64,000 bases of DNA, taken from NCBI GenBank assembly GCA_964057225.1, contig CAXKVF010000073.1:558001-622000 (forward strand), given 5' to 3'. Positions 1 through 64,000 of this stretch are shown here, one piece after another. A model generated the notes under the pieces. That model saw only the letters and a list, made by a program, of their open reading frames with translations. It did not search any database and had not been told where the DNA came from. A program made the translations under genes and the position numbers. Every line of letters begins with the position of its first letter. The stretch's first letter is position 1. The DNA is from Auanema rhodensis. Lineage: Eukaryota; Animalia; Nematoda.

Positions 1-3000
1 TCAAAGTCATGGTTACCATTCACCAATATCAATAAAAATTTGTTTTTAGACTAATATGGACATGGGGAATCTAATTTTGAAAACCGCATCTCTTTATCTT
101 TCACGTGAAGCGAGTTACATACCAAGTGCACATCACGTGTACATTTAATTAGCATAAATTAAAGTTCACGTAAATTTCAAAGTCATGGTTACCATGAACC
201 AATATCAATAAAAATTTGTTTTTAGACTAATATGGACATGGGGAATCTAATTTTGAAAACCGCATCTCTTTATCTTTCCGTGAAGCGAGTTACATACCAA
301 GTGCACATCACGTGTACATTTAATTAGCATAAATTAAAGTTCACGTAAATTTCAAAGTCATGGTTACCATGCACCAATATCAATAAAATTTTGTTTTTAG
401 ACTAATATGGACATGGGGAATCTAATTTTGAAAACCGCATCTCTTTATCTTTCACGTGAAGCGAGTTACATACCAAGTGCACATCACGTGTACATTTAAT
501 TAGCATAAATTAAAGTTCACGTAAATTTCAAAGTCATGGTTACCATGCACCAATATCAATAAAATTTTGTTTTTAGACTAATATGGACATGGGGAATCTA
601 ATTTTGAAAACAGCATCTCTTCATCTTTCACGTGAAGCGAGTTACATACCAAGTGCACATCACGTGTACATTTAATTAGCATAAATTAAAGTTCACGTAA
701 ATTTCAAAGTCATGGTTACCATGCACCAATATCAATAAAAATTTGTTTTTAGACTAATATGGACATGGGGAATCTAATTTTGAAAACCGCATCTCTTTAT
801 CTTTCACGTGAAGCGAGTTACATACCAAGTGCACATCACGTGTACATTTAATTAGCATAAATTAAAGTTCACGTAAATTTCAAAGTCATGGTTACCATGC
901 ACCAATATCAATAAAAATTTGTTTTTAGACTAATATGGACATGGGGAATCTAATTTTGAAAACCGCATCTCTTTATCTTTCACGTGAAGCGAGTTACATA
1001 CCAAGTGCACATCACGTGTACATTTAATTAGCATAAATTAAAGTTCACGTAAATTTCAAAGTCATGGTTACCATACACCAATATCAATAAAAATTTGTTT
1101 TTAGACTAATATGGACATGGGGAATCTAATTTTGAAAACCGCATCTCTTTATCTTTCACGTGAAGCGAGTTACATACCAAGTGCACATCACGTGTACATT
1201 TAATTAGCATAAATTAAAGTTCACGTAAATTTCAAAGTCATGGTTACCATGCACCAATATCAATAAAAATTTGTTTTTAGACTAATATGGACATGGGGAA
1301 TCTAATTTTGAAAACCGCATCTCTTTATCTTTCACGTGAAGCGAGTTACATACCAAGTGCACATCACGTGTACATTTAATTAGCATAAATTAAAGTTCAC
1401 GTAAATTTCAAAGTCATGGTTACCATGAACCAATATCAATAAAAATTTGTTTTCAGACTAATATGGACATGGGGAATCTAATTTTGAAAACCGCATCTCT
1501 TTATCTTTCACGTGAAGCGAGTTACATACCAAGTGCACATCACGTGTACATTTAATTAGCATAAATTAAAGTTCACGTAAATTTCAAAGTCATGGTTACC
1601 ATGCACCAATATCAATAAAAATTTGTTTTTAGACTAATATGGAAATGGGGAATCTAATTTTGAAAACCGCATCTCTTCATCTTTCACGTGAAGCGAGTTA
1701 CATACCAAGTGCACATCACGTGTACATTTAATTAGCATAAATTAAAGTTCACGTAAATTTCAAAGTCATGGTTACCATTCACCAATATCAATAAAAATTT
1801 GTTTTTAGACTAATATGGACATGGGGAATCTAATTTTGAAAACCGCATCTCTTTATCTTTCACGTGAAGCGAGTTACATACCAAGTGCACATCACGTGTA
1901 AATTTAATTAGCATAAATTAAAGTTCACGTAAATTTCAAAGTCATGGTTACCATTCACCAATATCAATAAAAATTTGTTTTTAGACTAATATGGACATGG
2001 GGAATCTAATTTTGAAAACCGCATCTCTTTATCTTTCACGTGAAGCGAGTTACATACCAAGTGCACATCACGTGTACATTTAATTAGCATAAATTAAAGT
2101 TCACGTAAATTTCAAAGTCATGGTTACCATGCACCAATATCAATAAAATTTTGTTTTTAGACTAATATGGACATGGGGAATCTAATTTTGAAAACCGCAT
2201 CTCTTTATCTTTCACGTGAAGCGAGTTACATACCAAGTGCACATCACGTGTACATTTAATTAGCATAAATTAAAGTTCACGTAAATTTCAAAGTCATGGT
2301 TACCATACACCAATATCAATAAAAATTTGTTTTTAGACTAATATGGACATGGGGAATCTAATTTTGAAAACCGCATCTCTTTATCTTTCACGTGAAGCGA
2401 GTTACATACCAAGTGCACATCACGTGTACATTTAATTAGCATAAATTAAAGTTCACGTAAATTTCAAAGTCATGGTTACCATGCACCAATATCAATAACA
2501 ATTTGTTTTTAGACTAATATGGACATGGGGAATCTAATTTTGAAAACCGCATCTCTTTATCTTTCACGTGAAGCGAGTTACATACCAAGTGCACATCACG
2601 TGTACATTTAATTAGCATAAATTAAAGTTCACGTAAATTTCAAAGTCATGGTTACCATGAACCAATATCAATAAAAATTTGTTTTCAGACTAATATGGAC
2701 ATGGGGAATCTAATTTTGAAAACCGCATCTCTTTATCTTTCACGTGAAGCGAGTTACATACCAAGTGCACATCACGTGTACATTTAATTTGCATAAATTA
2801 AAGTTCACGTAAATTTCAAAGTCATGGTTACCATGCACCAATATCAATAAAAATTTGTTTTTAGACTAATATGGACATGGGGAATCTAATTTTGAAAACC
2901 GCATCTCTTTATCTTTCACGTGAAGCGAGTTACATACCAAGTGCACATCACGTGTACATTTAATTAGCATAAATTAAAGTTCACGTAAATTTCAAAGTCA

Positions 3001-6000
3001 TGGTTACCATGCACCAATATCAATAAAAATTTGTTTTTAGACTAATATGGACATGGGGAATCTAATTTTGAAAACCGCATTTCTTTATCTTTCACGTGAA
3101 GCGAGTTACATACCAAGTGCACATCACGTGTACATTTAATTAGCATAAATTAAAGTTCACGTAAATTTCAAAGTCATGGTTACCATGCACCAATATCAAT
3201 AAAATTTTGTTTTTAGACTAATATGGACATGGGGAATCTAATTTTGAAAACCGCATCTCTTTATCTTTCACGTGAAGCGAGTTACATACCAAGTGCACAT
3301 CACGTGTACATTTAATTAGCATAAATTAAAGTTCACGTAAATTTCAAAGTCATGGTTACCATACACCAATATCAATAAAAATTTGTTTTTAGACTAATAT
3401 GGACATGGGGAATCTAATTTTGAAAACCGCATCTCTTTATCTTTCACGTGAAGCGAGTTACATACCAAGTGCACATCACGTGTACATTTAATTAGCATAA
3501 ATTAAAGTTCACGTAAATTTCAAAGTCATGGTTACCATGCACCAATATCAATAACAATTTGTTTTTAGACTAATATGGACATGGGGAATCTAATTTTGAA
3601 AACCGCATCTCTTTATCTTTCACGTGAAGCGAGTTACATACCAAGTGCACATCACGTGTACATTTAATTAGCATAAATTAAAGTTCACGTAAATTTCAAA
3701 GTCATGGTTACCATGAACCAATATCAATAAAAATTTGTTTTCAGACTAATATGGACATGGGGAATCTAATTTTGAAAACCGCATCTCTTTATCTTTCACT
3801 TGAAGCGAGTTACATACCAAGTGCACATCACGTGTACATTTAATTTGCATAAATTAAAGTTCACGTAAATTTCAAAGTCATGGTTACCATGCACCAATAT
3901 CAATAAAAATTTGTTTTTAGACTAATATGGACATGGGGAATCTAATTTTGAAAACCGCATCTCTTCATCTTTCACGTGAAGCGAGTTACATACCAAGTGC
4001 ACATCACGTGTACATTTAATTAGCATAAATTAAAGTTCACGTAAATTTCAAAGTCATGGTTACCATTCACCAATATCAATAAAAATTTGTTTTTAGACTA
4101 ATATGGACATGGGGAATCTAATTTTGAAAACCGCATCTCTTTATCTTTCACGTGAAGCGAGTTACATACCAAGTGCACATCACGTGTACATTTAATTAGC
4201 ATAAATTAAAGTTCACGTAAATTTCAAAGTCATGGTTACCATGAACCAATATCAATAAAAATTTGTTTTTAGACTAATATGGACATGGGGAATCTAATTT
4301 TGAAAACCGCATCTCTTTATCTTTCCGTGAAGCGAGTTACATACCAAGTGCACATCACGTGTACATTTAATTAGCATAAATTAAAGTTCACGTAAATTTC
4401 AAAGTCATGGTTACCATGCACCAATATCAATAAAATTTTGTTTTTAGACTAATATGGACATGGGGAATCTAATTTTGAAAACCGCATCTCTTTATCTTTC
4501 ACGTGAAGCGAGTTACATACCAAGTGCACATCACGTGTACATTTAATTAGCATAAATTAAAGTTCACGTAAATTTCAAAGTCATGGTTACCATGCACCAA
4601 TATCAATAAAATTTTGTTTTTAGACTAATATGGACATGGGGAATCTAATTTTGAAAACAGCATCTCTTCATCTTTCACGTGAAGCGAGTTACATACCAAG
4701 TGCACATCACGTGTACATTTAATTAGCATAAATTAAAGTTCACGTAAATTTCAAAGTCATGGTTACCATGCACCAATATCAATAAAAATTTGTTTTTAGA
4801 CTAATATGGACATGGGGAATCTAATTTTGAAAACCGCATCTCTTTATCTTTCACGTGAAGCGAGTTACATACCAAGTGCACATCACGTGTACATTTAATT
4901 AGCATAAATTAAAGTTCACGTAAATTTCAAAGTCATGGTTACCATGCACCAATATCAATAAAAATTTGTTTTTAGACTAATATGGACATGGGGAATCTAA
5001 TTTTGAAAACCGCATCTCTTTATCTTTCACGTGAAGCGAGTTACATACCAAGTGCACATCACGTGTACATTTAATTAGCATAAATTAAAGTTCACGTAAA
5101 TTTCAAAGTCATGGTTACCATACACCAATATCAATAAAAATTTGTTTTTAGACTAATATGGACATGGGGAATCTAATTTTGAAAACCGCATCTCTTTATC
5201 TTTCACGTGAAGCGAGTTACATACCAAGTGCACATCACGTGTACATTTAATTAGCATAAATTAAAGTTCACGTAAATTTCAAAGTCATGGTTACCATGCA
5301 CCAATATCAATAAAAATTTGTTTTTAGACTAATATGGACATGGGGAATCTAATTTTGAAAACCGCATCTCTTTATCTTTCACGTGAAGCGAGTTACATAC
5401 CAAGTGCACATCACGTGTACATTTAATTAGCATAAATTAAAGTTCACGTAAATTTCAAAGTCATGGTTACCATGAACCAATATCAATAAAAATTTGTTTT
5501 CAGACTAATATGGACATGGGGAATCTAATTTTGAAAACCGCATCTCTTTATCTTTCACGTGAAGCGAGTTACATACCAAGTGCACATCACGTGTACATTT
5601 AATTAGCATAAATTAAAGTTCACGTAAATTTCAAAGTCATGGTTACCATGCACCAATATCAATAAAAATTTGTTTTTAGACTAATATGGAAATGGGGAAT
5701 CTAATTTTGAAAACCGCATCTCTTCATCTTTCACGTGAAGCGAGTTACATACCAAGTGCACATCACGTGTACATTTAATTAGCATAAATTAAAGTTCACG
5801 TAAATTTCAAAGTCATGGTTACCATTCACCAATATCAATAAAAATTTGTTTTTAGACTAATATGGACATGGGGAATCTAATTTTGAAAACCGCATCTCTT
5901 TATCTTTCACGTGAAGCGAGTTACATACCAAGTGCACATCACGTGTAAATTTAATTAGCATAAATTAAAGTTCACGTAAATTTCAAAGTCATGGTTACCA

Positions 6001-8000
6001 TTCACCAATATCAATAAAAATTTGTTTTTAGACTAATATGGACATGGGGAATCTAATTTTGAAAACCGCATCTCTTTATCTTTCACGTGAAGCGAGTTAC
6101 ATACCAAGTGCACATCACGTGTACATTTAATTAGCATAAATTAAAGTTCACGTAAATTTCAAAGTCATGGTTACCATGCACCAATATCAATAAAATTTTG
6201 TTTTTAGACTAATATGGACATGGGGAATCTAATTTTGAAAACCGCATCTCTTTATCTTTCACGTGAAGCGAGTTACATACCAAGTGCACATCACGTGTAC
6301 ATTTAATTAGCATAAATTAAAGTTCACGTAAATTTCAAAGTCATGGTTACCATACACCAATATCAATAAAAATTTGTTTTTAGACTAATATGGACATGGG
6401 GAATCTAATTTTGAAAACCGCATCTCTTTATCTTTCACGTGAAGCGAGTTACATACCAAGTGCACATCACGTGTACATTTAATTAGCATAAATTAAAGTT
6501 CACGTAAATTTCAAAGTCATGGTTACCATGCACCAATATCAATAACAATTTGTTTTTAGACTAATATGGACATGGGGAATCTAATTTTGAAAACCGCATC
6601 TCTTTATCTTTCACGTGAAGCGAGTTACATACCAAGTGCACATCACGTGTACATTTAATTAGCATAAATTAAAGTTCACGTAAATTTCAAAGTCATGGTT
6701 ACCATGAACCAATATCAATAAAAATTTGTTTTCAGACTAATATGGACATGGGGAATCTAATTTTGAAAACCGCATCTCTTTATCTTTCACGTGAAGCGAG
6801 TTACATACCAAGTGCACATCACGTGTACATTTAATTTGCATAAATTAAAGTTCACGTAAATTTCAAAGTCATGGTTACCATGCACCAATATCAATAAAAA
6901 TTTGTTTTTAGACTAATATGGACATGGGGAATCTAATTTTGAAAACCGCATCTCTTTATCTTTCACGTGAAGCGAGTTACATACCAAGTGCACATCACGT
7001 GTACATTTAATTAGCATAAATTAAAGTTCACGTAAATTTCAAAGTCATGGTTACCATGCACCAATATCAATAAAATTTTGTTTTTAGACTAATATGGACA
7101 TGGGGAATCTAATTTTGAAAACCGCATCTCTTTATCTTTCACGTGAAGCGAGTTACATACCAAGTGCACATCACGTGTACATTTAATTAGCATAAATTAA
7201 AGTTCACGTAAATTTCAAAGTCATGGTTACCATGCACCAATATCAATAAAATTTTGTTTTTAGACTAATATGGACATGGGGAATCTAATTTTGAAAACCG
7301 CATCTCTTTATCTTTCACGTGAAGCGAGTTACATACCAAGTGCACATCACGTGTACATTTAATTAGCATAAATTAAAGTTCACGTAAATTTCAAAGTCAT
7401 GGTTACCATACACCAATATCAATAAAAATTTGTTTTTAGACTAATATGGACATGGGGAATCTAATTTTGAAAACCGCATCTCTTTATCTTTCACGTGAAG
7501 CGAGTTACATACCAAGTGCACATCACGTGTACATTTAATTAGCATAAATTAAAGTTCACGTAAATTTCAAAGTCATGGTTACCATGCACCAATATCAATA
7601 ACAATTTGTTTTTAGACTAATATGGACATGGGGAATCTAATTTTGAAAACCGCATCTCTTTATCTTTCACGTGAAGCGAGTTACATACCAAGTGCACATC
7701 ACGTGTACATTTAATTAGCATAAATTAAAGTTCACGTAAATTTCAAAGTCATGGTTACCATGAACCAATATCAATAAAAATTTGTTTTCAGACTAATATG
7801 GACATGGGGAATCTAATTTTGAAAACCGCATCTCTTTATCTTTCACGTGAAGCGAGTTACATACCAAGTGCACATCACGTGTACATTTAATTTGCATAAA
7901 TTAAAGTTCACGTAAATTTCAAAGTCATGGTTACCATGCACCAATATCAATAAAAATTTGTTTTTAGACTAATATGGACATGGGGAATCTAATTTTGAAA
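1..8000. repeat. 23-monomer (4047-bp) higher-order tandem duplication containing a nested 6-monomer unit
   Basis: Rare variants recur 4047 bp apart: TTTCCGTG deletion at 278/4325, AAACAGCATC at ~611/~4658, GGAAATGG at ~1641/~5688. The AATAACAA variant recurs 1056 bp apart (~2498/~3554; ~6545/~7601). Confidence 0.85.
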
Positions 8001-11000
8001 ACCGCATCTCTTTATCTTTCACGTGAAGCGAGTTACATACCAAGTGCACATCACGTGTACATTTAATTAGCATAAATTAAAGTTCACGTAAATTTCAAAG
8101 TCATGGTTACCATGCACCAATATCAATAAAAATTTGTTTTTAGACTAATATGGACATGGGGAATCTAATTTTGAAAACCGCATCTCTTTATCTTTCACGT
8201 GAAGCGAGTTACATACCAAGTGCACATCACGTGTACATTTAATTAGCATAAATTAAAGTTCACGTAAATTTCAAAGTCATGGTTACCATGCACCAATATC
8301 AATAAAAATTTGTTTTTAGACTAATATGGACATGGGGAATCTAATTTTGAAAACCGCATCTCTTCATCTTTCACGTGAAGCGAGTTACATACCAAGTGCA
8401 CATCACGTGTACATTTAATTAGCATAAATTAAAGTTCACGTAAATTTCAAAGTCATGGTTACCATGCACCAATATCAATAAAAATTTGTTTTTAGACTAA
8501 TATGGACATGGGGAATATAATTTTGAAAACCGCATCTCTTTATCTTTCACGTGAAGCGAGTTTCATACCAAGTGCACATCACGTGTACATTTAATTAGCA
8601 TAAATTAAAGTTCACGTAAATTTCAAAGTCATGGTTACCATGCACCAATATCAATAAAAATTTGTTTTTAGACTAATATGGACATGGGGAATCTAATTTT
8701 GAAAACCGCATCTCTTTATCTTTCACGTGAAGCGAGTTACATACCAAGTGCACATCACGTGTACATTTAATTAGCATAAATTAAAGTTCACGTAAATTTC
8801 AAAGTCATGGTTACCATGCACCAATATCAATAAAAATTTGTTTTTAGACTAATATGGACATGGGGAATCTAATTTTGAAAACCGCATCTCTTTATCTTTC
8901 ACGTGAAGCGAGTTACATACCAAGTGCACATCACGTGTACATTTAATTAGCATAAATTAAAGTACACGTAAATTTCAAAGTCATGGTTACCATGAACCAA
9001 TATCAATAAAAATTTGTTTTTAGACTAATATGGACATGGGGAATCTAATTTTGAAAACCGCATCTCTTTATCTTTTACGTGAAGCGAGTTACATACCAAG
9101 TGCACATCACGTGTACATTTAATTAGCATAAATTAAAGTTCACGTAAATTTCAAAGTCATGGTTACCATGAACCAATATCAATAAAAATTTGTTTTCAGA
9201 CTAATATGGACATGGGGAATCTAATTTTGAAAACCGCATCTCTTTATCTTTCACGTGAAGCGAGTTACATACCAAGTGCACATCACGTGTACATTTAATT
9301 AGCATAAATTAAAATTCACGTAAATTTCAAAGTCATGGTTACCATGCACCAATATCAATAAAAATTTGTTTTTAGACTAATATGGACATGGGGAATCTAA
9401 TTTTGAAAACCGCATCTCTTTATCTTTCACGTGAAGCGAGTTACATACCAAGTGCACATCACGTGTACATTTAATTAGCATAAATTAAAGTTCACGTAAA
9501 TTTCAAAGTCATGGTTACCATACACCAATATCAATAAAAATTTGTTTTTAGACTAATATGGACATGGGGAATCTAATTTTGAAAACCGCATCTCTTTATC
9601 TTTCACGTGAAGCGAGTTACATACCAAGTGCACATCACGTGTACATTTAATTAGCATAAATTAAAGTTCACGTAAATTTCAAAGTCATGGTTACCATGCA
9701 CCAATATCAATAACAATTTGTTTTTAGACTAATATGGACATGGGGAATCTAATTTTGAAAACCGCATCTCTTTATCTTTCACGTGAAGCGAGTTACATAC
9801 CAAGTGCACATCACGTGTACATTTAATTAGCATAAATTAAAGTTCACGTAAATTTCAAAGTCATGGTTACCATGCACCAATATCAATAAAAATTTGTTTT
9901 CAGACTAATATGGACATGGGGAATCTAATTTTGAAAACCGCATCTCTTTATCTTTCACGTGAAGCGAGTTACATACCAAGTGCACATCACGTGTACATTT
10001 AATTTGCATAAATTAAAGTTCACGTAAATTTCAAAGTCATGGTTACCATGCACCAATATCAATAAAAATTTGTTTTTAGACTAATATGGACATGGGGAAT
10101 CTAATTTTGAAAACCGCATCTCTTTATCTTTCACGTGAAGCGAGTTACATACCAAGTGCACATCACGTGTACATTTAATTAGCATAAATTAAAGTTCACG
10201 TAAATTTCAAAGTCATGGTTACCATGCACCAATATCAATAAAAATTTGTTTTTAGACTAATATGGACATGGGGAATCTAATTTTGAAAACCGCATCTCTT
10301 TATCTTTCACGTGAAGCGAGTTACATACCAAGTGCACATCACGTGTACATTTAATTAGCATAAATTAAAGTTCACGTAAATTTCAAAGTCATGGTTACCA
10401 TGCACCAATATCAATAAAAATTTGTTTTTAGACTAATATGGACATGGGGAATCTAATTTTGAAAACCGCATCTCTTCATCTTTCACGTGAAGCGAGTTAC
10501 ATACCAAGTGCACATCACGTGTACATTTAATTAGCATAAATTAAAGTTCACGTAAATTTCAAAGTCATGGTTACCATGCACCAATATCAATAAAAATTTG
10601 TTTTTAGACTAATATGGACATGGGGAATCTAATTTTGAAAACCGCATCTCTTTATCTTTCACGTGAAGCGAGTTACATACCAAGTGCACATCACGTGTAC
10701 ATTTAATTAGCATAAATTAAAGTTCACGTAAATTTCAAAGTCATGGTTACCATGAACCAATATCAATAAAAATTTGTTTTTAGACTAATATGGACATGGG
10801 GAATCTAATTTTGAAAACCGCATCTCTTTATCTTTCACGTGAAGCGAGTTACATACCAAGTGCACATCACGTGTACATTTAATTAGCATAAATTAAAGTT
10901 CACGTAACTTTCAAAGTCATGGTTACCATGCACCAATATCAATAAAAATTTGTTTTTAGACTAATATGGACATGGGGAATATAATTTTGAAAACCGCATC

Positions 11001-14000
11001 TCTTTATCTTTCACGTGAAGCGAGTTTCATACCAAGTGCACATCACGTGTACATTTAATTAGCATAAATTAAAGTTCACGTAAATTTCAAAGTCATGGTT
11101 ACCATGCACCAATATCAATAAAAATTTGTTTTTAGACTAATATGGACATGGGGAATCTAATTTTGAAAACCGCATCTCTTTATCTTTCACGTGAAGCGAG
11201 TTACATACCAAGTGCACATCACGTGTACATTTAATTAGCATAAATTAAAGTTCACGTAAATTTCAAAGTCATGGTTACCATGAAGCAATATCAATAAAAA
11301 TTTGTTTTTAGACTAATATGGACATGGGGAATCTAATTTTGAAAACCGCATCTCTTTATCTTTCACGTGAAGCGAGTTACATACCAAGTGCACATCACGT
11401 GTACATTTAATTAGCATAAATTAAAGTTCACGTAAATTTCAAAGTCATGGTTACCATGCACCAATATCAATAAAAATTTGTTTTTAGACTAATATGGACA
11501 TGGGGAATCTAATTTTGAAAGACGCATCTCTTTATCTTTCACGTGAAGCGAGTTACATACCAAGTGCACATCACGTGTACATTTAATTAGCATAAATTAA
11601 AGTTCACGTAAATTTCAAAGTCATGGTTACCATGAACCAATATCAATAAAAATTTGTTTTTAGATTAATATGGACATGGGGAATCTAATTTTGAAAACCG
11701 CATCTCTTTATCTTTCACGTGAAGCGAGTTACATACCAAGTGCCCATCACGTGTACATTTAATTAGCATAAATTAAAGTTCACGTAAATTTCAAAGTCAT
11801 GGTTACCATGCACCAATATCAATAAAAATTTGTTTTTAGACTAATATGGACATGGGGAATCTAATTTTGAAAACCGCATCTCCTTATCTTTCACGTGAAG
11901 CGAGTTACATACCAAGTGCACATCACGTGTACATTTAATTAGCATAAATTAAAGTTCACGTAAATTTCAAAGTCATGGTTACCATGCACCAATATCAATA
12001 AAAATTTGTTTTTAGACTAATATGGACATGGGGAATCTAATTTTGAAAACCGCATCTCTTCATCTTTCACGTGAAGCGAGTTACATACCAAGTGCACATC
12101 ACGTGTACATTTAATTAGCATAAATTAAAGTTCACGTAAATTTCAAAGTCATGGTTACCATGCACCAATGTCAATAAAAATTTGTTTTTAGACTAATATG
12201 GACATGGGGAATCTAATTTTGAAAACCGCATCTCTTCATCTTTCACGTGAAGCGAGTTACATACCAAGTGCACATCACGTGTACATTTAATTAGCATAAA
12301 TTAAAGTTCACGTAAATTTCAAAGTCATGGTTACCATGCACCAATATCAATAAAAATTTGTTTTTAGACTAATATGGACATGGGGAATCTAATTTTGAAA
12401 ACCGCATCTCTTCATCTTTCACGTGAAGCGAGTTACATACCAAGTGCACATCACGTGTACATTTAATTAGCATAAATTAAAGTTCACGTAAATTTCAAAG
12501 TCATGGTTACCATGCACCAATATCAATAAAAATTTGTTTTTAGACTAATATGGACATGGGGAATCTAATTTTGAAAACCGCATCTCTCTATCTTTCACGT
12601 GAAGCGAGTTACATACCAAGTGCACATCACGTGTACATTTAATTAGCATAAATTAAAGTTCACGTAAATTTCAAAGTCATGGTTACCATGAACCAATATC
12701 AATAAAAATTTGTTTTTAGACTAATATGGACATGGGGAATCTAATTTTGAAAACCGCATCTCTTTATCTTTCACGTGAAGCGAGTTACATACCAAGTGCA
12801 CATCACGTGTACATTTAATTAGCTTAAATTAAAGTTCACGTAAATTTCAAAGTCATGGTTACCATGAACCAATATCAATAAAAATTTGTTTTTAGACTAA
12901 TATGGACATGGGGAATCTAATTTTGAAAACCGCATCTTTTTATCTTTCACGTGAAGCGAGTTACATACCAAGTGCACATCACGTGTACATTTAATTAGCA
13001 TAAATTAAAGTTCACGTAAATTTCAAAGTCATGGTTACCATGCACCAATATCAATAAAAATTTGTTTTTAGACTAATATGGACATGGGGAATCTAATTTT
13101 GAAAACCGCATCTCTTTATCTTTCACGTGAAGCGAGTTACATACCAAGTGCACATCACGTGTACATTTAATTAGCATAAATTAAAGTTCACGTAAATTTC
13201 AAAGTCATGGTTACCATGCACCAATATCAATAAAAATTTGTTTTTAGACTAATATGGACATGGGGAATCTAATTTTGAAAACCGCATCTCTTTATCTTTC
13301 ACGTGAAGCGAGTTACATACCAAGTGCACATCACGTGTACATTTAATTAGCATAAATTAAAGTTCACGTAAATTTCAAAGTCATGGTTACCATGAACCAA
13401 TATCAATAAAAATTTGTTTTTAGACTAATATGGACATGGGGAATCTAATTTTGAAAACCGCATCTCTTTATCTTTCACGTGAAGCGAGTTACATACCAAG
13501 TGCACATCACGTATGAATTTAATTAGCATAAATTAAAGTTCACGTAAATTTCAAAGTCATGGTTACCATGAACCAATATCAATAAAAATTTGTTTTTAGA
13601 CTAATATGGACATGGGGAATCTAATTTTGAAAACCGCATCTCTTTATCTTTCACGTGAAGCGAGTTACATACCAAGTGCACATCACGTGTACATTTAATT
13701 AGCATAAATTAAAGTTCACGTAAATTTCAAAGTCATGGTTACCATGCACCAATATCGATAAAAATTTGTTTTTAGACTAATATGGACATGGGGAATCTAA
13801 TTTTGAAAACCGCATCTCTTTATCTTTCACGTGAAGCGAGTTACATACCAAGTGCACATCACGTGTACATTTAATTAGCATAAATTAAAGTTCACGTAAA
13901 TTTCAAAGTCATGGTTACCATGAACCAATATCAATAAAAATTTGTTTTTAGACTAATATGGACATGGGGAATCTAATTTTGAAAACCGCATCTCTTTATC

Positions 14001-17000
14001 TTTCACGTGAAGCGAGTTACATACCAAGTGCACATCACGTGTACATTTAATTAGCATAAATTAAAGTTCACGTAAATTTCAAAGTCATGGTTACCATGAA
14101 CCAATATCAATAAAAATTTGTTTTTAGACTAATATGGACATGGGGAATCTAATTTTGAAAACCGCATTTCTTTATCTTTCACGTGAAGCGAGTTACATAC
14201 CAAGTGCCCATCACGTGTACATTTAATTAGCATAAATTAAAGTTCACGTAAATTTCAAAGTCATGGTTACCATGCACCAATATCAATAAAAATTTGTTTT
14301 TAGACTAATATGGACATGGGGAATCTAATTTTGAAAATCGCATCTCGTTATCTTTCACGTGAAGCGAGTTACATACCAAGTGCACATCACGTGTACATTT
14401 AATTAGCATAAATTAAATTTCACGTAAATTTCAAAGTCATGGTTACCATGCACCAATATCAATAAAAATTTGTTTTTAGACTAATATGGACATGGGGAAT
14501 CTAATTTTGAAAACCGCATCTCTTTATCTTTCACGTGAAGCGAGTTACATACCAAGTGCACATCACGTGTACATTTAATTAGCATAAATTAAAGTTCACG
14601 TAAATTTCAAAGTCATGGTTACCATGCACCAATATCAATAAAAATTTGTTTTTAGACTAATATGGACATGGGGAATCTAATTTTGAAAACCGCATCTCTT
14701 TATCTTTCACGTGAAGCGAGTTACATACCAAGTGCACATCACGTGTACATTTAATTAGCATAAATTAAAGTTCACGTAAATTTCAAAGTCATGGTTACCA
14801 TGAACCAATATCAATAAAAATTTGTTTTTAGACTAATATGGACATGGGGAATCTAATTTTGAAAACCGCATCTCTTTATCTTTCACGTGAAGCGAGTTAC
14901 ATACCAAGTGCACATCACGTATACATTTAATTAGCATAAATTAAAGTTCACGTAAATTTCAAAGTCATGGTTACCATGAACCAATATCAATAAAAATTTG
15001 TTTTTAGACTAATATGGACATGGGGAATCTAATTTTGAAAACCGTATCTCTTTATCTTTCACGTGAAGCGAGTTACATACCAAGTGCACATCACGTGTAC
15101 ATTTAATTAGCATAAATTAAAGTTCACGTAAATTTCAAAGTCATGGTTACCATGCACCAATATCGATAAAAATTTGTTTTTAGACTAATATGGACATGGG
15201 GAATCTAATTTTGAAAACCGCATCTCTTTATCTTTCACGTGAAGCGAGTTACATACCAAGTGCACATCACGTGTACATTTAATTAGCATAAATTAAAGTT
15301 CACGTAAATTTCAAAGTCATGGTTACCATGAACCAATATCAATAAAAATTTGTTTTTAGACTAATATGGACATGGGGAATCTAATTTTGAAAACCGCATC
15401 TCTTCATCTTTCACGTGAAGCGAGTTACATACCAAGTGCACATCACGTGTACATTTAATTAGCATAAATTAAAGTTCACGTAAATTTCAAAGTCATGGTT
15501 ACCATGCACCAATATCAATAAAAATTTGTTTTTAGACTAATATGGACATGGGGAATCTAATTTTGAAAACCGCATCTCTTTATCTTTCACGTGAAGCGAG
15601 TTACATACCAAGTGCCCATCACGTGTACATTTAATTAGCATAAATTAAAGTTCACGTAAATTTCAAAGTCATGGTTACCATGCACCAATATCAATAAAAA
15701 TTTGTTTTTAGACTAATATGGACATGGGGAATCTAATTTTGAAAACCGCATCTCTTTATCTTTCACGTGAAGCGAGTTACATACCAAGTGCACATCACGT
15801 GTACATTTAATTAGCATAAATTAAAGTTCACGTAAATTTCAAAGTCATGGTTACCATGCACCAATATCGATAAAAATTTGTTTTTAGACTAATATGGACA
15901 TGGGGAATCTAATTTTGAAAACCGCATCTCTTTATCTTTCACGTGAAGCGAGTTACATACCAAGTGCACATCACGTGTACATTTAATTAGCATAAATTAA
16001 AGTTCACGTAAATTTCAAAGTCATGGTTACCATGAACCAATATCAATAAAAATTTGTTTTTAGACTAATATGGACATGGGGAATCTAATTTTGAAAACCG
16101 CATCTCTTCATCTTTCACGTGAAGCGAGTTACATACCAAGTGCACATCACGTGTACATTTAATTAGCATAAATTAAAGTTCACGTAAATTTCAAAGTCAT
16201 GGTTACCATGCACCAATATCAATAAAAATTTGTTTTTAGACTAATATGGACATGGGGAATCTAATTTTGAAAACCGCATCTCTTTATCTTTCACGTGAAG
16301 CGAGTTACATACCAAGTGCCCATCACGTGTACATTTAATTAGCATAAATTAAAGTTCACGTAAATTTCAAAGTCATGGTTACCATGCACCAATATCAATA
16401 AAAATTTGTTTTTAGACTAATATGGACATGGGGAATCTAATTTTGAAAACCGCATCTCTTTATCTTTCACGTGAAGCGAGTTACATACCAAGTGCACATC
16501 ACGTGTACATTTAATTAGCATAAATTAAAGTTCACGTAAATTTCAAAGTCATGGTTACCATGCACCAATATCAATAAAAATTTGTTTTTAGACTAATATG
16601 GACATGGGGAATCTAATTTTGAAAACCGCATCTCTTTATCTTTCACGTGAAGCGAGTTACATACCAAGTGCACATCACGTGTACATTTAATTAGCATAAA
16701 TTAAAGTTCACGTAAATTTCAAAGTCATGGTTACCATGAACCAATATTAATAAAAATTTGTTTTTAGACTAATATGGACATGGGGAATCTAATTTTGAAA
16801 ACCGCATCTCTTTATCTTTCACGTGAAGCGAGTTACATACCAAGTGCACATCACGTGTACATTTAATTAGCATAAATTAAAGTTCACGTAAATTTCAAAG
16901 TCATGGTTACCATGAACCAATATCAATAAAAATTTGTTTTTAGACTAATATCGACATGGGGAATCTAATTTTGAAAACCGCATCTCTTTATCTTTCACGT

Positions 17001-20000
17001 GAAGCGAGTTACATACCAAGTGCACATCACGTGTACATTTAATTAGCATAAATTAAAGTTCACGTAAATTTCAAAGTCATGGTTACCATGAACCAATATC
17101 AATAAAAATTTGTTTTTAGACTAATATCGACATGGGGAATCTAATTTTGAAAACCGCATCTCTTTATCTTTCACGTGAAGCGAGTTACATACCAAGTGCC
17201 CATCACGTGTACATTTAATTAGCATAAATTAAAGTTCACGTAAATTTCAAAGTCATGGTTACCATGCACCAATATCAATAAAAATTTGTTTTTAGACTAA
17301 TATGGACATGGGGAATCTAATTTTGAAAACCGCATCTCCTTATCTTTCACATGAAGCGAGTTACATACCAAGTGCACATCACGTGTACTATTAATTAGCA
17401 TAAATTAAAGTTCACGTAAATTTCAAAGTCATGGTTACCATGCACCAATATCAATAAAAATTTGTTTTTAGACTAATATGGACATGGGGAATCTAATTTT
17501 GAAAACCGCATCTCTTCATCTTTCACGTGAAGCGAGTTACATACCAAGTGCACATCACGTGTACATTTAATTAGCATAAATTAAAGTTCACGTAAATTTC
17601 AAAGTCATGGTTACCATGCACCAATATCAATAAAAATTTGTTTTTAGACTAATATGGACATGGGGAATCTAATTTTGAAAACCGCATCTCTTTATCTTTC
17701 ACGTGAAGCGAGTTACATACCAAGTGCACATCACGTGTACATTTAATTAGCATAAATTAAAGTTCACGTAAATTTCAAAGTCATGGTTACCATGCACCAA
17801 TATCAATAAAAATTTGTTTTTAGACTAATATGGACATGGGGAATCTAATTTTGAAAACCGCATCTCTTTATCTTTCACGTGAAGCGAGTTACATACCAAG
17901 TGCACATCACGTGTACATTTAATTAGCATAAATTAAAGTTCACGTAAATTTCAAAGTCATGGTTACCATGCACCAATATCAATAAAAATTTGTTTTTAGA
18001 CTAATATGGACATGGGGAATCTAATTTTGAAAACCGCATCTCTTCATCTTTCACGTGAAGCGAGTTACATACCAAGTGCACATCACGTGTACATTTAATT
18101 AGCATAAATTAAAGTTCACGTAAATTTCAAAGTCATGGTTACCATGAACCAATATCAATAAAAATTTGTTTTTAGACTAATATGGACATGGGGAATCTAA
18201 TTTTGAAAACCGCATCTCTTCATCTTTCACGTGAAGCGAGTTACATACCAAGTGCACATCACGTGTACATTTAATTAGCATAAATTAAAGTTCACGTAAA
18301 TTTCAAAGTCATGGTTACCATGCACCAATATCAATAAAAATTTGTTTTTAGACTAATATGGACATGGGGAATCTAATTTTGAAAACCGCATCTCTTCATC
18401 TTTCACGTGAAGCGAGTTACATACCAAGTGCACATCACGTGTACATTTAATTAGCATAAATTAAAGTTCACGTAAATTTCAAAGTCATGGTTACCATGCA
18501 CCAATATCAATAAAAATTTGTTTTTAGACTAATATGGACATGGGGAATCTAATTTTGAAAACCGCATCTCTCTATCTTTCACGTGAAGCGAGTTACATAC
18601 CAAGTGCACATCACGTGTACATTTAATTAGCATAAATTAAAGTTCACGTAAATTTCAAAGTCATGGTTACCATGCACCAATATCAATAAAAATTTGTTTT
18701 TAGACTAATATGGACATGGGGAATCTAATTTTGAAAACCGCATCTTTTTATCTTTCACGTGAAGCGAGTTACATACCAAGTGCACATCACGTGTACATTT
18801 AATTAGCATAAATTAAAGTTCACGTAAATTTCAAAGTCATGGTTACCATGCACCAATATCAATAAAAATTTGTTTTTAGACTAATATGGACATGGGGAAT
18901 CTAATTTTGAAAACCGCATCTCTTTATCTTTCACGTGAAGCGAGTTACATACCAAGTGCACATCACGTGTACATTTAATTAGCATAAATTAAAGTTCACG
19001 TAAATTTCAAAGTCATGGTTACCATGAACCAATATCAATAAAAATTTGTTTTTAGACTAATATGGACATGGGGAATCTAATTTTGAAAACCGCATCTCTT
19101 TATCTTTCACGTGAAGCGAGTTACATACCAAGTGCACATCACGTATACATTTAATTAGCATAAATTAAAGTTCACGTAAATTTCAAAGTCATGGTTACCA
19201 TGAACCAATATCAATAAAAATTTGTTTTTAGACTAATATGGACATGGGGAATCTAATTTTGAAAACCGCATCTCTTTATCTTTCACGTGAAGCGAGTTAC
19301 ATACCAAGTGCACATCACGTGTACATTTAATTAGCATAAATTAAAGTTCACGTAAATTTCAAAGTCATGGTTACCATGCACCAATATCGATAAAAATTTG
19401 TTTTTAGACTAATATGGACATGGGGAATCTAATTTTGAAAACCGCATCTCTTTATCTTTCACGTGAAGCGAGTTACATACCAAGTGCACATCACGTGTAC
19501 ATTTAATTAGCATAAATTAAAGTTCACGTAAATTTCAAAGTCATGGTTACCATGAACCAATATCAATAAAAATTTGTTTTTAGACTAATATGGACATGGG
19601 GAATCTAATTTTGAAAACCGCATCTCTTTATCTTTCACGTGAAGCGAGTTACATACCAAGTGCACATCACGTGTACATTTAATTAGCATAAATTAAAGTT
19701 CACGTAAATTTCAAAGTCATGGTTACCATGAACCAATATCAATAAAAATTTGTTTTTAGACTAATATGGACATGGGGAATCTAATTTTGAAAACCGCATC
19801 TCTTTATCTTTCACGTGAAGCGAGTTACATACCAAGTGCCCATCACGTGTACATTTAATTAGCATAAATTAAAGTTCACGTAAATTTCAAAGTCATGGTT
19901 ACCATGCACCAATATCAATAAAAATTTGTTTTTAGACTAATATGGACATGGGGAATCTAATTTTGAAAATCGCATCTCGTTATCTTTCACGTGAAGCGAG

Positions 20001-23000
20001 TTACATACCAAGTGCACATCACGTGTACATTTAATTAGCATAAATTAAATTTCACGTAAATTTCAAAGTCATGGTTACCATGCACCAATATCAATAAAAA
20101 TTTGTTTTTAGACTAGTATGGACATGGGGAATCTAATTTTGAAAACCGCATCTCTTTATCTTTCACGTGAAGCGAGTTACATACCAAGTGCACATCACGT
20201 GTACATTTAATTAGCATAAATTAAAGTTCACGTAAATTTCAAAGTCATGGTTACCATGCACCAATATCAATAAAAATTTGTTTTTAGACTAATATGGACA
20301 TGGGGAATCTAATTTTGAAAACCGCATCTCTTTATCTTTCACGTGAAGCGAGTTACATACCAAGTGCACATCACGTGTACATTTAATTAGCATAAATTAA
20401 AGTTCACGTAAATTTCAAAGTCATGGTTACCATGAACCAATATCAATAAAAATTTGTTTTTAGACTAATATGGACATGGGGAATCTAATTTTGAAAACCG
20501 TATCTCTTTATCTTTCACGTGAAGCGAGTTACATACCAAGTGCACATCACGTATACATTTAATTAGCATAAATTAAAGTTCACGTAAATTTCAAAGTCAT
20601 GGTTACCATGAACCAATATCAATAAAAATTTGTTTTTAGACTAATATGGACATGGGGAATCTAATTTTGAAAACCGCATCTCTTTATCTTTCACGTGAAG
20701 CGAGTTACATACCAAGTGCACATCACGTGTACATTTAATTAGCATAAATTAAAGTTCACGTAAATTTCAAAGTCATGGTTACCATGCACCAATATCGATA
20801 AAAATTTGTTTTTAGACTAATATGGACATGGGGAATCTAATTTTGAAAACCGCATCTCTTTATCTTTCACGTGAAGCGAGTTACATACCAAGTGCACATC
20901 ACGTGTACATTTAATTAGCATAAATTAAAGTTCACGTAAATTTCAAAGTCATGGTTACCATGCACCAATATCAATAAAAATTTGTTTTTAGACTAATATG
21001 GACATGGGGAATCTAATTTTGAAAACCGCATCTCCTTATCTTTCACGTGAAGCGAGTTACATACCAAGTGCACATCACGTGTACATTTAATTAGCATAAA
21101 TTAAAGTTCACGTAAATTTCAAAGTCATGGTTACCATGCACCAATATCAATAAAAATTTGTTTTTAGACTAATATGGACATGGGGAATCTAATTTTGAAA
21201 ATCGCATCTCGTTATCTTTCACGTGAAGCGAGTTACATACCAAGTGCACATCACGTGTACATTTAATTAGCATAAATTAAATTTCACGTAAATTTCAAAG
21301 TCATGGTTACCATGCACCAATATCAATAAAAATTTGTTTTTAGACTAGTATGGACATGGGGAATCTAATTTTGAAAACCGCATCTCTTTATCTTTCACGT
21401 GAAGCGAGTTACATACCAAGTGCACATCACGTGTACATTTAATTAGCATAAATTAAAGTTCACGTAAATTTCAAAGTCATGGTTACCATGCACCAATATC
21501 AATAAAAATTTGTTTTTAGACTAATATGGACATGGGGAATCTAATTTTGAAAACCGCATCTCTTTATCTTTCACGTGAAGCGAGTTACATACCAAGTGCA
21601 CATCACGTGTACATTTAATTAGCATAAATTAAAGTTCACGTAAATTTCAAAGTCATGGTTACCATGAACCAATATCAATAAAAATTTGTTTTTAGACTAA
21701 TATGGACATGGGGAATCTAATTTTGAAAACCGCATCTCTTTATCTTTCACGTGAAGCGAGTTACATACCAAGTGCACATCACGTATACATTTAATTAGCA
21801 TAAATTAAAGTTCACGTAAATTTCAAAGTCATGGTTACCATGAACCAATATCAATAAAAATTTGTTTTTAGACTAATATGGACATGGGGAATCTAATTTT
21901 GAAAACCGCATCTCTTTATCTTTCACGTGAAACGAGTTACATACCAAGTGCACATCACGTGTACATTTAATTAGCATAAATTAAAGTTCACGTAAATTTC
22001 AAAGTCATGGTTACCATGCACCAATATCGATAAAAATTTGTTTTTAGACTAATATGGACATGGGGAATCTAATTTTGAAAACCGCATCTCTTTATCTTTC
22101 ACGTGAAGCGAGTTACATACCAAGTGCACATCACGTGTACATTTAATTAGCATAAATTAAAGTTCACGTAAATTTCAAAGTCATGGTTACCATGCACCAA
22201 TATCAATAAAAATTTGTTTTTAGACTAATATGGACATGGGGAATCTAATTTTGAAAACCGCATCTCCTTATCTTTCACGTGAAGCGAGTTACATACCAAG
22301 TGCACATCACGTGTACATTTAATTAGCATAAATTAAAGTTCACGTAAATTTCAAAGTCATGGTTACCATGCACCAATATCAATAAAAATTTGTTTTTAGA
22401 CTAATATGGACATGGGGAATCTAATTTTGAAAACCGCATCTCTTCATCTTTCACGTGAAGCGAGTTACATACCAAGTGCACATCACGTGTACATTTAATT
22501 AGCATAAATTAAAGTTCACGTAAATTTCAAAGTCATGGTTACCATGAACCAATATCAATAAAAATTTGTTTTTAGACTAATATGGACATGGGGAATCTAA
22601 TTTTGAAAACCGCATCTCTTCATCTTTCACGTGAAGCGAGTTACATACCAAGTGCACATCACGTGTACATTTAATTAGCATAAATTAAAGTTCACGTAAA
22701 TTTCAAAGTCATGGTTACCATGCACCAATATCAATAAAAATTTGTTTTTAGACTAATATGGACATGGGGAATCTAATTTTGAAAACCGCATCTCTTCATC
22801 TTTCACGTGAAGCGAGTTACATACCAAGTGCACATCACGTGTACATTTAATTAGCATAAATTAAAGTTCACGTAAATTTCAAAGTCATGGTTACCATGCA
22901 CCAATATCAATAAAAATTTGTTTTTAGACTAATATGGACATGGGGAATCTAATTTTGAAAACCGCATCTCTCTATCTTTCACGTGAAGCGAGTTACATAC

Positions 23001-26000
23001 CAAGTGCACATCACGTGTACATTTAATTAGCATAAATTAAAGTTCACGTAAATTTCAAAGTCATGGTTACCATGCACCAATATCAATAAAAATTTGTTTT
23101 TAGACTAATATGGACATGGGGAATCTAATTTTGAAAACCGCATCTTTTTATCTTTCACGTGAAGCGAGTTACATACCAAGTGCACATCACGTGTACATTT
23201 AATTAGCATAAATTAAAGTTCACGTAAATTTCAAAGTCATGGTTACCATGCACCAATATCAATAAAAATTTGTTTTTAGACTAATATGGACATGGGGAAT
23301 CTAATTTTGAAAACCGCATCTCTTTATCTTTCACGTGAAGCGAGTTACATACCAAGTGCACATCACGTGTACATTTAATTAGCATAAATTAAAGTTCACG
23401 TAAATTTCAAAGTCATGGTTACCATGCACCAATATCAATAAAAATTTGTTTTTAGACTAATATGGACATGGGGAATCTAATTTTGAAAACCGCATCTTTT
23501 TATCTTTCACGTGAAGCGAGTTACATACCAAGTGCACATCACGTGTACATTTAATTAGCATAAATTAAAGTTCACGTAAATTTCAAAGTCATGGTTACCA
23601 TGAACCAATATCAATAAAAATTTGTTTTTAGACTAATATGGACATGGGGAATCTAATTTTGAAAACCGCATCTCTTTATCTTTCACGTGAAGCGAGTTAC
23701 ATACCAAGTGCACATCACGTGTACATTTAATTAGCATAAATTAAAGTTCACGTAAATTTCAAAGTCATGGTTACCATGCACCAATATCGATAAAAATTTG
23801 TTTTTAGACTAATATGGACATGGGGAATCTAATTTTGAAAACCGCATCTCTTTATCTTTCACGTGAAGCGAGTTACATACCAAGTGCACATCACGTATAC
23901 ATTTAATTAGCATAAATTAAAGTTCACGTAAATTTCAAAGTCATGGTTACCATGAACCAATATCAATAAAAATTTGTTTTTAGACTAATATGGACATGGG
24001 GAATCTAATTTTGAAAACCGCATCTCTTTATCTTTCACGTGAAGCGAGTTACATACCAAGTGCACATCACGTGTACATTTAATTAGCATAAATTAAAGTT
24101 CACGTAAATTTCAAAGTCATGGTTACCATGAACCAATATCAATAAAAATTTGTTTTTAGACTAATATGGACATGGGGAATCTAATTTTGAAAACCGCATC
24201 TCTTTATCTTTCACGTGAAGCGAGTTACATACCAAGTGCCCATCACGTGTACATTTAATTAGCATAAATTAAAGTTCACGTAAATTTCAAAGTCATGGTT
24301 ACCATGCACCAATATCAATAAAAATTTGTTTTTAGACTAATATGGACATGGGGAATCTAATTTTGAAAATCGCATCTCGTTATCTTTCACGTGAAGCGAG
24401 TTACATACCAAGTGCACATCACGTGTACATTTAATTAGCATAAATTAAATTTCACGTAAATTTCAAAGTCATGGTTACCATGCACCAATATCAATAAAAA
24501 TTTGTTTTTAGACTAGTATGGACATGGGGAATCTAATTTTGAAAACCGCATCTCTTTATCTTTCACGTGAAGCGAGTTACATACCAAGTGCACATCACGT
24601 GTACATTTAATTAGCATAAATTAAAGTTCACGTAAATTTCAAAGTCATGGTTACCATGCACCAATATCAATAAAAATTTGTTTTTAGACTAATATGGACA
24701 TGGGGAATCTAATTTTGAAAACCGCATCTCTTTATCTTTCACGTGAAGCGAGTTACATACCAAGTGCACATCACGTGTACATTTAATTAGCATAAATTAA
24801 AGTTCACGTAAATTTCAAAGTCATGGTTACCATGAACCAATATCAATAAAAATTTGTTTTTAGACTAATATGGACATGGGGAATCTAATTTTGAAAACCG
24901 CATCTCTTTATCTTTCACGTGAAGCGAGTTACATACCAAGTGCACATCACGTATACATTTAATTAGCATAAATTAAAGTTCACGTAAATTTCAAAGTCAT
25001 GGTTACCATGAACCAATATCAATAAAAATTTGTTTTTAGACTAATATGGACATGGGGAATCTAATTTTGAAAACCGCATCTCTTTATCTTTCACGTGAAG
25101 CGAGTTACATACCAAGTGCACATCACGTGTACATTTAATTAGCATAAATTAAAGTTCACGTAAATTTCAAAGTCATGGTTACCATGCACCAATATCGATA
25201 AAAATTTGTTTTTAGACTAATATGGACATGGGGAATCTAATTTTGAAAACCGCATCTCTTTATCTTTCACGTGAAGCGAGTTACATACCAAGTGCACATC
25301 ACGTGTACATTTAATTAGCATAAATTAAAGTTCACGTAAATTTCAAAGTCATGGTTACCATGAACCAATATCAATAAAAATTCGTTTTTAGACTAATATC
25401 GACATGGGGAATCTAATTTTGAAAACCGCATCTCTTTATCTTTCACGTGAAGCGAGTTACATACCAAGTGCCCATCACGTGTACATTTAATTAGCATAAA
25501 TTAAAGTTCACGTAAATTTCAAAGTCATGGTTACCATGCACCAATATCAATAAAAATTTGTTTTTAGACTAATATGGACATGGGGAATCTAATTTTGAAA
25601 ACCGCATCTCCTTATCTTTCACATGAAGCGAGTTACATACCAAGTGCACATCACGTGTACATTTAATTAGCATAAATTAAAGTTCACGTAAATTTCAAAG
25701 TCATGGTTACCATGCACCAATATCAATAAAAATTTGTTTTTAGACTAATATGGACATGGGGAATCTAATTTTGAAAACCGCATCTCTTCATCTTTCACGT
25801 GAAGCGAGTTACATACCAAGTGCACATCACGTGTACATTTAATTAGCATAAATTAAAGTTCACGTAAATTTCAAAGTCATGGTTACCATGCACCAATATC
25901 AATAAAAATTTGTTTTTAGACTAATATGGACATGGGGAATCTAATTTTGAAAACCGCATCTCTTTATCTTTCACGTGAAGCGAGTTACATACCAAGTGCA

Positions 26001-26905
26001 CATCACGTGTACATTTAATTAGCATAAATTAAAGTTCACGTAAATTTCAAAGTCATGGTTACCATGCACCAATGTCAATAAAAATTTGTTTTTAGACTAA
26101 TATGGACATGGGGAATCTAATTTTGAAAACCGCATCTCTTCATCTTTCACGTGAAGCGAGTTACATACCAAGTGCACATCACGTGTACATTTAATTAGCA
26201 TAAATTAAAGTTCACGTAAATTTCAAAGTCATGGTTACCATGCACCAATATCAATAAAAATTTGTTTTTAGACTAATATGGACATGGGGAATCTAATTTT
26301 GAAAACCGCATCTCTTCATCTTTCACGTGAAGCGAGTTACATACCAAGTGCACATCACGTGTACATTTAATTAGCATAAATTAAAGTTCACGTAAATTTC
26401 AAAGTCATGGTTACCATGCACCAATATCAATAAAAATTTGTTTTTAGACTAATATGGACATGGGGAATCTAATTTTGAAAACCGCATCTCTTTATCTTTC
26501 ACGTGAAGCGAGTTACATACCAAGTGCACATCACGTGTACATTTAATTAGCATAAATTAAAGTTCACGTAAATTTCAAAGTCATGGTTACCATGCACCAA
26601 TGTCAATAAAAATTTGTTTTTAGACTAATATGGACATGGGGAATCTAATTTTGAAAACCGCATCTCTTCATCTTTCACGTGAAGCGAGTTACATACCAAG
26701 TGCACATCACGTGTACATTTAATTAGCATAAATTAAAGTTCACGTAAATCTCAAAGTCATGGTTACCATGCACCAATATCAATAAAAATTTGTTTTTAGA
26801 CTAATATCGACATGGGGAATCTAATTTTGAAAACCGCATCTCTTTATCTTTCACGTGAAGCGAGTTACATACCAAGTGCACATCACGTGTACATTTAATT
26901 AGCAT

Positions 26906-26911
26906 AAATTA
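26906..26911 (+). other. Target-site duplication, left copy (AAATTA; right copy 31714-31719)
   Basis: Monomer positions 156-161 are present on both sides of the insertion. Exact length is ambiguous because TTA also matches the tail and A31714 also matches the satellite tag. Confidence 0.8.
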
Positions 26912-26933
26912 TTTATTTATTTATTTATTTATT
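26909..26933 (-). repeat. LINE 3' terminal microsatellite tail (TAAA)n, ~6 units
   Basis: Plus strand TTATTTATTTATTTATTTATTTATT directly abuts the satellite. Short-repeat tails instead of poly(A) are typical of CR1/L2 elements. Confidence 0.9.
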
Positions 26934-27429
26934 CGTTCTATATCACAGATTCTTGATAATCAAAAGCTTATTGTGAACGTAGGTATACTGCGAAAAAGCA
27001 TCTTACAATATGAACTGGGAAAGTAAATTAAAAATTAGAATCAGAAAAATTAGAAAAAGGATGAAAGTGGTAAATAGTTGTATAATAGAATAGACTAGAA
27101 TACAAGAAATATAACATAACGATATTGAAGCATATGAGATTCTATTACTATTTCTCAGCAGTTTGTGAAAACAAAAACAGATTATGTTCAGCAAAGTTTG
27201 ATGAACTGACTCTTTAAATATAGCTGATCAGGTGCGGTGGAACTCAGAAATGAGTCAAGCCCGTTCTAATAGCAAAGAGAAAAACTGTTACTCATTGCTA
27301 CGACTGATGTTGATACAGTATAGATGACAGTAGCAGTCTGGCAGAAAAAAAAAAAAAGTAAGAAAAGAACCTTGTATGTTAATTGAAAAGAAAACGATGA
27401 TACAGATTAAAAAAAAAAAAAAGTAATAG
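26934..27429 (-). other. LINE 3' UTR (~500 bp) with two U-runs and a candidate terminal stem-loop
   Basis: Lies between the ORF2 stop and the tail. A-runs on the plus strand at ~27345-27357 and ~27409-27422, each followed by GTAA. Nested inverted repeats at 26943-26976. Confidence 0.75.
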
Positions 27430-30246
27430 TCACGATAAAATATGAGACAAGATATGTTTCCGGAAAGAATGTTTTGTACGAAGGCTGACTATGGCTTCAG
27501 GAAGAGAGTTCCATAGATTTACAGTTCTGTATTCAATTCCATTCCTTGTTTCTGTCCTCCATAGAGTAGGATGAGCTAGATTCCATTGGTGTCTGCGCAG
27601 AGAATTCAGATTCTTGATAATGAAAAAAGATTGTGAGTTTCCTGTGGCTTCTATTGTTATATGAGCAAAATAGAACAATAGATCAGAAAGAACCCTCCTA
27701 GTTATCAGATCTTCAGTTTCAAGATAAGATAGCTGATCTTTGTAAGTTAGGTCAAGACCGGCTCGGCCAAAGATTGCTTTAAAAAACTTTTTCTGAACTT
27801 TTTCTATTCGTTGTTTGCCTGCAATGTTCTGTGGTGACCAGATAACTGATCCATATTCAAGTATGGGTCGGACGTAACAGCTGAAAAGTTTGAACAATAA
27901 TTTAGGACATTTAGAGTAGAAACAACGGAGAATAGTTCGGCATTTGACGGCCGCAATACTACAAATTGAATTAATGTGTTTTTCGAAAGACAAGTTATTT
28001 TCCGTCCAAATACCCAGATCTTTGTATGCAGATACTATAGAGAGAGATGAATCGCCAAAAGTGAAATTAGTAATGTTGTGATAATTAGATGATTTGTTAG
28101 AGACAATTATTACTTTAGATTTTTCGGTGTTGACTTTCATTTTGTTATCATGACACCATTTGTAAAGAGAATTAAGAGCATTTTGAAGGCTCTGAGGGTT
28201 ACAACTATGAAGTTTTAGATCATCAGCATATAAAATGGGATGAACATCGGATGTGAATAAGGAAGTTATGTCGTTTATGTAAAACAGAAACAGTAGAGGG
28301 CCAAGAACCGTTCCTTGAGGAACCCCACATGTAAGACTAACAGGGTCGGATAGACTTTTGTTGATGAGTACAGAGTAAGAACGGTTTTGGATAAAAGATC
28401 CAAGAAAATTAAGAAGAGACCCACGAATTCCAATAGATTTCAATTTTGCAAAGAGAATGGAGTGATCAATGAGATCGAATGCTTTTGAGAAATCAATAAA
28501 CGCAACAAAAACTGTATTTTTATCATCAATAAGTGATCTCCATTTGATATGGCTGGAAACAAGGGCTGTTACAGTGCTGCGTTTAGAAAGAAAAGCGTGC
28601 TGAACATTGGAAATGCTGCCCGAGGATACACCAAAATGAAGAAGGGGAGATCGAATAAGTCGTTCAAAGACTTTAGATAAACTTGGGGTTAGTGAGATTG
28701 GACGGTAATTAGAAGGATCAGAAGGGTTGCCTTTCTTGAAAACCGGACGTATCCAAGCTGTTTTCCAGTCAGGAGGACAAATAGAAGAAACAAGGAGGTT
28801 ATGAAAAATAAACGAGAGAGGATTGCAGAGGGTGCCTGCACATTGTTTGAGAAAGTAGTACGGAATTCCATCCGGAGAAGTAGATGCGCGCGAAGGAAGG
28901 TGAGAAAGAATGTTGAAAACCTTTTCAGGGGAGATGTCGATGAAGTCAATGACTGATGGAGAGTAATTGAGAAGATGAGAGTAAGTGGAAGATGAAGAGG
29001 ATTTGACAGCAAAGACGGAGGAAAAAATTTCAGCTTTGTCTACGTCAGAGAAAACCAAAGTTTCGTTGATTTGTAGAGTAGGGATATCAGAAGAGTCTTT
29101 ACCAAGACGTTCGCGACAGAATTGAAAAAATGCTTTTGAATTGTTGGTAGAAGCTATGTTGTTTTCATCAATGGCAGATTTGAGTTTGATGAGTTTATCT
29201 AAGGTGACAGATAGCTTTTTGCGAAGAAGCTCATCCTGAGCGAAAAGAGAGTTGCTTAACCGGTTAACACGATTGTTAAGTTTCTGAATGTCACGATCAA
29301 GTTTTTTTCTTTTCTTTGCCTTTTTGAATGGGACACAGCTCTGAATTATTGATTGGACAATTGCAATAAACTTAGAATAGGAAGTTATAGCGTTTAGACC
29401 ACATAATTCAGTAGCGAAGTCAATGCCAGCTAAAAGGCTATTTATTTTACCATAATCGGCCGAGAAAAAGTTACGACTAGAAAAAGAGGAAGAGAGAGAA
29501 GAGGGCCTGGAAGTAGCAACTTTGTTGATTTGAGCAAATGTGAGAGGATCCAAAATAATGTTGAAGAAAACCGAGTAATGATCAGATTGGCCAAGAGGGC
29601 TATTGCGAGAAATGTTCTCTACACAGTGAACACTGTTGGTGATAATGTAATCCAAGATGTTTTTACCTCTGGTTGGGAAAGTAACTAATTGACTGGATGA
29701 AGACTGTTGAAGAAAGTTGAGAATAGATGAAGTAGAGGGGGAACTGCTTGACGAATGGATGAGATCCCAGTCAATGTGAGGGAAATTAAGATCGCCTGTT
29801 AAGAAAAACCTGCGGTTCGAGATAAGAGTTTGAAATTCGGTTAGAAAAAAAAGAAAGTCAGAGTGCTGAGATAATGGAGAACGATAGCAGATTGAGAAAA
29901 CGACGTCAGAAGGTATAATGAGAACATTTAGGTATTGAACAGTTGATTGAGAAGGAGAGCATGAGAGAAGACGACTATTAATGTGTTTTTTAATATAGAG
30001 GAGGACTCCTCCTCCTCGAGAAGTTGATCTGTCATCACGGAAAATGCAGTAAGAATCTCTCAAAGGAAGGGAGCTAGAGTTGAAATCAGGAAACAGCCAG
30101 GTCTCAGATATAGCAATAATGTCTGAACTGAGAGTCGAATGAACAATTGGTATTAAGTGTAATTTATTGACAATAGATCGTGCGTTATAACAAGAGACTG
30201 TAATTTTACTACATGCAGCAGTAGAGATTGTTGATTGGAAATTAAC
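27430..30246 (-). CDS. LINE ORF2: APE-type endonuclease + reverse transcriptase (no AUG start; probably expressed as a +1 frameshift fusion to ORF1)
   Basis: APE motifs: YNARS, ISETW, RGGGV, GDLN, LDYI, SDH. RT motifs: PVFKKG, NYRPISL, FIDFSKAFD, GVPQGTVLGPLLF, YADD (28219-28230), KDLG. The frame is open from 30390 to the stop at 27430; the track's 'M' at 30309 is TTG. The 5' boundary given (30246) is the first codon after the proposed slip site. Confidence 0.93.
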   Translation of the reverse strand, partial: VNFQSTISTAACSKITVSCYNARSIVNKLHLIPIVHSTLSSDIIAISETWLFPDFNSSSLPLRDSYCIFRDDRSTSRGGGVLLYIKKHINSRLLSCSPSQSTVQYLNVLIIPSDVVFSICYRSPLSQHSDFLFFLTEFQTLISNRRFFLTGDLNFPHIDWDLIHSSSSSPSTSSILNFLQQSSSSQLVTFPTRGKNILDYIITNSVHCVENISRNSPLGQSDHYSVFFNIILDPLTFAQINKVATSRPSSLSSSFSSRNFFSADYGKINSLLAGIDFATELCGLNAITSYSKFIAIVQSIIQSCVPFKKAKKRKKLDRDIQKLNNRVNRLSNSLFAQDELLRKKLSVTLDKLIKLKSAIDENNIASTNNSKAFFQFCRERLGKDSSDIPTLQINETLVFSDVDKAEIFSSVFAVKSSSSSTYSHLLNYSPSVIDFIDISPEKVFNILSHLPSRASTSPDGIPYYFLKQCAGTLCNPLSFIFHNLLVSSICPPDWKTAWIRPVFKKGNPSDPSNYRPISLTPSLSKVFERLIRSPLLHFGVSSGSISNVQHAFLSKRSTVTALVSSHIKWRSLIDDKNTVFVAFIDFSKAFDLIDHSILFAKLKSIGIRGSLLNFLGSFIQNRSYSVLINKSLSDPVSLTCGVPQGTVLGPLLFLFYINDITSLFTSDVHPILYADDLKLHSCNPQSLQNALNSLYKWCHDNKMKVNTEKSKVIIVSNKSSNYHNITNFTFGDSSLSIVSAYKDLGIWTENNLSFEKHINSICSIAAVKCRTILRCFYSKCPKLLFKLFSCYVRPILEYGSVIWSPQNIAGKQRIEKVQKKFFKAIFGRAGLDLTYKDQLSYLETEDLITRRVLSDLLFYFAHITIEATGNSQSFFIIKNLNSLRRHQWNLAHPTLWRTETRNGIEYRTVNLWNSLPEAIVSLRTKHSFRKHILSHILS

Positions 30247-30253
30247 GAAAGGA
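30242..30253 (-). other. Putative +1 programmed ribosomal frameshift site UCC_UUU_CGU_UAA at the ORF1/ORF2 junction
   Basis: Minus strand reads ACA TCC TTT CGT TAA (T-S-F-R-stop) in the ORF1 frame and CAT CCT TTC GTT AAT (H-P-F-V-N) in the ORF2 (+1) frame. The motif and its phase match the influenza PA-X slip site. Confidence 0.7.
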
Positions 30254-31321
30254 TGTTTGGCTGGGCAGATTGGACGGGGAATTAGGCAAAGTAGATGTAT
30301 TTCTAACAATGTTAGCAGTAGGATCTGGAACAGATTTAGCTCGGCGAGAAGGGTTTTTTCTTCTTCTTTGGCTGCTACATCTTTCTTTGTTTATTGGAGC
30401 GGGCTGTCCCTTAGTTATAGGCCGGCCTCTTCTACCAGATTTAGACGGGGGACTAGAATCAAGGTCATGCGTAAAAATAGGCATGTCAGACATTGGAGCA
30501 ATGCATGAATTGGTAGTTTCAGAGTCCATGCCTGTAGGGGAAACAACATATTTAACACTGGATGTGTCTTTTGGGGCAGTGCCTGTGTTGGTGAGTCTAC
30601 GAGGTACTTTTATAAGCTTTAGATCTCGAACAAGAAAAATGAATTCAGTGTCGTCAGAGTTTTTGCTTTTGGCTTCGTCACGAAGCCGTTTTTCTAGTTC
30701 CACCTCAAAGAATAGATAATCACGACGAACGAATGTTTTGGATAGTGAGTTGGAAATTTTAGGTTTGTGAGATCTTATAGCTGCTATAACAGTATCTCGA
30801 ATACTGACCGAAGGACACGTTATGATAAGTGGACCAGGGGACCCTGATTTGAGGGTGCAGCGAGTAACGAATATGTGATTGGAATTGAGTAAAGAAATAA
30901 GACTAGTATCACTGCAGCTATCAAAAACAAGTTTGAGAAGAGAACGGGCATCGCTAGGCAGATCAGGTGACGTGACTGGAACCCGGAACCAGAGAGCTCT
31001 CAAGGAACGGTGAGCAAATTTAGATTCTTCTAACCTAATTTTATTCACTTCAGTTATAACAGTATTTGAACACGGAAGTGTAGGCAATATGCAAGCACTT
31101 TCGTTACCCATGAAAGCAGTGAACTTATTTTCTAAAGCGTTGAGTCTTGAGTTGAACTCAGTTTCAATTACTTTCAAACGAGATTCATGCAATGCGATAC
31201 AGTTTTTGATACTATGCAGGTCGCTTTTGATTTCTAGAGAAAAACTTGAGAAAGTGGAATGAAGAGATTCCGTGAGAGATTTCAGAGAAGCAGTAAGAAA
31301 CTCGGGAGTGACTGTAGACAT
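30242..31321 (-). CDS. LINE ORF1 (359 aa; N-terminal coiled coil, putative RNA-binding core, basic disordered C-terminal tail)
   Basis: First ATG downstream of the 18-bp repeats is at 31321 (MSTVTPEF); the track's upstream 99 codons are low-complexity UTR. Heptad-like LKSLTESL...SRLNALENKF, followed by segments resembling CR1/L2 ORF1 (RALWFRVP, PGPLII, FVRRD...EKRLRDEAKSKN...FLVRD). Domain calls are by eye. Confidence 0.8.
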   Translation of the reverse strand: MSTVTPEFLTASLKSLTESLHSTFSSFSLEIKSDLHSIKNCIALHESRLKVIETEFNSRLNALENKFTAFMGNESACILPTLPCSNTVITEVNKIRLEESKFAHRSLRALWFRVPVTSPDLPSDARSLLKLVFDSCSDTSLISLLNSNHIFVTRCTLKSGSPGPLIITCPSVSIRDTVIAAIRSHKPKISNSLSKTFVRRDYLFFEVELEKRLRDEAKSKNSDDTEFIFLVRDLKLIKVPRRLTNTGTAPKDTSSVKYVVSPTGMDSETTNSCIAPMSDMPIFTHDLDSSPPSKSGRRGRPITKGQPAPINKERCSSQRRRKNPSRRAKSVPDPTANIVRNTSTLPNSPSNLPSQTSFR

Positions 31322-31324
31322 AAT

Positions 31325-31535
31325 GACAGAGCGTAAAAAGTAAGGAAAGAAAAAATAAAGATAAAGGAAATGATAAAAAGAAGAAAAATAAAAAGAAGAA
31401 AGAAAGGAAAAAAGAAAATATAGAGAGGATATGAAAAAGAAAAAAAAAGAGAAGAGAGAGAAAAATGAAAGAAAAAAAGAAAAAGGAAATAAATGAATAC
31501 GGAAAAAAAGAAAAAGAAAAAAAGAAGAAAAAAGT
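31325..31535 (-). other. Long pyrimidine (U/C)-rich tract in the LINE 5' UTR
   Basis: Plus strand is almost entirely A/G over ~200 bp. On the sense strand there is no AG dinucleotide and no ATG until the ORF1 start. Confidence 0.85.
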
Positions 31536-31621
31536 ACCTTACTAAAACCAATCCGGCGTAAAACAAGAGCAGACTTCGGTTGCGGCGGGGTTGGAGCAGT
31601 AGGGAGACAACCGACCACGAG

Positions 31622-31693
31622 GAGTCGAAAATGTAGTGTGAGTCGAAAATGTAGTGTGAGTCGAAAATGTAGTGTGAGTCGAAAATGTAGTGT
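31622..31693 (-). repeat. Four perfect 18-bp tandem repeats at the LINE 5' end (sense ACACTACATTTTCGACTC)
   Basis: GAGTCGAAAATGTAGTGT at 31622, 31640, 31658 and 31676; no evident similarity to the 176-bp monomer. Confidence 0.97.
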
Positions 31694-31694
31694 T

Positions 31695-31713
31695 TTTCAA
31701 AGTCATGGTTACC
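31695..31713 (+). other. Out-of-register 19-20-bp satellite fragment between the LINE 5' end and the TSD
   Basis: TTTCAAAGTCATGGTTACC(A) equals monomer positions 175-176 plus 1-17/18, and is repeated 38 bp later at 31733-31752 in its normal context. Confidence 0.92.
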
Positions 31714-31719
31714 AAATTA
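31714..31719 (+). other. Target-site duplication, right copy (AAATTA)
   Basis: ACC-AAATTA-AAGTTCACG at the element's 5' junction. Confidence 0.8.
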
Positions 31720-34700
31720 AAGTTCACGTAAATTTCAAAGTCATGGTTACCATGAACCAATATCAATAAAAATTTGTTTTTAGACTAATATGGACATGGG
31801 GAATCTAATTTTGAAAACCGCATCTCTTTATCTTTCACGTGAAGCGAGTTACATACCAAGTGCACATCACGTGTACATTTAATTAGCATAAATTAAAGTT
31901 CACGTAAATTTCAAAGTCATGGTTACCATGCACCAATATCAATAAAAATTTGTTTTTAGACTAATATGGACATGGGAAATCTAATTTTGAAAACCGCATC
32001 TCTTTATCTTTCACGTGAAGCGAGTTACATACCAAGTGCACATCACGTGTACATTTAATTAGCATAAATTAAAGTTCACGTAAATTTCAAAGTCATGGTT
32101 ACCATGAACCAATATCAATAAAAATTTGTTTTTAGACTAATATGGACATGGGGAATCTAATTTTGAAAACCGCATCTCTTTATCTTTCACGTGAAGCGAG
32201 TTACATACCAAGTGCACATCACGTGTACATTTAATTAGCATAAATTAAAGTTCACGTAAATTTCAAAGTCATGGTTACCATGCACCAATGTCAATAAAAA
32301 TTTGTTTTTAGACTAATATGGACATGGGGAATCTAATTTTGCAAACCGCATCTCTTCATCTTTCACGTGAAGCGAGTTACATACCAAGTGCACATCACGT
32401 GTACATTTAATTAGCATAAATTAAAGTTCACGTAAATTTCAAAGTCATGGTTACCATGCACCAATATCAATAAAAATTTGTTTTTAGACTAATATGGACA
32501 TGGGGAATCTAATTTTGAAAACCGCATCTCTTTATCTTTCACGTGAAGCGAGTTACATACCAAGTGCACATCACGTGTACATTTAATTAGCATAAATTAA
32601 AGTTCACGTAAATTTCAAAGTCATGGTTACCATGAACCAATATCAATAAAAATTTGTTTTTAGACTAATATGGACATGGGGAATCTAATTTTGAAAACCG
32701 CATCTCTTTATCTTTCACGTGAAGCGAGTTACATACCAAGTGCACATCACGTGTACATTTAATTAGCATAAATTAAAGTTCACGTAAATTTCAAAGTCAT
32801 GGTTACCATGCACCAATATCAATAAAAATTTGTTTTTAGACTAATATGGACATGGGGAATCTAATTTTGAAAACCGCATCTCTTTATCTTTCACGTGAAG
32901 CGAGTTACATACCAAGTGCACATCACGTGTACATTTAATTAGCATAAATTAAAGTTCACGTAAATTTCAAAGTCATGGTTACCATGCACCAATATCAATA
33001 AAAATTTGTTTTTAGACTAATATGGACATGGGGAATCTAATTTTGCAAACCGCATCTCTTCATCTTTCACGTGAAGCGAGTTACATACCAAGTGCACATC
33101 ACGTGTACATTTAATTAGCATAAATTAAAGTTCACGTAAATTTCAAAGTCATGGTTACCATGAACCAATATCAATAAAAATTTGTTTTTAGACTAATATG
33201 GACATGGGGAATCTAATTTTGAAAACCGCATCTCTTTATCTTTCATGTGAAGCGAGTTACATACCAAGTGCACATCACGTGTACATTTAATTAGCATAAA
33301 TTAAAGTTCACGTAAATTTCAAAGTCATGGTTACCATGAACCAATATCAATAAAAATTTGTTTTTAGACTAATATGGACATGGGGAATCTAATTTTGAAA
33401 ACCGCATCTCTTTATCTTTCACGTGAAGCGAGTTACATACCAAGTGCACATCACGTGTACATTTAATTAGCATAAATTAAAGTTCACGTAAATTTCAAAG
33501 TCATGGTTACCATGCACCAATGTCAATAAAAATTTGTTTTTAGACTAATATGGACATGGGGAATCTAATTTTGAAAACCGCATCTCTTTATCTTTCACGT
33601 GAAGCGAGTTACATACCAAGTGCACATCACGTGTACATTTAATTAGCATAAATTAAAGTTCACGTAAATTTCAAAGTCATGGTTACCATGAACCAATATC
33701 AATAAAAATTTGTTTTTAGACTAATATGGACATGGGGAATCTAATTTTGAGAACCGCATCTCTTTATCTTTCACGTGAAGCGAGTTACATACCAAGTGCA
33801 CATCACGTGTACATTTAATTAGCATAAATTAAAGTTCACGTAAATTTCAAAGTCATGGTTACCATGCACCAATATCAATAAAAATTTGTTTTTAGACTAA
33901 TATGGACATGGGGAATCTAATTTTGAAAACCGCATCTCTTTATCTTTCACGTGAAGCGAGTTACATACCAAGTGCACATCACGTGTACATTTAATTAGCA
34001 TAAATTAAAGTTCACGTAAATTTCAAAGTCATGGTTACCATGAACCAATATCGATAAAAATTTGTTTTTAGACTGATATGGACATGGGGAATCTAATTTT
34101 GAAAACCGCATCTCTTTATCTTTCACGTGAAGCGAGTTACATACCAAGTGCACATCACGTGTACATTTAATTAGCATAAATTAAAGTTCACGTAAATTTC
34201 AAAGTCATGGTTACCATGCACCAATATCAATAAAAATTTGTTTTTAGACTAATATGGACATGGGGAATCTAATTTTCAAAACCGCATCTCTTTATCTTTC
34301 ACGTGAAGCGAGTTACATACCAAGTGCACATCACGTGTACATTTAATTAGCATAAATTAAAGTTCACGTAAATTTCAAAGTCATGGTTACCATGCACCAA
34401 TATCAATAAAAATTTGTTTTTAGACTAATATGTACATGGGGAATCTAATTTTGAAAACCGCATCTCTTTATCTTTCACGTGAAGCGAGTTACATACCAAG
34501 TGCACTTCACGTGTACATTTAATTAGCATAAATTAAAGTTCACGTAAATTTCAAAGTCATGGTTACCATGCACCAATGTCAATAAAAATTTGTTTTTAGA
34601 CTAATATGGACATGGGGAATCTAATTTTGCAAACCGCATCTCTTCATCTTTCACGTGAAGCGAGTTACATACCAAGTGCACATCACGTGTACATTTAATT

Positions 34701-37700
34701 AGCATAAATTAAAGTTCACGTAAATTTCAAAGTCATGGTTACCATGCACCAATATCAATAAAAATTTGTTTTTAGACTAATATGGACATGGGGAATCTAA
34801 TTTTGAAAACCTCATCTCTTTATCTTTCACGTGAAGCGAGTTACATACCAAGTGCACATCACGTGTACATTTAATTAGCATAAATTAAAGTTCACGTAAA
34901 TTTCAAAGTCATGGTTACCATGAACCAATATCAATAAAAATTTGTTTTTAGACTAATATGGACATGGGGAATCTAATTTTGAAAACCGCATCTCTTTATC
35001 TTTCACGTGAAGCGAGTTACATACCAAGTGCACATCACGTGTACATTTAATTAGCATAAATTAAAGTTCACGTAACTTTCAAAGTCATGGTTACCATGCA
35101 CCAATATCAATAAAAATTTGTTTTTAGACTAATATGGACATGGGGAATCTAATTTTGAAAACCGCATCTCTTTATCTTTCACGTGAAGCGAGTTACATAC
35201 TAAGTGCACATCACGTTTACATTTAATTAGCATAAATTAAAGTTCACGTAAATTTCAAAGTCATGGTTACCATGCACCAATATCAATAAAAATTTGTTTT
35301 TAGACTAATATGGACATGGGGAATCTAATTTTGAAAACCGCATCTCTTTATCTTTCACGTGAAGCGAGTTACATACCAAGTGCACATCACGTGTACATTT
35401 AATTAGCATAAATTAAAGTTCACGTAAATTTCAAAGTCATGGTTACCATGAACCAATATCAATAAAAATTTGTTTTTAGACTAATATGGACATGGGGAAT
35501 CTGATTTTGAAAACCGCATCTCTTTATCTTTCACGTGAAGCGAGTTACATACCAAGTGCACATCACGTGTACATTTAATTAGCATAAATTAAAGTTCACG
35601 TAAATTTCAAAGTCATGGTTACCATGCACCAATATCAATAAAAATTTGTTTTTAAACTAATATGGACATGGGGAATCCAATTTTGAAAACCGCATCTCTT
35701 TATCTTTCACGTGAAGCGAGTTACATACCAAGTGCACATCACGTGTACATTTAATTAGCATAAATTAAAGTTCACGTAAATTTCAAAGTCATGGTTACCA
35801 TGCACCAATATCAATAAAAATTTGTTTTTAGACTAATATGGACATGGGGAATCTAATTTTGAAAACCGCATCTCTTTATCTTTCACGTGAAGCGAGTTAC
35901 ATACCAAGTGCACATCACGTGTACATTTAATTAGCATAAATTAAAGTTCACGTAAATTTCAAAGTCATGGTTACCATGAACCAATATCAATAAAAATTTG
36001 TTTTTAGACTAATATGGACATGGGGAATCTAATTTTGAAAACCGCATCTCTTTATCTTTCACGTGAAGCGAGTTACATACCAAGTGCACATCACGTGTAC
36101 ATTTAATTAGCATAAATTAAAGTTCACGTAAATTTCAAAGTCATGGTTACCATGCACCAATATCAATAAAAATTTGTTTTTAGACTAATATGGACATGGG
36201 GAATCTAATTTTGAAAACCGCATCTCTTTATCTTTCACGTGAAGCGAGTTACATACCAAGTGCACATCACGTGTACATTTAATTAGCATAAATTAAAGTT
36301 CACGTAAATTTCAAAGTCATGGTTACCATGCACCAATATCAATAAAAATTTGTTTTTAGACTAATATGGACATGGGGAATCTAATTTTGAAAACCGCATC
36401 TCTTTATCTTTCACGTGAAGCGAGTTACATACCAAGTGCACATCACGTGTACATTTAATTAGCATAAATTAAAGTTCACGTAAATTTCAAAGTCATGGTT
36501 ACCATGAACCAATATCAATAAAAATTTGTTTTTAGACTAATATGGACATGGGGAATCTAATTTTGAAAACCGCATCTCTTTATCTTTCACGTGAAGCGAG
36601 TTACATACCAAGTGCACATCACGTATACATTTAATTAGCATAAATTAAAGTTCACGTAAATATCAAAGTCATGGTTACCATGCACCAATATCAATAAAAA
36701 TTTGTTTTTAGACTAATATGGACATGGGGAATCTAATTTTGAAAACCGCATTTCTTTATCTTTCACGTGAAGCGAGTTACATACCAAGTGCACATCACGT
36801 GTACATTTAATTAGCATAAATTAAAGTTCACGTAAATTTCAAAGTCATGGTTACCAAGCACCAATATCAATAAAAATTTGTTTTTAGACTAATATGGACA
36901 TGGGGAATCTAATTTTGAAAACCGCATCTCTTTATCTTTCACGTGAAGCGAGTTACATACCAAGTGCACATCACGTGTACATTTAATTAGCATAAATTAA
37001 AGTTCACGTAAATTTCAAAGTCATGGTTACCATGCACCAATATCAATAAAAATTTGTTTTTAGACTAATATGGACATGGGGAATCTAATTTTGAAAACCG
37101 CATCTCTTTATCTTTCACGTGAAGCGAGTTACAAACCAAGTGCACATCACGTGTACATTTAATTAGCATAAATTAAAGTTCACGTAAATTTCAAAGTCAT
37201 GGTTACCATGAACCAATATCAATAAAAATTTGTTTTTAGACTAATATGGACATGGGGAATCTAATTTTGAAAACCGCATCTCTTTATCTTTCACGTGAAG
37301 CGAGTTACATACCAAGTGCACATCACGTATACATTTAATTAGCATAAATTAAAGTTCACGTAAATTTCAAAGTCATGGTTACCATGAACCAATATCAATA
37401 AAAATTTGTTTTTAGACTAATATGGACATGGGGAATCTAATTTTGAAAACCGCATCTCTTTATCTTTCACGTGAAGCGAGTTACATACCAAGTGCACATC
37501 ACGTGTACATTTAATTAGCATAAATTAAAGTTCACGTAAATTTCAAAGTCATGGTTACCATGCACCAATATCAATAAACATTTGTTTTTAGACTAATATG
37601 GACATGGGGAATCTAATTTTGAAAACCGCATCTCTTTATCTTTCACGTGAAGCGAGTTACATACCAAGTGCACATCACGTGTACATTTAATTAGCATAAA

Positions 37701-40700
37701 TTAAAGTTCACGTAAATTTCAAAGTCATGGTTACCATGCACCAATATCAATAAAAATTTGTTTTTAGACTAATATGGACATGGGGAATCTAATTTTGAAA
37801 ACCGCATCTCTTCATCTTTCACGTGAAGCGAGTTACATACCAAGTGCACATCACGTGTACATTTAATTAGCATAAATTAAAGTTCACGTAAATTTCAAAG
37901 TCATGGTTACCATGCACCAATATCAATAAAAATTTGTTTTTAGACTAATATGGACATGGGGAATCTAATTTTGAAAACCGCATCTCTTTATCTTTCACGT
38001 GAAGCGAGTTACATACCAAGTGCACAGCACGTGTACATTTAATTAGCATAAATTAAAGTTCACGTAAATTTCAAAGTCATGGTTACCATGAACCAATATC
38101 AATAAAAATTTGTTTTTAGACTAATATGGACATGGAGAATCTAATTTTGAAAACCGCATCTCTTTATCTTTCACGTGAAGCGAGTTACATACCAAGTGCA
38201 CATCACGTGTACATTTAATTAGCATAAATTAAAGTTCACGTAAATTTCAAAGTCATGGTTACCATGAACCAATATCAATAAAAATTTGTTTTTAGACTAA
38301 TATGGACATGGGGAATCTAATTTTGAAAACCGCATCTCTTCATCTTTCACGTGAAGCGAGTTACATACCAAGTGCACATCACGTGTACATTTAATTAGCA
38401 TAAATTAAAGTTCACGTAAATTTCAAAGTCTTGGTTACCATGCACCAATATCAATAAAAATTTGTTTTTAGACTAATATGGACATGGGGAATCTAATTTT
38501 GAAAACCGCATCTCTTTATCTTTCACGTGAAGCGAGTTACATACCAAGTGCACATCACGTGTACATTTAATTAGCATAAATTAAAGTTCACGTAAATTTC
38601 AAAGTCATGGTTACCATGAACCAATATCAATAAAAATTTGTTTTTAGACTAATATGGACATGGGGAATCTAATTTTGAAAACCGCATTTCTTTATCTTTC
38701 ACGTGAAGCGAGTTACATACCAAGTGCACATCACGTGTACATTTAATTAGCATAAATTAAAGTTCACGTAAATTTCAAAGTCATGGTTACCATGAACAAA
38801 TATCAATAAAAATTTGTTTTTAGACTAATATGGACATGGGGAATCTAATTTTGAAAACCGCATCTCTTCATCTTTCACGTGAAGCGAGTTACATACCAAG
38901 TGCACATCACGTGTACATTTAATTAGCATAAATTAAAGTTCACGTAAATTTCAAAGTCATGGTTACCATGCACCAATATCAATAAAAATTTGTTTTTAGA
39001 CTAATATGGACATGGGGAATCTAATTTTGAAAACCGCATCTCTTTATCTTTCACGTGAAGCGAGTTACATACCAAGTGCACATCACGTGTACATTTAATT
39101 AGCATAAATTAAAGTTCACGTAAATTTCAAAGTCATGGTTACCATGCACCAATATCAATAAAAATTTGTTTTTAGACTAATATGGACATGGGGAATCTAA
39201 TTTTGAAAACCGCATCTCTTTATCTTTCACGTGAAGCGAGTTACATACCAAGTGCACATCACGTGTACATTTAATTAGCATAAATTAAAGTTCACGTAAA
39301 TTTCAAAGTCATGGTTACCATGCACCAATATCAATAAAAATTCGTTTTTAGACTAATATGGACATGGGGAATCTAATTTTGAAAACCGCATCTCTTTATC
39401 TTTCACGTGAAGCGAGTTACATACCAAGTGCACATCACGTGTACATTTAATTAGCATAAATTAAAGTTCACGTAAATTTCAAAGTCATGGTTACCATGCA
39501 CCAATATCAATAAAAATTTGTTTTTAGACTAATATGGACATGGGGAATCTAATTTTGAAAACCGCATCTCTTTATCTTTCACGTGAAGCGAGTTACATAC
39601 CAAGTGCACATCACGTGTACATTTAATTAGCATAAATTAAAGTTCACGTAAATTTCAAAGTCATGGTTACCATGAACCAATATCAATAAAAATTTGTTTT
39701 TAGACTAATATGGACATGGAGAATCTAATTTTGAAAACCGCATCTCTTTATCTTTCACGTGAAGCGAGTTACATACCAAGTGCACATCACGTGTACATTT
39801 AATTAGCATAAATTAAAGTTCACGTAAATTTCAAAGTCATGGTTACCATGAACCAATATCAATAAAAATTCGTTTTTAGACTAATATGGACATGGGGAAT
39901 CTAATTCTGAAAACCGCATCTCTTCATCTTTCACGTGAAGCGAGTTACATACCAAGTGCACATCACGTGTACATTTAATTAGCATAAATTAAAGTTCACG
40001 TAAATTTCAAAGTCATGGTTACCATGCACCAATATCAATAAAAATTTGTTTTTAGACTAATATGGACATGGGGAATCTAATTTTGAAAACCGCATCTCTT
40101 TATCTTTCACGTGAAGCGAGTTACATACCAAGTGCACATCACGTGTACATTTAATTAGCATAAATTAAAGTTCACGTAAATTTCAAAGTCATGGTTACCA
40201 TGAACCAATATCAATAAAAATTTGTTTTTAGACTAATATGGACATGGGGAATCTAATTTTGAAAACCGCATCTCTTTATCTTTCACGTGAAGCGAGTTAC
40301 ATACCAAGTGCACATCACGTGTACATTTAATTAGCATAAATTAAAGTTCACGTAAATTTCAAAGTCATGGTTACCATGAACCAATATCAATAAAAATTTG
40401 TTTTTAGACTAATATGGACATGGGGAATCTAATTTTGAAAACCGCATCTCTTTATCTTTCACGTGAAGCGAGTTACATACCAAGTGCACATCACGTGTAC
40501 ATTTAATTAGCATAAATTAAAGTTCACGTAAATTTCAAAGTCATGGTTACCATGCACCAATATCAATAAAAATTTGTTTTTAGACTAATATGGACATGGG
40601 GAATCTAATTTTGAAAACCGCATCTCTTTATCTTTCACGTGAAGCGAGTTACATACCAAGTGCACAGCACGTGTACATTTAATTAGCATAAATTAAAGTT

Positions 40701-43700
40701 CACGTAAATTTCAAAGTCATGGTTACCATGCACCAATATCAATAAAAATTTGTTTTTAGACTAATATGGACATGGGGAATCTAATTTTGAAAACCGCATC
40801 TCTTTTTCTTTCACGTGAAGCGAGTTACATACCAAGTGCACATCACGTGTACATTTAATTAGCATAAATTAAAGTTCACGTAAATTTCAAAGTCATGGTT
40901 ACCATGCACCAATATCAATAAAAATTTGTTTTTAGACTAATATGGACATGGGGAATCTAATTTTGAAAACCGCATCTCTTTATCTTTCACGTGAAGCGAG
41001 TTACATACCAAGTGCACATCACGTGTACATTTAATTAGCATAAATTAAAGTTCACGTAAATTTCAAAGTCATGGTTACCATGCACCAATATCAAAAAAAA
41101 TTTGTTTTTAGACTAATATGGACATGGGGAATCTAATTTTGAAAACCGCATCTCTTTATCTTTCACGTGAAGCGAGTTACATACCAAGTGCACATTACGT
41201 GTACATTTAATTAGCATAAATTAAAGTTCACGTAAATTTCAAAGTCATGGTTACCATGCACCAATATCAATAAAAATTTGTTTTTAGACTAATATGGACA
41301 TGGGGAATCTAATTTTGAAAACCGCATCTCTTTATCTTTCACGTGAAGCGAGTTACATACCAAGTGCACATCACGTGTACATTTAATTAGCATAAATTAA
41401 AGTTCACGTAAATTTCAAAGTCATGGTTACCATGCACCAATATCAATAAAAATTTGTTTTTAGACTAATATGGACATGGGGAATCTAATTTTGAAAACCG
41501 CATCTCTTTATCTTTCACGTGAAGCGAGTTACATACCAAGTGCACATCACGTGTACATTTAATTAGCATAAATTAAAGTTCACGTAAATTTCAAAGTCAT
41601 GGTTACCATGCACCAATATCAATAAAAATTTGTTTTTAGACTAATATGGACATGGGGAATCTAATTTTGAAAACCGCATCTCTTTATCTTTCACGTGAAG
41701 CGAGTTACATACCAAGTGCACATCACGTGTACATTTAATTAGCATAAATTAAAGTTCACGTAAATTTCAAAGTCATGGTTACCATGCACCAATATCAATA
41801 AAAATTTGTTTTTAGACTAATATGGACATGGGGAATCTAATTTTGAAAACCGCATCTCTTTATCTTTCACGTGAAGCGAGTTACATACCAAGTGCACATC
41901 ACGTGTACATTTAATTAGCATAAATTAAAGTTCACGTAAATTTCAAAGTCATGGTTACCATGCACCAATATCAATAAAAATTTGTTTTTAGACTAATATG
42001 GACATGGGGAATCTAATTTTGAAAACCGCATCTCTTTATCTTTCACGTGAAGCGAGTTACATACCAAGTGCACATCACGTGTACATTTAATTAGCATAAA
42101 TTAAAGTTCACGTAAATTTCAAAGTCATGGTTACCATGCACCAATATCAATAAAAATTTGTTTTTAGACTAATATGGACATGGGGAATCTAATTTTGAAA
42201 ACCGCATCTCTTTATCTTTCACGTGAAGCGAGTTACATACCAAGTGCACATCACGTGTACATTTAATTAGCATAAATTAAAGTTCACGTAAATTTCAAAG
42301 TCATGGTTACCATGCACCAATATCAATAAAAATTTGTTTTTAGACTAATATGGACATGGGGAATCTAATTTTGAAAACCGCATCTCTTTATCTTTCACGT
42401 GAAGCGAGTTACATACCAAGTGCACATCACGTGTACATTTAATTAGCATGAATTAAAGTTCACGTAAATTTCAAAGTCATGGTTACCATGCACCAATATC
42501 AATAAAAATTTGTTGTTAGACTAATATGGACATGGGGAATCTAATTTTGAAAACCGCATCTCTTTATCTTTCACGTGAAGCGAGTTACATACCAAGTGCA
42601 CATCACGTGTACATTTAATTAGCATAAATTAAAGTTCACGTAAATTTCAAAGTCATGGTTACCATGCACCAATATCAATAAAAATTTGTTTTTAGACTAA
42701 TATGGACATGGGGAATCTAATTTTGAAAACCGCATCTCTTTATCTTTCACGTGAAGCGAGTTACATACCAAGTGCACATCACGTGTACAATTAATTAGCA
42801 TAAATTAAAGTTCACGTAAATTTCAAAGTCATGGTTACCATGAAGCAATATCAATAAAAATTTGTTTTTAGACTAATATGGACATGGGGAATCTAATTTT
42901 GAAAACCGCATCTCTTTATCTTTCACGTGAAGCGAGTTACATACCAAGTGCACATCACGTGTACATTTAATTAGCATAAATTAAAGTTCACGTAAATTTC
43001 AAAGTCATGGTTACCATGAACCAATATCAATAAAAATTTGTTTTTAGACTAATATGGACATGGGGAATCTAATTTTGAAAACCGCATCTCTTTATCTTTC
43101 ACGTGAAGCGAGTTACATACCAAGTGCACATCACGTGTACATTTAATTAGCATAAATTAAAGTTCACGTAAATTTCAAAGTCATGGTTACCATGAACCAA
43201 TATCAATAAAAATTTGTTTTTAGACTAATATGGACATGGGGAATCTAATTTTGAAAACCGCATCTCTTTATCTTTCACGTGAAGCGAGTTACATACCAAG
43301 TGCACATCACGTGTACATTTAATTAGCATAAATTAAAGTTCACGTAAATTTCAAAGTCATGGTTACCATGAACCAATATCAATAAAAATTTGTTTTTAGA
43401 CTAATATGGACATGGGGAATCTAATTTTGAAAACCGCATCTCTTTATCTTTCACGTGAAGCGAGTTACATACCAAGTGCACATCACGTGTACATTTAATT
43501 AGCATAAATTAAAGTTCACGTAAATTTCAAAGTCATGGTTACCATGCACCAATATCAATAAAAATTTGTTTTTAGACTAATATGGACATGGGGAATCTAA
43601 TTTTGAAAACCGCATCTCTTTTTCTTTCACGTGAAGCGAGTTACATACCAAGTGCACATCACGTGTACATTTAATTAGCATAAATTAAAGTTCACGTAAA

Positions 43701-46700
43701 TTTCAAAGTCATGGTTACCATGCACCAATATCAATAAAAATTTGTTTTTAGACTAATATGGACATGGGGAATCTAATTTTGAAAACCGCATCTCTTTTTC
43801 TTTCACGTGAAGCGAGTTACATACCAAGTGCACATCACGTGTACATTTAATTAGCATAAATTAAAGTTCACGTAAATTTCAAAGTCATGGTTACCATGAA
43901 GCAATATCAATAAAAATTTGTTTCTAGACTAAGATGGACATGGGGAATCTAATTTTGAAAACCGCATCTCTTTATCTTTCACGTGAAGCGAGTTACATAC
44001 CAAGTGCACATCACGTGTACATTTAATTAGCATAAATTAAAGTTCACGTAAATTTCAAAGTCATGGTTACCATGCACCAATATCAATAAAAATTTGTTTT
44101 TAGACTAATATGGACATGGGGAATCTAATTTTGAAAACCGCATCTCTTTATCTTTCACGTGAAGCGAGTTACATACCAAGTGCACATCACGTGTACATTT
44201 AATTAGCATAAATTAAAGTTCACGTAAATTTCAAAGTCATGGTTACCATGAACCAATATCAATAAAAATTTGTTTTTAGACTAATATGGACATGGAGAAT
44301 CTAATTTTGAAAACCGCATCTTTTTATCTTTCACGTGAAGCGAGTTACATACCAAGTGCACATCACGTGTACATTTAATTAGCATAAATTAAAGTTCACG
44401 TAAATTTCAAAGTCATGGTTACCATGCACCAATATCAATAAAAATTTGTTTTTAGACTAATATGGACATGGGGAATCTAATTTTGAAAACCGCATCTCTT
44501 TATCTTTCACGTGAAGCGAGTTACATACCAAGTGCACATCACGTGTACAATTAATTAGCATAAATTAAAGTTCACGTAAATTTCAAAGTCATGGTTACCA
44601 TGAAGCAATATCAATAAAAATTTGTTTTTAGACTAATATGGACATGGGGAATCTAATTTTGAAAACCACATCTCTTTATCTTTCACGTGAAGCGAGTTAC
44701 ATACCAAGTGCACATCACGTGTACATTTAATTAGCATAAATTAAAGTTCACGTAAATTTCAAAGTCATGGTTACCATGAAGCAATATCAATAAAAATTTG
44801 TTTTTAGACTAATATGGACATGGGGAATCTAATTTTGAAAACCGCATCTCTTTATCTTTCACGTGAAGCGAGTTACATACCAAGTGCACATCACGTGTAC
44901 ATTTAATTAGCATAAATTAAAGTTCACGTAAATTTCAAAGTCATGGTTACCATGAACTAATATCAATAAAAATTTGTTTTTAGACTAATATGGACATGGG
45001 GAATCTAATTTTGAAAACCGCATCTCTTTATCTTTCACGTGAAGCGAGTTACATACCAAGTGCACATCACGTGTACATTTAATTAGCATAAATTAAAGTT
45101 CACGTAAATTTCAAAGTCATGGTTACCATGAACCAATATCAATAAAAATTTGTTTTTAGACTAATATGGACATGGGGAATCTAATTTTGAAAACCGCATC
45201 TCTTTATCTTTCACGTGAAGCGAGTTACATACCAAGTGCACATCACGTGTACATTTAATTAGCATAAATTAAAGTTCACGTAAATTTCAAAGTCATGGTT
45301 ACCATGAACCAATATCAATAAAAATTTGTTTTTAGACTAATATGGACATGGGGAATCTAATTTTGAAAACCGCATCTCTTTATCTTTCACGTGAAGCGAG
45401 TTACATACCAAGTGCACATCACGTGTACATTTAATTAGCATAAATTAAAGTTCACGTAAATTTCAAAGTCATGGTTACCATGAACCAATATCAATAAAAA
45501 TTTGTTTTTAGACTAATATGGACATGGGGAATCTAATTTTGAAAACCGCATCTCTTTATCTTTCACGTGAAGCGAGTTACATACCAAGTGCACATCACGT
45601 GTACATTTAATTAGCATAAATTAAAGTTCACGTAAATTTCAAAGTCATGGTTACCATGCACCAATATCAATAAAAATTTGTTTTTAGACTAATATGGACA
45701 TGGGGAATCTAATTTTGAAAACCGCATCTCTTTTTCTTTCACGTGAAGCGAGTTACATACCAAGTGCACATCACGTGTACATTTAATTAGCATAAATTAA
45801 AGTTCACGTAAATTTCAAAGTCATGGTTACCATGCACCAATATCAATAAAAATTTGTTTTTAGACTAATATGGACATGGGGAATCTAATTTTGAAAACCG
45901 CATCTTTTTATCTTTCACGTGAAGCGAGTTACATACCAAGTGCACATCACGTGTACATTTAATTAGCATAAATTAAAGTTCACGTAAATTTCAAAGTCAT
46001 GGTTACCATGCACCAATATTAATAAAAATTTGTTTTTAGACTAATATGGACATGGGGAATCTAATTTTGAAAACCGCATCTCTTTTTCTTTCACGTGAAG
46101 CGAGTTACATACCAAGTGCACATCACGTGTACATTTAATTAGCATAAATTAAAGTTCACGTAAATTTCAAAGTCATGGTTACCATGCACCAATATCAATA
46201 AAAATTTGTTTTTAGACTAATATGGACATGGGGAATCTAATTTTGAAAACCGCATCTCTTTTTCTTTCACGTGAAGCGAGTTACATACCAAGTGCACATC
46301 ACGTGTACATTTAATTAGCATAAATTAAAGTTCACGTAAATTTCAAAGTCATGGTTACCATGAAGCAATATCAATAAAAATTTGTTTCTAGACTAAGATG
46401 GACATGGGGAATCTAATTTTGAAAACCGCATCTCTTTATCTTTCACGTGAAGCGAGTTACATACCAAGTGCACATCACGTGTACATTTAATTAGCATAAA
46501 TTAAAGTTCACGTAAATTTCAAAGTCATGGTTACCATGCACCAATATCAATAAAAATTTGTTTTTAGACTAATATGGACATGGGGAATCTAATTTTGAAA
46601 ACCGCATCTCTTTATCTTTCACGTGAAGCGAGTTACATACCAAGTGCACATCACGTGTACATTTAATTAGCATAAATTAAAGTTCACGTAAATTTCAAAG

Positions 46701-49700
46701 TCATGGTTACCATGAACCAATATCAATAAAAATTCGTTTTTAGACTAATATGGACATGGGGAATCTAATTCTGAAAACCGCATCTCTTCATCTTTCACGT
46801 GAAGCGAGTTACATACCAAGTGCACATCACGTGTACATTTAATTAGCATAAATTAAAGTTCACGTAAATTTCAAAGTCATGGTTACCATGCACCAATATC
46901 AATAAAAATTTGTTTTTAGACTAATATGGACATGGGGAATCTAATTTTGAAAACCGCATCTCTTTATCTTTCACGTGAAGCGAGTTACATACCAAGTGCA
47001 CATCACGTGTACATTTAATTAGCATAAATTAAAGTTCACGTAAATTTCAAAGTCATGGTTACCATGAACCAATATCAATAAAAATTTGTTTTTAGACTAA
47101 TATGGACATGGGGAATCTAATTTTGAAAACCGCATCTCTTTATCTTTCACGTGAAGCGAGTTACATACCAAGTGCACATCACGTGTACATTTAATTAGCA
47201 TAAATTAAAGTTCACGTAAATTTCAAAGTCATGGTTACCATGAACTAATATCAATAAAAATTTGTTTTTAGACTAATATGGACATGGGGAATCTAATTTT
47301 GAAAACCGCATCTCTTCATCTTTCACGTGAAGCGAGTTACATACCAAGTGCACATCACGTGTACATTTAATTAGCATAAATTAAAGTTCACGTAAATTTC
47401 AAAGTCATGGTTACCATGAACCAATATCGATAAAAATTTGTTTTTAGACTAATATGGACATGGGGAATCTAATTTTGAAAACCGCATCTCTTCATCTTTC
47501 ACGTGAAGCGAGTTACATACCAAGTGCACATCACGTGTACATTTAATTAGCATAAATTAAAGTTCACGTAAATTTCAAAGTCATGGTTACCATGCACCAA
47601 TATCAATAAAAATTTGTTTTTAGACTAATATGGACATGGGGAATCTAATTTTGAAAACCGCATCTCTTTTTCTTTCACGTGAAGCGAGTTACATACCAAG
47701 TGCACATCACGTGTACATTTAATTAGCATAAATTAAAGTTCACGTAAATTTCAAAGTCATGGTTACCATGCACCAATATCAATAAAAATTTGTTTTTAGA
47801 CTAATATGGACATGGGGAATCTAATTTTGAAAACCGCATCTCTTTATCTTTCACGTGAAGCGAGTTACATACCAAGTGCACATCACGTGTACATTTAATT
47901 AGCATAAATTAAAGTTCACGTAAATTTCAAAGTCATGGTTACCATGCACCAATATCAATAAAAATTTGTTTTTAGACTAATATGGACATGGGGAATCTAA
48001 TTTTGAAAACCGCATCTCTTTATCTTTCACGTGAAGCGAGTTACATACCAAGTGCACATCACGTGTACATTTAATTAGCATAAATTAAAGTTCACGTAAA
48101 TTTCAAAGTCATGGTTACCATGCACCAATATCAATAAAAATTTGTTTTTAGACTAATATGGACATGGGGAATCTAATTTTGAAAACCGCATCTCTTTATC
48201 TTTCACGTGAAGCGAGTTACATACCAAGTGCACATCACGTGTACATTTAATTAGCATAAATTAAAGTTCACGTAAATTTCAAAGTCATGGTTACCATGCA
48301 CCAATATCAATAAAAATTTGTTTTTAGACTAATATGGACATGGGGAATCTAATTTTGAAAACCGCATCTCTTTATCTTTCACGTGAAGCGAGTTACATAC
48401 CAAGTGCACATCACGTGTACATTTAATTAGCATAAATTAAAGTTCACGTAAATTTCAAAGTCATGGTTACCATGCACCAATATCAATAAAAATTTGTTTT
48501 TAGACTAATATGGACATGGGGAATCTAATTTTGAAAACCGCATCTCTTTATCTTTCACGTGAAGCGAGTTACATACCAAGTGCACATCACGTGTACATTT
48601 AATTAGCATAAATTAAAGTTCACGTAAATTTCAAAGTCATGGTTACCATGCACCAATATCAATAAAAATTTGTTTTTAGACTAATATGGACATGGGGAAT
48701 CTAATTTTGAAAACCGCATCTCTTTATCTTTCACGTGAAGCGAGTTACATACCAAGTGCACATCACGTGTACATTTAATTAGCATAAATTAAAGTTCACG
48801 TAAATTTCAAAGTCATGGTTACCATGCACCAATATCAATAAAAATTTGTTTTTAGACTAATATGGACATGGGGAATCTAATTTTGAAAACCGCATCTCTT
48901 TATCTTTCACGTGAAGCGAGTTACATACCAAGTGCACATCACGTGTACATTTAATTAGCATAAATTAAAGTTCACGTAAATTTCAAAGTCATGGTTACCA
49001 TGCACCAATATCAATAAAAATTTGTTTTTAGACTAATATGGACATGGGGAATCTAATTTTGAAAACCACATCTCTTTATCTTTCACGTGAAGCGAGTTAC
49101 ATACCAAGTGCACATCACGTGTACATTTAATTAGCATAAATTAAAGTTCACGTAAATTTCAAAGTCATGGTTACCATGCACCAATATCAATAAAAATTTG
49201 TTTTTAGACTAATATGGACATGGGGAATCTAATTTTGAAAACCGCATCTCTTTATCTTTCACGTGAAGCGAGTTACATACCAAGTGCACATCACGTGTAC
49301 ATTTAATTAGCATAAATTAAAGTTCACGTAAATTTCAAAGTCATGGTTACCATGAACCAATATCAATAAAAATTTGTTTTTAGACTAATATGGACATGGG
49401 GAATCTAATTTTGAAAACCGCATCTCTTTATCTTTCACGTGAAGCGAGTTACATACCAAGTGCACATCACGTGTACATTTAATTAGCATAAATTAAAGTT
49501 CACGTAAATTTCAAAGTCATGGTTACCATGAACTAATATCAATAAAAATTTGTTTTTAGACTAATATGGACATGGGGAATCTAATTTTGAAAACCGCATC
49601 TCTTTATCTTTCACGTGAAGCGAGTTACATACCAAGTGCACATCACGTGTACATTTAATTAGCATAAATTAAAGTTCACGTAAATTTCAAAGTCATGGTT

Positions 49701-52700
49701 ACCATGCACCAATATCAATAAAAATTTGTTTTTAGACTAATATGGACATGGGGAATCTAATTTTGAAAACCGCATCTCTTTATCTTTCACGTGAAGCGAG
49801 TTACATACCAAGTGCACATCACGTGTACATTTAATTAGCATAAATTAAAGTTCACGTAAATTTCAATGTCATGGTTACCATGCACCAATATCAATAAAAA
49901 TTTGTTTTTAGACTAATATGGACATGGGGAATCTAATTTTGAAAACCGCATCTCTTTATCTTTCACGTGAAGCGAGTTACATACCAAGTGCACATCACGT
50001 GTACATTTAATTAGCATAAATTAAAGTTCACGTAAATTTCAAAGTCATGGTTACCATGCACCAATATCAATAAAAATTTGTTTTTAGACTAATATGGACA
50101 TGGGGAATCTAATTTTGAAAACCGCATCTCTTTATCTTTCACGTGAAGCGAGTTACATACCAAGTGCACATCACGTGTACAATTAATTAGCATAAATTAA
50201 AGTTCACGTAAATTTCAAAGTCATGGTTACCATGAAGCAATATCAATAAAAATTTGTTTTTAGACTAATATGGACATGGGGAATCTAATTTTGAAAACCG
50301 CATCTCTTTATCTTTCACGTGAAGCGAGTTACATACCAAGTGCACATCACGTGTACATTTAATTAGCATAAATTAAAGTTCACGTAAATTTCAAAGTCAT
50401 GGTTACCATGAACCAATATCAATAAAAATTTGTTTTTAGACTAATATGGACATGGGGAATCTAATTTTGAAAACCGCATCTCTTTATCTTTCACGTGAAG
50501 CGAGTTACATACCAAGTGCACATCACGTGTACATTTAATTAGCATAAATTAAAGTTCACGTAAATTTCAAAGTCATGGTTACCATGAACCAATATCAATA
50601 AAAATTTGTTTTTAGACTAATATGGACATGGGGAATCTAATTTTGAAAACCGCATCTCTTTATCTTTCACGTGAAGCGAGTTACATACCAAGTGCACATC
50701 ACGTGTACATTTAATTAGCATAAATTAAAGTTCACGTAAATTTCAAAGTCATGGTTACCATGAACCAATATCAATAAAAATTTGTTTTTAGACTAATATG
50801 GACATGGGGAATCTAATTTTGAAAACCGCATCTCTTTATCTTTCACGTGAAGCGAGTTACATACCAAGTGCACATCACGTGTACATTTAATTAGCATAAA
50901 TTAAAGTTCACGTAAATTTCAAAGTCATGGTTACCATGCACCAATATCAATAAAAATTTGTTTTTAGACTAATATGGACATGGGGAATCTAATTTTGAAA
51001 ACCGCATCTCTTTTTCTTTCACGTGAAGCGAGTTACATACCAAGTGCACATCACGTGTACATTTAATTAGCATAAATTAAAGTTCACGTAAATTTCAAAG
51101 TCATGGTTACCATGCACCAATATCAATAAAAATTTGTTTTTAGACTAATATGGACATGGGGAATCTAATTTTGAAAACCGCATCTCTTTATCTTTCACGT
51201 GAAGCGAGTTACATACCAAGTGCACATCACGTGTACAATTAATTAGCATAAATTAAAGTTCACGTAAATTTCAAAGTCATGGTTACCATGAAGCAATATC
51301 AATAAAAATTTGTTTCTAGACTAAGATGGACATGGGGAATCTAATTTTGAAAACCGCATCTCTTTATCTTTCACGTGAAGCGAGTTACATACCAAGTGCA
51401 CATCACGTGTACATTTAATTAGCATAAATTAAAGTTCACGTAAATTTCAAAGTCATGGTTACCATGAAGCAATATCAATAAAAATTTGTTTTTAGACTAA
51501 TATGGACATGGGGAATCTAATTTTGAAAACCACATCTCTTTATCTTTCACGTGAAGCGAGTTACATACCAAGTGCACATCACGTGTACATTTAATTAGCA
51601 TAAATTAAAGTTCACGTAAATTTCAAAGTCATGGTTACCATGAACCAATATCAATAAAAATTTGTTTTTAGACTAATATGGACATGGGGAATCTAATTTT
51701 GAAAACCGCATCTCTTTATCTTTCACGTGAAGCGAGTTACATACCAAGTGCACATCACGTGTACATTTAATTAGCATAAATTAAAGTTCACGTAAATTTC
51801 AAAGTCATGGTTACCATGAACTAATATCAATAAAAATTTGTTTTTAGACTAATATGGACATGGGGAATCTAATTTTGAAAACCGCATCTCTTTATCTTTC
51901 ACGTGAAGCGAGTTACATACCAAGTGCACATCACGTGTACATTTAATTAGCATAAATTAAAGTTCACGTAAATTTCAAAGTCATGGTTACCATGAACCAA
52001 TATCAATAAAAATTTGTTTTTAGACTAATATGGACATGGGGAATCTAATTTTGAAAACCGCATCTCTTTATCTTTCACGTGAAGCGAGTTACATACCAAG
52101 TGCACATCACGTGTACATTTAATTAGCATAAATTAAAGTTCACGTAAATTTCAAAGTCATGGTTACCATGAACCAATATCAATAAAAATTTGTTTTTAGA
52201 CTAATATGGACATGGGGAATCTAATTTTGAAAACCGCATCTCTTTATCTTTCACGTGAAGCGAGTTACATACCAAGTGCACATCACGTGTACATTTAATT
52301 AGCATAAATTAAAGTTCACGTAAATTTCAAAGTCATGGTTACCATGAACCAATATCAATAAAAATTTGTTTTTAGACTAATATGGACATGGGGAATCTAA
52401 TTTTGAAAACCGCATCTCTTTATCTTTCACGTGAAGCGAGTTACATACCAAGTGCACATCACGTGTACATTTAATTAGCATGAATTAAAGTTCACGTAAA
52501 TTTCAAAGTCATGGTTACCATGAACCAATATCAATAAAAATTTGTTTTTAGACTAATATGGACATGGGGAATCTAATTTTGAAAACCGCATCTCTTTATC
52601 TTTCACGTGAAGCGAGTTACATACCAAGTGCACATCACGTGTACATTTAATTAGCATAAATTAAAGTTCACGTAAATTTCAAAGTCATGGTTACCATGCA

Positions 52701-55700
52701 CCAATATCAATAAAAATTTGTTTTTAGACTAATATGGACATGGGGAATCTAATTTTGAAAACCGCATCTCTTTATCTTTCACGTGAAGCGAGTTACATAC
52801 CAAGTGCACATCACGTGTACATTTAATTAGCATAAATTAAAGTTCACGTAAATTTCAAAGTCATGGTTACCATGCACCAATATCAATAAAAATTTGTTTT
52901 TAGACTAATATGGACATGGGGAATCTAATTTTGAAAACCGCATCTCTTTATCTTTCACGTGAAGCGAGTTACATACCAAGTGCACATCACGTGTACATTT
53001 AATTAGCATAAATTAAAGTTCACGTAAATTTCAAAGTCATGGTTACCATGAACCAATATCGATAAAATTTTGTTTTTGACTAATATGGACATGAGGAATC
53101 TAATTTTGAAAACCGCATCTCTTCATCTTTCACGTGAAGCGAGTTACATACCAAGTGCACATCACGTGTACATTTAATTAGCATAAATTAAAGTTCACGT
53201 AAATTTCAAAGTCATGGTTACCATGCACCAATATCAATAAAAATTTGTTTTTAGACTAATATGGACATGGGGAATCTAATTTTGAAAACCGCATCTCTTT
53301 TTCTTTCACGTGAAGCGAGTTACATACCAAGTGCACATCACGTGTACATTTAATTAGCATAAATTAAAGTTCACGTAAATTTCAAAGTCATGGTTACCAT
53401 GCACCAATATCAATAAAAATTTGTTTTCAGACTAATATGGACATGGGGAATCTAATTTTGAAAACCGCATCTCTTTATCTTTCACGTGAAGCGAGTTACA
53501 TACCAAGTGCACATCACGTGTACAATTAATTAGCATAAATTAAAGTTCACGTAAATTTCAAAGTCATGGTTACCATGAAGCAATATCAATAAAAATTTGT
53601 TTTTAGACTAATATGGATATGGGGAATCTAATTTTGGAAACCACATCTCTTTATCTTTCACGTGAAGCGAGTTACATATCAAGTGCACATCACGTGTACA
53701 TTTAATTAGCATAAATTAAAGTTCACGTAAATTTCAAAGTCATGGTTACCATGAACCAATATCAATAAAAATTTGTTTTTAGACTAATATGGACATGGGG
53801 AATCTAATTTTGAAAACCGCATCTCTTTATCTTTCACGTGAAGCGAGTTACATACCAAGTGCACATCACGTGTACATTTAATTAGCATAAATTAAAGTTC
53901 ACGTAAATTTCAAAGTCATGGTTACCATGAACTAATATCAATAAAAATTTGTTTTTAGACTAATATGGACATGGGGAATCTAATTTTGAAAACCGCATCT
54001 CTTTATCTTTCACGTGAAGCGAGTTACATACCAAGTGCACATCACGTGTACATTTAATTAGCATAAATTAAAGTTCACGTAAATTTCAAAGTCATGGTTA
54101 CCATGAACCAATATCAATAAAAATTTGTTTTTAGACTAATATGGACATGGGGAATCTAATTTTGAAAACCGCATCTCTTTATCTTTCACGTGAAGCGAGT
54201 TACATACCAAGTGCACATCACGTGTACATTTAATTAGCATAAATTAAAGTTCACGTAAATTTCAAAGTCATGGTTACCATGAAGCAATATCAATAAAAAT
54301 TTGTTTTTAGACTAATATGGACATGGGGAATCTAATTTTGAAAACCACATCTCTTTATCTTTCACGTGAAGCGAGTTACATACCAAGTGCACATCACGTG
54401 TACATTTAATTAGCATAAATTAAAGTTCACGTAAATTTCAAAGTCATGGTTACCATGAACCAATATCAATAAAAATTTGTTTTTAGACTAATATGGACAT
54501 GGGGAATCTAATTTTGAAAACCGCATCTCTTTATCTTTCACGTGAAGCGAGTTACATACCAAGTGCACATCACGTGTACATTTAATTAGCATAAATTAAA
54601 GTTCACGTAAATTTCAAAGTCATGGTTACCATGAACTAATATCAATAAAAATTTGTTTTTAGACTAATATGGACATGGGGAATCTAATTTTGAAAACCGC
54701 ATCTCTTTATCTTTCACGTGAAGCGAGTTACATACCAAGTGCACATCACGTGTACATTTAATTAGCATAAATTAAAGTTCACGTAAATTTCAAAGTCATG
54801 GTTACCATGAACCAATATCAATAAAAATTTGTTTTTAGACTAATATGGACATGGGGAATCTAATTTTGAAAACCGCATCTCTTTATCTTTCACGTGAAGC
54901 GAGTTACATACCAAGTGCACATCACGTGTACATTTAATTAGCATAAATTAAAGTTCACGTAAATTTCAAAGTCATGGTTACCATGAACCAATATCAATAA
55001 AAATTTGTTTTTAGACTAATACGGACATGGGGAATCTAATTTTGAAAACCGCATCTCTTTATCTTTCACGTGAAGCGAGTTACATACCAAGTGCACATCA
55101 CGTGTACATTTAATTAGCATAAATTAAAGTTCACGTAAATTTCAAAGTCATGGTTACCATGAACCAATATCAATAAAAATTTGTTTTTAGACTAATATGG
55201 ACATGGGGAATCTAATTTTGAAAACCGCATCTCTTTATCTTTCACGTGAAGCGAGTTACATACCAAGTGCACATCACGTGTACATTTAATTAGCATAAAT
55301 TAAAGTTCACGTAAATTTCAAAGTCATGGTTACCATGAACCAATATCAATAAAAATTTGTTTTTAGACTAATATGGACATGGGGAATCTAATTTTGAAAA
55401 CCGCATCTCTTTATCTTTCACGTGAAGCGAGTTACATACCAAGTGCACATCACGTGTACATTTAATTAGCATAAATTAAAGTTCACGTAAATTTCAAAGT
55501 CATGGTTACCATGCACCAATATCAATAAAAATTTGTTTTTAGACTAATATGGACATGGGGAATCTAATTTTGAAAACCGCATCTCTTTATCTTTCACGTG
55601 AAGCGAGTTACATACCAAGTGCACATCACGTGTACATTTAATTAGCATAAATTAAAGTTCACGTAAATTTCAAAGTCATGGTTACCATGCACCAATATCA

Positions 55701-58700
55701 ATAAAAATTTGTTTTTAGACTAATATGGACATGGGGAATCTAATTTTGAAAACCGCATCTCTTTATCTTTCACGTGAAGCGAGTTACATACCAAGTGCAC
55801 ATCACGTGTACATTTAATTAGCATAAATTAAAGTTCACGTAAATTTCAAAGTCATGGTTACCATGAACCAATATCGATAAAAATTTGTTTTTAGACTAAT
55901 ATGGACATGAGGAATCTAATTTTGAAAACCGCATCTCTTCATCTTTCACGTGAAGCGAGTTACATACCAAGTGCACATCACGTGTACATTTAATTAGCAT
56001 AAATTAAAGTTCACGTAAATTTCAAAGTCATGGTTACCATGCACCAATATCAATAAAAATTTGTTTTTAGACTAATATGGACATGGGGAATCTAATTTTG
56101 AAAACCGCATCTCTTTTTCTTTCACGTGAAGCGAGTTACATACCAAGTGCACATCACGTGTACATTTAATTAGCATAAATTAAAGTTCACGTAAATTTCA
56201 AAGTCATGGTTACCATGCACCAATATCAATAAAAATTTGTTTTCAGACTAATATGGACATGGGGAATCTAATTTTGAAAACCGCATCTCTTTATCTTTCA
56301 CGTGGAGCGAGTTACATACCAAGTGCACATCACGTGTACAATTAATTAGCATAAATTAAAGTTCACGTAAATTTCAAAGTCATGGTTACCATGAAGCAAT
56401 ATCAATAAAAATTTGTTTTTAGACTAATATGGATATGGGGAATCTAATTTTGGAAACCACATCTCTTTATCTTTCACGTGAAGCGAGTTACATACCAAGT
56501 GCACATCACGTGTACATTTAATTAGCATAAATTAAAGTTCACGTAAATTTCAAAGTCATGGTTACCATGAACCAATATCAATAAAAATTTGTTTTTAGAC
56601 TAATATGGACATGGGGAATCTAATTTTGAAAACCGCATCTCTTTATCTTTCACGTGAAGCGAGTTACATACCAAGTGCACATCACGTGTACATTTAATTA
56701 GCATAAATTAAAGTTCACGTAAATTTCAAAGTCATGGTTACCATGAACTAATATCAATAAAAATTTGTTTTTAGACTAATATGGACATGGGGAATCTAAT
56801 TTTGAAAACCGCATCTCTTTATCTTTCACGTGAAGCGAGTTACATACCAAGTGCACATCACGTGTACATTTAATTAGCATAAATTAAAGTTCACGTAAAT
56901 TTCAAAGTCATGGTTACCATGAACCAATATCAATAAAAATTTGTTTTTAGACTAATATGGACATGGGGAATCTAATTTTGAAAACCGCATCTCTTTATCT
57001 TTCACGTGAAGCGAGTTACATACCAAGTGCACATCACGTGTACATTTAATTAGCATAAATTAAAGTTCACGTAAATTTCAAAGTCATGGTTACCATGCAC
57101 CAATATCAATAAAAATTTGTTTTTAGACTAATATGGACATGGGGAATCTAATTTTGAAAACCGCATCTCTTTATCTTTCACGTGAAGCGAGTTACATACC
57201 AAGTGCACATCACGTGTACATTTAATTAGCATAAATTAAAGTTCACGTAAATTTCAAAGTCATGGTTACCATGCACCAATATCAATAAAAATTTGTTTTT
57301 AGACTAATATGGACATGGGGAATCTAATTTTGAAAACCGCATCTCTTTATCTTTCACGTGAAGCGAGTTACATACCAAGTGCACATCACGTGTACATTTA
57401 ATTAGCATAAATTAAAGTTCACGTAAATTTCAAAGTCATGGTTACCATTAACCAATATCAATAAAAAATTGTTTTTAGACTAATATGGACATGGGGAATC
57501 TAATTTTGAAAACCGCATCTCTTCATCTTTCACGTGAAGCGAGTTACATACCAAGTGCACATCACGTGTACATTTAATTAGCATAAATTAAAGTTCACGT
57601 AAATTTCAAAGTCATGGTTACCATGCACCAATATCAATAAAAATTTGTTTTTAGACTAATATGGACATGGGGAATCTAATTTTGAAAACCGCATCTCTTT
57701 TTCTTTCACGTGAAGCGAGTTACATACCAAGTGCACATCACGTGTACATTTAATTAGAATAAATTAAAGTTCACGTAAATTTCAAAGTCATGGTTACCAT
57801 GCACCAATATCAATAAAAATTTGTTTTTAGACTAATATGGACATGGGGAATCTAATTTTGAAAACCGCATCTCTTTATCTTTCACGTGAAGCGAGTTACA
57901 TACCAAGTGCACATCACGTGTACAATTAATTAGCATAAATTAAAGTTCACGTAAATTTCAAAGTCATGGTTACCATGAAGCAATATCAATAAAAATTTGT
58001 TTCTAGACTAAGATGGACATGGGGAATCTAATTTTGAAAACCGCATCTCTTTATCTTTCACGTGAAGCGAGTTACATACCAAGTGCACATCACGTGTACA
58101 TTTAATTAGCATAAATTAAAGTTCACGTAAATTTCAAAGTCATGGTTACCATGAAGCAATATCAATAAAAATTTGTTTTTAGACTAATATGGACATGGGG
58201 AATCTAATTTTGAAAACCAAATCTCTTTATCTCTCACGTGAAGCGAGTTACATACCAAGTGCACATCACGTGTACATTTAATTAGCATAAATTAAAGTTC
58301 ACGTAAATTTCAAAGTCATGGTTACCATGAACCAATATCAATAAAAATTTGTTTTTAGACTAATATGGACATGGGGAATCTAATTTTGAAAACCGCATCT
58401 CTTTATCTTTCACGTGAAGCGAGATACATACCAAGTGCACATCACGTGTACATTTAATTAGCATAAATTAAAGTTCACGTAAATTTCAAAGTCATGGTTA
58501 CCATGAACTAATATCAATAAAAATTTGTTTTTAGACTAATATGGACATGGGGAATCTAATTTTGAAAACCGCATCTCTTTATCTTTCACGTGAAGCGAGT
58601 TACATACCAAGTGCACATCACGTGTACATTTAATTAGCATAAATTAAAGTTCACGTAAATTTCAAAGTCATGGTTACCATGAACCAATATCAATAAAAAT

Positions 58701-61700
58701 TTGTTTTCAGACTAATATGGACATGGGGAATCTAATTTTGAAAACCGCATCTCTTTATCTTTCACGTGAAGCGAGTTACATACCAAGTGCACATCACGTG
58801 TACATTTAATTAGCATAAATTAAAGTTCACGTAAATTTCAAAGTCATGGTTACCATGAACCAATATCAATAAAAATTTGTTTTTAGACTAATATGGACAT
58901 GGGGAATCTAATTTTGAAAACCGCATCTCTTTATCTTTCACGTGAAGCGAGTTACATACCAAGTGCACATCACGTGTACATTTAATTAGCATAAATTAAA
59001 GTTCACGTAAATTTCAAAGTCATGGTTACCATGCACCAATATCAATAAAAATTTGTTTTTAGACTAATATGGACATGGGGAATCTAATTTTGAAAACCGC
59101 ATCTCTTTATCTTTCACGTGAAGCGAGTTACATACCAAGTGCACATCACGTGTACATTTAATTAGCATAAATTAAAGTTCACGTAAATTTCAAAGTCATG
59201 GTTACCATGAACCAATATCAATAAAAATTTGTTTTTAGACTAATATGGACATGGGGAATCTAATTTTGAAAACCGCATCTCTTTATCTTTCACGTGAAGC
59301 GAGTTACATACCAAGTGCACATCACGTGTACATTTAATTAGCATAAATTAAAGTTCACGTAAATTTCAAAGTCATGGTTACCATGCACCAATATCAATAA
59401 AAATTTGTTTTTATACTAATATGGACATGGGGAATCTAATTTTGAAAACCGCATCTCTTTATCTTTCACGTGAAGCGAGTTACATACCAAGTGCACATCA
59501 CGTGTACATTTAATTAGCATAAATTAAAGTTCACGTAAATTTCAAAGTCATGGTTACCATGAACCAATATCAATAAAAATTTGTTTTTAGACTAATATGG
59601 ACATGGGGAATCTAATTTTGAAAACCGCATCTCTTCATCTTTCACGTGAAGCGAGTTACATACCAAGTGCACATCACGTGTACATTTAATTAGCATAAAT
59701 TAAAGTTCACGTAAATTTCAAAGTCATGGTTACCATGCACCAATATCAATAAAAATTTGTTTTTAGACTAATATGGACATGGGGAATCTAATTTTGAAAA
59801 CCGCATCTCTTTTTCTTTCACGTGAAGCGAGTTACATACCAAGTGCACATCACGTGTACATTTAATTAGCATAAATTAAAGTTCACGTAAATTTCAAAGT
59901 CATGGTTACCATGCACCAATATCAATAAAAATTTGTTTTTAGACTAATATGGACATGGGGAATCTAATTTTGAAAACCGCATCTCTTTATCTTTCACGTG
60001 AAGCGAGTTACATACCAAGTGCACATCACGTGTACAATTAATTAGCATAAATTAAAGTTCACGTAAATTTCAAAGTCATGGTTACCATGAACCAATATCA
60101 ATAAAAATTTGTTTTTAGACTAATATGGACATGGGGAATCTAATTTTGAAAACCGCATCTCTTTATCTTTCACGTGAAGCGAGTTACATACCAAGTGCAC
60201 ATCACGTGTACATTTAATTAGCATAAATTAAAGTTCACGTAAATTTCAAAGTCATGGTTACCATGAACCAATATCAATAAAAATTTGTTTTTAGACTAAT
60301 ATGGACATGGGGAATCTATTTTTGAAAACCGCATCTCTTTATCTTTCACGTGAAGCGAGTTACATACCAAGTGCACATCACGTGTACATTTAATTAGCAT
60401 AAATTAAAGTTCACGTAAATTTCAAAGTCATGGTTACCATGAACCAATATCAATAAAAATTTGTTTTTAGACTAATATGGACATGGGGAATCTAATTTTG
60501 AAAACCGCATCTCTTTATCTTTCACGTGAAGCGAGTTACATACCAAGTGCACATCACGTGTACATTTAATTAGCATAAATTAAAGTTCACGTAAATTTCA
60601 AAGTCATGGTTACCATGCACCAATATCAATAAAAATTTGTTTTTAGACTAATATGGACATGGGGAATCTAATTTTGAAAACCGCATCTCTTTATCTTTCA
60701 CGTGAAGCGAGTTACATACCAAGTGCACATCACGTGTACATTTAATTAGCATAAATTAAAGTTCACGTAAATTTCAAAGTCATGGTTACCATGAACCAAT
60801 ATCAATAAAAATTTGTTTTTAGACTAATATGTACATGAGGAATCTAATTTTGAAAACCGCATCTCTTCATCTTTCACGTGAAGCGAGTTACATACCAAGT
60901 GCACATCACGTGTACATTTAATTAGCATAAATTAAAGTTCACGTAAATTTCAAAGTCATGGTTACCATGAACCAATATCAATAAAAATTTGTTTTTAGAC
61001 TAATATGGACATGGGGAATCTAATTTTGAAAACCGCATCTCTTTATCTTTCACGTGAAGCGAGTTACATACCAAGTGCACATCACGTGTACATTTAATTA
61101 TCATAAATTAAAGTTCACGTAAATTTCAAAGTCATGGTTACCATGAACCAATATCAATAAAAATTTGTTTTTAGACTAATATGGACATGGGGAATCTAAT
61201 TTTGAAAACCGCATCTCTTTATCTTTCACGTGAAGCGAGTTACATACCAAGTGCACATCACGTGTACATTTAATTAGCATAAATTAAAGTTCACGTAAAT
61301 TTCAAAGTCATGGTTACCATGAACCAATATCAATAAAAATTTGTTTTTAGACTAATATGGACATGGGGAATCTAATTTTGAAAACCGCATCTCTTCATCT
61401 TTCACGTGAAGCGAGTTACATACCAAGTGCACATCACGTGTACAATTAATTAGCATAAATTAAAGTTCACGTAAATTTCAAAGTCATGGTTACCATGAAG
61501 CAATATCAATAAAAATTTGTTTCTAGACTAAGATGGACATGGGGAATCTAATTTTGAAAACCGCAGCTCTTTATCTTTCACGTGAAGCGAGTTACATACC
61601 AAGTGCACATCACGTGTACATTTAATTAGCATAAATTAAAGTTCACGTAAATTTCAAAGTCATGGTTACCATGAAGCAATATCAATAAAAATTTGTTTTT

Positions 61701-64000
61701 AGACTAATATGGACATGGGGAATCTAATTTTGAAAACCACATCTCTTTATCTTTCACGTGAAGCGAGTTACATACCAAGTGCACATCACGTGTACATTTA
61801 ATTAGCATAAATTAAAGTTCACGTAAATTTCAAAGTCATGGTTACCATGAACCAATATCAATAAAAATTTGTTTTTAGACTAATATGGACATGGGGAATC
61901 TAATTTTGAAAACCGCATCTCTTTATCTTTCACGTGAAGCGAGTTACATACCAAGTGCACATCACGTGTACATTTAATTAGCATAAATTAAAGTTCACGT
62001 AAATTTCAAAGTCATGGTTACCATGAACTAATATCAATAAAAATTTGTTTTTAGACTAATATGGACATGGGGAATCTAATTTTGAAAACCGCATCTCTTT
62101 ATCTTTCACGTGAAGCGAGTTACATACCAAGTGCACATCACGAGTACATTTAATTAGCATAAATTAAAGTTCACGTAAATTTCAAAGTCATGGTTACCAT
62201 GAACCAATATCAATAAAAATTTGTTTTTAGACTAATATGGACATGGGGAATCTAATTTTGAAAACCGCATCTCTTTATCTTTCACGTGAAGCGAGTTACA
62301 TACCAAGTGCACATCACGTGTACATTTAATTAGCATAAATTAAAGTTCACGTAAATTTCAAAGTCATGGTTACCATGAACCAATATCAATAAAAATTTGT
62401 TTTTAGACTAATATGGACATGGGGAATCTATTTTTGAAAACCGCATCTCTTTATCTTTCACGTGAAGCGAGTTACATACCAAGTGCACATCACGTGTACA
62501 TTTAATTAGCATAAATTAAAGTTCACGTAAATTTCAAAGTCATGGTTACCATGAACCAATATCAATAAAAATTTGTTTTTAGACTAATATGGACATGGGG
62601 AATCTAATTTTGAAAACCGCATCTCTTTATCTTTCACGTGAAGCGAGTTACATACCAAGTGCACATCATGTGTACATTTAATTAGCATAAATTAAAGTTC
62701 ACGTAAATTTCAAAGTCATGGTTACCATGCACCAATATCAATAAAAATTTGTTTTTAGACTAATATGGACATGGGGAATCTAATTTTGAAAACCGCATCT
62801 CTTTATCTTTCACGTGAAGCGAGTTACATACCAAGTGCACATCACGTGTACATTTAATTAGCATAAATTAAAGTTCACGTAAATTTCAAAGTCATGGTTA
62901 CCATGAACCAATATCAATAAAAATTTGTTTTTAGACTAAGATGGACATGGGGAATCTAATTTTGAAAACCGCATCTCTTTATCTTTCACGTGAAGCGAGT
63001 TACATACCAAGTGCACATCACGTGTACATTTAATTAGCATAAATTAAAGTTCACGTAAATTTCAAAGTCATGGTTACCATGAAGCAATATCAATAAAAAT
63101 TTGTTTTTAGACTAATATGGACATGGGGAATCTAATTTTGAAAACCACATCTCTTTATCTTTCACGTGAAGCGAGTTACATACCAAGTGCACATCACGTG
63201 TACATTTAATTAGCATAAATTAAAGTTCACGTAAATTTCAAAGTCATGGTTACCATGAACCAATATCAATAAAAATTTGTTTTTAGACTAATATGGACAT
63301 GGGGAATCTAATTTTGAAAACCGCATCTCTTTATCTTTCACGTGAAGCGAGTTACATACCAAGTGCACATCACGTGTACATTTAATTAGCATAAATTAAA
63401 GTTCACGTAAATTTCAAAGTCATGGTTACCATGCACCAATATCAATAAAAATTTGTTTTTAGACTAATATGGACATGGGGAATCTAATTTTGAAAACCGC
63501 ATCTCTTTATCTGTCACGTGAAGCGAGTTACATACCAAGTGCACATCACGTGTACATTTAATTAGCATAAATTAAAGTTCACGTAAATTTCAAAGTCATG
63601 GTTACCATGCACCAATATCAATAAAAATTTGTTTTTAGACTAATATGGACATGGGGAATCTAATTTTGAAAACCGCATCTCTTTATCTTTCACGTGAAGC
63701 GAGTTACATACCAAGTGCACATCACGTGTACATTTAATTAGCATAAATTAAAGTTCACGTAAATTTCAAAGTCATGGTTACCATGCACCAATATCAATAA
63801 AAATTTGTTTTTAGACTAATATGGACATGGGGAATCTAATTTTGAAAACCGCATCTCTTTATCTTTCACGTGAAGCGAGTTACATACCAAGTGCACATCA
63901 CGTGTACATTTAATTAGCATAAATTAAAGTTCACGTAAATTTCAAAGTCATGGTTACCATGCACCAATATCAATAAAAATTTGTTTTTAGACTAATATGG
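31714..64000. repeat. 176-bp tandem satellite array, right arm (~183 monomers, same orientation, runs off the window end)
   Basis: Same monomer resumes at monomer position 156 (AAATTAAAGTTCACG, 31714). Monomer starts at 31735, 31911, 53031 and 63942 fit 176-bp phase with one 1-bp deletion (~53077). Confidence 0.99.

Follow-up and report, generated by a model that had tools for sequence, protein, structure and literature searches.

Results

Organization of the locus

In the window (the whole 64-kb stretch of DNA analyzed here), a 176-bp satellite hosts a full-length LINE on the minus strand (Table 1). The 5′ UTR of the element contains four tandem 18-nt units (31622-31693) and a U-rich tract (about 31335-31535), and its 3′ tail is composed of ATAA repeats (26909-26933). 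As in other LINEs, a simple-repeat 3′ tail is combined with an upstream, putatively RNA-binding ORF1 (recognized by fold match) and an ORF2 with APE and RT domains, for which the PF03372, PF14529 and PF00078 matches all exceed the Pfam cut-offs. The solved relatives of ORF2 are L1 and R2 proteins, the best being L1 ORF2p (E = 3.9e-14), and Pfam searches found no protease domain in the element and no RNase H match. A CR1 label is plausible; we take it from C-terminal motifs, together with the tail and the absent RNase H match. The esterase ORF1 of canonical vertebrate CR1 is not what was found here, the ORF1 model being L1-ORF1p-like. Since ORF1 type is described as variable within the CR1 group (PMC13343379), a non-esterase ORF1 excludes only the canonical vertebrate type.

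Table 1. Features of the LINE and its surroundings (window coordinates)
Feature	Position	Strand	Remarks
Satellite array, 176-bp unit; borders LINE 3′ end	1..26908	.	
LINE 3′ UTR, tetranucleotide tail at end	26909..27429	-	
ORF2 open frame, +1 relative to ORF1, 986 codons	27430..30390	-	
Reverse transcriptase domain, RVT_1 match	28105..28734	-	E 2.9e-33
APE-type endonuclease domain	29578..30138	-	Pfam PF03372, E 2.4e-11
ORF2, predicted translated part, 938 aa	from 30246	-	
ORF1 stop TAA, adjoining candidate slip site	30242..30244	-	
Candidate +1 slip site UCC_UUU_CGU (E, P, A codons)	30245..30253	-	ORF1's final three sense codons
ORF1, 359 aa	30242..31321	-	ATG 31321, C-terminal SFR
LINE 5′ UTR	31322..31695	-	
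Satellite array, 176-bp unit; borders LINE 5′ end	31696..64000	.	

No Pfam match to ORF1 was found. Its AlphaFold2 model (mean pLDDT 72) places a coiled coil, an RRM-like domain and a C-terminal domain in residues about 6-240, followed by a tail (residues 247-359, pLDDT <50) that is probably disordered. The top 10 Foldseek matches to this model are all human L1 ORF1p (best E = 8.4e-5), and the ORF1 fold is predicted to be L1-ORF1p-like.

ORF2 begins in the +1 frame without a nearby start codon

The initial annotation described ORF2 as lying in the +1 frame, open from 30390, overlapping ORF1 by about 149 nt and devoid of AUG through its endonuclease, and this description holds: the overlap is 149 nt and the sole Met of the frame is codon 751 (28140), close to where the RVT_1 match (ORF2 residues 553-762) ends. 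The absence of an AUG partly reflects a general scarcity of Met, with 1 in 937 codons vs 7.5 expected. No ORF2-frame AUG of the SART1 or L1 type overlaps the ORF1 stop or follows it before 28140, and the first AUG past that stop (30214) belongs to the ORF1 frame and is directly followed by a stop codon. The length of the overlap was rejected as evidence, as stop-free gaps of 60 and 65 codons, vs 50 here, occur elsewhere in the +1 frame of ORF1.

The end of ORF1 matches the PA-X slip site

Direct reading of the minus strand from 30253 to 30242 gives TCC TTT CGT TAA in the ORF1 frame, as initially annotated. TTT CGT (30250-30245) thus conforms in frame to UUU_CGN, and it is preceded by TCC (30253-30251) at the E-site position, where UCC is described as stimulatory for PA-X-type slippage (PMC3498833). 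The identity with the influenza A PA-X site, which was mapped by mass spectrometry, extends to all nine letters (PMC3498833). TCCTTTCG occurs a single time in the 64-kb window. A slip from UUU to UUC would resume at GTT (30246), 14 residues (previously given as about 15) ahead of the first endonuclease strand, which begins at 30204, slightly upstream of the PF03372 match; from there, 938 codons including APE and RT are open without a stop, and the recomputed product is, as before, a 358 + 938 = 1296-aa fusion. Under the element's own codon frequencies, the chance of TCC_TTT_CGT is 1.2e-5 at a given position and 5.5e-4 across the whole overlap, and that of the weaker TTT_CGN is 1.2e-3 and 0.054, respectively, all for one motif in one window out of many windows and motifs scanned.

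No clear stimulatory RNA structure was found in folds of 60 and 100 nt past the stop (z = −0.4 and −0.5, respectively). Base pairing between the junction and the 3′ end of the element was considered and rejected (rank 82 of 273 control windows).

The junction is unchanged in other copies

Contigs from five DNA runs in three studies cross the ORF1/ORF2 junction without an indel or substitution; the junction is covered in X1, X2, X3 and X7 (4/4 runs) and in X9 (1/4 runs, the other three being without coverage). Runs X10 and X11 contain only short near-identical pieces, with the junction outside them. Fused ORFs and 1-bp indels, which the initial annotation had named as incompatible with frameshifting, were sought and are absent from the contigs of the five runs. 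The unchanged junction is present in at least three haplotypes, the window included, and its recurrence in five runs means that it is neither an assembly error nor an error of a single copy. As the assemblies diverge from the window by only about 0.3-0.4%, the unchanged 12-nt site is no sign of selection.

Related ORF1 proteins end at the same residues

Relatives of ORF1 were obtained by a full HMMER search (a word-based search gave none). The three best of its 10 matches (E = 2e-25 to 8e-21, 30-33% identity) are CAI4220742.1, CAI4220829.1 and CAI4221027.1 of Auanema sp. JU1783, gene predictions from one isolate that were compared as proteins. They are 39-48% identical to each other and form one branch with the window ORF1 (support 100/100), the window branch being long (1.79) and flagged by the tree tool. 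Given the single isolate and the shared ancestry, they do not represent three independent events.

The ORF1 C-termini of these relatives are SFRK, TFRK and SFR, at the tip of the tail that is disordered in the model, so that Ser/Thr-Phe-Arg ends the protein in 3/3 cases; terminal Phe-Arg was found in 0/17 more distant ORF1s. Phe-Arg is the sole dipeptide common to the last 10 residues of all four proteins, and when the last 60 residues were shuffled (the four taken as independent) any shared dipeptide fell in the last 4 in 22/200,000 trials. Identity to the window ORF1 is 21-26% in the tail vs 31-32% in the core, and the tail carries a second shared motif, R-R-x-S-[LV]-P-like. With a tail pLDDT below 50, no structural reason for Phe-Arg is visible in the model. 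At the protein level, the terminal Phe-Arg fits a conserved UUU_CGN slip site, and it could also be a motif of the protein itself. The feature appears limited to a single clade of nematode LINEs. The suggestion that the adjacent stop aids the slip is not supported, because Lys intervenes between Arg and the stop in 2/3 relatives and the stop lies outside the A site when UUU occupies the P site. One sister-lineage ORF1 (P0053) ends Ser-Thr-Phe-stop, a possible shifty-stop variant.

Searches for DNA of these relatives found none in viral contigs (single-protein and alignment scans). The ORF1 motif pattern matched 1 viral, 9 metagenome and 8 genome sequences, of which 0/18 were recovered by tblastn with nine query proteins; the junction-plus-endonuclease pattern gave 19 viral matches, 0 of them related, and phage and plasmid records gave no match.

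Discussion

A probable +1 frameshift at the end of ORF1

With no start codon near the front of ORF2 and the PA-X nonamer at the end of ORF1, the enzyme is likely made as an extension of ORF1p. We therefore consider it probable that the LINE produces its endonuclease/RT by +1 ribosomal frameshifting at UCC_UUU_CGU, as a 1296-aa ORF1-ORF2 fusion. This claim of the initial annotation has gained from the lack of an indel or fused form in five runs and from the Phe-Arg of all three relatives; the slip itself we still infer. By the precedent of PA-X, most ribosomes would decode CGU, terminate at UAA and release ORF1p, and a small share would pause with tRNA-Phe on UUU, re-pair to UUC and continue in ORF2; the share that slips at the PA-X site is 1-2% in the viral context. 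A slip at the extreme end of ORF1 would retain the whole of ORF1p in the fusion, with the predicted disordered tail serving as a linker, so that the polymerase could ride into the ORF1p particle, by analogy with Gag-Pol.

Alternative routes to ORF2

In the main alternative, ribosomes would terminate at UAA and, as human L1 allows, reinitiate at a non-AUG codon of the ORF2 frame just downstream, the terminal Phe-Arg then being a protein motif or a termination signal. The near-cognate AUC (30228) and AUU (30204), 14 and 38 nt past the stop, are candidate codons, the ORF1 tail has some protein-level conservation, and human L1 reportedly tolerates loss of its ORF2 AUG, a finding ascribed to Alisch in 2006. 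There is no stop-start overlap at the junction, however, the next AUG downstream is out of frame and immediately followed by a stop, and reinitiation would leave unexplained why all nine letters of a proven +1 site stand in the sole frame that reaches ORF2. Although SART1 and L1 are described as reinitiating after termination, and caliciviruses tolerate start-codon changes when reinitiating (PMC5972666, PMC2881922), we regard it as unlikely here.

That splicing connects ORF1 to the ORF2 frame is highly improbable. LINE proteins preferentially copy their own mRNA, so splicing of the ORF2 mRNA should be reflected in spliced copies in the genome, and no such joint was seen near the junction among the five covering DNA runs, in contigs that drop rare variants. 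Three acceptor-like sites have 2 mismatches to the nematode consensus (for example, TGTTCCAG, next base 30324, phase 0, and AATTACAG, 30197, phase 1) and ORF1 contains four donor-like sites, but an acceptor with that exact consensus is absent near the junction. Four Pristionchus database gene models (P0029, P0054, P0056 and P0063) do fuse ORF1 to the endonuclease, as predictions only; the terminal Phe-Arg would again be unexplained.

The frame might also change elsewhere in the overlap, such as at AGA_AAA_AAC at 30358 (+1 or −2) or by polymerase slippage on its A run. Apart from the candidate slip site, four sites (30388, 30358, 30337 and 30265) would allow +1 re-pairing, and the three relatives retain Arg-Lys at the corresponding alignment position; a shift there would, however, lose the shared tail motif and place about 35 residues, mostly hydrophobic, ahead of the endonuclease, which makes this route very doubtful. 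A −1 shift of the TRE5-A type does not apply: ORF2 occupies the +1 frame, and ribosomes slipping −1 on the canonical heptamer (30358) would meet a stop within 6 codons.

Finally, descent of the family from a frameshifted mutant of a fused-ORF or AUG-start element, or an assembly error, is largely refuted and barely credible: the window copy differs from the dominant contigs by about 11 changes, most of them non-synonymous, and the sampled copies are all near-identical and possibly one mutant's descendants, but the junction is identical in five runs from three studies, both ORFs are intact, and three relatives at 30-33% identity end ORF1 at the same motif.

Implications of the proposed fusion

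Beyond the proposed +1 frameshift at this locus, we lean somewhat toward a wider reading, in which a nematode LINE clade lost its independent ORF2 start and independently evolved a PA-X signal, so that its RT is only ever produced as a complete ORF1p-ORF2p fusion, in Gag-Pol style but protease-free, with sister lineages using other junctions. The route of ORF2 translation has been worked out for very few LINEs, chiefly L1 and SART1, both of which reinitiate, and no PA-X-type site in any LINE was found in the literature searched (to the exclusion of Repbase notes and of earlier papers on C. elegans LINEs). If correct, an intact LINE with a defined +1 slip site would represent a third route to ORF2, and would imply that a LINE polymerase can function while fused to ORF1p, the fusion providing simple control of the protein ratio and loading of the enzyme on its own RNA. 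It would also bring animal transposons into the small UUU_CGN class, known from RNA viruses and two vertebrate genes, and the clade and its sister lineages would form a natural series in which to follow switches in how LINEs express ORF2. For annotators there is a rule to be gained for nematode LINE ORF2s without a start, which gene predictors may join via invented introns.

Comparison with known systems

UCC_UUU_CGU is reported in frame in 12 of 37,257 human coding sequences (PMC5644247), and related sites are described for ASXL1, PLEKHM2 (UCC_UUU_CGG) and amalgaviruses (UUU_CGN) (PMC5644247, 10.1101/2024.08.30.610563, PMC5052127). The Auanema LINE resembles PA-X in having the same nonamer in frame, a +1 ORF beyond it and no clear stimulatory structure, and resembles the amalgaviruses in that its product would be an ORF1-polymerase fusion. 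As described, the viral sites sit close to the 5′ end of long overlaps, whereas the candidate here stands one codon before the zero-frame stop; PA-X-type sites elsewhere belong to viral and vertebrate genes, whereas the present candidate is in a nuclear non-LTR retrotransposon.

The contrast that was initially drawn with characterized LINEs proved overstated, because frameshifting has already been stated or proposed for Dictyostelium and Paramecium LINEs (PMC5911963, PMC5405496). Groups 1 and 2 of the Paramecium non-LTR elements likewise have an APE + RT ORF2 in the +1 frame, for which +1 frameshifting or reinitiation was proposed, but they form a separate ciliate clade with a zinc-finger ORF1, and the passages on them name no slip motif; among 10 ORF1 ends, out of 38 elements, 0 are Phe-Arg, and in several of their ORF2s a Met lies at the start or close to it (PMC5405496). 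The Dictyostelium APE-type LINEs TRE5-A and TRE3-A are said to require frameshifting for ORF2, but of −1 rather than +1 type, in another clade and with another signal (PMC5911963).

Human L1 and silkworm SART1 share with the Auanema LINE a bicistronic RNA and, as described for them, dependence of ORF2 on ORF1 translation, but they reinitiate at or near an ORF2 AUG, which the Auanema element lacks, and make a separate ORF2p (PMC5972666, PMC2881922); with human L1 the predicted ORF1p fold is also similar. Yeast Ty1 and Ty3 likewise shift by +1 close to the end of their structural gene, which yields a structural protein-polymerase fusion; they differ in being LTR elements, in using another signal and in having a protease that cleaves the fusion (PMC5911963).

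Sequence and frame of the ORF1–ORF2 junction

A 176-bp satellite array fills the window, its sole interruption being one 4.8-kb LINE on the minus strand, and ORF2 of this element is probably expressed by frameshifting at UCC_UUU_CGU. ORF2 encodes APE endonuclease and RT domains, with L1 ORF2p as its best solved relative, and ORF1 has no Pfam match; a CR1 label for the element is plausible. No target-site duplication is apparent at 31696–31714 and 26900–26912; 19 nt of out-of-register satellite sequence lie at the 5′ end, and microhomology to the satellite is present in the 3′ tail. An acceptor-like TTTTAG and a donor-like AG/GTA in the 5′ UTR (31335–31550, minus strand) precede a 200-nt U-rich tract and could possibly represent a UTR intron or trans-splice site.

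Features of the LINE element
Feature	Position	Strand	Description
LINE element	about 31695 to 26909	-	4.8 kb
5′ UTR	upstream of ATG 31321	-	four 18-nt units and U-rich tract
ORF1	ATG 31321 to TAA 30242	-	359 aa
ORF2 open frame	30390 to 27430	-	+1 relative to ORF1; APE endonuclease and RT
3′ UTR and ATAA-repeat tail	downstream of ORF2, to about 26909	-	sequence

The 3′ end of ORF1 reads TCC TTT CGT TAA (30253–30242, minus strand) with ORF2 in the +1 frame, as the initial annotation had described. Reading UUU_C as one step leads into Val-Asn-Phe, with the first endonuclease strand 14 residues on, and gives a product of 1296 amino acids. With the element's codon use, the nine-letter motif would arise by chance with probability 1.2e-5 at one given position and 5.5e-4 over the whole overlap, before any correction for the size of the scan. 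A frame change at some other slip site appears very unlikely. The overlap of the two frames, also offered as support, adds little, since two further stop-free gaps of that frame are longer than its 50 codons. The claimed lack of a start AUG was borne out, the single methionine of ORF2 lying at codon 751, but it weighs little because ORF2 is methionine-poor throughout (1 observed versus 7.5 expected in 937 codons, P about 0.005). Methionine content among 46 homologues ranges from 0.13% to 2.6%, and its scarcity here could stem from low third-position G or from the avoidance of internal starts; no GTG codon occurs in ORF2 (27430–30243, minus strand). Despite this poverty an intact ORF2 needs some start route, and non-AUG reinitiation, which could also yield ORF2, is in our judgment an unlikely one.

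Integrity of the junction in public sequencing runs

Part or all of the element is present in 11 public runs from three studies. Contigs bridge the junction with no indels and no changed letters in five (X1, X2, X3, X7 and X9) of the eight runs examined out of 14 listed; those of X10, X11 and X12 do not reach it. The copies differ at 8 of 2089 letters in X1 and at 11 of 3411 in X3, which carries its own set of differences (at least three haplotypes, counting the window), and the window itself may derive from one of the runs. The junction is real, intact and non-artefactual, with the exact PA-X site. Splicing that joins the frames is improbable: the contigs of the covering runs, from which rare variants are dropped, show no joint in this region. 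An indel mutant or assembly error, the concern raised by the initial annotation, is scarcely credible, because in copies so nearly identical the unchanged junction excludes an assembly slip or private indel, while being uninformative on selection.

Across 28108–30712, about 11 positions separate the window copy from the dominant contigs; most are non-synonymous, and most have T in the window against C in the contigs when read on the sense strand of the element. Contigs less than 90% alike at 27526–27572, 28453–28517, 28838–28885 and 29761–29801 (X1–X3, X7, X9) show that these samples also contain several related LINE families, with junctions outside those pieces. In several runs, contig depth over one part of ORF1 (30811–31047) is several-fold higher and both of its edges have loose ends; this piece seems also to sit within another, more abundant repeat.

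ORF1 C-termini in related elements

In Foldseek, the 10 top rows for the ORF1 model (26-sequence alignment, mean pLDDT 72) are all human L1 ORF1p, and residues 247–359 of the model fall almost entirely below pLDDT 50. Protein searches found 28 distinct ORF1 homologues, 21 with an organism name; all 21 are from nematodes, so a nematode is the probable host of the element as well. In the full HMMER search the best three of the 10 matches, each an Auanema sp. JU1783 protein, have SFRK, TFRK and SFR as their C-termini. They are about 31–33% identical to the window protein and 39–48% among themselves, identity to the window dropping to 21–26% in the tail past the last conserved strand. In the 23-row ORF1 tree (P0077 omitted, three fused predictions trimmed to ORF1), these three and the window form a single branch (100/100), with a long-branch warning on the window row.

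FR is the only dipeptide common to the last 10 residues of all four proteins. Shuffling the last 60 residues placed any common dipeptide in the last 4 in 22 of 200,000 trials, a figure that assumes four independent proteins, which kin are not. Among 21 C-termini, FR or FRK ends these four and is absent from the other 17; several near-duplicates, four gene models that fuse ORFs and proteins that are partial or truncated were set aside before counting. On the sequences compared, Ser/Thr-Phe-Arg at the ORF1 end is conserved at the protein level across about 70% divergence. Phe-Arg are the amino acids encoded by UUU_CGN, and the preceding Ser/Thr is compatible with a CC_UUU_C core and also with a Ser/Thr-rich tail. 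Scans of viral, metagenome and genome contigs for the relatives' DNA found none. Alternatively, the terminal Phe-Arg may be a protein motif rather than slip-site codons, as a basic R-R-x-S-[LV]-P-like motif (30320–30365, minus strand) is also common to the tails of the window and three Auanema ORF1s and resembles a phosphorylation or 14-3-3 site.

One distant ORF1 (P0053/P0060) ends in Ser-Thr-Phe-stop and would be consistent with a UUU-stop +1 site there. Ala or Leu is the C-terminal residue in 11 of 17 distant ORF1s (P0057–P0085), a count that contains two near-duplicate pairs; such ends would fit an AUGA-type overlap of stop and start.

Proposed mechanism of ORF2 expression

In PA-X, the P-site tRNA-Phe re-pairs from UUU to UUC with CGU waiting in the A site, the E-site UCC is stimulatory and UUC_AGA abolishes the shift (PMC3498833); efficiency is about 1–2% and RNA structure is not needed (PMC5644247). 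For PLEKHM2, the reported core is CC_UUU_C. All PA-X sequence parts are present at the LINE junction, which on these features would belong to the PA-X class. Folding found no significant RNA structure downstream of the slip site. Pairing of the junction with the element's 3′ end was also considered, and none was found.

In the frameshifting model, most ribosomes would end at UAA, freeing ORF1p, and a few would shift +1 to make an ORF1–ORF2 fusion in which the disordered ORF1 tail would serve as a linker. The adjacent stop, previously suggested to aid the shift, is an unlikely driver: when the slip happens it still lies one codon past the A site, re-pairing of CGU to GUU is impossible, and Lys precedes the stop in two relatives. 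The site's position at the extreme end of ORF1 would keep ORF1p whole in the fusion, which probably explains it better than a stop-driven shift.

Comparison with known systems

The literature searched described no UUU_CGN site in any LINE; an earlier mention is possible, as its coverage did not extend to most of the subscription literature, to Repbase notes, to the older papers on C. elegans LINEs or to preprint supplements. The main text of a 2026 vertebrate CR1-group survey (PMC13343379) makes no mention of frameshifting, start codons or translation. Reviews give reinitiation for L1 and SART1 (PMC5972666, PMC2881922). The contrast drawn earlier with other LINEs was overstated, since TRE5-A and TRE3-A are already stated to require a −1 shift (PMC5911963), and +1 shifting or reinitiation has been proposed for Paramecium groups 1 and 2 (PMC5405496). 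Unlike the window ORF1, none of the 10 Paramecium ORF1 ends examined from the supplement of the latter has Phe-Arg. The LINE junction most likely works like a Gag-Pol +1 frameshift.
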